A stretch of DNA of 64,000 nt, from positions 1-64,000 of the IMG/VR virus record IMGVR_UViG_3300042510_000354. The stretch is one strand, 5' to 3'. This DNA is from an uncultured virus (IMG/VR IMGVR_UViG_3300042510_000354). Its lineage: Duplodnaviria > Heunggongvirae > Uroviricota > Caudoviricetes. Positions 1 through 64,000 of the stretch are shown piece after piece; within the stretch, counting starts at the first letter, position 1, and each line of letters opens with the position of its first letter. The position numbers and the translations under genes are program-made. The notes under the pieces were generated by a model. That model was not told where the DNA came from, made no database searches, and was given only the letters and a program-made list of their open reading frames with translations.

Positions 1-2
1 CT

Positions 3-506
3 TTATACCAGAGATACAGACCTAAAATCCAAACTAGCATTGAGTTCTATGACAAAGAAGCTAATAGGATGGTCCGTAACATTTACGAAGATCGAGCAGA
101 AGATGCTTCACTTCTAGGAAAATCAAGCCTGATGAGGGCAGGTATTGGCATGGGGGTTAATGGTAACCACATGAACGATGCTACTATTGTAAGAAGATTT
201 CATTTATGGGGTCGTAAAAATGGTATTGAAACCGCTACGATTCATGATGCTTTCTTCACCAACATTGGACAAGCAGCAAAGTCCAAGTATGCGCTTAGAG
301 AAATCTATGCGGATGCTCTTGAAGGTAACACAATAGAGAAAACATTACTGGCATTAAAAGCTGAAGGTATGTCTAACGAGACTTACAATAAGCTTCGCCA
401 AAAAGCTATTGAGGATGGCTTACTAAATCCCAAAAACAAGATTACGAGAAAAGAGATACTCGCTCCTATACCTAAAGGTATGGATTGGTATGGTATTGGA
501 CCGTAA
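3..506 (+). CDS. C-terminal part of a single-subunit (T7-family) DNA-directed RNA polymerase, 5'-truncated by the window edge
   Basis: Frame is open from base 3 (LYQRYRPKIQTSIEFY...). GVNGNHMNDAT...TIHDAFFT matches T7 RNAP APNFVHSQDGS...LIHDSFGT (motif C), preceded by a Q-x-Y specificity-loop-like segment. Confidence 0.75.
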   Translation, partial: LYQRYRPKIQTSIEFYDKEANRMVRNIYEDRAEDASLLGKSSLMRAGIGMGVNGNHMNDATIVRRFHLWGRKNGIETATIHDAFFTNIGQAAKSKYALREIYADALEGNTIEKTLLALKAEGMSNETYNKLRQKAIEDGLLNPKNKITRKEILAPIPKGMDWYGIGP

Positions 507-572
507 GAGTTTATGTTTGTAACTAAACCCTAAAAAATTAAAATTAAATGGCTGTGCCAAAGGAAAATAAAG

Positions 573-1268
573 ATGAAAGTAGATAAGTTCGGAAACAAAG
601 AGTTCCTCGATGATGGTACCACACTAAACCCAGAGTTTCAAGCCGATCAGGTTGGAGATCCAGGTGCAGGTACTAACAATAAAGATACAGAAGACATGAT
701 CAATCGTATGGTTGAAGAGCGTCTTTCTAAAATCAAACAAAGTTTAGATAAAGCTTATCAAGAACGTGACAATGCTGTTAAAGAGCGTGTTCGTTTAGAA
801 GATGAAGCTAAACAACGTAAGATGAAAGCTTTAGAGGATGAAGGTAAGCATAAAGAAGTTGCTGAGATGAAGCTCGCAGAACTCACTGAAAAGCTTGCGT
901 TAGCCGAAGGTAAAGTAACTGAACTCACCCGAGATGGTGCAGTTCGTAATGCATTAACTGGTCTTGATTTCCGTAATGACCGATCTGGCCAAATGGCTTA
1001 TCGTGATATTATCGATCAACTCATCCAAGATCCAGAGACTGGTGCATGGATTCACAAATCTGGTGTATCAATCAAGGATTTTGTAGGACAATATGTAAAG
1101 AATGAAGATAATTCTTTCCTATTTAAACCTAAATCTAATTCAGGGGGTGGTGGTAGCAATATGAACGGTACTCCCAAACTCGATCCCAATAAGAAGATTA
1201 CTGATATGACTACTGAAGAAGTGTTAGCACTTGCTGCAGGTGGTAAACTCGGTAACTTCACACTTTAA
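573..1268 (+). CDS. Capsid scaffolding protein
   Basis: Acidic coiled-coil protein with a GGG-linker C-terminal tail, directly upstream of the MCP. Confidence 0.75.
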   Translation: MKVDKFGNKEFLDDGTTLNPEFQADQVGDPGAGTNNKDTEDMINRMVEERLSKIKQSLDKAYQERDNAVKERVRLEDEAKQRKMKALEDEGKHKEVAEMKLAELTEKLALAEGKVTELTRDGAVRNALTGLDFRNDRSGQMAYRDIIDQLIQDPETGAWIHKSGVSIKDFVGQYVKNEDNSFLFKPKSNSGGGGSNMNGTPKLDPNKKITDMTTEEVLALAAGGKLGNFTL

Positions 1269-1288
1269 AATCATAGGAGATTTTTTAA

Positions 1289-2383
1289 ATGATTAATCAT
1301 ACAATGTTCCAAAACGTAGCTATTGCTATTTCTGCATATGCTGATGAAATGTACACAAACGCCAAGAAGCTTAACAGCACTGGTATCGTTGGTACTGATG
1401 CCCGTATTGACCCAACAGGCGAGAGCTTCATTGGTCAAATGCGCTGGTACAAACCTCTAGCTGCCAACATTAACGTTGCTAGCTTATCTAGCGCTAATGA
1501 AGGCAACTACACTGATGTGTCAACTGAAATTGCTGACTACATCAAGACAGTCCGTACATTCGGTTCACAACAAGTTAACCTCCAGCAAATCGTTTCTCAA
1601 CAAGACGGTCTCTCTAAAATCGCTCGTGACTTCTCTGAAGTTCGTAGCCAAGACGAGTCTGACTCTATCGTATCTACACTCAAAGGTGTAGCTGCTTATG
1701 AAGTTTCTCGTGGTGCTGGTATTGTTGGCTATGACACAGACGCTGATGGTTCTACTGTTGGTAACTTCGTAGACATTAACGCTGCTGGTGTATTCGGTGC
1801 CGCAGCTGCTACTTCTGCTTCTGATCAGCGTAAGCTATTTGATGCTACCGCTATTGGTGCTGCCCGTGGTCAACGTCTATTCCAAGCTCTTGGTATGGCA
1901 TTCAAAGACTATGAGCCTGACTTTATGTACATGATCACTTCACCTGAAGTTTTAGCTGAATTACGTGCTGCTAACTTAGTAGACGTAACTACAGTTACTG
2001 ATGGCAACTTAACATTCCAAACCGTATTCGGTGGTAAGTTCCGTCTAATCCTCAGCCGTGTTGCTCAAGGTGACCTCTCAGCCTCTGCTAACGTAAATGA
2101 TCGTTCTACTAAGACTACATTCATTTGCAAGCCAGGCGCTATCAGCTTTACAAATATTGCTGTTCCTACACCTGTTGAAGTTGACCGCTCTGCTGCTTCC
2201 TACACTGGTGGTGGTTCTACATCTATCTGGTATCGTTATGGCTTCGTTGTACATCCAATGGGTTACGACTGGGCTGGCGCTACTAACGCTTTTGCTACCA
2301 ACACTGCTTTTGCAACTGCTGGTTCATGGGCACGTAAGATGAGTGCATTGAACTTAGGTATTCTACCTATTCTCCACGCTTAA
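1289..2383 (+). CDS. Major capsid protein
   Basis: 364 aa, AGGAG RBS, codon bias of a highly expressed gene, C-terminal VEVDR...GGG...HPMGY pattern, position after scaffold. Confidence 0.85.
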   Translation: MINHTMFQNVAIAISAYADEMYTNAKKLNSTGIVGTDARIDPTGESFIGQMRWYKPLAANINVASLSSANEGNYTDVSTEIADYIKTVRTFGSQQVNLQQIVSQQDGLSKIARDFSEVRSQDESDSIVSTLKGVAAYEVSRGAGIVGYDTDADGSTVGNFVDINAAGVFGAAAATSASDQRKLFDATAIGAARGQRLFQALGMAFKDYEPDFMYMITSPEVLAELRAANLVDVTTVTDGNLTFQTVFGGKFRLILSRVAQGDLSASANVNDRSTKTTFICKPGAISFTNIAVPTPVEVDRSAASYTGGGSTSIWYRYGFVVHPMGYDWAGATNAFATNTAFATAGSWARKMSALNLGILPILHA

Positions 2384-2400
2384 TCTATTAGGAGGAACTG

Positions 2401-2898
2401 ATGGCACTAGTCCTAGGTACAAACACATATGTAACTATGGCCGAAGCTGATGCATACTTTGATACTCGCATTGATGCGGGTGCATGGTTAAATGCTCAAG
2501 ACGACGACCAGGAGTCAGCATTAGTGACTGCAACTCTTATACTTGATGAAAATCAATTTATCGGTGTTGCTGTCAGTTCCACACAGAGTCTTGCGTGGCC
2601 TCGTAAAGGGGCTTATATTTTTGATCCTAGATTAGGACAAGAAGTTAACTTTAGTGTGAGTGAAATTCCAAAGAGAATGAAACAGGCTGTTTTAGAAATG
2701 GCTCATCATTTATTATCCAATGAAAATTTGTTAGATAATAAAACACAAAACTTTGAAGAAATTTCAATTGGTACTATTACATTGAAAGATAGTAATAATG
2801 ACACAACTAGAACTCCAGTAGTTCCTAGTATTGTTAGAAAATACCTAAAACCACTTTTAGTAAACCAAGGTTCTACTCAATGGTGGAGGGCAAACTAA
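2401..2898 (+). CDS. Head-tail adaptor (DnaT-like domain family)
   Basis: NTYVTMAEADAYF...AT..LD...QSLAWPR...IP..MKQA..E.A motif; follows the MCP. Confidence 0.75.
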   Translation: MALVLGTNTYVTMAEADAYFDTRIDAGAWLNAQDDDQESALVTATLILDENQFIGVAVSSTQSLAWPRKGAYIFDPRLGQEVNFSVSEIPKRMKQAVLEMAHHLLSNENLLDNKTQNFEEISIGTITLKDSNNDTTRTPVVPSIVRKYLKPLLVNQGSTQWWRAN

Positions 2899-3243
2899 AT
2901 GTCCCTCAAATCAAAAGTACAAAAATCCGTGGATACTGCCTTTGAAAAATTAAAGGATCTTTCGGTTACTGCTACTTTTGACAACAAGATCGTCAGTGGA
3001 TTTAATTTTGCTACTGGTTCGATTGTAAAAACGGATCAGACATACACCGCTCAAGGCTTTTTAGGTACTAGTAAGTCCTTTGAGTCTGGTATTCCTGTTA
3101 CTACAACTTCACTCACAATTAAAAGTAATCCTGCAATTAACTTCGATAGCTATTCACGGGTAACCGTTAATAATGTGGAATATGGTTGTAACGTTATTTC
3201 AAAGGATGAGTTTGTTGTTGTACTCTCATTAGCAGGAGTATAA
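2899..3243 (+). CDS. Head closure/stopper protein
   Basis: 114-aa beta-rich protein in the canonical neck position. Confidence 0.55.
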   Translation: MSLKSKVQKSVDTAFEKLKDLSVTATFDNKIVSGFNFATGSIVKTDQTYTAQGFLGTSKSFESGIPVTTTSLTIKSNPAINFDSYSRVTVNNVEYGCNVISKDEFVVVLSLAGV

Positions 3244-3244
3244 T

Positions 3245-3652
3245 ATGAGTATGTATAGTAAATTAAAGTCAGACATATATGGTTTATTCGCTTCAAGCGC
3301 ATGGACAACAACTGGATACAAAGCTTATCCTGCCAACTATAGTGGAACAATAGACACTACTACTTCTTTTATTAGAATTAGTATTCTACCAGGAAGAGGC
3401 ACTGTTGATGCTCATGGGTTTAAAAAGAAATTCTCAGGTATGTTGATACTATCGATTTTTGTCAAGGCAGGTAATGGTGATGCAGAATTGTTCACTATTG
3501 CTGATACTCTAGATTCCCTATTTCAAGGTAAGACTTTGACAAATGGAACCCAATTTGGCGCAAGCACAGTAATGAAGCTTGGCCTTGATCCCGCAGATAA
3601 ATCTCTTTATCGTGGTGATTATTCAATAAATTTTAAAGCTTATGGAGATTAA
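3245..3652 (+). CDS. Tail terminator/completion protein
   Basis: 135 aa directly upstream of the tail tube; G.LILSIFV.AG.G...IAD.L..LF pattern. Confidence 0.65.
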   Translation: MSMYSKLKSDIYGLFASSAWTTTGYKAYPANYSGTIDTTTSFIRISILPGRGTVDAHGFKKKFSGMLILSIFVKAGNGDAELFTIADTLDSLFQGKTLTNGTQFGASTVMKLGLDPADKSLYRGDYSINFKAYGD

Positions 3653-3657
3653 AACAC

Positions 3658-4209
3658 ATGGCACATATTACATCAATCGGAGCTGGTATTTTCTCAGCAA
3701 TGGCCGTAAATACAACTGAGATTACTGATCTCACAACTGTAGATACATTAGCAGAACTAGTAGCTAAGTTTGCTACTACTGGTTCTTTCACTGAAATCAA
3801 GAACGTTCGTGAATTCCCACAAATCGGTACACCAGCTAACATCGTTAACGTACCTGTTTATGGTCAAAAGACTTCTAGCCAGATTCAAGGCCAGTCTGAT
3901 TCACCTAACTTAGAGATTACTCTAAACTACATTCCTGCTGACTGGGCACCATCCTCAGCACTAGGCGCTTTAGTAGGTAATGGTAAGATCTATGCTTTCC
4001 AGTTCTCTATGCTAAATGCTAAACCAGCTGGTTTAAATACTACTGCAGGTTCTACTGGTCTAGGTTCTGTTGACAACTCTAACTTCTACTTCGTTGGTAA
4101 AATCGAAGCTCTATTAGTTAGCCCACAGTTAACAGATGCTAACCAAGCTACACTAACATTGTCTTCACAAGGCGGCTTCTTCGGTCCTGCGACTGTTGGT
4201 CTCGTCTAA
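3658..4209 (+). CDS. Major tail (tube) protein
   Basis: 183 aa, EIKNVREFPQIG...QIQGQSD..LEITLNY pattern, high-expression codon bias, synteny. Confidence 0.8.
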   Translation: MAHITSIGAGIFSAMAVNTTEITDLTTVDTLAELVAKFATTGSFTEIKNVREFPQIGTPANIVNVPVYGQKTSSQIQGQSDSPNLEITLNYIPADWAPSSALGALVGNGKIYAFQFSMLNAKPAGLNTTAGSTGLGSVDNSNFYFVGKIEALLVSPQLTDANQATLTLSSQGGFFGPATVGLV

Positions 4210-4217
4210 TGACAATT

Positions 4218-4239
4218 TGGGCTAGTTTCTAGTCCATTT
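4218..4239 (+). terminator. Small hairpin after the tail tube gene (possible weak terminator)
   Basis: TGGGCTAG-TTT-CTAGTCCA followed by TTT. Confidence 0.35.
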
Positions 4240-4263
4240 ACCAGGGGACGCTAAAGAGAGATC
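4235..4263 (+). promoter_or_regulatory. Putative phage-RNAP promoter, copy 1
   Basis: CATTTACCAGGGGACGCTAAAGAGAGATC is identical (29/29) to 26225-26253; intergenic; T7-like 17-nt core followed by a purine-rich start. Confidence 0.75.
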
Positions 4264-4308
4264 TGAGGCTCCCCTTGGTTGTATTTATAGTATATATTAA
4301 GGATAATT

Positions 4309-4554
4309 ATGATTGATAACAATCAAGATAAACCACCATTCAGTAAATCATTTGTTATGAAGACTACATTTCGTCATATGAGACGTAGTGTTGATATTAG
4401 TATTCGTAAATCATTTGAAAGATTTCAAGATTTTGACAAGAATAGTGAAGTAGGTAGAGAGATCATGGAAACATTATCTGTGTTACATACAGTACGTAAA
4501 GTACTCGATGACTTCCAAGAAAATAACAAACAGTTATTTAATGATAGTAAATAA
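4309..4554 (+). CDS. Hypothetical protein (81 aa)
   Basis: AAGGA RBS; first ORF after promoter copy 1. Confidence 0.65.
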   Translation: MIDNNQDKPPFSKSFVMKTTFRHMRRSVDISIRKSFERFQDFDKNSEVGREIMETLSVLHTVRKVLDDFQENNKQLFNDSK

Positions 4555-4570
4555 AAGTAAGGAATATAAA

Positions 4571-4867
4571 ATGAAACATCTCGTTGGAAAAGTAATGTCT
4601 AAGAAAACCAAATTTATGGGTGAAGACGTTACAATTAAGAAGCTTTCTGTATCTCAAGTTATGGAGATTCAAGAAAAGTCAAAAGCTGTTGGAGAAGATG
4701 AAAATGCAAGTATCCAACTATTACAGTATGTGATTGGTTGTTCCGTTGATGGAGCAGATCAGTTATCAACTGAAGATTTCAGTGCATTTCCTGTCGATGA
4801 GCTATCTCGTCTGTCTAATGAAGTACTCACATTCTCTGGATTGGGAAACGTGAATCAGGGCAAATAA
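4571..4867 (+). CDS. Tail assembly chaperone (gpG-like)
   Basis: AAGGA RBS before ATG 4571; lies between tube and TMP; ends just after the slippery site G GGA AAC. Confidence 0.8.
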   Translation: MKHLVGKVMSKKTKFMGEDVTIKKLSVSQVMEIQEKSKAVGEDENASIQLLQYVIGCSVDGADQLSTEDFSAFPVDELSRLSNEVLTFSGLGNVNQGK

Positions 4868-5220
4868 CATTAGATAAGGAAATGATAGAAGTCTATGACT
4901 TGGCATTTAAACTACATATGCCAGTTTATAGACTCCTTAAAGAAATGCCCTATGAAGAACTATTAGGTTGGTTCGAATATTTTAGAGAGAGACCTGTTGG
5001 TTGGCAAGATGACCAGCGTACTTATATGTTATTACAGGCACAAGGGGTTAAAGAAAAACCCGAGAGACTATTTGCTTCATTAGCTGCTATTAAAAGAGCT
5101 AATAATGAAGATGAGAGTAGACTTGCAAATTCTATTATTAGCTCAGGATTATTGAATAAACTTCAAATGGCTGCAGCAGATAATGGTATCCCATGGGAGG
5201 TTACAATTGATAAAAATTAA
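4843..5220 (+). CDS. Tail assembly chaperone gpT-like segment reached by -1 frameshift
   Basis: The -1 frame is open from GGGAAAC (4843-4849) into ORF 4882-5220 (LA..L...V..L...MPY.E...W..YF). Confidence 0.75.
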   Translation, partial: GKRESGQITLDKEMIEVYDLAFKLHMPVYRLLKEMPYEELLGWFEYFRERPVGWQDDQRTYMLLQAQGVKEKPERLFASLAAIKRANNEDESRLANSIISSGLLNKLQMAAADNGIPWEVTIDKN

Positions 5221-5569
5221 ACTTAATGTCAATAAGGCATTAGATAAAAAGATATCAAATGCATTAGAAGATTCAACTAACAAGATAATAGATAATGCTG
5301 TTGAAACTGCTATAGAAGAACTCAAAAGAGTTACTCCAAAAGATACAGGATATGCTGCAAGTAGATGGACTTCTTATAAACAAGAGTCATTCAAAATCTC
5401 CTTTTCACTATCAAATAAATTTTTGATTAGCTTAACCGAAAGTAGTCATTATGTTAATAATGATGCTGAGTATATTACATATTTAAATGCTGGATGGTCG
5501 AAACAGGCACCATCATATTTCATTGAACAAACTTTAATGAAAAGTGGTTTCGAACCCACTATAATATAA
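5207..5569 (+). CDS. HK97 gp10-like neck/tail completion protein
   Basis: TPKDTG.A..RW and N.AEYI.YLN.G.SKQAP motifs; GGGAGG RBS before TTG 5207. Confidence 0.7.
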   Translation: MIKIKLNVNKALDKKISNALEDSTNKIIDNAVETAIEELKRVTPKDTGYAASRWTSYKQESFKISFSLSNKFLISLTESSHYVNNDAEYITYLNAGWSKQAPSYFIEQTLMKSGFEPTII

Positions 5570-5575
5570 TTTTTT

Positions 5576-5625
5576 TGCCCTTTGATGCATCACACTATTC
5601 GTGATATATCTTAGGGCATTTTTTT
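5576..5625 (+). terminator. Long imperfect hairpin with T-tract upstream of the tape measure gene
   Basis: TGCCCT..GATGCATCAC-loop-GTGATATATC..AGGGCA followed by T7. Confidence 0.5.
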
Positions 5626-5636
5626 AAGGAGATTTT

Positions 5637-8600
5637 ATGTCAGATATCGCATTGAAAGTCACGTCTGACTCGTCACAAGCACAAAGGGACTTAGACAAAC
5701 TTTCTACATCAGTAGGTAAAATAGAAAAGACAACGACTTCCGCTACTAGAACATTAGCTGGTCTTGCAACTAGTGTTACAGCTGCATTTGCTGCATTCGG
5801 TGCAGTTAACAGTATTACTAGAGCTTCAGATACCTTCACAAATTTAGAGAATAGAATTGCTCTAGTTGTAGGTAGGACTAAAGAATTAGTTGTTGTACAA
5901 TCCCAGTTATTGGCTCTATCGGTAAAGACTAGAAGCTCATTGGAAGGTACAGTAGGTGTATTTAATAAATTTGGTTCTTCATTAAAGAATGCAGGTGCAT
6001 CTACAAAACAACTATTACAAGCTACTGAGAACGTACAAAAGGCAGTTACTATTTCTGGTACTGCTGGTGAGTCTGCAAGAGCCGCTTTAATTCAGTTAGG
6101 GCAAGGTCTTGCCTCTGGACAATTACGTGGCGAGGAATTAAACTCAGTTCTAGAACAAACCCCTAGAATTGCACAGGCTATTGCTGATGGGATTGGTTCT
6201 TCTATTGGAGAACTAAGAAAGCTAGCTGAAGAGGGTAGATTAACAAGTGATGTAGTATTTAAAGCATTACTAAGTCAAACAGATAAATTAAATAGTGAAT
6301 TTGAAACACTAGCTCCTACTTTTGAACAATCAATTATTAGACTAAAAGATTCCGTAAATCTTTTGTTATCTGAGATATCTAAATCAAGTGGACTTTCACA
6401 AATACTTGGTGGAAACATAAATAGAATTTCAATATACATAACAAATTTAGCAGAAGTTGCTGATGTATACTTTACCATTTTAAGTTCAAGATTTGGTCAA
6501 ACAGTTAGAGATGCAAAGTTAGTTATTAATGCTTTTGGAAATTTATTCTCTGCCGTAGGTAGAAATATTAGTGCTATCGTACCTGTTATTCGTACATTTA
6601 CAACGCCATTAACAGTGTTGGCAAACTCATTTTTCTTTGAAAGACTAAGAATCTCTTTCTTAGCCTTTTATGATAGTGTATTTGAATTTAGAAAATTAGT
6701 TAGAGGTGTAGTTGAGCAATTAGGTCTATTCGTAGCCTTTGGTGATACTAGAACTTCAAGAACTATTGGTGATATTTTTAATTCAAAATCAGTAGTAGAA
6801 TTTACAAGTAATATAAATAAACTTGCAAAGGGTTTAGATCCAAATAATTTCTTTGGATTCTTAGCTTTCTCCGTAGGATTTAGAGACTTCTTTGTAACTC
6901 CTCTTTACCAAGGTGTAGCCGTACTAAAAACATTTGGTGCTGCATTAGGTATTGCTAGTAATCCACTTATTGAATTTTCTAATATACGTTTTGATAGGTT
7001 TCTTGAATTAGGTCTACAATCATTACAGATCTTAAGCTATACTATTCAGAGATTCTTTGCACCTGCAGTAGTACTCTCGTTAACTTATATTGCAGAATTT
7101 ACAACTAATTTAATCTATCTTACTAGGAGTTTACTTGGTTTAAACCCTAGTCTATTAGAAACATTTGCTATACTCCAAGTCAAAGGTGTTGCTGGTCTCA
7201 AATTACTAGTGTCTAATTTGCTAGGTTTAGATGTAGCAATTGGCTCATTATACGGATTTGTTACTGCATTCGCAGAAGTAAAAGCTGTTATTCAAAATAC
7301 TGTTATTGCTATTGTAGGCTATATGCTCTATATGAGCAGCAAAATTGAAGATAGTATTTTTACCAAGTTAAGTAAAGTAGAAGGTTTTATACGAGACTTT
7401 GCTACTAAAATTAAGGGTTACTTTTTTGATATATACGATAAAGTAGTAGGTAATTCTTACTGGCCAGATATGGTTGATGGTGTATTACGTTGGGCTGATA
7501 AGTTATACACAGAAGGCACAACAAAGATAGACGCATTTACAAAGAAAGTTAAAGCTTCTTTCTCCGATTTGAAAAATAGTACTAAAGATCTTTTTACTAA
7601 AATTACAGCAAAAGGATTAGACACAAGAGATACAATTGGTAACAGTAGCATTGGTAGTACTGTTAAAGATACTCTAAAAGATACTGTAGCTAAAGTAAAG
7701 CTTAAGATAGAAAAGATAGATGTTAGGGAAATGATCTCTAGCCTACCACTTAAAGAACTTGGCGCAGTATTCAAGAATATTGCCGATGTGTTTGTATTAG
7801 CTGCTATTGTTGCATTAGTAGCTCCTGCTACATTTGCCGCATTCTTTTCGGGTGCTGCAATATTAATCAAAGCAGCATTAATCCCAAAAATAGGAGAAGC
7901 ATTATACGAAGCATTTGACGCTAATATATTTAAAGAAATTGGTGAAACTGCAGGATCTATTATTGGGTTCTATCTAAGAGAAGCTATAGAATCTATTCCT
8001 GAATTACTAGGTCAATTGGTAACATTTGCTGATGCATTTGGAAAAGCATTCCTAGAACAATTTGGTATTATTGGTTCTGCTATTTCTAGTCTTTTCTCTT
8101 TCTTTAGTGTAGGAGATTCAGGCTTACTAGGTACTATTTTAGTTGGAGCAGGTATTGCTACTATACTTAGTAAAGTATCTGTTGTTAAAGAATTTGTAAG
8201 CGGCTTTCTAGCTTTTGTTGCTGGATCAGCAGGCTCTAGTGCAAACAGTGGTGGATTATTAGGACAAGCTTTATTAGGTGCTAACTTTAAATATTTAGTT
8301 GCAGGTGTATCTCTAATATTCTCTGGATTCTCAGATCATGTGAGTATGGCTGTAGCGCTAGCTGCTGGCATTCCATTAGTTACTCTTGCAATGCTTGGTG
8401 AGGATGTTGCAGGTAAACTTATTAAAGATTCTCTCGCATCTGTGTTTAAATTCTTTATTACGCAATCCTTAGCAGCCGCAGCTACTATATCTAAAACAAA
8501 ATTATTTACTAGTTTATTTGGAGATATCAAAGCTAGTGAAATAACTAGCAAGATTAATAAAGTAAAAGACATTGTAGGTAAAGTTCTTGGCAATATTAAT

Positions 8601-11600
8601 AACGGCCAAAATAGAGAAGACTACACTAAAGGTAAAATAAGTATTACAGATTTCCTATTCGGTAAAGAAGAAGGAGATTCAATAAAGAAAAAGGTAGATG
8701 AAAAAGTAAAGTCTGCCTCTAATACTATTAAAGAAACTGTTTCTAAAGCCGCAGATAAGCTCAAAGATCTTGGTAAGAGTAAAAGTTTACTTGATACTTC
8801 TCTTCTTGGTAAAGAAGGAGTTGATCCAGCGTTAAGAGCTAAAGTTTATACAGATAACATTAAATCTGTTTTAAATAAGATGAATGTAGATGTTGAAGGA
8901 ATGGCTGGACCTGAAGGCTTACTTGGTAAACTATTTAAAGGTAAAAAGGGATTTATTGCTGGTGCTTTAATTTCTATTTTTGCATTGTTTACTAGTGCAG
9001 CAAATGCCGCTGAAGCTCAGACAACTAGTGTTACTTCAAACATATTTGATTCTATCCTTTCCTTTGTAGGTGACTATGGTATTTATGCTTTGTTATTACC
9101 ACCAGCTGGTTGGGCATTCTTTGGTGGAGCACTTAAGAATGTAGTTACTGCCTTTAGTATTATGGGTAATGCTGGACTCAAAGCCCTTTGGGGTGTAGGT
9201 ATGGCTATCAATTATGCAGGTATTGCAACTGGAGTACTTGCAGGTTCTTTACAATTACTTACTGGTGGATGGATAGGTTTCTTTGCTAAAACAGCAGCTG
9301 GTCTTAAAGCGTTAATGAGTGGTATTTTAGTTATAGGTGGTATTCTAGGTGGTGTAGTAGGTAGTATAATATATGCTATAGGAGTTGTTATTAAGGGTAT
9401 TGCTCTTATAGTCACATCAGTAGCAGGCATTATTACTATTGTAGCTACTCTTGGTATTGGTGCTATTGCAATATGGTTATTTGGTGAAGGTGATGGCTTC
9501 ATGGCTAAACTTGATGATGTCATTGAGAAGCTTGCAAAGTTATTCCGTATGAAACCATCTGGTCAAAAGCAATTAGAGGCATTATTACCTAAGTCTGAAT
9601 TGGGCGGTCAAGCATTAGATTTCTCAGGAAAAATTAGTGGTATTAATTATAGCAAATTAACTGAAGGTCAATCTAAATCATTAAATAGTTTAGCTACTAG
9701 ACTCTCTGAAGTTATTAAGAGAGCCAAAGAAGAAGAAGAAGACTTAGGTTCTGTTACAGCTGAAACTACAGCAGACCTACAGAAACTTAGAGATTTATTT
9801 GATAAGAAAGCTGATAAGTACGCATTTAATAGTAGCATGGATGATTTAGCTACCTCTATGAAGGCCGCTGAAATTCAAGCAGGTTCTTTATTCGCATTTA
9901 TGAATAGAGATCTAAATAGACAAGTACCATTCTTTTCAAGTTTCTCTATTGAGAACTTTGTATTACCTTTTGAAAAGATAATTGATAAGTTTAGTAAGTT
10001 TAATGATTCTCGTGCTAGAGACGTAAACAAAGAACTTTCTTCTAATGTAGATGTATTTAAAGAGATTGACAAATATCTAAAGCCAGAAGAAATACAAATG
10101 TCAGTAATGGCATTTAATAGACTTAATAATGCTATTGGTAATCTAACTGGATTTAGTGGAGTAATCTCAAGACTATTTGGTGGGTTTCCAAAGGCAGAGT
10201 TAGAGTTAGAACTTGCTAGAAAACAAGTTAACAAACTAAGTGCTGAGTTTAAGAAATTAGCTGAAGAACGTGAGGCTGTTGGTAATTACCAGACAAGCCT
10301 AACTGATGCACAAAAAGCATTAGCTGGACTAGAGAAATTTCAAGTAGGTGCTGGTATTAAAGTTGAGTTAAAAGATCTATTTGGTTTTAGTGACCCTAAA
10401 CAGGTAACTGAATTAACTAGTGAATTAGAAGCACTGTTCAAACAATTAAAAGAAAAAGCTAAAGGTAGTGATGAAGCATTAGCTATTCAAGTACAAATTG
10501 ATGCTAAAACAGAAAATCTAAAGTTTGAGATTGAAGAAGCTAAAATTGCTGGTTCATTAAAACCTAGACTAGAATCTTTATTTAAGCGTGCTGGTGCAAA
10601 TATAAATGTTGAAGAACTATTTAAATTTGCTAGTTTGTCTTCTATTACAGGTTTTGGAGATAAATTATTTGTTTTAAAGAATAAGATGGATGCTGCTAGG
10701 CAACAAATAGCCTTAGCTGGAAATGATGTAACTAAATTAGCTGAAGCTTTCAAAAATTCTAGAGATGCTGCTGAAGAATTTAATAATGAGCTTGATAGAT
10801 TAACTGGAAATGAAGGTTTGTCAAAAAGATTATCTACACTTGGTGTAAACCTTAGTAGAGAAGTTATTGATTCCTTTGGACCTAAAGCTGCTGAAAGACT
10901 TAAAAAGTTCCAAGACCAACTTAAAGGTTTTGATGCAATTAGTATTGATCCTAATGCCTCCGATAGACAAAAGCAAAATGCTGCAAGGCAAGCTATCCAA
11001 TTAAAGAAAATAATTCAAGAAGAATTTCAGAATAGAGATTTCTTTGAAAATTTTAGTTTCCAAATTGGTAAGACAAATTTATCAGTTGATTTAATGAAAG
11101 CCTTAATGCTTTCTCCTTCTGAATCTAAACAAGTAATAAAGTTATTACAGCAAAGCTTAAAAGATAAGAATTTACTTAAAAATTTAGCAAGAGATGCCAG
11201 TGGATTACCCGCAGATCCAAAAGCAGCAAAAGAAATCTCTGATCGTATTGTAGGCACTCAAGCTGAGTATGACCTAATAATGAGAGACAAAGGCAAAAAT
11301 GTTCTTGAGGTATTTGCAGATAGTATTTCTAAGAGTGGATCTAAGATTGATATTAATGAGTTATTTACTTCTGGATTAGCTACAAAAGATATCCTTGATG
11401 CACAGGGTTTTACTACTCAAATAAGAAAACTACAAGACCAAAAAGATAAGTTTTTATTAACTAGACGTGACGACCCTAATGGTTTAACAACTCTTGATAT
11501 TGGAATGATTGCTGAATTTGATAAACAAATTAAGGAATTAAACAAGCAAAGAGATTCTGCGTTAGATCGTAACTTAGTTACTAAAATAGAGTCATTAGCT

Positions 11601-12965
11601 AGTCGTACAGGTGTTACTGTTGGTCAAGAATTCTTCCAAGGATTTACAGATGCTGATACTGATAGTTTTGATACTATTAGAAAACAACTTAATAAACTAG
11701 ATGAAGCTCGTAAAAATTTAATAGTTACTGAAGGTGATACTTTTAAAATTTTAGATAAAGCGGCACTACAAGAAAATCTCAAATCTGCTGAAGAATTAAA
11801 AGATAGATTCGATATCCTTGTAAATGGTGAACTACCTAATATTCTTAAGAAATCTAAATCTGATTTTAAAATTATTGATATAGCTAAATTAGGTACTGAT
11901 GCTTCAAAAGCAAAACAGTTACTAACTGATTTAGGAGATCAAGAAAAGACTTTAACTGGTCTTGAAAGACTTAAACCTACAGAAGAAAATTTAAACAAAA
12001 TTGAAGAAGTTAGAGTTAAGATCAAAGGTATTAGAGATAACTTAGATGAATTAAAGAATAAACCTACAACATTTGGTGAATTATTTTCTCAGGTAAGCAC
12101 TAATACTGGGTTACCTACTGACCTACTAAGAAAATTAGATCCAAAAGAGTTTACCTTAGCTCAAATTGCAAGTAAACGAATAGCAGATCTTAATAAAGAA
12201 ATAAATGATACAAAACTACAAGGAAATACTCTAGATAAAGATAAATTAGATTTACTACAGAAACAATTAGATACTGTTCAACTTATAAGTGATCAAGAAG
12301 ACCGTAGAAAACAAATTAGTTCTTCAGTTGTTGATGCAGGTAAAAACTTAATTAAAGGTACTCTTACTGGTGAAAAAGATAGAGGTAAAAACTTCTTTGG
12401 ATCTATTACAGGTACTATCACAGACGTTGTTTCTAGCCAGTTAAGTAATGTATTATTTAAAGATATAGGCAACACATTAGGTAAGGCTTTAGGTACTGAT
12501 TTGTTTAGTGATATTGGTTCAAGTCCATTAAAACCTATGTATGTTAAGTCCGTTGATACATTAGAGAAATTAGGTAGTTCTGGTATTTCTAGTATTTTAG
12601 GCTCATTAAAAGGTGGTAACTTTGGCAGTGCCTTTGGACAAATTGGGGGATGGTTCTCTGAACTCTTTGGTGGTTCTGGCATGGCTGGTGCTGCTTTACT
12701 GGGTATGCCTGGATTTGCTGATGGAGGTGTTATTCCTGGTTCTTTAGGTAGTGGGACACCAATTCTTGCTCATGCTGGAGAAATCATTTTAAATGAAGCC
12801 CAACAAGCTAGAGTAGCCTCTGCTATGTCTAATCAAGGTCAACAAGTAGTTAATTTAAATATCACTGGCGATATCAGTCGTCAGACAAAATCGGAAATTT
12901 ATAGAATGCTCCCATCTATTGCTGAGGGGGTTAACTCCCACAATAGAGAGAAAGGTTTAAGGTAA
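5637..12965 (+). CDS. Tape measure protein (2442 aa)
   Basis: N-terminal tape-measure domain (QLGQGLASGQLRGEELNSVLEQ), hydrophobic middle, C-terminal FADGG...AHAGE motif. Confidence 0.92.
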   Translation: MSDIALKVTSDSSQAQRDLDKLSTSVGKIEKTTTSATRTLAGLATSVTAAFAAFGAVNSITRASDTFTNLENRIALVVGRTKELVVVQSQLLALSVKTRSSLEGTVGVFNKFGSSLKNAGASTKQLLQATENVQKAVTISGTAGESARAALIQLGQGLASGQLRGEELNSVLEQTPRIAQAIADGIGSSIGELRKLAEEGRLTSDVVFKALLSQTDKLNSEFETLAPTFEQSIIRLKDSVNLLLSEISKSSGLSQILGGNINRISIYITNLAEVADVYFTILSSRFGQTVRDAKLVINAFGNLFSAVGRNISAIVPVIRTFTTPLTVLANSFFFERLRISFLAFYDSVFEFRKLVRGVVEQLGLFVAFGDTRTSRTIGDIFNSKSVVEFTSNINKLAKGLDPNNFFGFLAFSVGFRDFFVTPLYQGVAVLKTFGAALGIASNPLIEFSNIRFDRFLELGLQSLQILSYTIQRFFAPAVVLSLTYIAEFTTNLIYLTRSLLGLNPSLLETFAILQVKGVAGLKLLVSNLLGLDVAIGSLYGFVTAFAEVKAVIQNTVIAIVGYMLYMSSKIEDSIFTKLSKVEGFIRDFATKIKGYFFDIYDKVVGNSYWPDMVDGVLRWADKLYTEGTTKIDAFTKKVKASFSDLKNSTKDLFTKITAKGLDTRDTIGNSSIGSTVKDTLKDTVAKVKLKIEKIDVREMISSLPLKELGAVFKNIADVFVLAAIVALVAPATFAAFFSGAAILIKAALIPKIGEALYEAFDANIFKEIGETAGSIIGFYLREAIESIPELLGQLVTFADAFGKAFLEQFGIIGSAISSLFSFFSVGDSGLLGTILVGAGIATILSKVSVVKEFVSGFLAFVAGSAGSSANSGGLLGQALLGANFKYLVAGVSLIFSGFSDHVSMAVALAAGIPLVTLAMLGEDVAGKLIKDSLASVFKFFITQSLAAAATISKTKLFTSLFGDIKASEITSKINKVKDIVGKVLGNINNGQNREDYTKGKISITDFLFGKEEGDSIKKKVDEKVKSASNTIKETVSKAADKLKDLGKSKSLLDTSLLGKEGVDPALRAKVYTDNIKSVLNKMNVDVEGMAGPEGLLGKLFKGKKGFIAGALISIFALFTSAANAAEAQTTSVTSNIFDSILSFVGDYGIYALLLPPAGWAFFGGALKNVVTAFSIMGNAGLKALWGVGMAINYAGIATGVLAGSLQLLTGGWIGFFAKTAAGLKALMSGILVIGGILGGVVGSIIYAIGVVIKGIALIVTSVAGIITIVATLGIGAIAIWLFGEGDGFMAKLDDVIEKLAKLFRMKPSGQKQLEALLPKSELGGQALDFSGKISGINYSKLTEGQSKSLNSLATRLSEVIKRAKEEEEDLGSVTAETTADLQKLRDLFDKKADKYAFNSSMDDLATSMKAAEIQAGSLFAFMNRDLNRQVPFFSSFSIENFVLPFEKIIDKFSKFNDSRARDVNKELSSNVDVFKEIDKYLKPEEIQMSVMAFNRLNNAIGNLTGFSGVISRLFGGFPKAELELELARKQVNKLSAEFKKLAEEREAVGNYQTSLTDAQKALAGLEKFQVGAGIKVELKDLFGFSDPKQVTELTSELEALFKQLKEKAKGSDEALAIQVQIDAKTENLKFEIEEAKIAGSLKPRLESLFKRAGANINVEELFKFASLSSITGFGDKLFVLKNKMDAARQQIALAGNDVTKLAEAFKNSRDAAEEFNNELDRLTGNEGLSKRLSTLGVNLSREVIDSFGPKAAERLKKFQDQLKGFDAISIDPNASDRQKQNAARQAIQLKKIIQEEFQNRDFFENFSFQIGKTNLSVDLMKALMLSPSESKQVIKLLQQSLKDKNLLKNLARDASGLPADPKAAKEISDRIVGTQAEYDLIMRDKGKNVLEVFADSISKSGSKIDINELFTSGLATKDILDAQGFTTQIRKLQDQKDKFLLTRRDDPNGLTTLDIGMIAEFDKQIKELNKQRDSALDRNLVTKIESLASRTGVTVGQEFFQGFTDADTDSFDTIRKQLNKLDEARKNLIVTEGDTFKILDKAALQENLKSAEELKDRFDILVNGELPNILKKSKSDFKIIDIAKLGTDASKAKQLLTDLGDQEKTLTGLERLKPTEENLNKIEEVRVKIKGIRDNLDELKNKPTTFGELFSQVSTNTGLPTDLLRKLDPKEFTLAQIASKRIADLNKEINDTKLQGNTLDKDKLDLLQKQLDTVQLISDQEDRRKQISSSVVDAGKNLIKGTLTGEKDRGKNFFGSITGTITDVVSSQLSNVLFKDIGNTLGKALGTDLFSDIGSSPLKPMYVKSVDTLEKLGSSGISSILGSLKGGNFGSAFGQIGGWFSELFGGSGMAGAALLGMPGFADGGVIPGSLGSGTPILAHAGEIILNEAQQARVASAMSNQGQQVVNLNITGDISRQTKSEIYRMLPSIAEGVNSHNREKGLR

Positions 12966-12969
12966 TATT

Positions 12970-13569
12970 ATGTATGGTATCTATGAAAATGGAGAGGTGA
13001 TTGCTCGTTTTACAGCACCGTTGACTGTAAGAAGTAATCAACCAGTCTTCGTTTCAGATACCCTATCACTAAAAAGGTTTATTAGCCGTAGGAGTGCTCA
13101 ACGTTGGGAAATCGACGCTGGCCTTGAGCCTCATACGGATAATGCCCAAGACATAATGGTTAATTTAGTGACTAAAGGGTATTCTGAAGCAGTTACAATT
13201 ATTGTACCTCAAAACTATGGAGTAATTAAAGCTAGAACAGCTAACGGAACTGCTACGGCAACTGGAACTATTGGTTCTGGACAAGTAAGTATATCTGGTT
13301 TATCTGGTTTAATTCCAAAGGGTACTTTTATAAAGTTTTCAAATCATTCTAAGGTTTATATGACAACAACAAATGTTACATTTACTACTGGTACACCAAG
13401 TACGATTAGTATTTTCCCTACATTAGTTGCTGCTGCAACTGGTACAATGACATATAAAGATGATGTTCAAATGCAATGCCTGTATGATACTGATGTAGTA
13501 TCGGGTATGGTTTATAGTGATGGTATCATGATGGATACTGGACAGATAAGGTTATTGGAGAAGTTATGA
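12970..13569 (+). CDS. Distal tail (Dit-like) protein
   Basis: Directly after TMP; AQRWEI and G.FIKFSNHSKVY motifs. Confidence 0.65.
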   Translation: MYGIYENGEVIARFTAPLTVRSNQPVFVSDTLSLKRFISRRSAQRWEIDAGLEPHTDNAQDIMVNLVTKGYSEAVTIIVPQNYGVIKARTANGTATATGTIGSGQVSISGLSGLIPKGTFIKFSNHSKVYMTTTNVTFTTGTPSTISIFPTLVAAATGTMTYKDDVQMQCLYDTDVVSGMVYSDGIMMDTGQIRLLEKL

Positions 13570-14162
13570 TTCAATTTAGTACAACAGTTAGAAATATACT
13601 GTCTCAACCAACTATTGAGGCATTCTATTTAGTTGAAGTATATGTATCTTCAGGTACAACATACAGATCAACTACATATTATAGGGATGTAGTTATAACA
13701 AATAATTCTGTACCAGTTACTACATATTATAATGATGGCAAACTAGTACAAATCGATACTCCAAGATTATCATCTACTGTAGATAGAGAATTATTTAAAA
13801 TAAGTTTTGCTGATCCTACCTTTGTATTTGGTGCAAGTGTAGATTCAGGTTTAATTGGTAAACTTGTAGATGTTAAACTAGGATTTGTAAATCAAACTAC
13901 TAAGTTACCAGAATTAGATATTGCTAATCTATTAACAATATATCGTGGAAAAATAGATAGTACAGAATATAGTATTAACACTGGAACTACAGGTGAAGTA
14001 TTATTAAATGTTAATTGCTCAAGTCCAATGAATGATCTTGATCTAACAAAAGCTTTTTATACTACTAAAGATGCTACTTTTGGCAGAGATTCTTCAGACA
14101 CTTCTTTTGATCAAATATACGAAGGTTCTGGAGTATTACAACTTAAATGGGGGAAGAAATAA
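13566..14162 (+). CDS. Tail tip/hub-associated minor tail protein
   Basis: Synteny; IYRGKID and a C-terminal D..FD......LKWG pattern. Confidence 0.6.
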   Translation: MIQFSTTVRNILSQPTIEAFYLVEVYVSSGTTYRSTTYYRDVVITNNSVPVTTYYNDGKLVQIDTPRLSSTVDRELFKISFADPTFVFGASVDSGLIGKLVDVKLGFVNQTTKLPELDIANLLTIYRGKIDSTEYSINTGTTGEVLLNVNCSSPMNDLDLTKAFYTTKDATFGRDSSDTSFDQIYEGSGVLQLKWGKK

Positions 14163-17100
14163 TGGCAGCAATATTAGCAGCAACCTATTTAGGACTTACA
14201 GTTAGTACTTGGATTACCTTAGCATCTATTGCATATCAAGTTACACAAGCTAGAAAAATGAGAAAGCAAGCACAAGCTGCTGCTGAAGCTCGTAAAGGTT
14301 ATGAATTAGTTGTAGAGGGTGAAGGTGTAACTTTGCCAATAGTGTATGGTAGAGCAAAAGTTGGTGGTGTTAGGTCTTATCATAATACCTCTAACAATTT
14401 TGTAATGGCTACTCCTAATTCTGATAAGGTATTTCTAAGTTCAGGATTTGATACTAATGTAGAAGGTAGATCTAATGAATTTCTATTTTTCCAACAAGCA
14501 ATGTGTCAAGGTCCAATTAATAGAGTATACGATGTAGTATTAGAAGAGTCTAGGTATTTAGATGATCCAGACCTATCTACTACTCAAACAATAACTACAA
14601 GTGCAGGGGATGGTGAAAATGTACCATACACTTATACAACCTCTAGTTCAGTAAAATCAGGTTTACGTATTGATTTGCATTATGGAGATACACCAATAGC
14701 AGATGCAGTTATGACTGCAAATAATCCAGAACGAGTTAATGCTATTTTTACTCAGATCAAAGATCAAGTAGGATTAGCTTACGCTTCTGTCTGTATTAAA
14801 CTAGATAGAGATGATCCCGCCTTAAATGGTGTACCTACTGTTCAATTCTTTATTGAAGGTAAAAAGGTTAAAGATATTACTAGATCAGGTTCTGTAGGTA
14901 ATTATACTTATGCTATTTCTAGCACTAGATCATATTCTAATAATCCTGCATTATGTTTACTAGACTATTTGTTAGATGATACATCTGGAAAAGGTTTAGA
15001 TAATAGCTTAATTGATTTAGAATCATTTTATAATGCTAAATTAGTTTGTGATACTACAGTATTATCTAATGCATCTATAGGCGGAAAAATTTATAAGCCT
15101 ACAACAGGAACATTAGGCGCTGAGGGAGTTACAACTAGTAATACTAGAACTATTAGACTCTACGAATGTAATGCGATTATTGATACCCAAAAACCACTAA
15201 GAGAAAATGTTGAATCTATTCTCTCAACAATGGGTGATGCAAGACTTATTTGGTCTGGCGGTAAATATAAACTAAGCATACAATACCCAACAACTAATTC
15301 TAATATTGTACTTGCAAATACACTTACAGATGATGATTTAATTATTGATGATAATGTAAGTATTAACTGGCCTACTTCAAGCGAGAGATTAAATCATTGT
15401 ACAGTAAGATTCCATAATGAATCTGAAAACTTTAAAGAAGACACAGTATCATGGCCTCCTAAAGAAACAGGTGTTTCTCTAAGAGGAGTAGGTGGATTTA
15501 AATACCCACAATCAGTAGATGATGCTTGGAATGATAGTGTAGGTGGTGTTCTGCTTAAGAAATACTCTGTATGGTCGGGCAGTGGTTCTTCTTTTGATCA
15601 AACATGGAAATTCTTTGTAAAAGAAACAGGTGCATATACTTTTGAATTCACTGGTGATAACTCTGCAACAGCTTCCATAACTACTACTACAGGTACAGTG
15701 TTATATTCAGGAGCGGCTACTGACTGGCAAGCTACTACTACAGGTACAGTGACTCTAACTAAAGATACTGAATACAGAATTAGATTAACAGCCCAGGACT
15801 CAGGTGGTACAGGTAAAGGTATTGCTGGAAAATTATCAAAAGGTTCATTTATTTATTGGACCACAAGATCTGATAACTATACTAGTCTAATATCTATTAA
15901 TAATAGTAATGCAGTTTATACTGCTATGAAATTAGAAGATAATGATTTAGATTTAGAAACTGATATTTTTGCTGATGGTATTACAGACTATTACCATGCA
16001 TTAGCAAAAGCAGAAGAACTTGTAAGAACAAGTAGAAGTGCTTTTGGAATTAAATTTAAATATGTAATTAAAGATAAATTCTTAGAGCCAGGTGATTTTA
16101 TTAAGTTATCTAGTCAAACACTTAAGCTAGGTGTTGATACAGATTTATATTTAAGAATCAATGAAGTAAAAATTACAGATGAGGCTGTGTGTGAAATAAA
16201 TGCTACTAGGTTTGATTACACTCAGTTAGCATGGAATGTTGATGATAATGAATATATTAAAGCTCTTAATGTTTATTCCTTTGATTTTGGAACTCCATCT
16301 AATTTACTATACATAGCTGAAACAGCTCAAATTCTAAACTCATCAGGGAGGTTAGAATGGACTGGTATTCCAGATACATCTAAACTAGATTGCTATATAA
16401 CATACTATCATTTTCCTGGTAATGTAACAGGCAATGGAGAAGTAATTTGGACTGAACTAGGTCGTACAACAGACACTCAATACATATTACCTCCATTAAC
16501 CTTAGACCAAACAATTTTTGGTGTAAGAGCATTAAGTAAGGGTGGTAAATTATCAGATATTGCTGTAACTGGGGTTGTATCTCCAATATTTGCTACTGCA
16601 TTTTCTGGTAAATCTGTTAAATTAAAAGGTAGTGGTAGAGCATTCGTAAAACAAGCTAATAGTAGTGTTATCGCTCCAACAGCAATCTTATTTTCAGTTA
16701 ATGTAACTGGTTTTGATGCACCTAACTATAAATGGTATATTAACGAAGTTTTACAAGCTGGACAAACATCAGCTACATTTAGCTTACCAAGCTTTATTGA
16801 TGTACCAACTAAAGATATTAAAGTTAGGGTAACCGAAGGTACAAGTACAACTTTTCTAGAGGATTTTGAAACAGTATATTTTATTAATGCTGGTTCTGAT
16901 TCTTATGCTATCGGTTTATCTGAAGCATCTTTAAATTTAACTTGTAATTCAGATGGAGTTCCAGAGGCAGGTCAATTACCACAAGCTATAACTATTGATG
17001 TTTATAAAGGGGCCACACCTGTAACAACTGGTATAGTATATACATTAAATCCAGTTGGTTGTACATTACAAAGTAACACAACTACAAATGGTACTTTTAC

Positions 17101-19582
17101 AATTACTGCGGTTGATGATCCGTATGCTAGAGTAGATATTGATGCTACTATCACGGCAGCAAGCTTAACCTTAAGTATTACATTAAGAATAGCTAAATCA
17201 ACTGCTGCAGCTACTAGAATTGTTACATTAGACCCTGATAGATTAGCTTTTGTTTATCCTTCTAATTCAAATAATCCTGATTACGCTTCAATTAATATTT
17301 ATGCAAGAGAAGAAGCATTTGATGATCCTCGTTATGTATGGGATATAGATGGTGTTAATCCTGGTGTATCTAATACTACTAGTATGATTAACCTACTTGC
17401 TTTTCCAAGTGGTCAGACTAGAAATATTAGCGTAGAAGTATACGAATCAACGGATACTAATATTAGACGTTTTGATAGCATTACAATGTATAGTGTAAAA
17501 GATGGTAGTAATGCTTATAACTTTGATTATGTAGATGCTAATAGAACTATTGGTACTGATTCAGATGGAAATATCCTTCCTGACTTTTTACCATTAATAA
17601 TGACTCCGTTATTATTCCGTGGTACTTCAAATATTGCTAATACTATTACAACTCCAGCAAATACAAGTACAGTATCGTTTTCTGTTGCTGGAACACCAAG
17701 TAATTTAAATGTTTCAGTTAACGCAAGTACAGGTGTAGTAACGGTAAGTCAATTTACAGGACCATTATCCTCTCGTGTAGGTTCTGCAGTAATTAGAGCT
17801 ACAGTAGTTTCTGATGGATCTATTCATGAAAAGAAAATTGTAGTTAATAAGGCAGCAGATGGTACTGATGGATTAGACGCTCCAGTAGTAAATCTTACTT
17901 CTAACGGTATTGCATTTATCCAACCAAAAAATACAACTGCATTAGCTGATGTATTCCCTGCAACTATTGCATTTACTGCATCTGCAGAAGGTATTGAAAA
18001 TCCAAGATATACTTGGTTTGTAGATACTGTTGAGGTTGTTCCTTCAGGGACTGTAGCTACATATTCAGTACCTAAGTATATTGGTCAACCAAAATTAGTA
18101 AAAGTTATAGTAACCTCATCTACTGATCCAACTGTAAATGTTTATGATCAAGTAACTATATTCTCTGTTAAAGATGGTGATGATAGTTATAATGCTACAC
18201 TTACTAATGAAAATAAAACTCTTCGATATACAGCCGCTGGAGTTTTATCACCTAATAACCAGTTACCATTCTATACTACTATGCAAGTTGCAAGAGGTGC
18301 ATCTTATATTACTTCTGGATTAACTTTTTATTTAGATCCTGAAATTACACCAACAAATCTTACTGCTTCAATTAATGAAACAACAGGTCTTGTTACTGTA
18401 AGTGCAATATCTAGTGATATAGGTAAGGCAACTTTTATTGCTAAGATTGGTACTACTGTAGTTGGTAGAAAAGAATTAATTGTTAATAAAAGTATTGATG
18501 GTAAAGATGGTACTAGCCCTTATAGCGGTTCTATTAGCAATGATAGTCAAGGTCTTCCTTCAAATGAAACTGGTGCAGTAACTAGCTATGAGGGAGCTAC
18601 AGGACAATTTACAGTTTATAAAGGAGCTGAAATTGCAGCTGGAATTACTTATGAGTATGAGAGCAGTACTGGCTTTATTACTCCACCTGTAGGTACAATT
18701 AATAGTCTTGGTATTTACCAAATAACAACTGGTGTTGATCCTTCACCTACCGTTAATACAGCAACGGTAACCTATATTGCAAAAGTAGGTACTGAAATTG
18801 TAGCTAGGAAAATATTTTCATTAACTAAAATGAAGTCTAGCTCTATTTATAAGATTTCACCTAACGTTACTAGTTTAGTTTATGATAGCGTATTATTAAC
18901 CTATGCACCCACTACTTTAACATTTGATGCTCAAGTAAAGTCTGGTAATAATCCTTATTCTGCGTATCCTGGTAAAATTGAAATTCAAAGAAGTGCAGAT
19001 GGAACTACATGGACAACAATTGGTTCTGCAAGTGATAATACTACTTCTAAAACAATAACAGTTGATAGCTCTAGTGTACCTTTGACTACAAAGTTTGTTA
19101 GAGGTGTATTATATCTAGCTGGAAGTAATTCAGTAGTTGATACTCAAAGTTTACTCTTTTTACAAACTGTAAAAGGTGATAAGGGACTCCCAGGCATTCC
19201 TGGAGTAAGGGGTATTGCTATATTAACTTGGGCTGTTACAACCTCAGAAGGTGCAACCGATATTCCAACTGCATGTCAGGCAGCATTAAACAATGCTTAT
19301 ATTTCTCCTGACAATACAGCAAGATCTGGGGATAGAGTTACTTTGTTTAATAATACTAGTGCTACCAAGTGGTCTAAGACATATTTATACAATGGATCTA
19401 GTTGGGGTCTAGTGACCCTGTATGTAGATGGTAGTGCAGTTATTACTGGTACTCTTTCTACTTCCGCCTTAGCCATTGGTAATACAACAGGTGCTAACAG
19501 AATACTACTAACAGATAGTCAATTAATAGTCTATGGTTCTGATAATCAGAAAAGAGTTGTTATAGGTAACTTAGCAATATAA
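14162..19582 (+). CDS. Central tail tip / host-specificity protein (J-like)
   Basis: LPIVYGRAKVGG, YSNNPALCLLDYL and LEPGD.I motifs, followed by FN3/Ig-like repeats; ATG at 14162. Confidence 0.8.
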   Translation: MAAILAATYLGLTVSTWITLASIAYQVTQARKMRKQAQAAAEARKGYELVVEGEGVTLPIVYGRAKVGGVRSYHNTSNNFVMATPNSDKVFLSSGFDTNVEGRSNEFLFFQQAMCQGPINRVYDVVLEESRYLDDPDLSTTQTITTSAGDGENVPYTYTTSSSVKSGLRIDLHYGDTPIADAVMTANNPERVNAIFTQIKDQVGLAYASVCIKLDRDDPALNGVPTVQFFIEGKKVKDITRSGSVGNYTYAISSTRSYSNNPALCLLDYLLDDTSGKGLDNSLIDLESFYNAKLVCDTTVLSNASIGGKIYKPTTGTLGAEGVTTSNTRTIRLYECNAIIDTQKPLRENVESILSTMGDARLIWSGGKYKLSIQYPTTNSNIVLANTLTDDDLIIDDNVSINWPTSSERLNHCTVRFHNESENFKEDTVSWPPKETGVSLRGVGGFKYPQSVDDAWNDSVGGVLLKKYSVWSGSGSSFDQTWKFFVKETGAYTFEFTGDNSATASITTTTGTVLYSGAATDWQATTTGTVTLTKDTEYRIRLTAQDSGGTGKGIAGKLSKGSFIYWTTRSDNYTSLISINNSNAVYTAMKLEDNDLDLETDIFADGITDYYHALAKAEELVRTSRSAFGIKFKYVIKDKFLEPGDFIKLSSQTLKLGVDTDLYLRINEVKITDEAVCEINATRFDYTQLAWNVDDNEYIKALNVYSFDFGTPSNLLYIAETAQILNSSGRLEWTGIPDTSKLDCYITYYHFPGNVTGNGEVIWTELGRTTDTQYILPPLTLDQTIFGVRALSKGGKLSDIAVTGVVSPIFATAFSGKSVKLKGSGRAFVKQANSSVIAPTAILFSVNVTGFDAPNYKWYINEVLQAGQTSATFSLPSFIDVPTKDIKVRVTEGTSTTFLEDFETVYFINAGSDSYAIGLSEASLNLTCNSDGVPEAGQLPQAITIDVYKGATPVTTGIVYTLNPVGCTLQSNTTTNGTFTITAVDDPYARVDIDATITAASLTLSITLRIAKSTAAATRIVTLDPDRLAFVYPSNSNNPDYASINIYAREEAFDDPRYVWDIDGVNPGVSNTTSMINLLAFPSGQTRNISVEVYESTDTNIRRFDSITMYSVKDGSNAYNFDYVDANRTIGTDSDGNILPDFLPLIMTPLLFRGTSNIANTITTPANTSTVSFSVAGTPSNLNVSVNASTGVVTVSQFTGPLSSRVGSAVIRATVVSDGSIHEKKIVVNKAADGTDGLDAPVVNLTSNGIAFIQPKNTTALADVFPATIAFTASAEGIENPRYTWFVDTVEVVPSGTVATYSVPKYIGQPKLVKVIVTSSTDPTVNVYDQVTIFSVKDGDDSYNATLTNENKTLRYTAAGVLSPNNQLPFYTTMQVARGASYITSGLTFYLDPEITPTNLTASINETTGLVTVSAISSDIGKATFIAKIGTTVVGRKELIVNKSIDGKDGTSPYSGSISNDSQGLPSNETGAVTSYEGATGQFTVYKGAEIAAGITYEYESSTGFITPPVGTINSLGIYQITTGVDPSPTVNTATVTYIAKVGTEIVARKIFSLTKMKSSSIYKISPNVTSLVYDSVLLTYAPTTLTFDAQVKSGNNPYSAYPGKIEIQRSADGTTWTTIGSASDNTTSKTITVDSSSVPLTTKFVRGVLYLAGSNSVVDTQSLLFLQTVKGDKGLPGIPGVRGIAILTWAVTTSEGATDIPTACQAALNNAYISPDNTARSGDRVTLFNNTSATKWSKTYLYNGSSWGLVTLYVDGSAVITGTLSTSALAIGNTTGANRILLTDSQLIVYGSDNQKRVVIGNLAI

Positions 19583-19598
19583 AATTTAGGAGAAAAGT

Positions 19599-19940
19599 AT
19601 GGCATATGGTATGCAAACATATAATGATTCAGGTGGATTAGAATTTGATTCTAGTAGCTATGGGGGAATACCTCTTGGTATACTAGATTTATCTACAACG
19701 GCTACTTCTGGATCCCCAACTGTAATTAGATATACAGCCCAAACAGGCCGTAGACTTACAGTTATACCCTTGGTATCTGGAGATTACCTATATAGAGTTC
19801 ATGATCCCTATCAAGGATATGCGCCAATAGGTGATTATCCTCAGATTAGTTATTGGTCAGCCAATCCAGATTTTTCTCCTACTCTTGCAACACATGGTTT
19901 TGAAAAGAAGCCAACTAAAATATTGGTGCTATTAAAATGA
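19599..19940 (+). CDS. Minor tail protein
   Basis: MAYG.Q.YN.SG.L.FDS N-terminus typical of small proteins after tail-tip genes; AGGAG RBS. Confidence 0.55.
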   Translation: MAYGMQTYNDSGGLEFDSSSYGGIPLGILDLSTTATSGSPTVIRYTAQTGRRLTVIPLVSGDYLYRVHDPYQGYAPIGDYPQISYWSANPDFSPTLATHGFEKKPTKILVLLK

Positions 19941-22900
19941 GTTATGGTTTTAAATTTTTTAATGATTCATCAGAATTAGTATTAGATAATGAATTAGTAA
20001 AACCTTGGTTTGCTGGAAGAGCTACTTTTGTTAGTGCAGAAGTTTCTTCTGACATTCCAAGTTTTTCATTTACTCATGCTGATGGAATTACTCGTAATTA
20101 TGTAGTGTATAGGATTACGTATACACCACCAACTGTAAGTAATGGAGTGTTCTATATTTCATTACCTCCAGACAGTATTAATAATAAAGCTTATAATGTT
20201 GCAAATCCCTTTTATAGTGGTAATGAAAATATTTATGTATACGCTGCTGCTAATACTGATTATCTTCCTGTATCTTCAGATATACCTGAAATATATTGTT
20301 TTAGTCTTGGACAAATAACAACTGCTGGTCTAGGTTATGGAGCTAGACTATTTAATAGTTCTAATCAATGTGTATTTGATACAACTAAGTCTCACCTTAA
20401 AATAGATCCTGCAAGTTCACAATTCTTTGATTATTATGTAATACCTAATGGTAATCAGCAGAATAGCGTGCCACCAACAGACTACGCTTGTTATTTCTTA
20501 CCAAATCTAGAAACTAACAAGTTAACATATATTGATAGTTCAAATTTTAAAAGAGAAAAATATCTTTGTTTTTACAATCAAAATGGAAGCTATTTAACTT
20601 CTTGGTTTCCAAAAATATTAGATGAGAATAAAACAGGTACTTTACCATTTACAGGTTCTAGGTTTTTTAATAACTCTACTAGATATAGTAGTGTAAAACA
20701 AATATTACCAACAAGTATAGATCATAATCCGTTATTTTCTAATGCTTTAAGTTACAACCCTGGCTATAATGGTGGTGGTTTCCCTGCCGCTAGTTATGTA
20801 TTAACTCTTAATCCAACTATTACTCAAGAAGGTTATGTTAGCCCCATACAATGTAATGTAACTACAACAAATGTCCCTACTGGTGGACAACTAAGATATA
20901 CTCTATCTGGTACTGGAGTTACTGCATCTGATTTTGGAGATGGGTTAACAAATACTTTTGTTGTTAATAATAATACAGCAAGCTTTTTTATATATGCTGC
21001 ATCTGATAGTATTTTTGAACAAACTGAAACAGTAACAATGACTATCACCTCTGTAGGTGGAACTGCATTAGTTGGGATACCACAATCTTTTAGTCTTAAA
21101 AATTCAAGTTTTTATGATTTAAAAATTACTCCAAATGTAAGTAGTATAAATGAAGGTGAGTCTTTTACAGTTACTCTAACCACATTAGAAACTTCAACTT
21201 CACCTAGAATAGTAAATTATACGTTAACACAAATACCAACTGCAGTAGGGGCTATAGACCAAAACTTCGATAGTAATGATTGGGTATCTCTTGTTACGCT
21301 AGGTAGTGGTGCGACTGTAGCCTCTAACAGATTTACTTTACCTGCTAATGTATACCCACCCAGCACTTCAAGGACATTTAATGCTAAACTAGATTTTAGA
21401 GTAGATGGTCCAAAGAAACTTCGATTATCTATTGATGATAATCCTTCTGTATTTGTTGATATGTTAATTAATGATACTTCATTAGAGTATAGTTGGTCTA
21501 TCTCAGGTCCAAGTACTATTAACGAAGGTATTGAATATACATATAATGTAACTACGGCAGCTCCAACTGGTACTAGAGCAATTATTGGATTAACATCTAT
21601 TACAGGTGCATCTGAAGATGATATCGCTCAAATCAATGGAGTAAATTATGTTTCAGGTGATACTTATTACGTTACTACTACAAATGGATCTGGATCATTT
21701 ACTCTTAAATTTAAAGCAGATTTAACTACAGAAGGTAATGAAGCATTTACAATATTCTTAGATAAGGACATGCCAATACCAAGAACTAGGTTAGCAGATT
21801 TAGGGTTTAATGTAACACTAGTAGATACCTCATTAACTCCAATTAATTGGTCTTTTTCTAAAGTAACAGGTAACCCTACTACTGCATTAGTTAGAGAGGG
21901 TACTAGCCTAGTTGTTAGAGTTCAAAGTACTAATGTACCTGCATATCCTTATACTATATATTATAGAATTGCTAGTGGAAATGGTACATCAGATTCTGAT
22001 ACTAATTTCTTAACTAATGCTGTTTTTCCATTTAATATTACATCTACAGATCAACAAGTATTATTTGATATAAAAGAAGATAACTTTTCAGAGGGTACAG
22101 AAGCTTTTCAAATAACTTTTTATAGAGATGCTAGTGGTACTGATATTATTACAGGACTAGAATGGCAAATTATAGATGCTATTTCCGTATCTAGAAGTGA
22201 GGGGTTTGTTGTAGAAGGTCAGACTCAAACACTTACTATAACACCTAATTATTTAAGTTATCCTTATACTGTTTATGGAGAGATAACTGGTGGAAATGCT
22301 AATTTAACCAGTGCTGATTTTATTAGTGGTACTTTATTAACTGAAACAATACTCTATGATAATACTCCAGTTACTTTACAGTTTACTGGTGTAGAAGATT
22401 ATACTTATGAAGGTATATTTGGAGAAGTTGTATTCTTTGATATGTATTCAGACTCAGGAAGAACAATACCTATTGGTAATTCTATATCTTGGTCAATGGG
22501 GGATCCTCAATTTGTGTTTTCTAGATCTTATGCTTCTGTAGATGAGGGATCAAATCAAATAATCACAATTAGTACAAATGCAGTATTACCAAAGTTAATA
22601 TTTGGTAAAATGACTGGTACTGACATTACAAATTCAGACTTTAGCTCTCCTCCTAATTCTACGATATTTAATTGGAATATAACTGCTACTGGACAAAGTA
22701 TCGGCCTTACAATGGCTCCAGATTTATTTACAGAAACTAATCCAGAAACAGTTACTCTAACCTTCTATGATGATACACAATTAACTCGCCAAGTTGGTAA
22801 TACAGTAACTTGGGATATTGCAGACACTTCTAAAACACCACCTCCCTCTTGGTTATTCACAAGAGATCCAAATACAGCTACTGTAGATGAAGGGGTATCT

Positions 22901-25900
22901 GTAACAGTAACAGCTAGCAGTACTTATGTTCCTGTTTATCCAACAACTATATACTATAAAATTATTGGTAGTGGAATTACAACAGAAGATTTTAGTTTAG
23001 GTATACTACAAGGCTCTTGGAGTATATCTGATGCTTTAGAAACAATTTCATTTTTAATTCAGTCAGATCAACTTACTGAAGGTACAGAAGCAGTTACAAT
23101 TACATTCTATTCTGATTCAGGTTACACTACTCCTATTGGAAATCAAATTACTTTTAATATTGGAGACGCTTCTAAGACTACTTGGACATTTGCAAGAATC
23201 CCTTCAAGTGGCACTATTGATGAAGGCCAATCAATATCCTTTACTGCTACTCCTAGTAATATTCTAGCTCCAAATACAACAATATATTATTGGTTAAATG
23301 GAACTGGAATTACTTCTGGGGATGTAGTTTCTGCATCATTAGAAGGAAGTTTTAATAGTAATTCAGGTCTTATTCTTAATATGAGAGAAGACTTATCTAC
23401 TGAAAATTTAGAGACAGCAGGAATTACTTTTTATTCAGACTCTAATAGGACTATACCTATTGGTAATTTACTAAGTTGGGATATTGGAGATACTTCCAAG
23501 ACTCCTCCTTCATACTCGTTATCTGTATCCCAAACTTCAATAGATGAGGGTTCAGATTTCTCTTTTACTATAAATAGTGCTAATGTATTAAATTACCCAT
23601 TTACAGCGTATTATAGACTATCTGGTACAGGTATAACAGTTGATGATACTGATTTTGATCCTTTATTAGGTTCAGTATCTGTGACAGGTCCAACAGTATC
23701 TTTTAATATTAATGCTACTGCTGATCAATATACTGAAGGTAATGAAACATTGACCTTCTCCCTATATTCTGATTCAAATAGAACAGTTCAACTTGGCAAT
23801 TCAGTATCAATTGTACTTAATGATGCTTCTAAAACTACTTGGACATTTGCTAGAATTCCAGCTACAGGTTCCTTTAATGAGACAACTAATAATTCTATCT
23901 CATTCACGGCTACTCCAAGTAATCCCGCACAAGCTCCAACTACTATTTACTATTGGTTAAGTGGTACTAATATCTTAGATGGCGATTTTAGTCCTGCTGG
24001 GACGTTAGGTAGTTTTACTTCTACAAGTGGTTTAACTATAACAATGGCTGCAGATAATACTACTGAAAATCCAGCTTTAGAAACAGTAGGAATAACATTC
24101 TATTCTAATTCTAGTAGAACTATACAAATTGGCAATACATTATCATGGGATGTAAATGATAGCTCTTTTAGTGCTCCAGTTTATAGTGTTTATTTCTTTA
24201 CTCCACCTGGAACTGTAGATGAAGGCGCTAGTACTTATATTGGTATAGATAGTAGTTTTATACCTACTTACCCTGTAACAATATATTACAAGTTTACTGG
24301 AACTGGTATTACAAATGCAGATACTAATTTTGCTACATCAGGGCCAGTAGCACTCACAGGACCTTTCACTTATTATAAAGTAGATGTTTCAGCTGATCAA
24401 TTTACCGAAGGTAATGAAATATTAACTGTTACTTTATATTTGGACTCTGGTTTTACTACACAGTTAGGTACACCCGCATCTATAACAATAAGTGATACTT
24501 CTAAAACTACTTGGTCCTTCACTAAGAATCCAAGTACAGGCTCAATTGCTGAAACTGGAAGTAATACTTCTATATCATTTAGTACTACCCCTAGCAATGC
24601 ACTGGCACCAGCAATAACAGTGTACTACTCTGTTTCAGGAATACTTGCCTCAGACTTAACTTCTAACTCATTAACTGGAAGTTTTAATTCCTCAAGTGGA
24701 ACAACATTAACAATGGCCGCTGATACTTCAACAGAAGGTAATGAAACAGCTACTATTAACTTTTATTCTGATTCAGGAAGGACAGTACCTATTGGCAATT
24801 CACTTAGCTGGATTATTGAAGACACTTCCATAAGTCCTCCAAGTTACGAAATTTCTGTATACCCCAATACTACTACCTATAGCACTACTGAAAATGAAGG
24901 TAGTTTAACATACTTGAGAGTAAGAAGTTTTAATGTTACATCTTATCCTAAGACTATATACTATAGAATCACAGGAACTGGGGTTACTACATCAGATACA
25001 GATTTAGTTACAACAGCTATTTCTGGAGGTATTGATGGCCAAATCATATTAGACAGTGCAGATCATTACACATATATTAATACTATTGCTGATCAACTAA
25101 CAGAAGGTACAGAAACTTTAACCTTTAGGTTTTACACTAATTCTAGTAGATTATTAGAAAATCAAATAAGTTTTGGACCTGTTGCTAATGATAATAAAAT
25201 AACACTTATTATTAATGATACTTCTCAAACTACTTGGACTTTTGATAGAGCACCTTTTGGGACTATTAATGAAGGCAGTAGTGTTCAAATATATGCTACT
25301 CCAAGTAACCCTTCACAGGGTGTTGCTATCTTATATTATAGTATATCTGGAATTTCAGCAAGTGATATTACATCAGGCTCTTTAACTGGCAGCTTTGCAT
25401 CCACTGGAGCCCCTAGTTTTACAATGACGCCAGATAGTTTTACAGATGGCCCAGAAACAGCAACTATTAGCTTTTTCAAAGATTCTAGCAGAACTATATC
25501 TGCAGGTAACAGTTTAAGTTGGGATATTGGAGACATTTCTTTAAGTCCTCCCTCATATAGTTTTTCTAGTTCGCCAAGCACAGTAAATGAAGGTGCTGGT
25601 TTAACTGTATTTTGGAGTTTTAGCAATGTTCCTTCTTTTCCAATTACTTTATATTATACTATAAGTGGAACTAACGTTACGGCTGGTGATACATCTGAGA
25701 ATCAATTACAAGGTTCAGTAACTTTTCCTGGACCTAGCGGCAGCTTTAGCTTTAGTATGACAGCTGATTCATTTACAGAAGGTACAGAATATGCTTCGGC
25801 AACTTGGTATACAAATGCAGCTAGGACAATTCAAGCTGGAAGTGCTATATCTTGGGCTATTGCAGATACTTCAACTACTCCATTACCCCCAATAACATTG

Positions 25901-26206
25901 TCTAGTATGCAAGTTGGTTATCCAACTGTTGGCATGACAACTATCCCTAGGGGAAGTTATTTTTGGATAGATGTATCTCTTAGTAGATATAATGATACTG
26001 GATCAGCTATACCTGTACTTGTAGAGTATAGAGTTAACAGTACAGGTGCTTGGAATACATTTGAAACATTAAGTTTTCCAGCATTCTATACTACAAAATC
26101 AACAAGTTTAATTCAAAATCAAGCTACTGGACCTGCTGCTACATTAAATGTAAGAGCTACCTCTAGTAGTATTGGTGGCACAATTTATTTGAATTTAGGT
26201 TGGTAA
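19937..26206 (+). CDS. Large tail-associated adhesin with about 15 Calx-beta/Ig-like repeats
   Basis: MSYG...N-terminal tail domain followed by ~110-aa repeats (xEG...D..TEG.ET...YSDS.RT..IGN...I.DTS). Confidence 0.75.
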   Translation: MSYGFKFFNDSSELVLDNELVKPWFAGRATFVSAEVSSDIPSFSFTHADGITRNYVVYRITYTPPTVSNGVFYISLPPDSINNKAYNVANPFYSGNENIYVYAAANTDYLPVSSDIPEIYCFSLGQITTAGLGYGARLFNSSNQCVFDTTKSHLKIDPASSQFFDYYVIPNGNQQNSVPPTDYACYFLPNLETNKLTYIDSSNFKREKYLCFYNQNGSYLTSWFPKILDENKTGTLPFTGSRFFNNSTRYSSVKQILPTSIDHNPLFSNALSYNPGYNGGGFPAASYVLTLNPTITQEGYVSPIQCNVTTTNVPTGGQLRYTLSGTGVTASDFGDGLTNTFVVNNNTASFFIYAASDSIFEQTETVTMTITSVGGTALVGIPQSFSLKNSSFYDLKITPNVSSINEGESFTVTLTTLETSTSPRIVNYTLTQIPTAVGAIDQNFDSNDWVSLVTLGSGATVASNRFTLPANVYPPSTSRTFNAKLDFRVDGPKKLRLSIDDNPSVFVDMLINDTSLEYSWSISGPSTINEGIEYTYNVTTAAPTGTRAIIGLTSITGASEDDIAQINGVNYVSGDTYYVTTTNGSGSFTLKFKADLTTEGNEAFTIFLDKDMPIPRTRLADLGFNVTLVDTSLTPINWSFSKVTGNPTTALVREGTSLVVRVQSTNVPAYPYTIYYRIASGNGTSDSDTNFLTNAVFPFNITSTDQQVLFDIKEDNFSEGTEAFQITFYRDASGTDIITGLEWQIIDAISVSRSEGFVVEGQTQTLTITPNYLSYPYTVYGEITGGNANLTSADFISGTLLTETILYDNTPVTLQFTGVEDYTYEGIFGEVVFFDMYSDSGRTIPIGNSISWSMGDPQFVFSRSYASVDEGSNQIITISTNAVLPKLIFGKMTGTDITNSDFSSPPNSTIFNWNITATGQSIGLTMAPDLFTETNPETVTLTFYDDTQLTRQVGNTVTWDIADTSKTPPPSWLFTRDPNTATVDEGVSVTVTASSTYVPVYPTTIYYKIIGSGITTEDFSLGILQGSWSISDALETISFLIQSDQLTEGTEAVTITFYSDSGYTTPIGNQITFNIGDASKTTWTFARIPSSGTIDEGQSISFTATPSNILAPNTTIYYWLNGTGITSGDVVSASLEGSFNSNSGLILNMREDLSTENLETAGITFYSDSNRTIPIGNLLSWDIGDTSKTPPSYSLSVSQTSIDEGSDFSFTINSANVLNYPFTAYYRLSGTGITVDDTDFDPLLGSVSVTGPTVSFNINATADQYTEGNETLTFSLYSDSNRTVQLGNSVSIVLNDASKTTWTFARIPATGSFNETTNNSISFTATPSNPAQAPTTIYYWLSGTNILDGDFSPAGTLGSFTSTSGLTITMAADNTTENPALETVGITFYSNSSRTIQIGNTLSWDVNDSSFSAPVYSVYFFTPPGTVDEGASTYIGIDSSFIPTYPVTIYYKFTGTGITNADTNFATSGPVALTGPFTYYKVDVSADQFTEGNEILTVTLYLDSGFTTQLGTPASITISDTSKTTWSFTKNPSTGSIAETGSNTSISFSTTPSNALAPAITVYYSVSGILASDLTSNSLTGSFNSSSGTTLTMAADTSTEGNETATINFYSDSGRTVPIGNSLSWIIEDTSISPPSYEISVYPNTTTYSTTENEGSLTYLRVRSFNVTSYPKTIYYRITGTGVTTSDTDLVTTAISGGIDGQIILDSADHYTYINTIADQLTEGTETLTFRFYTNSSRLLENQISFGPVANDNKITLIINDTSQTTWTFDRAPFGTINEGSSVQIYATPSNPSQGVAILYYSISGISASDITSGSLTGSFASTGAPSFTMTPDSFTDGPETATISFFKDSSRTISAGNSLSWDIGDISLSPPSYSFSSSPSTVNEGAGLTVFWSFSNVPSFPITLYYTISGTNVTAGDTSENQLQGSVTFPGPSGSFSFSMTADSFTEGTEYASATWYTNAARTIQAGSAISWAIADTSTTPLPPITLSSMQVGYPTVGMTTIPRGSYFWIDVSLSRYNDTGSAIPVLVEYRVNSTGAWNTFETLSFPAFYTTKSTSLIQNQATGPAATLNVRATSSSIGGTIYLNLGW
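20788..25873 (+). repeat. Array of about 15 degenerate ~330-bp domain repeats
   Basis: Recurring protein motif; near-repeated DNA such as ACTACTTGGACATTTGC. Confidence 0.7.
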
Positions 26207-26224
26207 AATGAGTTAAAATTATTA

Positions 26225-26253
26225 CATTTACCAGGGGACGCTAAAGAGAGATC
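26225..26253 (+). promoter_or_regulatory. Putative phage-RNAP promoter, copy 2
   Basis: Identical to 4235-4263; intergenic. Confidence 0.75.
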
Positions 26254-26293
26254 CTAGGCGTTCCCTAGGTAATATTATTATAAGATATTATTA

Positions 26294-26737
26294 ATGGAAT
26301 CAATTAAACCAAGAACATTAGAAGATATCCATTTTTGTGTTGATATGTATCTGAAATTAAATGATGAAAGCTTTATCCCTGCAGATAAACAATTAGCTTA
26401 TGATAACTTAAGTAATTTAGTTAGAAGAAATAAATTTGTTAGAATGGCAGTAAAAGAGGATAAGATCATAGGATGGATATACGCTATTCCTGGATTAAAT
26501 CTACATACAAAAGAAAAAATATTACAACAGTCATATTTCTGTTCAAATCAAACAGGGATATCTGCTGCAAGGGTTATAAAGTTTCTACATCAGGAACTAA
26601 TAGAAGAAGCAAAAAGACTAGACATTAAACTAGTTATGTCCACAGGAAGTCATTTTGACGAGGACAATACCTTTACCAAAATACTTGAAAGGTATGGTTG
26701 GGAAAGAAGAGGATACATTGCAATTAAAAAATTGTGA
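26294..26737 (+). CDS. GNAT-fold (acetyltransferase-like) protein
   Basis: R.LEDI, IIGWI.A, EEAK...KLV and C-terminal LERYGW pattern typical of GNAT folds. Confidence 0.55.
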   Translation: MESIKPRTLEDIHFCVDMYLKLNDESFIPADKQLAYDNLSNLVRRNKFVRMAVKEDKIIGWIYAIPGLNLHTKEKILQQSYFCSNQTGISAARVIKFLHQELIEEAKRLDIKLVMSTGSHFDEDNTFTKILERYGWERRGYIAIKKL

Positions 26738-26781
26738 TTTCATTAACCTAAGCTCCATCTGAGGATCGAGAAAGGAAGAAA

Positions 26782-27219
26782 ATGGCACGAAGTAAAATTA
26801 CGTCTGCATCAAAGGATTTAATATCCGATGATGGTGCAGTACTAGTATCTGTTATTAAGGGTGAACAGATACATTTAAATTTAACCCTATCATGGCTTAC
26901 TAATATTTCAAATTATGAAATCTTTAGTAAAGTCGTAGAAGCAAATAACGATGGTGCTGGAACAATTCCAGAGACAGTAAAACCAGGCGGTGTAACTGTT
27001 GATATCCCATTACTAGATACAACAGACACTAATAATCAATTTATTATGGTGTTACCAGAAACATTGATTGCAGGGTGGTCTCCACAACCATCCCCTAACA
27101 AACCTGTATATGGCTATATTGATCTTGAGATCAGAGATACAGGTATAGGTAGTCGCAAACAAGTATGGAAACCATTTAGAGGCTTAGTTGAAGTAAGATA
27201 CTCTCCAACGGAGCTATAA
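26782..27219 (+). CDS. Virion structural protein (possible fibre-anchoring protein)
   Basis: Beta-rich, Y.DLEI.D...W...G.VEV pattern, precedes the tail fibre gene. Confidence 0.45.
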   Translation: MARSKITSASKDLISDDGAVLVSVIKGEQIHLNLTLSWLTNISNYEIFSKVVEANNDGAGTIPETVKPGGVTVDIPLLDTTDTNNQFIMVLPETLIAGWSPQPSPNKPVYGYIDLEIRDTGIGSRKQVWKPFRGLVEVRYSPTEL

Positions 27220-27220
27220 T

Positions 27221-30200
27221 ATGGCTACGCAAAATTATGAAGTAGTTGTAAATCCTGGCTCTATTGAACTTGGAGTAACTACACAAAACAACATTTTAAC
27301 AGTACAGACAGTAGACTATATTTTATCATTGTCTCGTACTGGTGGTCAAGGAGCACAAGGTTTTAGTGCTTATGAGATTGCCGTACAAAATGGTTACACA
27401 GGAACTGCACAACAGTTCGCTGATGAACTTTCTACACTAGCTCAAAAAGTAACTGCTGCAGCTGCCAGTGCAACTCAGGCTGCTTTATCTGCTACTGCCG
27501 CATCTACAAGTGCTAACCTAGCAAGTGGCAGTGCCCAAGCTGCCGCTCAGAGTGTAGTTAATTCTACAGCCCAAGCTAATGCTGCTTCTCAGAGTGCTAC
27601 AAATGCAGCTATAAGTGCTGCACAAGCTAGTGTCTCTGCAGACTTGTCTGAGGATAGTGCTACTGATTCACAGTTAGCTGCTGCTGATGCTTCTGCTAGC
27701 GAAGATGCTGCAGCTAGTTCTGAGGCCAATGCCTTACTTTACAGGAATGCTGCTCAAACATCAGCTACTACTGCAGATGCTAAAGCTGTAATTGCTACTA
27801 CTCAAGCTACTTCGGCTACCAATAGTGCTGCAAATGCTTTAACAAGTGCTAACAATGCAGCTAATAGTCAAACTAATGCTAGTACTAGCGCTACACAATC
27901 TGCCCAAAGTGCAATTGCCTCTGCAGCTAGTGCTGTAGCCTCTGACTATAGTGCTGACTTAGCTGATCTAAGTGCTACTAATGCTGAAGCCAGTAAAAAT
28001 GCCGCTGCATTAAGTCAAGCTGATGCACTAGCTTCTAAAAATGCTTCTGCTATAAGTGCTACAACTGCAACTACAAAAGCAGATGAGGCCTCTACAAGCG
28101 CATCTACTGCAACTACGAAGGCTAGCGAGGCATCTACAAGTGCTACTAGTGCAGCTACTAGTGCTAGTACTGCGACACTTCAATCAAGTATTGCATCTAC
28201 TAAAGCTAACGAAGCTGCCCAAAGTGCTGCAAATGCTGCTGCTTCTCAAGCTGCCGCACAAGCTAGTCTTGCTTCTTTTAGAAGTACTTATTTAGGTGAA
28301 CTGAATGCGGATCCTACCTTAGATGGTAATGGTGATCCTGTAATGATTGGTGCTGAATATTTCAACACTGTTCAAAATAAATTAAAAGTTTATACATCTA
28401 CTGGGTGGCAATTTTATGATGAGACAGCACAAACAGCTTCACAGAATGCTGCTTTAAGTGCTTCACAAGCTGCTTCTTCAAGTGCTACTTCTCAAAGTTA
28501 TGCTACTACAGCAATTACTAAGGCCACTGAAGCTGCTACCTCTGCTTTAAGTGCTTCACAAAGCGCTACCAGTGCTTTAGCATCTAAAAATGCTGCAGCT
28601 ACATCTGAGACTAACTCTAGTGCATCTGAAAACTATGCTTTAAACTATAAGAATGCTGCTGCAACTAGTGCCGATATTGCTTCCTCAAAAGCTTCGGATG
28701 CTAATATTTCAGCTCAGAGTGCTTCTACTAGTGCAACAAATGCTGCTACGTATTTATCTAGTGTTGTAGCTTCTGCTAACAATGCAGGACAGAGTGCTAC
28801 TGCAGCTAGTGTATCTGAAATAAATGCTGCTACAAGTGCAGCTAATGCTCTAACAAGTGCTAATAATGCTGATATTAGTGAAGCTTTAGCTTTAGATTGG
28901 GCTTCTAAAACAGGTGGTACTGTTGATGGTACAAATTATTCAGCTAAACATTATGCGTTACAAACAACAACTAATGCTTCTGCTGCTGCTACAAGTGCGT
29001 CTCAAGCCTCTACTAGTGCAACTAATGCAGCCTCAAGTGCTACTCAAGCGGCTACATCATTAGCTAATATTGGTTTATCTGAAACAAATGCAGCTAATAG
29101 TGCTGCGGATGCTTTAGGTTCTAAGAATGCTGCTGCTTTAAGTGCTACTAATGCTCTAACAAGTGCTAATAATGCTGATGCATCTAAAGTGGCTGCGGCT
29201 AATAGTGCCTCTAGTGCTGGAACAAGTGCTAGCAATGCTTTGACAAGCGAACAAAATGCTTTGGCATCTAAAAATGCCGCTGCAACTAGCGAAGCAAATG
29301 CAGATATTTCTGAGGCAAATGCTTTAACAAGTGCTAACTCAGCTTCGACAAGTGCTGCTTCAGCCTTAAGTTCTAAAAATGCATCCGCTACTAGCGCTAC
29401 TAATGCTGCTACATCCGAAACAAATGCAGCTACAAGTGCAGGTAATGCATTAGCCTCTGAGGTTACTTCTTTATCATATAAGAATGAAACAATATACAAT
29501 GCAACAAACGCAGCTACAAGTGCTGCTAGTGCATTAACTTCTAAGAATGCCGCTGTAAATGCTCAGTTAGGTGCTGAGGCAGCTAGAGATGCTGCTTTAA
29601 GCGCTTATGATAGTTTTGATGATAGGTATCTAGGTGCAAAGTTAGAAGATCCCTCAACTGATAATGATGGTGGGCAGTTGTTAGCTGGAATGTTATACTT
29701 CCAAACTAACGTAGGTATGCGAGTTTATACAGGTTCATTCTGGACTTCTGCTTATGTTTCTGGTGGTGGCTTTATGCTACCCGCAAATAATTTAAGTGAT
29801 GTTGTTAGTGTTCCTAATGCAAGGAATAATCTAGGTCTTGGTACAGCTGCTTTATCTGATAATGAAGATTTTGCCACTGCTGCTCAAGGTGCTAAATTTG
29901 AAGACGTATTAACAGCTACTGGTGAACCTAATGGTCATACAGACGTTAGTCAATCAGTAATAGCTTTTGATAATGCAAGTCGTACATTTACTATTAGCCC
30001 TACTAATACTTCATTTGAGATTTGGTGTAAAGGTAATAAACATGTGTTCTTAACAACACAGACTGTAACTATTCCTAATACAACTGGATTACATTATATT
30101 TATTTTAGTAGTACTGGTGTATTGTCTACAAAGACTACATTCTTTACTTTTGGTATTGATACCTTTACTGCTTACATTTATTGGAATGCTACAACTCAAA

Positions 30201-31048
30201 AGGCTGTATATTTCGGTGATGAACGTCATGGTACAACCTTAGACTGGCAGACTCATGAGTACTTACATAGAACTCGTGGAGCAGCTTATGCTACTGGTTT
30301 TGCTGCAGGTGATTATACAACTACAGGCTCAGGTGACTTAGACTCTCATGCACAGATTACAATTGAAGGCGGTACTTTCTTTGATGAAGATTTCCAAGTT
30401 GATATTGTATCTACTAACACACCAACACCAAATACATTCCAACAGGATCTAAGCTCTCCAGCTAGAATTCCAATGATGTATCGTTCTGGTAATGCTTGGG
30501 TAATGGATGAGCCTACAGACTTTCCTTTGAAACAAGGAACAAGTAGACCTCAGTACAATAACTATAATGGTTCCGCTTGGGTTACTACAGATGTTACAAA
30601 TACAGATTATACATGTACTTGGATCTTAGCAACTAATAACTTAAATTATCCTGTAATTGGTATTTTAAGTCAGTCTAATCTTAGCACATTAAATAATGCT
30701 CAAGCAGCTTTGTTTGAAAGCTTAGACTTATCTGGATTTCCCTCAGTTGAGTTTAGACCACTATATAAGCTTATTTTCCAAGGTGAAAATGGTTATGATA
30801 ACAGTGTTAATGCTAGATTAAGAGGAGTATATGATTTAAGAGCTATTGCAGCATCTGGTGGTTCAGTAACAACACCAGTAACTAATCACTCAAATCTTTC
30901 AGGTTTAACAAATGATGACCATCCACAGTATTTACATATTGATAATGTGAGACTGGTATCTCCAGCGGTTGCAAATAGTATTGTCTCTCAGGCTACTAAT
31001 TCAGTGACGATGGATGATATTTTGGCAATGGCAATTGCTTTAGGTTAA
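27221..31048 (+). CDS. Tail fibre protein with long Ala/Ser/Thr-rich coiled shaft
   Basis: SAYEIAV.NGY.GT N-terminus, AxxSAxxA repeats, YLG...DP..D..G motifs, NNLSDV...ARNNLGLG. Confidence 0.75.
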   Translation: MATQNYEVVVNPGSIELGVTTQNNILTVQTVDYILSLSRTGGQGAQGFSAYEIAVQNGYTGTAQQFADELSTLAQKVTAAAASATQAALSATAASTSANLASGSAQAAAQSVVNSTAQANAASQSATNAAISAAQASVSADLSEDSATDSQLAAADASASEDAAASSEANALLYRNAAQTSATTADAKAVIATTQATSATNSAANALTSANNAANSQTNASTSATQSAQSAIASAASAVASDYSADLADLSATNAEASKNAAALSQADALASKNASAISATTATTKADEASTSASTATTKASEASTSATSAATSASTATLQSSIASTKANEAAQSAANAAASQAAAQASLASFRSTYLGELNADPTLDGNGDPVMIGAEYFNTVQNKLKVYTSTGWQFYDETAQTASQNAALSASQAASSSATSQSYATTAITKATEAATSALSASQSATSALASKNAAATSETNSSASENYALNYKNAAATSADIASSKASDANISAQSASTSATNAATYLSSVVASANNAGQSATAASVSEINAATSAANALTSANNADISEALALDWASKTGGTVDGTNYSAKHYALQTTTNASAAATSASQASTSATNAASSATQAATSLANIGLSETNAANSAADALGSKNAAALSATNALTSANNADASKVAAANSASSAGTSASNALTSEQNALASKNAAATSEANADISEANALTSANSASTSAASALSSKNASATSATNAATSETNAATSAGNALASEVTSLSYKNETIYNATNAATSAASALTSKNAAVNAQLGAEAARDAALSAYDSFDDRYLGAKLEDPSTDNDGGQLLAGMLYFQTNVGMRVYTGSFWTSAYVSGGGFMLPANNLSDVVSVPNARNNLGLGTAALSDNEDFATAAQGAKFEDVLTATGEPNGHTDVSQSVIAFDNASRTFTISPTNTSFEIWCKGNKHVFLTTQTVTIPNTTGLHYIYFSSTGVLSTKTTFFTFGIDTFTAYIYWNATTQKAVYFGDERHGTTLDWQTHEYLHRTRGAAYATGFAAGDYTTTGSGDLDSHAQITIEGGTFFDEDFQVDIVSTNTPTPNTFQQDLSSPARIPMMYRSGNAWVMDEPTDFPLKQGTSRPQYNNYNGSAWVTTDVTNTDYTCTWILATNNLNYPVIGILSQSNLSTLNNAQAALFESLDLSGFPSVEFRPLYKLIFQGENGYDNSVNARLRGVYDLRAIAASGGSVTTPVTNHSNLSGLTNDDHPQYLHIDNVRLVSPAVANSIVSQATNSVTMDDILAMAIALG

Positions 31049-31058
31049 GGAGAAAACA

Positions 31059-31385
31059 ATGGCAAACAATTTTATTAATGCTGTTGCATCTAATATTGGA
31101 ACTACTGAGGTTGTAATTTATACAGCTCCTACTAATACCAAAGCAATTCTTATTGGATGTAATTTAGCAAACAAAACAGGTAGTTTTCTTCCTGTTAGTC
31201 TTATCTTACGTAAGTCTACTGGCGATGCATATATCGTAAAAGATAAACGTGTAGGTAACGGAGATAACGAAGAAGTAATGAAGGGTAATAAAATTATACT
31301 ATTACCTGGCGATCAATTAGTATCTATCAGTGTTGATAACAATGCTTTTGACGCTATTGCTTCAATTCTAGCAGGAGTAGCATAA
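31059..31385 (+). CDS. Small virion structural protein
   Basis: AGGAG RBS; YTAP...IG.NLAN...K.IL..GD pattern. Confidence 0.55.
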   Translation: MANNFINAVASNIGTTEVVIYTAPTNTKAILIGCNLANKTGSFLPVSLILRKSTGDAYIVKDKRVGNGDNEEVMKGNKIILLPGDQLVSISVDNNAFDAIASILAGVA

Positions 31386-31615
31386 TGGCTGGCTTTTATG
31401 AGGGTACAGATTTAGCTGACAAGACTTTTTATGGGTTTAGATTTAATCCAGACACTGGTAACTTAGATATTGAGATCATCAACGATGGCTCTCCAGTAGT
31501 ATTACCAGATGAAGGTATTATCGATAAATTCGACTATAGCCAATGGGTATGGTCCCGTGATACGTTAAAGTTTCAGTGGGGTAACAATGGACATTTACAG
31601 GTGAAATTCTTATGA
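31385..31615 (+). CDS. Hypothetical structural protein
   Basis: Translationally coupled ORF within the fibre cluster. Confidence 0.5.
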   Translation: MAGFYEGTDLADKTFYGFRFNPDTGNLDIEIINDGSPVVLPDEGIIDKFDYSQWVWSRDTLKFQWGNNGHLQVKFL

Positions 31616-34600
31616 CACAATTAATTGATTTAGGGAAACTACGGTTTCATTTCGCAGGTGACTGGTTATCATCCACCACTTACGAAACAAATGATATCGT
31701 CAAATATGGCGGTAACGTATATGTATATACAAACCCAGTAAAAACTATGGGTAATTTACCAACGGACACCCAATACTGGGTTCTGATGGTAGAAGGTTTT
31801 AAATTCAAAGGTAACTTTGTTATTAGTACACAATATCGGGTAGGTGATGGTATTGCTTATGGTGGTAAGGTTTATATTGCTGTTAAAGATAGCCAATCTC
31901 AAGTACCTCCTAATGCAACATACTGGTCTCAATTCGCTGATGGTATTCAGTGGGAAGGACCTTATAGCGGCACTAACACATATCAAAAGAATGATGTTGT
32001 AACCTACGGTGGTCAAGCATATATTGCAATTCAGGATAGTGTAAATAATCTACCAAGTAATACTTCCTACTGGCAAAAGTTTGTTAGCGGAGTAAGCCCA
32101 GAAGGTGTTTATAATAATTCTGTTGCCTACGTCCCAGGTGCAATTGTTGCCTATGGTGCTAATTTATACAGATGTAAAACAGAGACTACAGGTAATATTC
32201 CAACATCTACAATACATTGGGATTTATTTACACGAGGTAATGATTTCCAAGGTAATTGGACTGCAGTAAACAACTATATTGTTGGGCAAACTGTAAGATT
32301 TGGTGGTAATATCTATCAAGCAGTTGCTAATAATACTAATTCTGAACCAAGTAGTCAAGTTCAAAACTGGGTACTATATTACAGTGGTATTAATGTAAGA
32401 GGTGCATGGACAGCTACTACATACTATGGTGTAAATGATATTGTATCTTATGGTGGTAATACATTTATTTGTGCAGTTAGTCATACATCTTCAAGTAATT
32501 TTAATACAGAGTTAAATTCATTACCAACTCCAAAGTGGACTAAATACAATTCTGGTATTCGTTACATGGGTGCATGGACCACTGGTACTACATATTTAAA
32601 AGATGACATTGTATCTAATTCAGTAAGTACTTACATTTGTTTAACTGATCACACTGCTACTCCTGATTTCTTCCAAGATTTAGCAGCAAATAAATGGACT
32701 ACATTCGTTGTTGGTGCAGCATATGTATTGCCATCCACAACTAATAAAAATGGTAGATATCTGCAAACTCCAGATGGTCAAAACTATAGTTGGGAATTTG
32801 CTAATGCTAATGATAATGTTTATTATGTAGCTGAAGACTCTATATCTAGTGCTGATGATATCAACCATGGTGCAAGTGTAGACTATGCTTTTGCTAGTTT
32901 AAAATATGCATGTCAATATATTGCTGCAGATATGGCTACACGTAGTCCTGCTACAATCTTTGTTAAGGATGGCACATATAACGAACAGCTTCCAATTATT
33001 GTTCCTGAGAATGTTACTATTGTAGGTGATGGTCAACGTAATACTATTATTCAACCTAAGGCAGGTTTAAGTGATGATGGTTTAACACCCAACAACCAAA
33101 CTACAATGTTTTTCCTTTCTAGCGGAGTAATGATTGAAGGCTTATTAATGAAAGGTTTGACTGGCTTCGTTAAAAGTACAGTTAATCCAGAAGATCTAAA
33201 TACTGCTGTAGTTAAGGGTGTTTATTGCAGACTTAATCCCGCTTCAATGATTACTAAGTCACCTTATGTTAAAGAGTCTAGTGCATTCTCTACTGGTGGT
33301 GTAGGTGCCATTGTTGATGGCAGTGTTGGACCTGTTGGATCTGGTGGATCAATGGTATTCCATACCTTTACACAGGTACATGACGGTGGTGTAGGTTTCT
33401 GGGTTAAAGAAAGAGGACTTTCTGAAATTGTAAGTTGCTTTACTTACTACTGTGATTTTGGTTTAGCCGCTACTGGGGGTGGTAAAATCCGTGCATTAAA
33501 CTGTAATAATAGTTATGGTACTTATGGTTCTATGGCTAGTGGTTTTGATGCAAATGAAAATGTATTAACAGGTACTATGTATGGTGATACATTAATGTAT
33601 GATCCAAGCACTTTATCTAGCTCACCAGGCTTTATGGTTGGCCAATCATTAACACAAACTGATCCAGTCAATTTAACAGTAAATGCTATGACTATTGCAG
33701 CACAGGCTGTAATAACTACTTCTACTAATCATGGATTGTATAATGGACAACCAATTAGCTTTACTGGGGTAAATGAGACAATCTGGCAACCTATTCTTGG
33801 TGATCAAGCACAAGGTGTTAGAAAAACATGGTATGCTGATGTATTAACTCCTAATACATTTAAGCTATGCTCTAACTTTGATTTAACGAATTATTTTGAT
33901 AATCGTTCTATTGGTGGTTGGGGTATCGCTAATCTAACAATTACTGATGCATTACGTAGTAATCCAGTTATTTTACGAATTAACTCACACGGATTTACTA
34001 ATGGTGAAAGAATTTCTGACATTACAGGTATTCTAGGACAAACACAATTAAATGGCAATAGCTATTATGTAACAGTATTAGATGCTGATCGTGTAAGCCT
34101 ATATACAGATGCTGGTAGAACTATTTCTGTTGATGGTACAACAATGGGTAACTATATTTCTGGTGGTACTGCTACTAGAACACTAGTAGGAACTACATTA
34201 ACTGGTGCATCTGTAACAATTGCTAAACCTAGAGCTACTATTACTAATATCCAAACTAACCTTGGTACAGCGTATCATAGACTAGTTGTTAGTGATATTA
34301 AACTAGGGAATACAGGTCATACTTATAAGGTAAATACTAAGACAGTCAATGCTGCTAAAGGATTTTATCTTAATGGTACTAAAGCACTAAGTTTTACAGC
34401 GTATACTACTAGACAGTATGTATTTGAACAAAATGATACAACTAACGTAGGTGAAGCTCTTTACTTTACTACAAGTCCAGGTGGGACTACCCCATATGCG
34501 ACAGGTGTAACTTATTGGTTAAACGATACTCAGGTTGCTGATAGAGCTGCTTATATTGCTGGTTTTGCCGCTGCAACTGGAAGAGAAATTAGAATACAAG

Positions 34601-35652
34601 TAGATGCTACTTTAGCAGGAACAACACTATATTATAAGTCTAGTGGTACTGCTATAGGTGGATCATTAACTATTGTAGCACATAATAATACCTCCTATGA
34701 TAGGTTTACTGGTGAAACAATTTATCCTTTCCTAGACGGATCTACAATTATTGCTAATGGTACTATTACTGCTACTTTAGTTGGTACAAATGCACATATG
34801 GGTCAATATGGTTTTGCCTTAGTATTAGGCGGCTTAAATGCAAGCCCTATTGCTGGTGGATCTATTGAATTCGTAGAAGGTCCAACTTATTCTCCAGCTG
34901 ATAATACAGATATTACAGAGCCATTAAATACTGGTGCTGACTCAAGAAGCTATATCATTACTTCAGTTAGTGGATGGGATGCAGTAAATGGTACTGCCAC
35001 TATTACATTAAGCCAAGAAAAACTAGATACAGCCGATGCTTACTATGGTCAGCATTTCAATATCCGTTATAACTACTCTCAAGTGCGTTTAACTGGACAT
35101 GACTTCTTAAGTATTGGTACTGGTGGAAGAGCTACAACTAATTACCCAGGAGTACCTACTCAGGCTGCTTCCCAAGGTAATGAAGTAGTTGAGAACCTAC
35201 CTGGCCGTGTATATTTCGTATCTACTGATCAAGATGGTAATTTTAGAATTGGTAACTACTTCCGAGTAGACCAAGCTACAGGTCGTGCTACTTTAGATGC
35301 ATCTGCATTCGATTTAAGTGGTCTTACAAGTCTACGATTAGGTTCTATTGGTGCACAGATTGGTGAATCTATTAATGAATTTAGTAGTGATCCCTCACTA
35401 AGTGGAGCAAGTAATATTGCTGTACCTACAGAGTATGCTGTTAAAACATATGTAGATAATAGAATTGATTCTATTTCTCAAGATCAATTAGTATTGACTA
35501 ATCTAGTTAGTTCTAATAAAACATTAGCAACTGGTAGATTAACATTCAGTATGGATGTTTTAACTCTTTCTGGAGCAAATACAGTTTACACTATTGCACC
35601 AAACGCATATCATTTCGTGTTGAATCCAAATGGATTTGCACTCTTTAATTAA
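31612..35652 (+). CDS. Multidomain virion protein (carbohydrate-binding-like W/Y repeats and a pectin-lyase-like beta-helix)
   Basis: About 7 G.W...Y..NDIV.YGG..Y repeats; TIFVKDGTYNEQLPI.VP.NVTIVGDG motif; C-terminal GRVYFVSTDQDGNFRIG. Confidence 0.65.
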   Translation: MTQLIDLGKLRFHFAGDWLSSTTYETNDIVKYGGNVYVYTNPVKTMGNLPTDTQYWVLMVEGFKFKGNFVISTQYRVGDGIAYGGKVYIAVKDSQSQVPPNATYWSQFADGIQWEGPYSGTNTYQKNDVVTYGGQAYIAIQDSVNNLPSNTSYWQKFVSGVSPEGVYNNSVAYVPGAIVAYGANLYRCKTETTGNIPTSTIHWDLFTRGNDFQGNWTAVNNYIVGQTVRFGGNIYQAVANNTNSEPSSQVQNWVLYYSGINVRGAWTATTYYGVNDIVSYGGNTFICAVSHTSSSNFNTELNSLPTPKWTKYNSGIRYMGAWTTGTTYLKDDIVSNSVSTYICLTDHTATPDFFQDLAANKWTTFVVGAAYVLPSTTNKNGRYLQTPDGQNYSWEFANANDNVYYVAEDSISSADDINHGASVDYAFASLKYACQYIAADMATRSPATIFVKDGTYNEQLPIIVPENVTIVGDGQRNTIIQPKAGLSDDGLTPNNQTTMFFLSSGVMIEGLLMKGLTGFVKSTVNPEDLNTAVVKGVYCRLNPASMITKSPYVKESSAFSTGGVGAIVDGSVGPVGSGGSMVFHTFTQVHDGGVGFWVKERGLSEIVSCFTYYCDFGLAATGGGKIRALNCNNSYGTYGSMASGFDANENVLTGTMYGDTLMYDPSTLSSSPGFMVGQSLTQTDPVNLTVNAMTIAAQAVITTSTNHGLYNGQPISFTGVNETIWQPILGDQAQGVRKTWYADVLTPNTFKLCSNFDLTNYFDNRSIGGWGIANLTITDALRSNPVILRINSHGFTNGERISDITGILGQTQLNGNSYYVTVLDADRVSLYTDAGRTISVDGTTMGNYISGGTATRTLVGTTLTGASVTIAKPRATITNIQTNLGTAYHRLVVSDIKLGNTGHTYKVNTKTVNAAKGFYLNGTKALSFTAYTTRQYVFEQNDTTNVGEALYFTTSPGGTTPYATGVTYWLNDTQVADRAAYIAGFAAATGREIRIQVDATLAGTTLYYKSSGTAIGGSLTIVAHNNTSYDRFTGETIYPFLDGSTIIANGTITATLVGTNAHMGQYGFALVLGGLNASPIAGGSIEFVEGPTYSPADNTDITEPLNTGADSRSYIITSVSGWDAVNGTATITLSQEKLDTADAYYGQHFNIRYNYSQVRLTGHDFLSIGTGGRATTNYPGVPTQAASQGNEVVENLPGRVYFVSTDQDGNFRIGNYFRVDQATGRATLDASAFDLSGLTSLRLGSIGAQIGESINEFSSDPSLSGASNIAVPTEYAVKTYVDNRIDSISQDQLVLTNLVSSNKTLATGRLTFSMDVLTLSGANTVYTIAPNAYHFVLNPNGFALFN

Positions 35653-35664
35653 GGAAAATAAATT

Positions 35665-36399
35665 ATGTCTAAACTCGTTGTAGACCAAATTCAAAAATCA
35701 GGTGGACCAGCCTTAACTCTACCAACTCTCGATGGTACAAGTGGTCAATCTCTAGTAACAAATGGTAGTGGCGTACTAAGTTTTGCTGGTAGTTCAGTAA
35801 CACCCACTTCAATTGGCGTTAACCAGCAAAACAAAGTTGTATGGTCTTATGACCGTGATGGCGCTGCTGCTTCTGTAAAAATTATGTGGTCCGAGTTAGG
35901 TATTACAGATCTTACTAAAGTAGAAATGGTTAAAATTAATTATAATAACCTTGGTAGCAGTTCTGGCGGTTATCAGTTGTATATGTATGGACAGAACTCA
36001 TCTGCAGCAGATATTACTTCTGGTTATATGGGTTGCTCATGGTTCTATCAATATGCTGGTGGTAACTATTCTGGTTCTACTGCCCATAACAGTAATTCTG
36101 GTTACATTTATGTACCATGCTGGACTAATGTGTATGCAAGCTTTGATGATAGTTATGGTTTTACCATGACAGGTGAAACACAAATGACACCTAAGAAAAA
36201 TAGTACATATGGTATGAATATTAGAAACCAGATTTCTTGGCAATATTCTTCAAATACTTATCCAGCATCAGAAATGAGTTCATGGGATAACTATAGTACA
36301 AGTACTCCTACTGCTGACTGGCATGGTATTCGTTTCTACTTAAGTTCTGGTAATTTCCGTACAGGTAGTATTGTTGTTTCTGTTACTTATCGTACTTAA
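35665..36399 (+). CDS. Short tail fibre / receptor-binding protein
   Basis: LTLP..DGTSGQ.L.TNGSG.LSF fibre motif. Confidence 0.6.
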   Translation: MSKLVVDQIQKSGGPALTLPTLDGTSGQSLVTNGSGVLSFAGSSVTPTSIGVNQQNKVVWSYDRDGAAASVKIMWSELGITDLTKVEMVKINYNNLGSSSGGYQLYMYGQNSSAADITSGYMGCSWFYQYAGGNYSGSTAHNSNSGYIYVPCWTNVYASFDDSYGFTMTGETQMTPKKNSTYGMNIRNQISWQYSSNTYPASEMSSWDNYSTSTPTADWHGIRFYLSSGNFRTGSIVVSVTYRT

Positions 36400-36413
36400 T
36401 TTAGGAGTAAATT

Positions 36414-36701
36414 ATGAATAAAATTGAAAATGGTGAAATTATTGAAATGACACTCTTAGAGCGTCAGCAATTAGAACAATTACAAGCAACACTTCAAGAA
36501 GCAGCAAAAGTTAGAGAGTTTAACAATGTTAGACAAACTCGTAATTTGCTACTTTCACAATGTGATTGGACTCAGGCTAGTGATGTACAACTTTCTGCTG
36601 CTAAAAAGCAAGAGTGGGCAACATATCGTCAAGCTTTGCGTGACATTATGGAAACTGTTACTGATCCTTTTAATCCTGCTTTCCCAACTAAACCTGAATA
36701 A
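36414..36701 (+). CDS. Tail fibre assembly chaperone
   Basis: R..RN.LL..CDWTQ..D...W..YRQALRD...FP.KP. Confidence 0.8.
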   Translation: MNKIENGEIIEMTLLERQQLEQLQATLQEAAKVREFNNVRQTRNLLLSQCDWTQASDVQLSAAKKQEWATYRQALRDIMETVTDPFNPAFPTKPE

Positions 36702-36712
36702 GGAGAGTTGTT

Positions 36713-37750
36713 ATGGCAACAAGATTAGAAGTTGAAGAACTTGTAGCTGGTACAGTTACACAAACAAAAGCAGGTGGTAGTTCTGCAGTAGATTTGACTG
36801 GTGGAGCTTATATTACTTATGCTGGTGTGAACTATCCAATTAATCAAAGTTTCTTTGCAGATCAAACTAGTTACATAGCACCAACATTAGTTTCTGGTCA
36901 ACAACAATATACTTCTCCTGGAACATATTCATGGGTTGCCCCTGCGGGGGTCAATTCCGTGTCTGTAGTGTGTGTAGGAGGTGGTGGACCAGGGATTGAT
37001 GGTTGGGCAAATCCAGCTGGTTGTGGAGGTGGTTTAGGCTGGCGAAATAATATTAAAGTAACTCCAGGAAACACATACGCTGTTCAAGTTGGTGCAGGTG
37101 GCAGAAGTGATACCTCAACCCCACAAACAGGGTCATCGACTAACTATACAGGTGGAACTAGCTTTTTTAAAGATATTAATACAGTGGCAGGGTATGGCGG
37201 TGGTAATGCCAACGGTTATTCAACTAGTGGCCCTAATTCCAATCAAACATATGGCGGTGGTTATGTAGGTCAGGGAGGTGGTGCTGGTGGATACACTGGT
37301 AGTTGGCATTGCGGAGGCGGTGCGGGAGGATACATGGGTAGAGGTGGCAATAACCATGAAACATGGAATTCCTCAGTAATTAATGGTGGGTATGGTGGAG
37401 CCTCCTATAGCTCTACATATGGCGCTGGCGCTGGCGGTGGTGTAGGTTTAAATGGCACTACTGGATATCCTTCTCCTGGAAATGCTTTCTATAATCCATG
37501 GAACGGCTACAATAATAGCAATGGTAATGGAAGTGGGGGTACTGGTGCTCATGGCGGTGCCAATGGTTACTATGGGGAAAATCCATTCTCGGGCAATGGC
37601 CAAAGCTCTAGCAATATTCAAGGTGGTGCCTATGGTGGAGGCGGAGGTGGTCCAGGTAGTTCATGGCCTTCCGCATCTGGAGACGGTGGTACTGGAGGTG
37701 TGCGAATTATCTGGGGTCCAAACAGGTCATACCCAAGCAACGCAACATAA
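36713..37750 (+). CDS. Glycine-rich tail fibre tip protein
   Basis: PGTYSW.AP.GV..V.VVCVGGGG...GG.GGVRIIWG glycine-rich domain. Confidence 0.7.
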   Translation: MATRLEVEELVAGTVTQTKAGGSSAVDLTGGAYITYAGVNYPINQSFFADQTSYIAPTLVSGQQQYTSPGTYSWVAPAGVNSVSVVCVGGGGPGIDGWANPAGCGGGLGWRNNIKVTPGNTYAVQVGAGGRSDTSTPQTGSSTNYTGGTSFFKDINTVAGYGGGNANGYSTSGPNSNQTYGGGYVGQGGGAGGYTGSWHCGGGAGGYMGRGGNNHETWNSSVINGGYGGASYSSTYGAGAGGGVGLNGTTGYPSPGNAFYNPWNGYNNSNGNGSGGTGAHGGANGYYGENPFSGNGQSSSNIQGGAYGGGGGGPGSSWPSASGDGGTGGVRIIWGPNRSYPSNAT

Positions 37751-37758
37751 GGAATATT

Positions 37759-38205
37759 ATGGAATATATTGAAGTAGGACAAAATGAAAGACCAATTGGT
37801 GCTCCTGTAATAGAAGAGAATCTTAAATATGTATTTCCTGGAATTGAAATTACTCCAGAGACAATGGCATTACATGGATACAGACCTATACTAGAAAATA
37901 AACCAGAGGTTACAGCAAAACAGTATTTGCAAAGACTTCATTTTTCTAAACAAGGTGAAAATTTTGTATGGAATTGGGAAGTAATAACACATGATCAAGA
38001 TCATTTAACTAACTTTTGTATTCGTCATAGACGTGATTCAGAGTTAAGGGATTGTGATTGGACTCAAACTTTAGATGCACCTATTAGTGCAGAAAAGAAA
38101 GCTGAATGGGCGGCTTATAGAACTGCTCTCCGTAATTTAACAAACCTATATCCAGATGTAGATCCTACAACTGAAATAGAATGGCCAGTGAGACCTAGTA
38201 AATGA
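37759..38205 (+). CDS. Tail fibre assembly chaperone (second copy)
   Basis: R.RRD.EL..CDWTQ..D...W..YR.ALR.L...WP.RP; AAGGA RBS before ATG 37759. Confidence 0.8.
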   Translation: MEYIEVGQNERPIGAPVIEENLKYVFPGIEITPETMALHGYRPILENKPEVTAKQYLQRLHFSKQGENFVWNWEVITHDQDHLTNFCIRHRRDSELRDCDWTQTLDAPISAEKKAEWAAYRTALRNLTNLYPDVDPTTEIEWPVRPSK

Positions 38206-38858
38206 GTGAATTTTTAAGACCAATAATGGCTACACCACTTTTGATTGGTAAGTCGGACTTAATATCTATCAGGGAAGAGCTTAATGCTCTTTCCTATAGT
38301 TTAAGAGATAATCTAAAAGAAGGAAGTTTAGTTTCTGAAGAATGGGACAAAGGTACAAAATCATCAAATATAGAAGATTTTTATAGAAGTGGAGTTACTT
38401 CTTTTAACTCTACTGAAAACTTATTCTATAAACCAGAATGGAAAACAGTATCTGACTTTATTTTTGATTTTTCTAAAACTATGATAAATACAGTAAATCC
38501 TAATAATAAGAAAATGTGTGTTACTGATATGTGGACAACAATTTATCCACCAGGTGCTTTTGTACCTGAGCATGTTCATTCTAACTCATATCTTAGCGGA
38601 GTGTTCTATTCTAAGGCATTAAAGGATTGTGGAGATATTGTTTTTCATGATCCCTCATGGGTGGCTAAGACAATGTTTATGCACACTGATATGCCTACAT
38701 TCCCTAATGTAGAAACTAAACATCCTATTACTCCAGAAGAAGGACTAATGGTTATTTTTCCTTCTTGGCTACCGCATAGATCACTACCAAATAATTCTAA
38801 AGATGATAGGATCATAGTAAGTTTTAATATAGGATTTTTAGATGAGACCAGTGTATAA
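38202..38858 (+). CDS. 2OG-Fe(II) oxygenase (TIGR02466-like)
   Basis: HxH..S.LSGVFY, FPSWL.H and RI.VSFN motifs. Confidence 0.8.
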   Translation: MSEFLRPIMATPLLIGKSDLISIREELNALSYSLRDNLKEGSLVSEEWDKGTKSSNIEDFYRSGVTSFNSTENLFYKPEWKTVSDFIFDFSKTMINTVNPNNKKMCVTDMWTTIYPPGAFVPEHVHSNSYLSGVFYSKALKDCGDIVFHDPSWVAKTMFMHTDMPTFPNVETKHPITPEEGLMVIFPSWLPHRSLPNNSKDDRIIVSFNIGFLDETSV

Positions 38859-39375
38859 ATATTACAATAGTGTATTATCAAAAGAAGAGTGTGAGATTCT
38901 TATAAAATATTCAGAAGACAAATTTAAAATAGCAACAACCTCTGAATCAAAACAAAATTTGTTAAAGAGAAAAGGAAAAGTAGCTTGGCTTACACCTGAA
39001 TCTGGCGAAGAAGTTAACAGATTAGCAAAGAAAATAGTAGATCTTATGTTCTATGAAAGTGGAGCAACTCATCTACAGGAATTAAGTGAAATTGAGCATA
39101 TTCAAATAGCAAAATATAATTTTTTAGATCATTATAATAAACATATGGATATTGGTTCAGATGGACCTTATAGAATTCTTTCGGGTGTGGTTGAATTATC
39201 AGACCCTAAAGATTATATAGGTGGAGGTCTAGATATTTTCTTATTAGATAAAAAATATAAGGTGCCCCTTAAACAAGGTAGTGCTGTATTTTTTCCATCT
39301 ATATTACCACATCAAGCTAGACCTGTATTTTATGGATCACGCTATTCAATGACTCTTTGGGGTCGTAAAAAATAA
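38842..39375 (+). CDS. 2OG-Fe(II) oxygenase (prolyl-4-hydroxylase/PKHD-like)
   Basis: HMD...Y.GG.L...G..VFFPS..PH...PV..G.RYS. Confidence 0.85.
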   Translation: MRPVYKYYNSVLSKEECEILIKYSEDKFKIATTSESKQNLLKRKGKVAWLTPESGEEVNRLAKKIVDLMFYESGATHLQELSEIEHIQIAKYNFLDHYNKHMDIGSDGPYRILSGVVELSDPKDYIGGGLDIFLLDKKYKVPLKQGSAVFFPSILPHQARPVFYGSRYSMTLWGRKK

Positions 39376-39382
39376 GTAAAAT

Positions 39383-39409
39383 AAACGGGGAACTTCGGTT
39401 CCCTGTTTT
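39383..39409 (+). terminator. Rho-independent terminator
   Basis: ACGGGGAAC-TTCG-GTTCCCTGT followed by TTT; cUUCGg tetraloop. Confidence 0.75.
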
Positions 39410-39423
39410 ATTAAGGAGTTTAG

Positions 39424-39960
39424 ATGGCATTAAGAGAATTAATTAAAGATGCACATGATAGTGCAGAGAATCATCCTTTTGTAAGGAAACTGTTTGCAGG
39501 ACAAATTACAAAAGAGGAGTATGGTGACTTTTTGTTTAATCAAAAACATTGCTATGCTGCATTAGAGCAAACTGCTGAGGCATTAGGTTTATTAGATGAT
39601 ATTGGACCCATTAAACGTACAGCAAAGATTGCACAAGATCTAAGAGATCTAAATAGAGACAAGTCAAGACAACATTTGCATATTAGTACAATGAATTATT
39701 GTGAATACGTTAAGACATGCTCAAAAGAACAACTACTTGCCCACATTTATGTACGCCATTTTGGTGATATGTATGGTGGTCAAATGCTAAAGAAGCTAGT
39801 TCCAGGTTCTGCATCTATGTATGAGTTTTATAACCGAGCAGAGCTTATTGCTACTGTAAGAGAAAAGCTTACAGACGATTTAGCTGATGAAGCCAAAATA
39901 GTCTTTGCCTTTGCAACACAACTATTTGATGAGTTAGCTGATGAGTATAATATTCAGTAA
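39424..39960 (+). CDS. ho1: Heme oxygenase (Ho1/HemO-like)
   Basis: Proximal His in AHDSAE, Y.ALE, and AHIYVRHFGDMYGGQML signature; AAGGAG RBS. Confidence 0.9.
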   Translation: MALRELIKDAHDSAENHPFVRKLFAGQITKEEYGDFLFNQKHCYAALEQTAEALGLLDDIGPIKRTAKIAQDLRDLNRDKSRQHLHISTMNYCEYVKTCSKEQLLAHIYVRHFGDMYGGQMLKKLVPGSASMYEFYNRAELIATVREKLTDDLADEAKIVFAFATQLFDELADEYNIQ

Positions 39961-40627
39961 ACTAGAGAAGCATACACAAGACTTTAAAGATATATTAGAG
40001 TCAAGAACTTTCTTATCTGAAGAGACTCATCCATTTCCTTGGGAAAATAAAATCTATATTAGTGGTAATATTCGTAGAGCACATTTAGATGTTGTAGATG
40101 CAAGGGATACTAAGAAACTTCTCATGATGCATCTTTGTGTATTTCCAAAGATTTATTCAGATGCACCTATCTATGGTTTTGATTTAATAGCTGGTCCAAC
40201 AAAAGTTACTGGAGCATTCCATGACTTTAGTCCATCAGGAAATAAAGATCATGAGCTAGTTAAGTGGTTTGCTAATGAAGTAAAAGATTATGAGTGGAGT
40301 AAACCAAGAGACTTACCCGAATGGGCTAGGAATATTTTTAGCCCATCAATGGTAGCTGCTGGTAATATTAACTCTGAGTTTGAACTAAATGAAGTATTAG
40401 ATTTGTCTAAGAGATCATTAGAAAAATATTTAGACACGCTACATATACTAAATGCTCAACATAGTTATGAGTATAAAGTAGAAAATTTTAATTATACTGA
40501 ACAACAAAATTGGTATTGCCAAAATCAAAAGAAAAATCCTCACACGCCTAGAGTTATGCAATCATTAGGCTTCGATGAAGCAACAGTAAACAAGTTTATT
40601 CAAGAATGTCTTTTTCCAGAGGTATAA
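39941..40627 (+). CDS. pcyX: Ferredoxin-dependent bilin reductase, PcyX-like
   Basis: RRAHLD(50), MMH(64)LCVFP, PIYGFD(81), AFHDFSP, LPEWA..IFS, QN.YC..Q..NPHT. Confidence 0.8.
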   Translation: MSIIFSKLEKHTQDFKDILESRTFLSEETHPFPWENKIYISGNIRRAHLDVVDARDTKKLLMMHLCVFPKIYSDAPIYGFDLIAGPTKVTGAFHDFSPSGNKDHELVKWFANEVKDYEWSKPRDLPEWARNIFSPSMVAAGNINSEFELNEVLDLSKRSLEKYLDTLHILNAQHSYEYKVENFNYTEQQNWYCQNQKKNPHTPRVMQSLGFDEATVNKFIQECLFPEV

Positions 40628-40628
40628 T

Positions 40629-40715
40629 ATGGAATACTTAGCACTACTAACTGTACCTCCAATATTTTATTGGTATACTAAAGAGTATATTAAATGGTAT
40701 TGCGAAACAAATTAA
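40629..40715 (+). CDS. Small hydrophobic/aromatic peptide (28 aa)
   Basis: GAGGT RBS; MEYLALLTVPPIFYWYTKEYIKWYCETN; ends just before the terminator. Confidence 0.4.
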   Translation: MEYLALLTVPPIFYWYTKEYIKWYCETN

Positions 40716-40719
40716 AAAC

Positions 40720-40745
40720 GGTCACTCGAAAGGGTGGCCTTTTTT
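40720..40745 (+). terminator. Rho-independent terminator ending the late/AMG region
   Basis: GGTCACTC-GAAA-GGGTGGCC-TTTTTT. Confidence 0.85.
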
Positions 40746-40833
40746 ATCAAAAAAAGTGAGAAAAATGATGTATCTATAATAGAAGAATATCTTAAAAGAT
40801 AGGACTCTAATCTCTATTAACTTGAAAGGTTAT

Positions 40834-40929
40834 ATGATTGTATTGACATTTTTTGCTGGTTTGGCTGTTGGTCTTTTGATCATGCGGTTGTTTGATTTCT
40901 ATACCATCTGCAAAACAGTTGGATATTGA
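40834..40929 (+). CDS. Small membrane peptide (31 aa)
   Basis: AAAGGT RBS; MIVLTFFAGLAVGLLIMRLF... Confidence 0.5.
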   Translation: MIVLTFFAGLAVGLLIMRLFDFYTICKTVGY

Positions 40930-40960
40930 AATATAATTGTTCACTCTAAGAAAGTTTAAA

Positions 40961-41071
40961 ATGAAAAAGTTTTTTGAATCTGAAACATTTATGGATGTTG
41001 TTACTGCTATTGCTATTGGCTTAGGCCTATGTGCTTTGGTATTACATGGTCTTGATGCGCTAGTTTATTAA
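40961..41071 (+). CDS. Small membrane peptide (36 aa)
   Basis: MKKFFESETFMDVVTAIAIGLGLCALVLHGLDALVY. Confidence 0.5.
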   Translation: MKKFFESETFMDVVTAIAIGLGLCALVLHGLDALVY

Positions 41072-41086
41072 TAAAGGTAATTGTAA

Positions 41087-41380
41087 ATGAGTAGCAATTC
41101 AAATCGAATTAAAGAGCTTGATAAGGAAAAATCTATGCCTAAGTACTTATTGTTGAATCCACTTTATGGAGATAACTTTGGAGTTACTGCACAAGAGGTA
41201 ATTGAATCGTTAGAAGAGTTTGGATTAACTTATATATTCTCAAATGATACTAAAGGTATACCTGCAATCTATGCAACAAGTACATCTAAAAAGTTAATTG
41301 AAAGAATGTGTACTGAAGTTGAACTCGATGGTTCTATTATTGAATTCACTTCTATATATGATCAGAAAATTGAGGATTAA
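41087..41380 (+). CDS. Hypothetical protein
   Basis: ORF with RBS; may start at the internal ATG after AAGGA. Confidence 0.55.
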   Translation: MSSNSNRIKELDKEKSMPKYLLLNPLYGDNFGVTAQEVIESLEEFGLTYIFSNDTKGIPAIYATSTSKKLIERMCTEVELDGSIIEFTSIYDQKIED

Positions 41381-41382
41381 AA

Positions 41383-41637
41383 ATGCCAAGATTGACTCTA
41401 AAATCAGGTGACTATACTATTGAAGCTATTCAAGAGAATTTATTTGATTCAGTTCAAGTAACTGTCTATGATGACTTCTTACAGAAAGTTGTACCTCCTT
41501 CTTTATATGATGTTAACTCAGCATATATGGTTGGAGAAACTGTAGCTTCGGTTATTACAGAATCTGCTGAAGACTTTGGTAGGCTCTTTAAAGCAATTGA
41601 AGATTTAGTTTTTGTAGATAAAAAACTTGGAGTTTAA
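41383..41637 (+). CDS. Hypothetical protein
   Basis: GAGGA RBS, tight gene packing. Confidence 0.6.
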   Translation: MPRLTLKSGDYTIEAIQENLFDSVQVTVYDDFLQKVVPPSLYDVNSAYMVGETVASVITESAEDFGRLFKAIEDLVFVDKKLGV

Positions 41638-41872
41638 AATGTGTACTAAATGTCCACCTGTGTATTCTAGTGTTCGAATTGCTGATGAGGAAGGTTATGT
41701 CTACCAAGTCAGCAAAGAGATCGTTAATTACATCAAAGTTCGTTATGAACCACATAGTTTAGACTTCTTTGATAAAGTTGGTCAAGAACTAGATTTATGG
41801 AAAGTTAATCCGTTAGCTCACATAAACCAAAGATTTAAGCTAGTAGGCCATGTTAATACAATGAGGAAGTAA
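41627..41872 (+). CDS. Hypothetical protein
   Basis: Packed ORF; probable start is the ATG after GGAG. Confidence 0.55.
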   Translation: MEFKMCTKCPPVYSSVRIADEEGYVYQVSKEIVNYIKVRYEPHSLDFFDKVGQELDLWKVNPLAHINQRFKLVGHVNTMRK

Positions 41873-42006
41873 TGAGCCTCTTTGTAATATTTTTGCTTAT
41901 TATGTTTGTACTATTTGTAGTGGCTAGACCATTATTTTTTATAGTACTAATTGCTTATATCTTTTTAATTTTATTCAGTGGTCCCTTTCCAAAACCTTTT
42001 ATTTAA
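41872..42006 (+). CDS. Small very hydrophobic membrane protein (44 aa)
   Basis: TAATG coupling, GAGGA RBS; MSLFVIFLLIMFVLFVVARPLFF... Confidence 0.5.
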   Translation: MSLFVIFLLIMFVLFVVARPLFFIVLIAYIFLILFSGPFPKPFI

Positions 42007-42018
42007 TGGAGTATTAAA

Positions 42019-42228
42019 ATGGCTTTAACAACAGTTGGTTACTTTCTTGGTTGGTTGCTTGGCTTCTTAGCTGCACTTCTTACCTTGAGTTTTGCTAAAG
42101 AAGTTTTAGTTATCGGTCTATCTTTCTTTATAGCTAATAAAGTAGTTACATGGTATCAAGATAGAAAAAATGGTGTAGTTGAAGTAGAGGCTACTGAACT
42201 ACCAATGGACGCTAAATTAGCTTCCTAA
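42019..42228 (+). CDS. Small two-TM membrane protein
   Basis: GGAG RBS, two hydrophobic segments. Confidence 0.6.
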   Translation: MALTTVGYFLGWLLGFLAALLTLSFAKEVLVIGLSFFIANKVVTWYQDRKNGVVEVEATELPMDAKLAS

Positions 42229-42230
42229 AA

Positions 42231-42262
42231 AGACCCCCGAGGCTAAATGCCTTGGGGTTCTT
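42231..42262 (+). terminator. Hairpin/terminator upstream of the RNAP gene
   Basis: CCCCGAGGC-TAAAT-GCCTTGGGG followed by TTCTT. Confidence 0.6.
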
Positions 42263-42300
42263 CTGAATTTTTTAATCAAAAACAGGATATAATAATAATA

Positions 42301-42429
42301 ATGACAAAAGCAATCCTATTTGAAGTTTTAGTTCTTTTACTAGAGACCTTTATTATCTGGCTCTATAAAAAGTTAAACAACAAGGAAACAACACAATCAA
42401 ATCATCAAACAGCTTTCGAATTTGCCTAA
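42301..42429 (+). CDS. Small hydrophobic peptide coupled to the RNAP gene
   Basis: AGGA upstream; its stop abuts the RNAP ATG (TAAATG). Confidence 0.4.
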   Translation: MTKAILFEVLVLLLETFIIWLYKKLNNKETTQSNHQTAFEFA

Positions 42430-44598
42430 ATGACCGTTCTAGATAAATTAGTTAATGATATTAAGCTACGTCAGGCTACGTTGCGTTCAGATAGAAATAT
42501 CTATACTCACTACTTGAAAGATGTAGATCCAAAGACACTAATAGACATCTCATATCCTCATGTATTACGTGGACTTGAGAGACAAGGTACTTTAGTAGAC
42601 ATTATTGCTACTATTGGCAGGAGAATTCGACAGACTCTTGAATTACCTAATGACACAATCTTTGATGCACAAGTCGGCTGGTTTGTGTGTATTGCTTATA
42701 TTGAATGTAATGTTTTATCTTTTAAATTAAAGTATACATACAAGAATGGCAAGAAGAGTAAGTACCAAGCTTATTTCTTTCAAGTTAAAGATTGGAAATC
42801 AATTAAAGACTTATGGAGTCTAATTGATCAAACTAAAGTTGATATCTTTCCCATGAGAGAAGCCCCATGCCCATGGGATTCTGCTCATAATAATTTAGGT
42901 GTTCCTATTATTAAGAAAGGTCACTCTACAGCATTAGCACAATTTAAGAATAATGATAAAGAAATACTTTACAATGTTCTAAATAAATTACAAGCTACAG
43001 GATGGCGCATTAACAAAGATGTATTTAAAGTTTATCAACATTTTCTTCATAAGGAAAATTCAGTTAGTCCATTTAAATTACATTCTGAAATTGATGAAGA
43101 GAAAAAGAAATCTCTGCTGATTGAAGCTGAGGCTATTGAACAACTAGCTTCAAACCATTTAGATAATACCTTTTATCATATGTATAACTTCGATTTTCGT
43201 GGTCGTGTATATGTAAATACAGCATTCTTGCATGAGCAATCTAGTGATAATGCTAAAGGTTTACTCTTGTTAGATCAACCAGCACCACTTGGAGAAAATG
43301 GTTTATTCTGGTTAAAAGTACATACCTCTAACTCTTTTGGTAATGACAAAGTTACACTAAAACAAAGAGCAGAGTTTGTAGATGAGAATATTAATTTATT
43401 CTTATCTTATGCAGAGAAACCAACTATTAACCAAGGTTGGATTGATACTGATGCCCCATTTTCCTTCTTAGCTGCTTGTTATGAGTTAAAGAAGATTAAG
43501 GAGTGGCTAATGGAAGGAAATAAGTTAGAAGAATATGAATGTTCACTTCCTGTTTACATTGATGGTTCTAATAACGGAGTTCAACATCTAGTAGCTATGT
43601 CTCAAGATGAAGATATTGCCCCATTAGTAAATTTAGTTCCACAAGAGCTCCCTGGTGATGTCTACATGTATATTGCAAAATATGTATGGGAACATTTACA
43701 AGAGATGGCAGACAAGCTAACACCTGAAGAAAGAGGTCAGTTTGACTCTGTTTATGGTAAAGCTAAAGAACTACAAAAAGCCTATTTTGATGCACCTGAA
43801 AAGACAGAGCAAAAAGCGTTAGCCTATGCTGCTGCCCAAGAATGGCGTAATCAAAATAGAGCAATACGAGAAAAATTATTTCCTGTTTACTGGCTTAAAA
43901 TTGATAACCCTAAAGATCAACGTAAAGTAGTAAAGAGAAATGTGATGACACTCGGTTACGGTGGTACTGCATACGGCATGGGTCAACAGATTATTGATGA
44001 CACTCGTGATATGTCTGAGTATCTTCGTGACAAAGAACACCTCTGGGGTGCGCTATTAGGTGATCTGGTATTTGAGACTTGTTATGAGAAACTCAAAGGA
44101 CCAGCCACTATGTTGCGTATGTTTCAAGATCTTGCACAAAGATCTAATGAGAAAGAAGTGTTTCTAAAATGGACTACACCTGTAACTAACTTCCCAGTTG
44201 TTCAGGCATATCGTAAGCCATCTATTGTACGTACTAAGTTGAAGTACGGAGAAGAAGAATTAAAGATTCAACTTCAAACTTGGGAGGAAACAACTATTAA
44301 TAAAGATTCCCAAAGAACAGGTGCTGCACCAAACATTGTTCATAGCTTTGATGCTGCTCACCTAACAATGACTGTTGTATCTGCGCCCTATGAGATGACT
44401 GTTGTTCATGATTCTTTTGGTACCTTACCAGGACGAATGGATGATTTGTTTTATAGAGTAAGAGAACAGTTTGTTGAGTTTTACAAAAGTAAACCTCTTG
44501 AAAAATTGCTTGCTGAACTCGACTGTAAAGACCTTATTCCTGAAAGGGGTAATCTAGATGTCGGTCAGATTGTGTATTCTGATTATGCTTTTTGTTAA
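42430..44598 (+). CDS. T7-like single-subunit DNA-directed RNA polymerase (722 aa)
   Basis: DFRGRVY, motif A DGSNNGVQH, motif B RKVVKRNVMTLGYG, APNIVHSFDA, motif C VHDSFGT, C-terminal YAFC. Confidence 0.95.
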   Translation: MTVLDKLVNDIKLRQATLRSDRNIYTHYLKDVDPKTLIDISYPHVLRGLERQGTLVDIIATIGRRIRQTLELPNDTIFDAQVGWFVCIAYIECNVLSFKLKYTYKNGKKSKYQAYFFQVKDWKSIKDLWSLIDQTKVDIFPMREAPCPWDSAHNNLGVPIIKKGHSTALAQFKNNDKEILYNVLNKLQATGWRINKDVFKVYQHFLHKENSVSPFKLHSEIDEEKKKSLLIEAEAIEQLASNHLDNTFYHMYNFDFRGRVYVNTAFLHEQSSDNAKGLLLLDQPAPLGENGLFWLKVHTSNSFGNDKVTLKQRAEFVDENINLFLSYAEKPTINQGWIDTDAPFSFLAACYELKKIKEWLMEGNKLEEYECSLPVYIDGSNNGVQHLVAMSQDEDIAPLVNLVPQELPGDVYMYIAKYVWEHLQEMADKLTPEERGQFDSVYGKAKELQKAYFDAPEKTEQKALAYAAAQEWRNQNRAIREKLFPVYWLKIDNPKDQRKVVKRNVMTLGYGGTAYGMGQQIIDDTRDMSEYLRDKEHLWGALLGDLVFETCYEKLKGPATMLRMFQDLAQRSNEKEVFLKWTTPVTNFPVVQAYRKPSIVRTKLKYGEEELKIQLQTWEETTINKDSQRTGAAPNIVHSFDAAHLTMTVVSAPYEMTVVHDSFGTLPGRMDDLFYRVREQFVEFYKSKPLEKLLAELDCKDLIPERGNLDVGQIVYSDYAFC

Positions 44599-44600
44599 GT

Positions 44601-44620
44601 TTTACCAGGGTACGCTAAAG
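44601..44620 (+). promoter_or_regulatory. Putative phage-RNAP promoter, copy 3
   Basis: TTTACCAGGGTACGCTAAAG matches copies 1/2 at 19/20; directly after the RNAP stop. Confidence 0.7.
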
Positions 44621-44691
44621 CACTAACGTATGCAAATTCAATTGTATACTAAATATTAAAAATGAAATTATAATTAAGGAAACTAAAACCT

Positions 44692-45192
44692 ATGGCTATT
44701 TTAAAAAATGTTGAGTTATTCTGGGCACAATTAGACCCCAAGAGACCTAATTCTAAATTTAACAAAGAACAACCTACATGGGATGTTCAGATTCGCACTC
44801 GAGACAAGAAAGTTAAAGCAGAATGGGTAGCACTTAACTTAAAGCCTAAAACAGTAGAAGATGATGATGGAGTATTTTATTCTGTAACTCTTCGTAAAAA
44901 GTCTAAAAAGAAAGATGGTGCTGACAATCAACCAGTAACTGTAGTTGATGGTTCTTTAACTGCAATTGATCCTGCTAGTATTGGTAATGGTTCTATTGCT
45001 AATGTAAAGATTTTCCAGTATGAGTATCCACCAGAGAATAAGATTGCATCTATGCTAATGGCTGTGCAGATTACTAAGTTGAAAGAATATATCCCTAGAT
45101 CTTCTGGTGATGACTTTGAACTTACTGAAACAGAGATTGTAAGAGTAGCAGATGCAAATGGTAGTGATGACTTTGAAGATAGTCCTTATTAA
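44692..45192 (+). CDS. ssDNA-binding protein (T7 gp2.5-like)
   Basis: P.VVD...IGNGS.ANV...L.AVQ motif, acidic tail ending in an aromatic residue. Confidence 0.7.
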   Translation: MAILKNVELFWAQLDPKRPNSKFNKEQPTWDVQIRTRDKKVKAEWVALNLKPKTVEDDDGVFYSVTLRKKSKKKDGADNQPVTVVDGSLTAIDPASIGNGSIANVKIFQYEYPPENKIASMLMAVQITKLKEYIPRSSGDDFELTETEIVRVADANGSDDFEDSPY

Positions 45193-45200
45193 TTAACAAT

Positions 45201-45224
45201 TAGGGGACTTAGGTCTCCTATTTT
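45201..45224 (+). terminator. Rho-independent terminator/hairpin
   Basis: TAGGGGAC-TTAG-GTCTCCTA-TTTT. Confidence 0.65.
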
Positions 45225-45228
45225 ATCA

Positions 45229-45303
45229 GGGATAATAGCTTAATGGTAAAGCAGTCGACTCATAATCGATTGAGTGTAGGTTCAATTCCTACTTGTCCCA
45301 CCA
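45229..45303 (+). tRNA. tRNA with CAT anticodon (probably Ile2/lysidine type; Met not excluded)
   Basis: Acceptor GGGATAA/TTGTCCC, anticodon arm GTCGA-CTCATAA-TCGAT, T-arm GTAGG-TTCAATT-CCTAC, encoded CCA. Confidence 0.9.
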
Positions 45304-45305
45304 CA

Positions 45306-45380
45306 CTCTCTTTAGTTCAATGGATAGAACAGTAACCTTCTAAGTTATTAATGTAGGTTCGATTCCTACAAGAGGGACCA
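45306..45380 (+). tRNA. tRNA-Arg(TCT)
   Basis: Acceptor CTCTCTT/AAGAGGG, anticodon arm GTAAC-CTTCTAA-GTTAT, T-arm GTAGG-TTCGATT-CCTAC, encoded CCA. Confidence 0.9.
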
Positions 45381-45393
45381 ATTAAAGGAATAT

Positions 45394-45531
45394 ATGGCAA
45401 AGAAAATTAGAAAAGAAACAGTTAATGGCATTGTTAAACGAACTTCACAAGGTGGTTCACGACCTAAAACATCAACAATGACCAAGACACAACGTCGATC
45501 ATTTAAACGCTATCGAGGACAAGGTAAATGA
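45394..45531 (+). CDS. Small basic protein (45 aa) ending KRYRGQGK
   Basis: AAGGA RBS; not in the ORF track. Confidence 0.65.
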   Translation: MAKKIRKETVNGIVKRTSQGGSRPKTSTMTKTQRRSFKRYRGQGK

Positions 45532-45704
45532 ATATATTTGCAGGTTTAGTAGGATTAGGTATTGTAATAGCATCTATTTATGGTTGGATAGCAAACTTTG
45601 TAGCTATTTTATTCATGAATGCTGATACCCCACTTGGTTGGATTATCGGTCGTATAATCGGAGTCTTTGTACCCTTCATTGGAGCAGTTCTTGGTTACTT
45701 CTGA
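45528..45704 (+). CDS. Small two-TM membrane protein (58 aa)
   Basis: ATGA overlap; YGWIAN...RIIGVFVPFIGAVLGYF. Confidence 0.65.
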   Translation: MNIFAGLVGLGIVIASIYGWIANFVAILFMNADTPLGWIIGRIIGVFVPFIGAVLGYF

Positions 45705-45933
45705 ATATACTATAACATTCACTGATTCTATTAGTGAATTTGAAATGTTATTATTGTGTAAACTTGGAGATGATTTTTCATATAATGAAGATTATACTGT
45801 TTGCACAATTGAATCATTAATGGGAGAACGAGAATTTATTAGAGAGATTGCAGATTTAGTTGATGTAGAGAACATCGGGTTAATTCAGCACCTTGTAACT
45901 ATGGAACCAGATTGGTTAAATTTTAAGTCATAA
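45691..45933 (+). CDS. Hypothetical acidic protein
   Basis: GGAG before TTG 45691; start uncertain. Confidence 0.45.
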   Translation: MVTSEYTITFTDSISEFEMLLLCKLGDDFSYNEDYTVCTIESLMGEREFIREIADLVDVENIGLIQHLVTMEPDWLNFKS

Positions 45934-46235
45934 TGATTGCATACAAACTATTTAAGAAACGTAAAGATGGAACTTATGGTCCATTATTTATTAATCGTAA
46001 ACAGAAAATACAAAAAGGTGTTCTATATGGAGCAGAATCGCATCCTACTGTTGGCTACGCTTATCGCCCTGGGTGGCATTGCTGTTCTACTCCTAATGCG
46101 CCTCACTTGAGTTATAAAGATCGAGTGTGGTGTAAAGTAGAAATTCAAGACTACAATAGACATCAAAGACCATATAATCAAGGCGGTTTATGGTATACCG
46201 CTAACTACATGCGTATTTTAGAAGAACTTTTATGA
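45933..46235 (+). CDS. Hypothetical phage protein
   Basis: Coupled ORF, AYKLF...RPGWHC. Confidence 0.65.
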   Translation: MIAYKLFKKRKDGTYGPLFINRKQKIQKGVLYGAESHPTVGYAYRPGWHCCSTPNAPHLSYKDRVWCKVEIQDYNRHQRPYNQGGLWYTANYMRILEELL

Positions 46236-46645
46236 AACAAAGAACAGTATATTTAGCAGGTCCAATGGAACATGTTTCTATTGAAGATGCAAAAGGATGG
46301 AGAACAATTGCTACTGATTTACTATTACAAGCAGATCAGAAAGTATTAGATCCCACTCGTAGAGTTCATGAATTTCAACCTAAATATATGAAACGTATAT
46401 TTGAGTTAGATCTTCGTGATATTCAAGAATCAGATTTAATCCTTGTTAATTTAGATAATCCTACAATTGCTAAACACGGTACTGCAATGGAAGTTTTTTA
46501 TGCTTCTTATGTATTACGAAAACCAGTAGTTGCATTTAAAGCTAATGCTTCTACTATCCACCCTTTCTTTGAGTCTCTAGTTACAGAGTGGAGATCTACA
46601 GTAGACAAAGCTTGTGACACTATTATTACGGAGTATTTAGATTAA
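46232..46645 (+). CDS. Nucleoside 2-deoxyribosyltransferase-like / nucleotide N-glycosidase
   Basis: VYLAGPM...DL.DI.ESD..LV...GTAMEV. Confidence 0.8.
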   Translation: MKQRTVYLAGPMEHVSIEDAKGWRTIATDLLLQADQKVLDPTRRVHEFQPKYMKRIFELDLRDIQESDLILVNLDNPTIAKHGTAMEVFYASYVLRKPVVAFKANASTIHPFFESLVTEWRSTVDKACDTIITEYLD

Positions 46646-46908
46646 TGCCTTATATTCGACAAGACTTTAAACAGTTCTTACATACAAAGAGTGTAGCTGA
46701 GGTTGGTGATTTATGCACTACCCCTGGTGAGTTAAACTTTGTTATTACTTCTATTGTACGAGATTATTTTAATCGTACAGATAAAGGTAACTACCAAGCA
46801 ATTAACGATATTGTAGGTGCTCTAGAAGGTGCTAAGATTGAGTTTTATCGTAGAATAGCTGCACCTTATGAAGATAAAAAGATTCAAGAAAATGGAGATG
46901 TATACTAA
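46645..46908 (+). CDS. Conserved hypothetical phage protein
   Basis: MPYI...GELNF.IT...GALE.AK.EFYRR..APYED.KI.ENGDVY. Confidence 0.7.
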   Translation: MPYIRQDFKQFLHTKSVAEVGDLCTTPGELNFVITSIVRDYFNRTDKGNYQAINDIVGALEGAKIEFYRRIAAPYEDKKIQENGDVY

Positions 46909-47090
46909 TGAAGTTTACAATATCTAAGATTAATGAAAATGAAGATGGTAGTGCTAATGTTATACTAGACTTAGATAACGAAGCAAGAGAATACCTTATG
47001 AATTATGCTTTTATACATATGCTAAAACAAGCTATTGATGAGGGCAAACTATATAAACCAGAGGATCAAGATGTACGTACCAGTATATGA
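46908..47090 (+). CDS. Hypothetical protein
   Basis: Coupled ORF, ENEDGSA motif. Confidence 0.6.
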   Translation: MKFTISKINENEDGSANVILDLDNEAREYLMNYAFIHMLKQAIDEGKLYKPEDQDVRTSI

Positions 47091-47673
47091 AGTGTATTCG
47101 TATGATGATAAGCGTGGGGTAGTAGGAACATATAATGACTTTGAAAATGCTGTAACTGCATGGAAAGACAATATGAATTTCTTTACTATCAAATGTATTT
47201 GGCCTACATCTGTAAAAAACAGATCTAAGGAGTTAAATACAATTGGTGCTGTAAATGACTATCGTAACTTATTAAATACGTGGGCTATTGAAGATGGTGA
47301 TAATGAGTGGGAAGTAGATCAGCTTATGAAATACTTAAAAGAAAATCCAACAACATTAAAGAGCACTATTCTTACTCCTAACTACCAGAGTGCTATTAAT
47401 CCTAGTCACTATCAGAGTTATATAATGGATTTACAATGGCTAGAGGCTATGCAATATCTACCAAGCTTTAGGAATCCTGATTGCTTCAAGGCAGCAGTTG
47501 AACTACAAGTACGAAAGTATCTAGATCGCCTTGGCGGTAAAGATGCTGAAGAACAAGAATTAGGTAAAGCATTATGGTATTTAAAGTTCCTACTTGCTTA
47601 CACTAAAAACAATAACCAACCAATTAAAATTAAAGATATAGAAAAATTATTAAATGAGCAATCTAGTATTTGA
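47071..47673 (+). CDS. Protein with C-terminal DUF3310-like domain
   Basis: AINPSHY...KY..R.G.KD...EL.KA.WYL; GAGGA RBS before ATG 47071. Confidence 0.65.
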   Translation: MYVPVYEVYSYDDKRGVVGTYNDFENAVTAWKDNMNFFTIKCIWPTSVKNRSKELNTIGAVNDYRNLLNTWAIEDGDNEWEVDQLMKYLKENPTTLKSTILTPNYQSAINPSHYQSYIMDLQWLEAMQYLPSFRNPDCFKAAVELQVRKYLDRLGGKDAEEQELGKALWYLKFLLAYTKNNNQPIKIKDIEKLLNEQSSI

Positions 47674-49531
47674 CATCGAAAGTGATGGTCTACTAGACAC
47701 TGTAAGTAAAGTTTGGATGATTGTGACAAATGATACTAGTACTGGTGAAGAGCTAATCTTTACCGACTATGATCCACAATATCCAAGCTTAGAGCAAGGC
47801 TTACAACACCTATCGAAAGCAACAAGTTTAATTGGCCATAATATTATTGGCTATGACTTACTTGTTCTCCGAAAACTATACAATTGGCTTCCAAATAAAG
47901 AAACTAAGTTATATGACACGATGTTACTATCACAAGTCATTAATTATGATCGATTTAATGGAAAGCATTCTCTAGCTGTATGGGGTGAATACCTTGGTCA
48001 TAGTAAGGTCGAGCATGAGGACTGGAGTCAGTACTCAACCGACATGCTACATCGGTGTAGAGAAGACGTAAAAATCAACGTTAAGGTCTATAGAGGTCTT
48101 ATTAAAGAATTAAAAGGTATGACTGAGAAAAAGCCATATCTTAAAACTTCTATTAAAAATGAGCACCTTACCGCACAATTTTGTGCTGATGCAGAATATA
48201 TAGGATGGCAATTTGACAAAGATGCTGCTACAAAACTATTGGCTGCTATGGAAGCTCAAATGGCAGAAGTTCAAGCTGTTATTGAGCCACGACTTAGTAC
48301 AGAAACTAAAGTCTTGGATAAACAACCTAAAATACCGAAGTGGATTAAGAACGGTAATTATGATGCCGTTACTGCTAGATATTTTAATATTGACCCTTCT
48401 AATGGCAGGGATGATCGTATGGTAGAGGGTCCATACCAACGATTTGAGTATGTACAACCAGACCTAGGTAATATTGATTCAGTAAAATTATATTTACATA
48501 AGATCGGTTGGGAACCTGACGATTGGAATTGGAAGAAACAAGGTAATGAGTTTATCAAAGTATCTGAAAAGTTAACTACTAGTTCACTAGAGAAGTTAGG
48601 TGAAGTAGGGATGCTAATTGATAAGTATTATACTACTAGATCTAGACACTCTATATTGTCTGGATGGTTGGAGTCTTTAGATGAGAATAACAGATTACAT
48701 GGTAGTTGTTTTACTATCTCTACTCCAACTGGTCGTGCTAGACATAGTGGTATTGTCAATGTTCCAGGTGCTGATTCCGAATGGGGTCCAGATATTCGTA
48801 AATTATTTATGGCTAGTCCTGGGTATGCAATTATTGGCGCTGACTCTTCTGGTAATCAATTTAGAGCTTTATGTCATTATCTAAAAAATGATGAATATAC
48901 TAATGAAGTTTTAAATGGAGATGTGCATCAAAAGAATGCAGATGTATTAACAGCTGTAATGACAGAAGAACAATCTAGGTTTCCTAAAATTATTAAGGAC
49001 CCTACTGTATCTCGTAAATTAGCAAAGCCATTCATTTATGCTTATTTGTTTGGTGCTGGTGGTGAGAAGGTTTCTTTAATCTTAACTGGTGTTCGTAATG
49101 CTAAACTTGGTAATAAGATTAAAGCTGAGTTTGCAAAACGTATTCCAGGACTAGATTCATTGATTAAGCGTATTAATGCTGTTTATAACCAAACAGAGTT
49201 ACGTGGCAGTCCTTGGATTCCTGCACTTGATGGTAGAAAGATTCCCTGTGAATCTGCTCATAAGTCTCTCAATTATCTATTACAGAGTTGTGAAGCTATT
49301 ACATGTAAAGCAGCTACTGCTCTTACTTATGTTAGACTCCAAGAGGAGAACATACCATTCAATCCATTGATATTTTATCATGATGAGATTGAATTTGAAG
49401 TTCCTAGTGAATATGCCGAGAGAGCTTCTGCAATTGCTAAGAAAGCTTTTCAAGATGGTCCAAAGCTATTCGGTGTAGAAATTATGGATGGTGAATCTAA
49501 AATTGGTAATAATTGGTATGATGTTCATTAA
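47654..49531 (+). CDS. DNA polymerase, family A (T7 gp5-like, with 3'-5' exonuclease)
   Basis: FDIESDGL, GHNIIGYD, TPTGR, IGADSSG, AKPFIYAYLFGAG, LLQS, FYHDE. Confidence 0.95.
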   Translation: MSNLVFDIESDGLLDTVSKVWMIVTNDTSTGEELIFTDYDPQYPSLEQGLQHLSKATSLIGHNIIGYDLLVLRKLYNWLPNKETKLYDTMLLSQVINYDRFNGKHSLAVWGEYLGHSKVEHEDWSQYSTDMLHRCREDVKINVKVYRGLIKELKGMTEKKPYLKTSIKNEHLTAQFCADAEYIGWQFDKDAATKLLAAMEAQMAEVQAVIEPRLSTETKVLDKQPKIPKWIKNGNYDAVTARYFNIDPSNGRDDRMVEGPYQRFEYVQPDLGNIDSVKLYLHKIGWEPDDWNWKKQGNEFIKVSEKLTTSSLEKLGEVGMLIDKYYTTRSRHSILSGWLESLDENNRLHGSCFTISTPTGRARHSGIVNVPGADSEWGPDIRKLFMASPGYAIIGADSSGNQFRALCHYLKNDEYTNEVLNGDVHQKNADVLTAVMTEEQSRFPKIIKDPTVSRKLAKPFIYAYLFGAGGEKVSLILTGVRNAKLGNKIKAEFAKRIPGLDSLIKRINAVYNQTELRGSPWIPALDGRKIPCESAHKSLNYLLQSCEAITCKAATALTYVRLQEENIPFNPLIFYHDEIEFEVPSEYAERASAIAKKAFQDGPKLFGVEIMDGESKIGNNWYDVH

Positions 49532-49543
49532 TAAGGAAATAAT

Positions 49544-49741
49544 ATGAGCAAAAATGTTAGTAGTATTGGTCGTAGAGGTATCCATACAGTTGGAGCAGAT
49601 AATATTAATGTAAATATAGATCCAAATAAAGCAGCTAATTTTTATAAAAGTTTAGTTGATGAAAAGATTGCAAATAACGGTTTAAAACTATTAAAGCATA
49701 AACCTCTTTGGTCTACAGGTAAAAGTAAAATTAAATTTTGA
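49544..49741 (+). CDS. Hypothetical protein
   Basis: AAGGA RBS. Confidence 0.55.
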   Translation: MSKNVSSIGRRGIHTVGADNINVNIDPNKAANFYKSLVDEKIANNGLKLLKHKPLWSTGKSKIKF

Positions 49742-50334
49742 AAGAAAATATGACTAAGTCTAATTTAGTAAAATTTATTGAAGCACAAAAAGCATGTGCT
49801 AATGCAGTATTAAACATGTTGCACATGGTAGACCCAGATTCTTGTATCTTAGGTGGAGCACCACGAGACTGGGCATTAGGTAACCCTGCAAAGGATTTAG
49901 ATATCTATATTCATGGGTATCCTAATGAGTCTAGAGATAGTATCAAAGACAGGATATCACAAGCATTAGAGCTTCAAGCTGATGAATTAGAAGATGTAAC
50001 AAATAATTCTTATTATACACATAGTTTAGATAATGGAGTTGTTGGTGTATTAAACGTAAAAAATTGTTTTATGCCAATTCAAATTGTATTATGTGATAGA
50101 CAACCAATTGAGATGTTAAACACATTTCATGGCAGTTTGTCTAAAGCTTCTTATACTCGTGGTTATTATTGGGATTATTTAACTAATTCGGAAGATTATG
50201 AATTAGACACTAGTGTAGAGTTTGACATTAGTAAAGAATTCAAAGTTCATTTAATTAGAAAGAATGATGATCCAAAGTATATAGCTAAAATTAAAGCTAA
50301 ATACCCTGAATTTACACACATACACGAATCATGA
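49738..50334 (+). CDS. Nucleotidyltransferase (PolyA polymerase/CCA-adding head-like)
   Basis: LGGAPRD...KDLDIY motif. Confidence 0.75.
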   Translation: MKENMTKSNLVKFIEAQKACANAVLNMLHMVDPDSCILGGAPRDWALGNPAKDLDIYIHGYPNESRDSIKDRISQALELQADELEDVTNNSYYTHSLDNGVVGVLNVKNCFMPIQIVLCDRQPIEMLNTFHGSLSKASYTRGYYWDYLTNSEDYELDTSVEFDISKEFKVHLIRKNDDPKYIAKIKAKYPEFTHIHES

Positions 50335-50822
50335 ACATTTTTTATTTAGACAAAAACCAAACAGAATGTGCTAAGGCTCACTATGATTCTCATGTAGTAA
50401 AGATGATTCTTGAGTCAGCACAGTTATTATCTACCGCCCATCATCTAGTTGGTAATGGTGGGCCTTACAAAAAGACACATGACAATCATCCTTCTGCTGT
50501 TTGGGTTCGTAGTAGTATTAAGCATTATATGTGGCTTTATATTCTTATGGAAGAACTTGGTAAAGAGTATACTCACCGATTTGGAAAAATACATAAAACT
50601 ATTTTAGATCATTCAGCTACACTTGCTAGTTTTCCAAGGGACATTAAAGCAGATGACTGGCAAGATCCTCCTTTAGCCATGCCAGATCATTGTAAATTAA
50701 ATGATGCAGTTGAATCATATCGAAATTATTATTTAACTGAAAAGATAAACTTAATGCGATACACAAATAGAAATGCACCCTCATGGTTACAAAAGAAGAT
50801 CGCTACGATTCCCTGTATTTAG
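50331..50822 (+). CDS. Pyrimidine-dimer DNA glycosylase/endonuclease V-like family protein
   Basis: MNIFYLD...HVVKMILESAQLLST...TH.NHPS..W...AMP...V..YR.YY. Confidence 0.7.
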   Translation: MNIFYLDKNQTECAKAHYDSHVVKMILESAQLLSTAHHLVGNGGPYKKTHDNHPSAVWVRSSIKHYMWLYILMEELGKEYTHRFGKIHKTILDHSATLASFPRDIKADDWQDPPLAMPDHCKLNDAVESYRNYYLTEKINLMRYTNRNAPSWLQKKIATIPCI

Positions 50823-51196
50823 ATCTTGCTAAAAGAATAGCACTAATGTCTCATGCTGAGAAGCGTAAGGTTGGTGCTATTGCAGTAAAAAATAATAATA
50901 TTCTCAGCTTTGGTTTTAATGGGACCCCAACAGGTTTCCCTAATAAATGTGAAGATGATTATAATAAAACACTATCCTATGTAATTCATGCTGAAGCAAA
51001 TTTAGTCTCTAAGGCTGCTGCAGAAGGTTTGAGTTTAAAGGGATCAACAGTATATGTGACAACTGCTCCTTGTGACAATTGTTCACTGCTACTAATCCAA
51101 TCTGGCGTTGAAAGAGTAATATTTTCAGACAGATATAAAACTGATTCAGGTATTTTAACATTAATTCACAGTAATATAAGAGTACAACAAAAATGA
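50783..51196 (+). CDS. dCMP deaminase
   Basis: VGA...GFNG.P.G, HAE.N, PC..C motifs. Confidence 0.9.
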   Translation: MVTKEDRYDSLYLDLAKRIALMSHAEKRKVGAIAVKNNNILSFGFNGTPTGFPNKCEDDYNKTLSYVIHAEANLVSKAAAEGLSLKGSTVYVTTAPCDNCSLLLIQSGVERVIFSDRYKTDSGILTLIHSNIRVQQK

Positions 51197-51381
51197 AAAA
51201 ATCATTAGTATACAGAGTTCCATCGGCAACATATACTTATCCTCGTGGCGATAAGTATTTATATCTTAGCTTTGTAGATCGTCCTACAATTATTAAGTAT
51301 AAAGTTCGTAATAAAGTTGGCAAGAAACTACTAGCTCGAGTTAAGAAATATGGCTTTGAGAAAGTAACCTACCCAGTATGA
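51193..51381 (+). CDS. Hypothetical basic protein
   Basis: ATGA-coupled ORF. Confidence 0.55.
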   Translation: MKKSLVYRVPSATYTYPRGDKYLYLSFVDRPTIIKYKVRNKVGKKLLARVKKYGFEKVTYPV

Positions 51382-52082
51382 TAGCATTAGTAGACGGAGA
51401 CGTTTTACTATATCAGTCTATTTGGGATACTGAAAACGTAGAAGAAGCTAAGATTAAATTAGACATAGTTCTTCAAGAAGTTATTGAAAACACCTTTTGC
51501 ACTGATTATCTCATTGCAATTGGTGGTCTAAATAATTGGAGAGAAGAGTTTTTTAAAGAATATAAAAGAAGTGCATCTAGGTTAGCATCTAAGAAAAATA
51601 GGGCTGAATATTTTGATGAACTCAAAGAATGGTTTTGTAATCATCCTAATGCTGTAGTTGCTCACGGATTTGAGGCAGATGACTTAATTCGAATTTGGGC
51701 GGTAGAAGCGACTAGGGATAATGATCCGTTTGTAGTATGTACAATAGACAAAGATCTAGATTGTATTCCTGGTAAACATTTTAAACCAGGAAAGGATGAA
51801 CATTATGAAGTAGATGAGGAATCAGCTGATATACACTATTGGAAACAAATTCTAATGGGTGATGCAGTAGATAATATTCCTGGACTACCTAAAATCGGGC
51901 CAGTAAAGGCTTTAAAGATTTTAGAAGGCTGTGATAATAATAATAAAAGAAAGGCAGCAGTAATAAATGCTTACAAACAACAATATGGCGACCAGTGGAA
52001 ACCTTATTTACTTGCCAATGGCAGGTTGATCCACATCTGGCGCTATATAAATGACCACTTCCAAATTAAAGAAGAAGGATAA
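51378..52082 (+). CDS. 5'-3' exonuclease (T7 gp6-like)
   Basis: LVDGD, EADD, DKDL, GD.VDNIPG.P.IG motifs. Confidence 0.9.
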   Translation: MIALVDGDVLLYQSIWDTENVEEAKIKLDIVLQEVIENTFCTDYLIAIGGLNNWREEFFKEYKRSASRLASKKNRAEYFDELKEWFCNHPNAVVAHGFEADDLIRIWAVEATRDNDPFVVCTIDKDLDCIPGKHFKPGKDEHYEVDEESADIHYWKQILMGDAVDNIPGLPKIGPVKALKILEGCDNNNKRKAAVINAYKQQYGDQWKPYLLANGRLIHIWRYINDHFQIKEEG

Positions 52083-52497
52083 TGGGCACTGGGAATTTAC
52101 TGAACAACTAGATCATGAAAATGCTTTTGGATTTATTTATTTAATTAAAGATAAAAAGAATGGTATGATGTATATTGGTAAAAAGATGTTTAAAGGGAAT
52201 GGTAAACTTAATAAAGGTAAACCAAGCAATTGGAGAATCTATACTAGTTCCTCTAAAGACATCAATGCACTAATAGAAGAAAATGGCATAGACTCATTTG
52301 AATTCCACGTATTAGAGCAGTATTACACCAGAGGAGGTTTAAGTTGGGCAGAAACATGGTCTCAATGTTTTGTAGAAGTTCCAACTAATAATCATATCTG
52401 GTATAATAGGTTCATTGATAAAGTACAATGGCGCTCTTCTGAAACAGTATCTCTCAGACATCGTAAAAGATTAAATAAATTAGCAGGATTAAAATAA
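52051..52497 (+). CDS. GIY-YIG (Seg-like) endonuclease
   Basis: FGFIYLI...YIGKK...W..Y.SS...E...YN. Confidence 0.75.
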   Translation: MTTSKLKKKDNGHWEFTEQLDHENAFGFIYLIKDKKNGMMYIGKKMFKGNGKLNKGKPSNWRIYTSSSKDINALIEENGIDSFEFHVLEQYYTRGGLSWAETWSQCFVEVPTNNHIWYNRFIDKVQWRSSETVSLRHRKRLNKLAGLK

Positions 52498-52673
52498 TGA
52501 AATTAATTGGTTTTATGCTTGGTTTTTGTTCAATGCTTGTAATATTAACACAATCAGTTAACTTATTAACAGGTGCAGAGCAATGGACTTCAGCAGACTT
52601 TTTATTAGTCTCTATAGCATTAAGTTTTGTGTCAACAGCTTGTTTTGCAGCTAACAATGTAATTAATAAATAA
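52497..52673 (+). CDS. Small two-TM membrane protein (58 aa)
   Basis: AGGA RBS, TAATG coupling; MKLIGFMLGFCSMLVIL...; not in the ORF track. Confidence 0.55.
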   Translation: MKLIGFMLGFCSMLVILTQSVNLLTGAEQWTSADFLLVSIALSFVSTACFAANNVINK

Positions 52674-52674
52674 A

Positions 52675-54306
52675 ATGGGAAAAATAGTTGTAAAGGATCA
52701 ACCTTGCCTAAGTGAAGACTGTGGTAGTAGTGATGCTAGACAGATATACGAGGATAGAACCTCATATTGTTTTTCATGTAGTGGTTGGTTTCCAGATCAA
52801 AGTAAGGATTCTCTAGTGACAACTAAGAAGGAAAATTATGGCACTGAAACATTAGAAGAAATTTCTAGTTACGCTATAAGAGGTTTTGCTGACCGCAAGA
52901 TCACAAAGAAAATTGCAGAGCACTTTAATATAAGGGTTACAGTAAATGAAAAAGGTGATGTGGATACACATTATTACCCATATGGTATTAATGAAATTAC
53001 AGGATATAAGAAACGGATTCTCCCTAAAGACTTCACAGTTGTCGGAAAAATTAAAAGTCTTTTTGGACAAATGCAAGCGGGTAATGGGGGTAAACAGTTA
53101 GTAATTACTGAAGGTGAGATTGATGCATTAACTGTATCACAGGCTTGGTTCGATAAATATGAAAAGATTTATCCAGTAGTTTCTATACCATCAGCAAGTC
53201 AAACTAGTATCTTATTGAGTAATAGAGATTGGTTACGTAGTTTTGATTCAGTAGTTATTTGGTTTGACAATGATGAGCCAGGAAAAGAAGCTGCTGATCG
53301 TGCTGCTAAGATTATTGGTTTTGACAAAGTTAAAATTGTTAAGAACACTAAGTTAAAAGATGCCAATGAACTTTATTTAAAAGAAGGGCATATGGCAGTC
53401 TTATCTCAAGTTTGGGATGCTCAAGCTTGGAGTCCAGTTGGCATTGTTAACTCAGCGGATACTTGGGATTTATACAAGGCCGAATCAGAGATTGATTATG
53501 TACCTTGGCCTGAATTTGCTGTAGATCTTAATAAAAAGATTTATGGTAGATGTTTAGGCTCTATTACTGTACTTTGCTCAGGTACTGGTATGGGTAAGAG
53601 TTCTTTTCTAAAAGAAGATCAATATCATTTACTTCAAACAACAAATGAAAAGATTGGCATTTGTTCTTTAGAAGAAAGTGTGTCTGAGACAGTTGAGGGT
53701 ATTATGGCTTTACACTTAAATAAGCGTATTCAATTACCTGATGTTGAAGTTACTGAGGATGAAGAAAAGAATGCTTGGGCTGAAACTATGGGTACAGGTC
53801 GCATAATGTTCTTAGATCATCAAGGTTCAATGGGAGATGATTCTCTAATTGATAAAATGGAATTCATGGCTTTAAGTGGATGTAAATTTATTTATCTTGA
53901 TCACATTACTATTGCAGTATCAGATGCTGAAGATAATGATGTTAATCGAGCTACAGATAAACTTATGTCAGACCTACTAAAGCTAGCCAAGCGTCATGGG
54001 ATATGGCTTGGTGTTGTTAGTCATTTAAGAAAAACAAACAATAATCAAAAATCTTTTGAAGAGGGTGCTGTACCTTCAGATGATGATTTAAAAGGTTCTG
54101 GTTCTCTAAAGCAAATTGGTGCTCAACTAATTGCTATTAGTAGGAATAAACTTGAAGCAGACCCTGTGCAGAGGCACACTAGTAAGCTTTGGGTACTAAA
54201 AGATAGATGGACTGGCAGAACTGGTCCTATGGGTCAATATAGATTTATTGAAGACACTGGTAGATTGATTAATGCAAGTAATAGTTTTGAGGATCTTACT
54301 ATATGA
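52675..54306 (+). CDS. DNA primase-helicase (T7 gp4-like)
   Basis: N-terminal Zn finger (C..C.SSD...CFSC), TOPRIM EGEIDA/FDND, Walker A SGTGMGKS, LDHI, SHL, LKGSG. Confidence 0.95.
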   Translation: MGKIVVKDQPCLSEDCGSSDARQIYEDRTSYCFSCSGWFPDQSKDSLVTTKKENYGTETLEEISSYAIRGFADRKITKKIAEHFNIRVTVNEKGDVDTHYYPYGINEITGYKKRILPKDFTVVGKIKSLFGQMQAGNGGKQLVITEGEIDALTVSQAWFDKYEKIYPVVSIPSASQTSILLSNRDWLRSFDSVVIWFDNDEPGKEAADRAAKIIGFDKVKIVKNTKLKDANELYLKEGHMAVLSQVWDAQAWSPVGIVNSADTWDLYKAESEIDYVPWPEFAVDLNKKIYGRCLGSITVLCSGTGMGKSSFLKEDQYHLLQTTNEKIGICSLEESVSETVEGIMALHLNKRIQLPDVEVTEDEEKNAWAETMGTGRIMFLDHQGSMGDDSLIDKMEFMALSGCKFIYLDHITIAVSDAEDNDVNRATDKLMSDLLKLAKRHGIWLGVVSHLRKTNNNQKSFEEGAVPSDDDLKGSGSLKQIGAQLIAISRNKLEADPVQRHTSKLWVLKDRWTGRTGPMGQYRFIEDTGRLINASNSFEDLTI

Positions 54307-54506
54307 TGAGATATTCTGTATTTGCTTTTGATCACTCTAGTAAAAAATATAATGAGTATATCTATGAAAATAGTAAAGAATGTGAGGCAGCTCTTGAAAG
54401 CTTTACGGAGTTTGATATTACTGCCTTTATATGTATTTCAGATGAGTCGATGGAGGGTATGATAGCAGAAGTGTTATTACGCCCTGGTGCTTGCTTTAAC
54501 GCTTAA
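54303..54506 (+). CDS. Hypothetical protein
   Basis: GAGGA RBS, ATGA overlap. Confidence 0.5.
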   Translation: MMRYSVFAFDHSSKKYNEYIYENSKECEAALESFTEFDITAFICISDESMEGMIAEVLLRPGACFNA

Positions 54507-54520
54507 TAATAAAAATAATA

Positions 54521-56524
54521 ATGAAATACTACGATATTGAAATTGATTTAGATAAAGATAAACTTTTAACAGATTATGCCTTTGACATGGTACTAGAGTT
54601 CTATGCAAAAGATAATGAAAAATCTCCACAGGAAGTTTATGCTAGAGCTTGTCGTGCTTGGAGCACATTTAAAGGTCAAACAGATTTAGAGTTAGCTCAA
54701 AGACTGTATGACTATATCTCAAACAAATGGTTTATGTTTGCCTCACCTGTATTATCGAATGCTCCCGATATTAATGGTAAAGGTAAAGGAATGCCAATCT
54801 CTTGCTTTTTAACTTATGTTCCTGATACTGTCTCTGGTCTTATTGATCATAGTTCTGAAATTCGTTGGTTATCCGTCATGGGCGGAGGGGTCGGAGGTCA
54901 TTGGTCTGACATCCGTAGTGTATCTGACATTGCTCCTGGGCCTATACCTTTCTTAAGCACAATTGATGCTGATATGACTGCTTATAGGCAGGGTAAAACT
55001 AGAAAGGGATCTTATGCTGCATATCTCGATATTGATCATCCTGATATTCTTGAATTTATTAGTATTCGTGTTCCCACAGGTGATAACAATCGTAAATGTC
55101 TTAACTTACATAACGCTGTTAATATCACTGATAATTTCATGGAAGCTGTCAAAGAAGGTAGAACATATGAGCTTGTTGATCCAAAGAAAGGACCAACAGG
55201 CGAATCCCTTGATGCTAGAAAAGTATTTATCAAGTTATTGGAAACTCGCTTCCGTACAGGTGAGCCTTACCTTAACTTCATTGATACTGTTAATGACGCA
55301 TTACCTATTCAATTAAAGGAAAAAGGTTTAAAAGTACATGGTAGCAACCTCTGTAATGAAATTCATTTACCTACGAATGAAGATCGTACAGCAGTATGTT
55401 GTTTAAGCTCTGTTAATCTAGAACACTATGACCAATGGAAACATACATCAATGGTCAAAGATTTAGTAACAATGCTTGACAACGTACTAGAATATTTTAT
55501 TGAGAATGCTCCAGACAGTCTTAGTAGGGCAGTATATAGCGCTACTCAAGAAAGATCTATTGGTGTTGGAGCAATGGGTTTTCATAACTTGTTACAGAGT
55601 AGAATGATACCTTTTGAAAGTAACGATGCATCCAAGCTAAACATTGAAATATTTGATTATATTAAAAATCAAGCAAAAGAGATCTCTGGCGCTTTAGCTG
55701 AAAGTCGTGGACCTGCTCCAGATATGTCTCCAGTAATGGTAAGGCATTCACATTTACTAGCAGTAGCCCCTAATGCTTCTTCTGGTATTCTGTTAAGTAC
55801 TTCTCCTAGTATTGAACCTAATAAGGCTAATGCATATACACATCGTACTCGTGCAGGATCTTTCTTAGTTAAAAACAAATATCTTGAAAAGTATTTAGAT
55901 AAGATTCAACATAATACAAATGAAGTATGGGCTAATATTATTACTAGTGGTGGATCTGTGCAACATTTGCCATTCTTAGAAGATAGTATAAAAGATGTGT
56001 TTAAAACTAGCTTTGAGTTAGATCAAAGTTGGGTTATTAAACATGCTTCAGATAGACAAAAGTATGTTTGTCAAGGCCAATCTGTTAACTTATTTTTCCC
56101 TGCAGGAGCAGAAAAGAAATATGTTAAAGATGCACATATCTTAGCTTGGGAATCTGGTTTAAAAGGTTTGTATTATCTCCGTACAGAAGCTAAAGTTCGT
56201 GCTGAAAATGTCTCAGAAAAAGTTAAAGAAGATAAATTAAAATATGATAAAACAACAATCATATATGGTAAACCAAATTGTCCAAATTGTGAGATGGCTA
56301 AAGCTTTGTTAAATTCAAAGAGTATTTCATTTGACTATATTGATATTGTAGCTTTAGGCAAAACAGCAGCTGAAGTTACTGGTCGTGATGATGTTAGATC
56401 GTTACCACAAATTTATTTAGACGGAGAGTATATCGGTGGATTTGATAAACTATATGCTCATTTCCAAACATTAACAAACGCAGTAGAGGCAGAAGACAAT
56501 GAATGCAAAGCTTGTGAAGGATAA
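54521..56524 (+). CDS. nrdA: Ribonucleotide reductase class Ia alpha subunit with embedded glutaredoxin domain
   Basis: SCF, SNLCNEI, APNASS, KGLYYLR, then GKPNCPNC...PQIY.DGEYIGG, and terminal CKACEG. Confidence 0.92.
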   Translation: MKYYDIEIDLDKDKLLTDYAFDMVLEFYAKDNEKSPQEVYARACRAWSTFKGQTDLELAQRLYDYISNKWFMFASPVLSNAPDINGKGKGMPISCFLTYVPDTVSGLIDHSSEIRWLSVMGGGVGGHWSDIRSVSDIAPGPIPFLSTIDADMTAYRQGKTRKGSYAAYLDIDHPDILEFISIRVPTGDNNRKCLNLHNAVNITDNFMEAVKEGRTYELVDPKKGPTGESLDARKVFIKLLETRFRTGEPYLNFIDTVNDALPIQLKEKGLKVHGSNLCNEIHLPTNEDRTAVCCLSSVNLEHYDQWKHTSMVKDLVTMLDNVLEYFIENAPDSLSRAVYSATQERSIGVGAMGFHNLLQSRMIPFESNDASKLNIEIFDYIKNQAKEISGALAESRGPAPDMSPVMVRHSHLLAVAPNASSGILLSTSPSIEPNKANAYTHRTRAGSFLVKNKYLEKYLDKIQHNTNEVWANIITSGGSVQHLPFLEDSIKDVFKTSFELDQSWVIKHASDRQKYVCQGQSVNLFFPAGAEKKYVKDAHILAWESGLKGLYYLRTEAKVRAENVSEKVKEDKLKYDKTTIIYGKPNCPNCEMAKALLNSKSISFDYIDIVALGKTAAEVTGRDDVRSLPQIYLDGEYIGGFDKLYAHFQTLTNAVEAEDNECKACEG

Positions 56525-57482
56525 TATTCCTGCATCAACATTAACCACTTTTAATAAAACTTATAAACCTTTCTTTCATGATTGGGCTGTAGATTTAACA
56601 AAGAAACATGAAGAAATTCATTGGACTGAAGATGAAGCTGATTTATCTGAAGATGTATCAGATTGGAAACTAAAGTTAAATGATCAAGAAAAAGAGTTTA
56701 TTACTCATATCTTAAGATTATTTACTCAAGGTGATGTGCAAGTAGGTCAAAACTATTATGACTATTTAATACCTAAATTTAAGAACAATGAAGTTCGGGT
56801 TATGCTAGGTTCCTTTGCTGGCCGTGAAGGTACTCATCAAAGGGCTTATGCACTATTAAATGATACTTTAGGTTTACCTGATGAAGAGTATCATCGATTC
56901 TTAGAATATAAAGAAATGGCAGATAAGATTGACTTTATGCAATCTAATGATACAGGAACACATTCTGGCGTAGCTTTAACTTTAGCCAAAGGTGTATTTA
57001 ATGAAGGTGTTGCTTTATTCGCTTCATTTGTTATGTTACTTAACTTCCAACGTTTCGGTAAAATGAAAGGTATGGGAACTGTAGTTGAATGGTCTATTCG
57101 AGATGAAACAGTACACGTAGAAGGTGGTGCGGCATTATTCCGTAAGTATTGTGAAGAACATCCTCGTATTATCAATGATGAGTTTAAATCTAAAATTTAT
57201 CAAATGGCTAAAGAAGCTGTTGAGTTAGAAGATAGGTTTATTGATCTTGCCTTTACTGGTAATAAAATTGAAGGATTAACTAAAGAAGATGTAAGAAATT
57301 ATATTAGATTTATCACAGACCGTCGCCTTATTCAGCTTGGTTTAAAACCAGTATTCCGAGTAAAAGAAAATCCTTTAACTTGGCTTGACTGGGTTTTATC
57401 AGGTGTATCTCACGATAACTTCTTTGAGAAGCGTGTTACTGAGTATAGTGTTAATGGTATGAATGGTAACTGGGATTGGTAA
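56499..57482 (+). CDS. nrdB: Ribonucleotide reductase class Ia beta subunit
   Basis: FTQGD, E.THQRAY, EGV.LF.SF, RDE.VH, NFFE.RVTEY. Confidence 0.93.
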   Translation: MNAKLVKDNIPASTLTTFNKTYKPFFHDWAVDLTKKHEEIHWTEDEADLSEDVSDWKLKLNDQEKEFITHILRLFTQGDVQVGQNYYDYLIPKFKNNEVRVMLGSFAGREGTHQRAYALLNDTLGLPDEEYHRFLEYKEMADKIDFMQSNDTGTHSGVALTLAKGVFNEGVALFASFVMLLNFQRFGKMKGMGTVVEWSIRDETVHVEGGAALFRKYCEEHPRIINDEFKSKIYQMAKEAVELEDRFIDLAFTGNKIEGLTKEDVRNYIRFITDRRLIQLGLKPVFRVKENPLTWLDWVLSGVSHDNFFEKRVTEYSVNGMNGNWDW

Positions 57483-57727
57483 TGACTCCATCAGATAAAA
57501 TTAAACTTACAAATATGGTTGATCAAGGTGTTAACCATACTTTATCAGCATTAAATGTAACAAATCCAGAAGAAATTATGAATCATTTTGAGAGAGTTTC
57601 TTTATCTATTGTAGAAGGATCTTCTTTTGAAGATTCAGAAGATCTTGTAAAATTCTTTGCAGTATATCTACAAAAGAAAGCGGATAAATTAGGTGTTAAA
57701 CGTAGTTACGCAGATGAACAAAAATAA
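57476..57727 (+). CDS. Hypothetical protein
   Basis: Packed ORF (probable start ATG 57482). Confidence 0.5.
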   Translation: MVMTPSDKIKLTNMVDQGVNHTLSALNVTNPEEIMNHFERVSLSIVEGSSFEDSEDLVKFFAVYLQKKADKLGVKRSYADEQK

Positions 57728-57893
57728 TACCACAAATTGGCAGGAATTAGAACGTGAAGAAAAACAATTTAAAGATGAACGAAGCTCAAACTCAGATAGA
57801 CACAAAAGACCTTATAAGCGAGAGCGACAACAAGGAAGATGGTGGGACGAATACAGTTCCGAAGATGAAGATGACATTGACGGATCAAATTAA
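57714..57893 (+). CDS. Hypothetical charged protein
   Basis: PYKRE motif, acidic tail. Confidence 0.45.
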   Translation: MNKNNTTNWQELEREEKQFKDERSSNSDRHKRPYKRERQQGRWWDEYSSEDEDDIDGSN

Positions 57894-58212
57894 AGACTTT
57901 GTAGTTAATAGTACTGTTCATGTCTCTCAGTTTAGGTTAGTTATTGATGATATTAACAAGACAACTACAAAACTTGTTGATGATTTATGGGATACTGGTA
58001 TTACATTCATTGTAAGTGGTTCTACAGATTTAGTTGCGTTAAATGAACTAAACAACAAAATTATTAATCGGTCAGGATCTATTGGTCGTTGGAAAGTAAC
58101 AACTCCAGCAGATATTTATCTTGAACCAGCAGAGCTATTTATTTCAACTAAGGAATTATCAGATGAGCAAACTATTCGGTTGCCAGTTCAAAAGCTATTC
58201 AAGTGTATTTAA
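57871..58212 (+). CDS. Hypothetical protein
   Basis: Downstream part of ORF 57754-58212; start uncertain. Confidence 0.45.
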   Translation: MTLTDQIKDFVVNSTVHVSQFRLVIDDINKTTTKLVDDLWDTGITFIVSGSTDLVALNELNNKIINRSGSIGRWKVTTPADIYLEPAELFISTKELSDEQTIRLPVQKLFKCI

Positions 58213-58846
58213 TTCAAAGGCTAAGCCTAAAGCACCTCAAGAGCCAGAATCTCCAAATCCACCTCAACCTGTAATTCCTGAAGATAATGAAGGTAATTAC
58301 TATTGGTTTGGAAAGAACATTATGCGTAATGGCATTATGTATCTTATGGGTGAAGTAGAAGACGATTCTGTACAGCCTATTATTATGGCTATTATGGAAT
58401 ATAATCTTATGGCTAAAGAAGATCAACCAACTAAATTAGTACTATTTATTAACAGCCCAGGTGGTTTTGTTTCATCAGCATATCATTTGATTGATACAAT
58501 TAAACAATCTACCATTCCAGTAGCTACTATTGGTACTGGTGAAATTGCCTCAGCTGGAGTAATGCTATTAATGGCTGGATCTAAAGGTAATCGATTTATT
58601 ACTGAAAACTGTTCTGTAATGTCTCATCAATTCTCTCGTGGAGTAGTTGGTAAAGAACATGAAATAGCTGCTGCTTCAAAAGACTTTCAATTAGATTCCG
58701 CAAGAATGCTAACCCATTATCGTAAATGTACAGGTAAATCTGTAGCATATATTCGTAAACACTTACTACAACAATCAGATTGTTTCTTCTCTCCAGATGA
58801 AGCAGTTATACATGGTATTGTAGATGAAGTGATTAAGAATCCATAA
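58163..58846 (+). CDS. clpP: ClpP-like protease subunit
   Basis: INSPGG, G.IASAG (catalytic Ser), MSHQ, D.F.S..EA...G.VD; AAGGA RBS before ATG 58163. Confidence 0.85.
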   Translation: MSKLFGCQFKSYSSVFNSKAKPKAPQEPESPNPPQPVIPEDNEGNYYWFGKNIMRNGIMYLMGEVEDDSVQPIIMAIMEYNLMAKEDQPTKLVLFINSPGGFVSSAYHLIDTIKQSTIPVATIGTGEIASAGVMLLMAGSKGNRFITENCSVMSHQFSRGVVGKEHEIAAASKDFQLDSARMLTHYRKCTGKSVAYIRKHLLQQSDCFFSPDEAVIHGIVDEVIKNP

Positions 58847-58850
58847 CCCA

Positions 58851-58883
58851 AGCCCTGACTAGAAATAGTTGGGGCTATTTTAT
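58851..58883 (+). terminator. Rho-independent terminator
   Basis: AGCCCTGACTA-GAAA-TAGTTGGGGCT-ATTTTT. Confidence 0.8.
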
Positions 58884-58893
58884 TAAGGATACT

Positions 58894-59094
58894 ATGATAA
58901 GTGAAAAAGATATTGAAGATTGGTTACATTATGAACTAAAGGAAGTAGAACAGCAAATGGAAAAGAGTTATTGGCAATTCTCTAATTCATTATGTACTAA
59001 TGAGGAACTTAAACATTCTTATAATAAAAGTCTTGGCCAAATCACACGTATTTTAAAGAGGTTAAATGATATCAATTCCAATCGAGAATTATAA
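58894..59094 (+). CDS. Hypothetical protein
   Basis: AAGGA RBS. Confidence 0.55.
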   Translation: MISEKDIEDWLHYELKEVEQQMEKSYWQFSNSLCTNEELKHSYNKSLGQITRILKRLNDINSNREL

Positions 59095-59278
59095 ACTACT
59101 ACTTAAACTTTTAGATAGATTTAAAAATGAAAGTAAAACAGATGATATTAAAAATGATTTCGAGAATGGTTATGCCTGTGCTAGTCACTATGCTTATGAG
59201 GGTCTCTCTGAAGCATTAGACTCACTTCCTAAATTAAATAAAGTTTGTGCATTATGTAAAAAGGATATAGATGGTTAA
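59066..59278 (+). CDS. Hypothetical protein
   Basis: GAGG RBS. Confidence 0.5.
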   Translation: MISIPIENYKLLLKLLDRFKNESKTDDIKNDFENGYACASHYAYEGLSEALDSLPKLNKVCALCKKDIDG

Positions 59279-59576
59279 ATCAAATACATTATCAATAGAA
59301 GCTAGAAGAGTATTAAAAGAATACAAACTACTTGGAGAATTAAAAGATTTTAAACCAAAAGCAGATCAGAAAGGAAGAGAACATTTCTTTGCAGATAAGA
59401 TAGTAGCTATGGCAGTAAGTAATATTAATAGTAAGCGTAGATTTGAGATGGAAAGTAGAGGAAGAAGGTTTAGTTGGAGGGATACTTATAATCCTCATAA
59501 CTCCACAATATTTAATACAAGAGCTTATATCATCAAGGAACTTACAGATGAAAACACTGACGACATTAGCAAATGA
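59271..59576 (+). CDS. Hypothetical protein
   Basis: AAGGA RBS. Confidence 0.55.
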   Translation: MVKSNTLSIEARRVLKEYKLLGELKDFKPKADQKGREHFFADKIVAMAVSNINSKRRFEMESRGRRFSWRDTYNPHNSTIFNTRAYIIKELTDENTDDISK

Positions 59577-59820
59577 ATTGTTAGAGGAAATTCATGCAAT
59601 TAACAACACTAGTAATTTTAATTATTCCTCTAGTTACGGGGCATACTTAGCATTACGTATGATTAAATCTAGTAATGTTATTCAGTCAAGATATTCTTTT
59701 GAGTGGGATAATATTAGTCTTCTTCAGGATACACTCGAGCTATTAGAGGATGGCCCACCTACAAGAGTCAGACAAGAAACTCTTGTTAAAATATTGAGTA
59801 GGGAAGATGCCACGGCCTAA
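59548..59820 (+). CDS. Hypothetical protein
   Basis: AAGGA RBS before MKTLTT. Confidence 0.5.
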   Translation: MKTLTTLANELLEEIHAINNTSNFNYSSSYGAYLALRMIKSSNVIQSRYSFEWDNISLLQDTLELLEDGPPTRVRQETLVKILSREDATA

Positions 59821-60160
59821 GAAAATAACGACTATTAAAACTATTTGTTCAAGCGAATTAATAGAATTAGTAAGAAGGCGAAGATCACAAATGTTAATAC
59901 ATTCGTGTATCTATTATGAACTAAATGAAAGCATAATCTCTGATCATCAGTGGCAAGCATGGGCTGATGAATTACAAAAACTACAAGAAGAACACCCAAG
60001 TTGTTTAAGAATTGATTTTTACGATTGGGAATTTAGAGATTGGGATGGAGCCACTGGAGCACATCTGCCACACAGAAACCCTTGGGTTTTCCAGAAAGCA
60101 AATTATATTTTAAATCTTTCAAGAGAAATAAATGATCACAATTCAAGAGTTAGAAGTTAA
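59807..60160 (+). CDS. Stand-alone NAD-dependent DNA ligase domain Ia-like protein
   Basis: HS..YY..NESIISD..W.....EL..LQ..HP resembles LigA subdomain Ia (YY...P.ISD.EYD.L..EL..LE..HP). Confidence 0.55.
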   Translation: MPRPKKITTIKTICSSELIELVRRRRSQMLIHSCIYYELNESIISDHQWQAWADELQKLQEEHPSCLRIDFYDWEFRDWDGATGAHLPHRNPWVFQKANYILNLSREINDHNSRVRS

Positions 60161-61481
60161 ATTTCCTGTAGTATTAGAGATTCTCCGTATGTCAAGAGAT
60201 TGGCATGCAAGAGAACAGAGGGCTTATGAGTTTCACCCTGTGATTAAAGATATCATGAAGAAACATATTCCTGAAAATTATCGTTTGTTAGCACTAGAGT
60301 ATCCTCATATGTCTGTTAAGGATGCTAGTAATGTTGCATTTACTCGTGATGAGCGTTCAGGCGACAGTGATCGTCAGACTGTTACTACCTTCGGACGTTA
60401 TATCCGTAGAATGTTTCCACAGTTAAAGGATCATGAAATCCGTGACTTTGCTACTAAATGTCGTAATGATACATTTGAGATCTGGGAAGACTCAGATGGT
60501 ATTATTTTAAGTGTTCAGAAAGGTCCACGTTCTTGCATGACTTGGGATTCTGCCTATACACCTGGACATGATGAGTATTGTCCTGACTACTTACATCCTT
60601 ATCGGGTTTATGCACCTGAACTAGGTTGGAAAGCTGCAGTTAGACTTGACCCTGATACAAAGTCAATCAATGGTCGTGCCTTAGTATGGCATTCTGATGA
60701 TGAGAAAGAAAAATGTTTTGTTCGCAGCTATAAGAGAGGAAATGATTATAGCTATGCTGATGAGGCATTAGAGTATTGGTTAAAAGAGAGTGGTTACAAG
60801 CACTATGATGGATGGCCTGATGGCGCTCCATTAAAGTATTTTAGTAACAATAGTGAATTCTTAGCTCCGTATATTGACGGAGAACATCAGCGAGTAAGTA
60901 AAAGAAGTGGAATGACTTATAAAGGGGTTCCACATAGCTTAGTTATTTGTGAAGATGGTGACTTTGAATGTACTAATACTGATGGCGCTCCTTGCAATAG
61001 TGCTGATTGTCATTGTAATTGTTGCGATGAATACTATAACTCAGATGATATGAGGTCTGTATATGAAGATGATGATGTTTGCTATGATTGTGCAGATAAC
61101 TATTATGTAATGGCTTATGTAGATAGTACTCTCTATAAAGAGCGTATTCATGAAGATAATGTGATTACATTTGAAGGCGAATACTACCATATGGAGTATT
61201 TAGATCATCATGATTTAGTAGAAGTACAAGATGGTGAGTATGCTAAAGAAGAGGATACATATGAGACTAATAGTGACGATATCCGTGTATTAAAATCTGA
61301 TGTAGGTCCAGAAAAAGACTGGGTGCTCTTGCATGATGGTATTGCTTATCCAAGACATGAAGTGTATTGCTGTTACGCATCACTTACTTGGTATTTAATA
61401 GATGATGCAGAGCCTGTAGAATTTAATGGTAAGACTTATCACCCTGAACATTTGCCAGTAACATTGGAAGAAACAGAATGA
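60132..61481 (+). CDS. Conserved phage protein (SCM / GRALVW / PYIDG motifs, Cys/Asp-rich C-terminus)
   Basis: 449-aa ORF, CxxC clusters, coupled to the peptidase gene. Confidence 0.65.
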   Translation: MITIQELEVKFPVVLEILRMSRDWHAREQRAYEFHPVIKDIMKKHIPENYRLLALEYPHMSVKDASNVAFTRDERSGDSDRQTVTTFGRYIRRMFPQLKDHEIRDFATKCRNDTFEIWEDSDGIILSVQKGPRSCMTWDSAYTPGHDEYCPDYLHPYRVYAPELGWKAAVRLDPDTKSINGRALVWHSDDEKEKCFVRSYKRGNDYSYADEALEYWLKESGYKHYDGWPDGAPLKYFSNNSEFLAPYIDGEHQRVSKRSGMTYKGVPHSLVICEDGDFECTNTDGAPCNSADCHCNCCDEYYNSDDMRSVYEDDDVCYDCADNYYVMAYVDSTLYKERIHEDNVITFEGEYYHMEYLDHHDLVEVQDGEYAKEEDTYETNSDDIRVLKSDVGPEKDWVLLHDGIAYPRHEVYCCYASLTWYLIDDAEPVEFNGKTYHPEHLPVTLEETE

Positions 61482-62623
61482 AGACTCAATTAATCAAAGA
61501 TCTAGAATATGCGTTATCCTTCAAGAGACCACATGGTGGAACTGGAGTAACTGCGCTATGTAACTATATTGTAGAACGTGTTGGTGAGGGAGATCTATCC
61601 GTAGATTTCTGTGGTAATATTCATGTTGACATGAGAGATGATTCATCTAACGAAACTATGTTTACTGCTCACGTAGACACTGTACATCGTGAAGATGGCT
61701 TTAATACTTTTAAATATGAGGGCCAATACTTATTAGCTGATGGTGGAAAACCTCTTGGCGCTGATGACGGTGCAGGTGTTGCTATTTTACTTCATATGAT
61801 TGACCATAGAGTACCTGGTTACTATGTGTTCTTTCAAGGCGAAGAAAAAGGCGGTATCGGTTCTAGCTGGCTAGCGTTAAATGATCAAGAATTAGTTGAA
61901 CAGTTTACTAGAGCAATTACATTCGATCGTAAAGGAACTCACAGTGTTATTACTCATCAAATGTGTGGTCGTACTTGTTCTGATGATTTTGCTTACGCAT
62001 TATCTGATCAGCTTAACGATTTATGCGGTGATTTTATGTATGTTCCTGATGATACTGGTGTTTATACTGATACTGCTGAATTCTCTGGAATAATCCCTGA
62101 ATGTACTAATATTAGTGTTGGTTATTATTCTGAACATACACCTAATGAAAAATTAGATATAATTCACTTTGAAGACTTAGCTAAAGCTGTATTAGAAATG
62201 CAATGGGATAAATTACCAGTAGTTCGTGATCCAAGTTTACCAGATCCAGATGAGCTTGCGCCTACTTATTATACCTCATTCCCTACCTATAATAAAGATG
62301 CTTATGGCTATAGTAACTATGGAACTCCTTCTGCTGATTATGGTTTAGATAACGATGAAGATCCTGTAGGTCCAACAACATATACGGAAGAAGCTACTGC
62401 GTTGATTGATTGTTTAGCAGATGCTAAGTTTGGTTTAAAGACAGAGTTATTAAACTTAGTAGCTAACTTTATTCATCCTGAAAATCCAGATACTGCAATT
62501 AAATTCTTAAATAGAAATGCATTAACAGAGGAAGTTATTCTTGATGCAGAAGATATGATTCGTGTAGGTTATGAAGAGCATCAAGTAATTGAGTATTTGT
62601 TTGATATATTATACAAGGAGTAA
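61478..62623 (+). CDS. M28/M20-family zinc peptidase
   Basis: AHVDTV, LGADD.AG, GEE.G.IGS, FDRKG, YTD, N.SVGY..EH. Confidence 0.85.
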   Translation: MKTQLIKDLEYALSFKRPHGGTGVTALCNYIVERVGEGDLSVDFCGNIHVDMRDDSSNETMFTAHVDTVHREDGFNTFKYEGQYLLADGGKPLGADDGAGVAILLHMIDHRVPGYYVFFQGEEKGGIGSSWLALNDQELVEQFTRAITFDRKGTHSVITHQMCGRTCSDDFAYALSDQLNDLCGDFMYVPDDTGVYTDTAEFSGIIPECTNISVGYYSEHTPNEKLDIIHFEDLAKAVLEMQWDKLPVVRDPSLPDPDELAPTYYTSFPTYNKDAYGYSNYGTPSADYGLDNDEDPVGPTTYTEEATALIDCLADAKFGLKTELLNLVANFIHPENPDTAIKFLNRNALTEEVILDAEDMIRVGYEEHQVIEYLFDILYKE

Positions 62624-62625
62624 AC

Positions 62626-62823
62626 ATGAAACTAGTTTATGATGATACAGGTCGTTGTGTAATGGAAGGAGATAAAGTTAAAACCTTCCGTGGTGATCTT
62701 TGTGAAATTGTTAGTTTCGTTAAACCACATAACTCTAGTTCTACTGGATTAGTATATGTAAAGAAAAATAATATGGTAAGCGGATTTTATCCATCAGTAG
62801 TAGGAGCAACTTGGATTGATTAA
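62626..62823 (+). CDS. Hypothetical protein
   Basis: AAGGAG RBS. Confidence 0.6.
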   Translation: MKLVYDDTGRCVMEGDKVKTFRGDLCEIVSFVKPHNSSSTGLVYVKKNNMVSGFYPSVVGATWID

Positions 62824-62969
62824 AGTAGTAAATAAGTTAATTCGAGAGCAAGATAAAATCGTTAAACGATTCTTGCTATTAAGCCTAATACAAATCTCAG
62901 GAGAAGCAACAGTTGACACTCTAGACGAGTTAGCTATTTTAAGAAAAGAACTTTATAGGGTAATCGAGA

Positions 62970-63224
62970 ATGAACGCCAATAAAAATGTTAAATTGGAGC
63001 AAGTCATCATTGCATATAATCGTTTTAAACCAGAGAAAGACGGTACAATTAAAGTTCAATTATTAGATAAAAAGACAAGGCAAATATTAGCACAAATCTA
63101 TATAAAGAAAGTTTTATTAGAAAAGACATTTGAAGAACTTCAGGTATTTATGAGATTCAAATTCAAGAGAGAGTTTGGATTTATATTACCTAAAACATGG
63201 ACATTCTTAGGAAACACAGTATGA
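62970..63224 (+). CDS. Hypothetical protein
   Basis: Packed ORF. Confidence 0.5.
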   Translation: MNANKNVKLEQVIIAYNRFKPEKDGTIKVQLLDKKTRQILAQIYIKKVLLEKTFEELQVFMRFKFKREFGFILPKTWTFLGNTV

Positions 63225-63400
63225 AAATAGTTTATACTCTTGAAGATTTATTTGGCTATCCAATTGGTGATGTAACTGAAGACCCTAATGATAATACATT
63301 TACTGCTTATCATTATGATTCAGATAATATCTATGGACCATTTAAAACTAAAGAAGATGCAGAAGTATTTTTAAACAAGGTTGAATATGATCTCAGATGA
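63221..63400 (+). CDS. Hypothetical protein
   Basis: AGGA RBS before MKIVY; GPFKT..DA motif. Confidence 0.5.
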   Translation: MKIVYTLEDLFGYPIGDVTEDPNDNTFTAYHYDSDNIYGPFKTKEDAEVFLNKVEYDLR

Positions 63401-63617
63401 AGAACATGCAAAAGTAGTTGAGTTAGTTTATGCTCATGACTATTATCTACATATATTTAATACTGTAAGAAAGTATTATATTGATCGTAATATGAAGATG
63501 AATACCCCTTATTTCTGGAATGACTTTTGGATTGAATTGCCAGATAATGCATCAATCCGTAGAGCACCCTTCTGGGACATCTGTAATTTAGCAGAGCGGA
63601 TTTATGACACTAACTGA
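63381..63617 (+). CDS. Hypothetical protein
   Basis: Packed ORF. Confidence 0.5.
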   Translation: MNMISDEEHAKVVELVYAHDYYLHIFNTVRKYYIDRNMKMNTPYFWNDFWIELPDNASIRRAPFWDICNLAERIYDTN

Positions 63618-63822
63618 AATATGTAAAAAGCACAAGGAAGAAATTCCTAATTTTTTAGAAAGATGGGATATGTCAGACGAATTATTTCAAGACCTTTATG
63701 ATTATTATTTTGATGATATACCCTATGGTATAAAGAAAGCTAGAACAGGTGATCCTGAAGAGTGGGTTGCTGAACGTTTTAATGATGATGTTTATTGTGA
63801 AATGGAGTTGAAGTTAGAATGA
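63604..63822 (+). CDS. Hypothetical protein
   Basis: PYG.KKARTGDP.EW motif. Confidence 0.55.
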   Translation: MTLTEICKKHKEEIPNFLERWDMSDELFQDLYDYYFDDIPYGIKKARTGDPEEWVAERFNDDVYCEMELKLE

Positions 63823-64000
63823 GCGATGTAGAAAAATACTATGATGCTATTCGTGCTAAATGGCCTGAACCTTTACCTGATTGGCATAGGCTAGGAATCC
63901 AACGACAGCAAATGGTAATCCAGTCCATTAATATCTTAATCCAAGCTTTACACATGAGGTAATATGAGTACAACTAAAGTTTATTTCAGAGATCACGATT

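Follow-up and report, generated by a model that had tools for sequence, protein, structure and literature searches.

RNA polymerases (RNAPs) carried in the virion are known from N4-like podoviruses, where the enzyme is of the right-hand type and belongs to a giant protein, and from jumbo and crAss-like phages and Thermus phage P23-45, where it is of the two-barrel type. A different kind of particle-borne cargo has been described for MuF proteins, which one study presents as head components fused to effectors and likely delivered into the host cell (Iyer 2017, PMC5512222); a MuF-RelA_SpoT toxin appears in a meeting report (PMC11806420). In P23-45, the virion RNAP, gp96, is fused to the tape measure, and a second, non-virion RNAP, gp64, is encoded as well (PMC10770324). 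No fusion of a MuF domain to an RNAP is described in the literature that we found, which comprised passages of PMC8323127, PMC12697855, PMC5512222, PMC10770324, PMC11806420 and bioRxiv 10.1101/2025.10.29.685362. Neither the main text of Rihtman 2021 nor the 2025 Adv Sci paper mentions an RNA polymerase.

Here we analysed positions 1 to 64,000 of the IMG/VR virus record IMGVR_UViG_3300042510_000354, from an uncultured member of the Caudoviricetes; this stretch of 64,000 nucleotides is referred to as the window. Ordinary lake metagenomes contain this phage in abundance. Its relatives encode a T7-type RNAP fused to a MuF head protein, and infection by the phage probably begins with a polymerase that the particle itself brings along.

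The gene at the window edge and its full-length relatives

A first-pass annotation had read the frame at the window edge, which ends 66 bp before a scaffold gene, as the remainder of a second single-subunit RNAP inside the head module. The frame runs uninterrupted from base 3 up to its stop codon at 504-506, codes for 167 aa and is followed at 573 by a gene matching phrog_206, in agreement with the layout described. It is open at the edge because the record begins there, base 1 of the window being base 1 of an incomplete record of 68,417 bp. The two ends of this record map 12.9 kb apart on a near-identical contig of 80,335 bp, so that about 12.9 kb of the genome are missing. A circular record with the N-terminus of the fusion ORF at its other end was considered and rejected, since no frame remains open at the 3' terminus of the record.

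When searched alone, the 167-aa fragment gave a borderline match to PF00940 (15.2 bits, E 0.01, with a cut-off of 22) and a match to phrog_414 (2e-4); its identity as an RNAP is certain because of the full-length gene in relatives, and not because of this fragment score. The strings quoted in the first-pass annotation (NGNHMNDA, IHDAF, both loop segments, WYGIGP and YAFC) are all found in the sequence. HMMER aligned the fragment to residues 723-841 of T7 RNAP, and it takes in a portion of the fingers together with the specificity-loop hairpin, motif C of the palm and the tail at the C-terminus. In a MAFFT alignment with T7 gene 1 (NC_001604), T7 residues H784, D787, H811 and D812 correspond to window residues H56, D59, H81 and D82, which bears out at residue level the proposed equivalence of NGNHMNDA and IHDAF to T7 motifs, with the catalytic Asp kept. 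The segment likened to a specificity loop falls on a predicted beta-hairpin, the strands of which (model residues 914-923 and 928-937, window residues 8-17 and 22-31) are aligned to T7 from about 739 to 770.

Three relatives (L005, L006 and L007) contain an ORF of 1,472 aa whose C-terminal 167 aa are 100% identical to the window fragment. L007 has the genes in the order PhoH, portal, fusion gene, scaffold and major head protein, and the fusion gene (6086-10504) lies in the head module directly downstream of the portal gene (4180-5793; phrog_145, 1e-57). The 1,472-aa protein, P0005, showed a Phage_Mu_F domain (PF04233) at residues 141-239 with 42.9 bits (gathering cut-off 29.6) and an RNA_pol match (PF00940) with 29.4 bits (gathering cut-off 22); against PHROG it matched head morphogenesis (phrog_241, 3e-53) and RNA polymerase (3e-22). 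We consider it close to certain that the gene, of about 4.4 kb, encodes three parts: a head-morphogenesis domain of MuF/SPP1-gp7 type at the N-terminus, then a linker of helices and lastly an entire right-hand RNAP of the T7 type (about residues 555-1472), the polymerase part comprising 918 aa behind some 555 residues of MuF domain and linker. The full ORF recovered from these relatives, with its length, its motifs A and B and its MuF domain between portal and scaffold, carries both the single-subunit polymerase that had been claimed for the head module, here complete and of T7 type, and the MuF fusion that had been raised as a possibility. In the window phage itself, the N-terminal 1,305 residues lie outside the record, and the same fusion would be expected from contigs that are 96-100% identical in the flanks. 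The N-terminal 560 residues were modelled with a pLDDT of 85.2; a search with the MuF part and linker among 48,161 PDB representatives returned only generic helical bundles and no informative fold; the best match (Z 10.9) was a designed repeat protein.

The fusion occurs widely across metagenomes, with relatives encoded on 211 IMG/VR stretches. At least 275 protein clusters match it, and in a set of 1.84 billion proteins 129 representatives do so with E no higher than 0.001. An uninterrupted fusion ORF of 1,451-1,483 aa was present in 39 of the 42 uncut IMG/VR loci, and both Pfam labels were found on 94 of 120 among the homologues listed; in representatives with identities as low as 23%, too, the polymerase follows about 640 N-terminal residues. 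By tblastn, the fragment is the C-terminus of gp108 (1,463 aa) of the phages DSS3_VP1 and DSS3_PM1 (58.7% identity, E 2e-62). DSS3_VP1 gp108 scored 51.7 bits for Phage_Mu_F and 27.1 bits for RNA_pol, and the order portal, fusion, scaffold, major head protein is that of L007. Public annotation names homologues of the fusion 'head morphogenesis protein' only; the GenBank entries of DSS3_VP1 and PM1 have 'head morphogenesis' or 'minor head protein-like'.

Table 1. Coordinates of genes, residues and predicted signals in the window
Feature	Position	Strand	Remarks
C-terminal 167 aa and stop of MuF-fused single-subunit RNAP	3..506	+	Residues 1306-1472 of P0005
Specificity-loop-equivalent beta-hairpin (predicted), window aa 8-31 (KIQTSIEFYD...RMVRNIYEDR)	24..95	+	Model strands 914-923, 928-937
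H56 and D59 of NGNHMND	168..179	+	T7 H784, D787; D59 invariant across family
Motif C, H81-D82 of IHDAF	243..248	+	T7 H811-D812; Asp invariant in 28/28 family members
Head scaffolding protein gene	573..1268	+	phrog_206, 2.8e-10; starts 66 nt past stop of 3..506
Major head protein gene	1289..2383	+	phrog_247, 1e-26
Class L promoter-like motif TACCAGGGGACGCTAAAGAGAG, tail-gene region	4239..4260	+	
Class L promoter-like motif, second exact copy	26229..26250	+	
Terminator-like hairpin ending variable cargo region	40720..40739	+	Just before early promoter
Class E (early) promoter-like element AAAAGTGAGAAAA-N5-GTATCTATAATAGAAGAA	40752..40787	+	Sole full copy in record
Small early ORFs between class E element and RNAP2 gene	41087..42426	+	No family matches
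Free-standing T7-like RNAP (RNAP2), 722 aa	42430..44598	+	PF00940, 1.3e-80
Weak class L promoter-like copy, core CCAGGGTACGCTAAAGCACT at 44605	44603..44624	+	Begins 5 nt past RNAP2 stop

The second polymerase and two predicted promoter classes

The complete T7-like RNAP reported at 42430, said to differ from the edge fragment in loop and C-terminus, is indeed a separate enzyme, RNAP2, with an orthologue in DSS3_VP1 that is 50% identical. It ends in YAFC, which aligns to the T7 FAFA, and the fusion ends in WYGIGP. In the phylogeny, RNAP2 grouped with T7, MmP1, BB8 and Pelagibacter phage Aegir (SH-aLRT 99), and the fusion enzymes formed a separate clade of their own. The two polymerases share 21% identity over 631 aa and, judged from their sequences, are deep paralogues with different specificity loops. 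That the fusion is a recent duplicate of RNAP2 was rejected on the basis of this identity and of the separate clades.

Upstream of the early gene cluster we found a bipartite promoter-like element of about 36 nt, class E, common to the 35%-GC freshwater phage and the 48%-GC roseophage, whose proteins are 50-58% identical. It is present in one copy in G000 and G002, two in G003 and three in each of G004 and DSS3_VP1; two of the DSS3_VP1 copies have an identical upstream box and 5-nt spacing, and the third has no box. Class E elements of DSS3_VP1 are located near 35.8 and 36.3 kb. TATAAT is perfect in 9 of the 11 copies (the full copy in the window, that of G002, both in G003, two of three in G004 and all three in DSS3_VP1), the exceptions being TATAAC in the copy G004c and TGTAAT in a degenerate window copy. 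Alignment of two apparent 'intergenic' regions of 450 nt yielded little beyond a class E-like stretch, and one of them (37751-38201) looks coding.

The second class, class L, is the sole 11-mer enriched in non-coding DNA. Its five sites are all non-coding and all on the + strand, and they precede middle and late genes; DSS3_VP1 has eight class-L-like sites. In the T7 record, phi1.1A begins 26 nt past gene 1 (for RNAP2, see Table 1). In the relative G001, no class L site was found between the promoter at the record end and the fusion gene. A search for direct repeats over the whole window detected only coding repeats of tail-fibre genes. Both promoter classes are T7-like in layout, with a specific block, an A/T-rich end and then a purine-rich start. 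They are predicted promoters, and their assignment to the two polymerases is by layout only. Of the two-polymerase programme proposed in the first-pass annotation, the two enzymes thus stand and are joined by two conserved promoter classes laid out as a relay would need, the pairing of enzyme and promoter remaining a matter of layout. Four RNA-library runs contain 5-29% of the early-region words; their contigs are patchy over 39.1-46.0 kb (23 of 30 bins for X21) and absent from 37.0-39.1 kb, DNA carry-over being possible, and since these data consist of contigs only, transcript starts are not readable from them.

The fusion gene belongs to a late packaging-head operon in which a class L promoter, terminase, portal, fusion gene, scaffold and major head protein follow one another. 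From what is described for the family, the MuF domain would bring a few copies of the fusion into the procapsid at the portal, and at infection the protein would exit with the DNA. The layout of the early region suggests that its polymerase would then start at the single class E element and transcribe the small early genes and the RNAP2 gene. By analogy with T7, RNAP2 would in turn read the repeated class L sites and so express the middle and late genes, including that of the fusion. We hold the relay as a whole, from the packaged MuF-RNAP through class E and RNAP2 to class L, to be moderately likely.

It could also be that the host RNAP starts infection at class E, which would then be a sigma70-type promoter with a weak -35, and that the packaged MuF-RNAP has some other early role, in transcription-driven genome entry or in making replication primers. 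The many perfect TATAAT copies and the DSS3_VP1 copy that lacks the upstream box are in line with this view, as is the precedent of T7, which relies on the host RNAP to transcribe its early genes, gene 1 among them, and whose record annotates an E. coli promoter before that gene. However, the spacing between the conserved GTGAGA box and TATAAT is just 13 nt instead of 16-18, and a TG extension is absent; conservation extends beyond TATAAT into AGAAGAA, as in T7-type promoters, and the whole element has been kept between phages that differ widely in GC content. Moreover, the early region shows a depletion of sigma70-like sites and no enrichment (18 in 37.6-45.6 kb, against 34.8 +/- 5.7 in shuffles). 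We regard a start by the host RNAP as unlikely.

Probable delivery of the fusion and state of its polymerase moiety

Of 111 full-length homologues, 108 are free of Cys throughout the roughly 1,215 residues that follow the MuF motif; in P0005 this holds for residues 236-1472. The 722 aa of RNAP2 include 8 Cys, and the background over ORFs is 0.73%. The same pattern is found in N4, where vRNAP, gp51 and gp52 have no Cys in 3,500, 644 and 150 aa, and the cytoplasmic polymerases do have them (4 and 9 for RNAPII, 12 for the DNA polymerase). That the fusion and the ejected N4 proteins have a cysteine-free signature in common is a correlation. Taken with the MuF domain, the position of the gene and its placement in the late operon, it points to a protein that is likely packaged in virions. 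The same features argue, somewhat less firmly, that the fusion is also ejected into the host and reads the early genes, an interpretation towards which we lean.

A fusion that stays in the producing cell, serving there as the polymerase for late genes or being tethered to the portal while packaging proceeds, perhaps with its RNAP part cleaved off, would leave the early work to RNAP2 or the host RNAP. The late operon would suit such a protein, and so would promoter classes that are matched to enzymes by layout. A polymerase made only late, however, leaves unexplained why one promoter class is restricted to the beginning of the early region; class L begins right after the RNAP2 gene, as T7 promoters do after gene 1; and the absence of Cys fits ejected N4 proteins, not cytoplasmic phage polymerases. 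In PMC5512222, moreover, MuF fusions are described as delivered cargo. We think it quite improbable that the fusion is retained.

The polymerase moiety of the fusion was modelled by AlphaFold with a pLDDT of 81.7. Foldseek gave a T7 RNAP match of 4.6e-20, and VIA-align superposed 548 residues of the model (157-1071) on T7 RNAP (37-882) with Z 33.2 and an rmsd of 3.9 A, above the Z of 19.5 obtained with N4 mini-vRNAP. Both the T7 N-terminal domain and the specificity hairpin (model 914-937) are predicted, and the palm of Pol-A/T7 type with motifs A and B, on which the first-pass annotation had made its claim depend, is found in the model. The top structural matches were all right-hand T7 or mitochondrial RNAPs, with no double-psi beta-barrel core of the P23-45 gp96, crAss-like gp66 or phiKZ/AR9 type among them, and T7-like RNAPs ranked above N4-type vRNAPs as matches in BFVD. 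The family profile matched T7 RNAP (5.4e-17), mitochondrial RNAP (1.3e-10) and also N4 RNAPII; chains of N4 vRNAP were absent from its matches up to an E of 1.

The catalytic Asp residues of T7, D537 in motif A and D812 in motif C, correspond to D1069 and D1387 (window D82), and motif B is present at T7 spacing, with T7 K631, Y639 and G640 as K1137, Y1145 and G1146. These residues and that at T7 D787 (D1364) are invariant in 28/28 sequences, down to 18% identity. T7 R627 aligns to Q1133, which adjoins an invariant K1134, and a FAFA-type end is absent, the fusion stopping at ...DWYGIGP with a tail six residues longer. Because of the missing FAFA end and the change of R627 to Gln, catalysis may differ in detail from that of T7. 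On the strength of the conserved residues, the fusion polymerase is very probably active. That it is a degenerate, non-catalytic relic, now serving purely as a structural or DNA-binding head protein, could appeal to the head-protein names given by annotators, to these two departures from T7 and to the most distant members, with a degenerate DxRGR motif and YDGF in place of HDAF, but is made very improbable by the invariant catalytic residues, by the whole T7 fold predicted with high confidence and by the group I introns and HNH endonuclease gene that relatives carry exactly at motif B, such insertions being usual at conserved sites of essential enzymes.

Comparison with known systems

In DSS3_VP1 and DSS3_PM1 (Naomviridae, Noahvirus), gp108 is a direct orthologue of the fusion, with the same architecture and the same neighbours, and these phages have the same second RNAP and homologous class E and class L motifs. 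They are marine roseophages of 48% GC, with dU-DNA shown experimentally, whereas the window phage has 35% GC and is from lake water. At 50783-51193 lies a dCMP-deaminase-family gene with 41% identity to an ORF of DSS3_VP1. In the record, which lacks about 12.9 kb of the genome, there is no YfbR-like HD hydrolase (PF12917), and a Pfam scan of 80 ORFs found no thymidylate synthase.

As a tentative synthesis, to which we give slightly less than even weight, MuF-fused RNAPs may be a third deep lineage of T7-type enzymes, delivered in the capsid by the MuF module that other phages use for toxins and reading AAAAGTGAGAAAA-N5-G[CT]ATCTATAAT-purines, about 36 nt long, to switch on a T7-like RNAP. A family extending from marine dU-DNA phages to freshwater phages would then be independent of the host RNAP, and this may have allowed thymine-free DNA in Naomviridae. 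A T7-type polymerase on a siphovirus MuF head module would be a new delivery architecture, and the MuF 'cargo slot' would bear phage transcription machinery, not toxins alone. The fusion may also explain how transcription starts in a dU-DNA phage, and two new orthogonal polymerase-promoter pairs would be offered for biotechnology. Because DSS3_VP1 and DSS3_PM1 are cultured, on the model bacterium Ruegeria pomeroyi DSS-3, and the conserved motifs provide defined promoter templates, the idea is testable now.

Like MuF/SPP1 gp7 proteins, the fusion has an N-terminal Phage_Mu_F domain and a gene right after that of the portal, and like MuF effectors, which are likely delivered with the DNA, it carries a variable enzymatic C-terminal cargo (PMC5512222). 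Here, however, the cargo is an RNAP for the phage's own expression and not a toxin or a host-modifying enzyme. P23-45 is likewise long-tailed, with an RNAP fused to a structural protein, a free second RNAP among the first genes transcribed and two promoter motifs (PMC10770324). Its RNAPs are two-barrel enzymes of the cellular type, with the tape measure as carrier, whereas both RNAPs here are of the right-hand T7 type and the carrier is a head protein.

With T7 RNAP, the gene 1 product in Autographiviridae, the fusion polymerase shares the whole predicted fold with its N-terminal domain, DxRGR, motifs A to C, the equivalents of H784 and D787, and the specificity hairpin. It is unlike T7 RNAP in its sequence (about 15% identity), in its fusion behind MuF and linker, in lacking FAFA and Cys, and in being encoded in the head module, not among early genes; in the tree, the true T7-like enzyme of the window phage is RNAP2.

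The programme of coliphage N4 (Schitoviridae) is probably the closest match, by analogy, to how the MuF-RNAP system would work. In both, a larger protein of the virion (presumed to be such here) includes a right-hand single-subunit RNAP, the early genes code for another T7-like RNAP of smaller size (RNAPII, gp15/gp16, in N4), and the delivered protein, if the fusion is indeed delivered, is cysteine-free whereas cytoplasmic polymerases are not. The N4 protein, gp50, is a podovirus protein of 3,500 aa, and late genes of N4 use the host RNAP. In contrast, the MuF fusion has 1,451-1,483 aa and belongs to a long-tailed phage, whose genome has tail genes of siphovirus type and codes for a tape measure of 2,442 aa; its polymerase is structurally nearer to T7 RNAP than to N4 mini-vRNAP and forms its own clade, and a class L motif precedes the late genes too.

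A polymerase-like gene cut by the record edge

The first-pass annotation had described a frame open from the window edge and closing before the scaffold gene. This was borne out: 167 codons end 66 bases upstream of the scaffold gene, and every string quoted from the sequence is present. By itself, the encoded fragment is a borderline polymerase match, scoring 15.2 bits against PF00940 (cut-off 22) and matching phrog_414 at 2e-4. In BLASTP it aligned over 54 residues (28% identity, E 0.001) with RNAP2, the free-standing T7-like RNA polymerase (RNAP) of the same window.

Window base 1 is the first base of a linear 68,417-bp IMG/VR record. A continuation of the gene at the record's other end was ruled out, because a cell-wall hydrolase gene is followed there by a final 207 bases without an open frame. 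The last 1.6 kb of the record corresponds to positions 42285-43902 (96% identity) of G001, an 80,335-bp contig from a near-identical phage, whereas the first bases of the window correspond to about 29358. Since the two ends map apart, about 12.9 kb is absent from the record. In G001, this stretch starts with small ORFs and the large terminase (phrog_2, 6e-33), continues with lysis-type genes and PhoH, and ends with the portal (phrog_145, 1e-57) and codons 1-1,305 of the gene. The record carries a '100% complete' label though it lacks this stretch (G001:C1:29358-42285); genomes of relatives with terminal repeats measure 76.9-79.0 kb. Of the 85 ORFs called in the record, 82 are on the + strand. 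The giant tail/fibre genes (window 21700-25900 and 27400-29600) contain long internal coding repeats, both ~330-nt units and Ala/Ser/Thr-rich 21-nt periodic repeats, and the G001 contig ends within this region, probably at an assembly break.

Features of the record, of the full-length fusion protein (P0005) and of related loci
Feature	Location	Strand	Details
C-terminal end of fusion gene	3-506	+	open across 5' edge; stop at 504-506
Scaffold gene	573-1268	+	phrog_206, 2.8e-10
Major head protein gene	1289-2383	+	phrog_247, 1e-26
Terminator-like hairpin	40720-40739		directly before class E
Class E element	40752-40787		AAAAGTGAGAAAA-N5-GTATCTATAATAGAAGAA; sole full copy in record
RNAP2 gene	42430-44598	+	complete, 722 aa; PF00940, 1.3e-80
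Tandem tRNA-Met (CAT), tRNA-Arg (TCT)	45229-45380
dCMP-deaminase-family genes (two)	50783-51193; record 64245-64550
ClpP-family protease gene	58121-58843		PF00574, 6e-34
Head morphogenesis	P0005 52-349		PHROGs, 3e-53
Phage_Mu_F	P0005 141-239		Pfam, 42.9 bits (cut-off 29.6)
RNA polymerase	P0005 903-1158		PHROGs, 3e-22
RNA_pol	P0005 1053-1436		Pfam, 29.4 bits (cut-off 22)
T7 D421/R423/R425	P0005 D926/R928/R930		MAFFT
T7 D537	P0005 D1069		MAFFT
T7 K631	P0005 K1137		MAFFT
T7 Y639/G640	P0005 Y1145/G1146		MAFFT
T7 H784	P0005 H1361		window H56; MAFFT
T7 D787	P0005 D1364		window D59; MAFFT
T7 H811/D812	P0005 H1386/D1387		window H81/D82; MAFFT
Group I intron, RF00028	L045 8686-8952		at motif B of fusion gene; 86-88 bits (both intron loci)
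Group I intron, RF00028	L078 4999-5251		at motif B of fusion gene; 86-88 bits (both intron loci)
HNH endonuclease ORF	L004 (EBPR siphovirus 1) 6357-7037		at motif B split of fusion gene
Split of RNAP2 gene	G004:C1:8023-8801		at residue 519; insert ~780 nt

A T7-type polymerase fused to a MuF head protein

A tblastn search of 50,697 phage records with the fragment gave four matches, three to records of the cultured roseophages DSS3_VP1 and DSS3_PM1 (58.7% identity across all 167 residues, E 2e-62) and one to 'EBPR siphovirus 1'. The DSS3_VP1 (Naomviridae, Noahvirus) match falls at the C-terminal end of gp108, which has 1,463 residues and is annotated 'head morphogenesis'; its gene is flanked by portal and tRNA-Asn genes on one side and by scaffold and major head protein genes on the other. 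Pattern matching in IMG/VR gave 216 stretches, of which 211 encode a relative; 80 loci were retained. At loci L005, L006 and L007 the 167 residues recur with 100% identity at the end of a 1,472-residue ORF, P0005. The ORF runs uninterrupted for 1,451-1,483 residues in 39 of the 42 loci where the contig edge falls outside the gene; it is split in the other three, two of which have an Rfam group I intron. In some relatives the interruption lies exactly at motif B, a point at which many database fragments of the fusion end or start.

The Phage_Mu_F and RNA_pol matches of P0005, together with the position of the gene between portal and scaffold, confirmed the guess that the polymerase is fused to a MuF protein. 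A search of 5.8 billion proteins gave at least 275 matches at E up to 0.001, and 129 were found at the same threshold among 1.84 billion cluster representatives. Both Pfam labels were present on 94 of the 120 listed homologues whose labels were read, MuF alone on 20 and RNA_pol alone on six, all six shorter than 1,260 residues. Source names, where given, were 'SPP1 gp7 family head morphogenesis protein' or 'minor capsid protein'. About 640 N-terminal residues precede the polymerase even in full-length members at 23% identity. We conclude that the enzyme belongs to the T7-type polymerase superfamily and to the MuF family. The fusion is widespread, is not annotated as a polymerase and lends itself to direct tests, as a carrier phage and its host are both in culture.

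A profile from 28 family members matched T7 RNAP (5.4e-17), yeast mitochondrial RNAP (1.3e-10), N4 RNAPII (1.7e-5) and human mitochondrial RNAP chains (~1e-6), but no chain of an N4 virion RNAP, even with E values up to 1 allowed. An AlphaFold model of P0005 residues 400-1472 (mean pLDDT 81.7, pTM 0.76) had T7 RNAP (4.6e-20) and human mitochondrial RNAP (1.2e-19) as best Foldseek matches. VIA-align aligned 548 residues with T7 RNAP (model 157-1071, T7 37-882; Z 33.2, rmsd 3.9 A), and gave Z 29.9 for yeast mitochondrial RNAP and 19.5 for N4 mini-vRNAP. The span of the T7 alignment places the modelled polymerase core at about residues 555-1472 of P0005, T7-like N-terminal domain included.

Residues were mapped by MAFFT alignment with T7 gene 1 (NC_001604); the functional roles of the mapped T7 residues are general knowledge. 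D1069, K1134, K1137, Y1145, G1146, D1364 and D1387 are invariant in all 28 sequences, down to 18% identity. The first-pass annotation had proposed examining the full ORF by AlphaFold and for motifs A/B and a MuF domain, and the T7 fold, D1069, K1137, Y1145, G1146 and the MuF domain were all found. The catalytic Asp that it had reported as retained is the invariant window D82, and its specificity-loop-like string, which corresponds in the alignment to the T7 specificity loop, is predicted to form a beta-hairpin (window residues 8-17 and 22-31). Unlike T7 RNAP, the fusion has Gln at the position of R627 and a longer C-terminal tail, ending WYGIGP instead of FAFA; the YAFC end of RNAP2 aligns to FAFA.

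P0005 and RNAP2 are colinear, with 21% identity over 631 residues (E 6e-10). RNAP2 was found in all five related genomes searched, which had been selected via the fusion gene, and its orthologues in DSS3_VP1 and DSS3_PM1 (50% identity) are annotated 'RNA polymerase'. In a quick IQ-TREE tree (20 rows, 854 columns; SH-aLRT support), covering T7, N4 vRNAP and N4 RNAPII as earlier suggested, ten MuF-fused enzymes formed one clade (98) and four RNAP2s another (96). The latter sits within a group with T7, MmP1, Bordetella BB8 and Pelagibacter phage Aegir (99), to which N4 gp16 is sister (90). The root was set by choice on N4 mini-vRNAP, and the great length of its branch (3.93) means that the rooting carries no weight as evidence. 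The claim of two distinct polymerases with different C-termini held. On this tree, the separate clades rule out that the fusion is a recent RNAP2 copy, and membership of the N4 vRNAP group is likewise ruled out. In BFVD, the sole close structure was a 1,463-residue protein (54% identity, E 1.2e-97), from its length and identity probably gp108 of DSS3_VP1 or DSS3_PM1; T7-like RNAPs followed at 1e-21, with N4-type vRNAPs lower in the ranking. The fusion is not an N4-type vRNAP, but it most likely works like one.

Indirect signs of packaging and a putative promoter relay

MuF proteins are head components of portal-terminase phages, according to Iyer et al. (2017; PMC5512222), who describe their fused effectors as likely cargo for delivery into the host and report N4-like virion RNAPs from N4-like phages alone. 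In G001, no promoter of class L, a middle-late promoter-like motif, lies between the post-lysin copy and the fusion gene, and this gene is accordingly part of the terminase-portal-head transcription unit. P0005 has two Cys in its MuF domain (C212, C235) and none in residues 236-1472; window ORFs of 150 residues or more have a crude average of 0.73% Cys. Downstream of the MuF motif, Cys is absent from 108 of 111 full-length homologues and occurs once in the other three. The polymerase part is in this respect like N4 vRNAP gp50 (3,500 residues) and the annotated virion proteins adjoining it, gp51 (644) and gp52 (150), all Cys-free, whereas RNAP2 has eight Cys and the N4 RNAPII subunits four and nine; N4 DNA polymerase has 12 and primase eight. 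The MuF domain, gene position, late-operon placement and Cys content may all be read as indirect signs of packaging and delivery.

Copies of the class L motif, TACCAGGGGACGCTAAAGAGAG, with at most one mismatch in their 20-nt core, lie at 4239, 26229, 67703 and 68311 of the record; a weaker one lies at 44603, 5 nt past the RNAP2 stop. Every copy is non-coding and on the + strand, and the motif is the sole 11-mer enriched in non-coding DNA of the genome. The site equivalent to 4241 is kept in six relatives, and a related consensus, atAGGGTGCGTTAAAGAG, is found eight times within the 58.6 kb of DSS3_VP1 examined.

The early promoter-like element, class E, is separated by 300 nt from the small ORFs downstream of it, which lead into RNAP2. 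It also precedes the early cluster in relatives, with one copy in G002, two in G003 and three in G004; an identical 18-mer occurs in two of the G004 copies, though the RNAP2 of G004 is only 50-60% identical. In DSS3_VP1 it reads AAAAAGTGAGAAAACTAAGGCATCTATAATGA, at 35.8 and 36.3 kb, where the early region begins; a third copy, at 67.8 kb, is without the upstream box. This layout fits a relay, read from sequence, in which a polymerase already present at entry would read class E, so that RNAP2 is made, and RNAP2 would in turn read class L. The candidate readers of class E are the fusion, if injected, and host RNAP. The element includes a perfect TATAAT, with a conserved GTGAGA box 13 nt away, not 16-18, and conservation extends into a purine-rich stretch. 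Sigma70-like sites in 37.6-45.6 kb are fewer than in shuffles (18 vs 34.8 +/- 5.7).

Upstream of the putative early promoter lies a cargo cluster (window 38202-40627) that encodes a heme oxygenase, a ferredoxin-dependent bilin reductase and two 2OG-Fe(II) oxygenases. G001 shares the cluster, whereas other genes take its place in G002 and G003. Lake-water metagenomes are the source of the phage. A degenerate class E copy, GGTGCTCCTGTAATAGAAGAGAATCTTAAA, precedes the cluster (37794-37827), within a possibly coding stretch. RNA-library contigs accumulate at the tRNA pair, probably as conserved tRNA sequence from other organisms. One dCMP-deaminase-family gene is 41% identical to an ORF of DSS3_VP1, a phage with dU-DNA; neither thymidylate synthase nor a YfbR-type HD hydrolase was found in the record. 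The ClpP-family protease, whose gene is surrounded by DNA-metabolism genes and distant from the head module, could be a prohead protease or have a host-directed function.

Comparison with known systems

We found no description of a MuF-RNAP fusion in the literature searched on MuF proteins and virion RNA polymerases. None of the terms RNA polymerase, RNAP, MuF, head morphogenesis and minor head appears in the main text of Rihtman et al. (2021; PMC8323127), nor do RNA polymerase, transcription or virion appear in that of a 2025 study of dU-DNA enzymes (Adv Sci; PMC12697855). The layout of class L matches that of the T7 promoters (T7 record): a specific block ending TAAA is followed by GAGAGA, as taatacgactcactata is followed by GGAGA in T7. 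The first of T7's own promoters lies 26 nt after gene 1, and a class L copy likewise lies just after RNAP2. Among long-tailed phages, the closest parallel in print is P23-45 (PMC10770324), in which a virion RNAP fused to the tape measure is followed by a non-virion RNAP; there, however, the virion enzyme is of the two-barrel type and its carrier is the tape measure.
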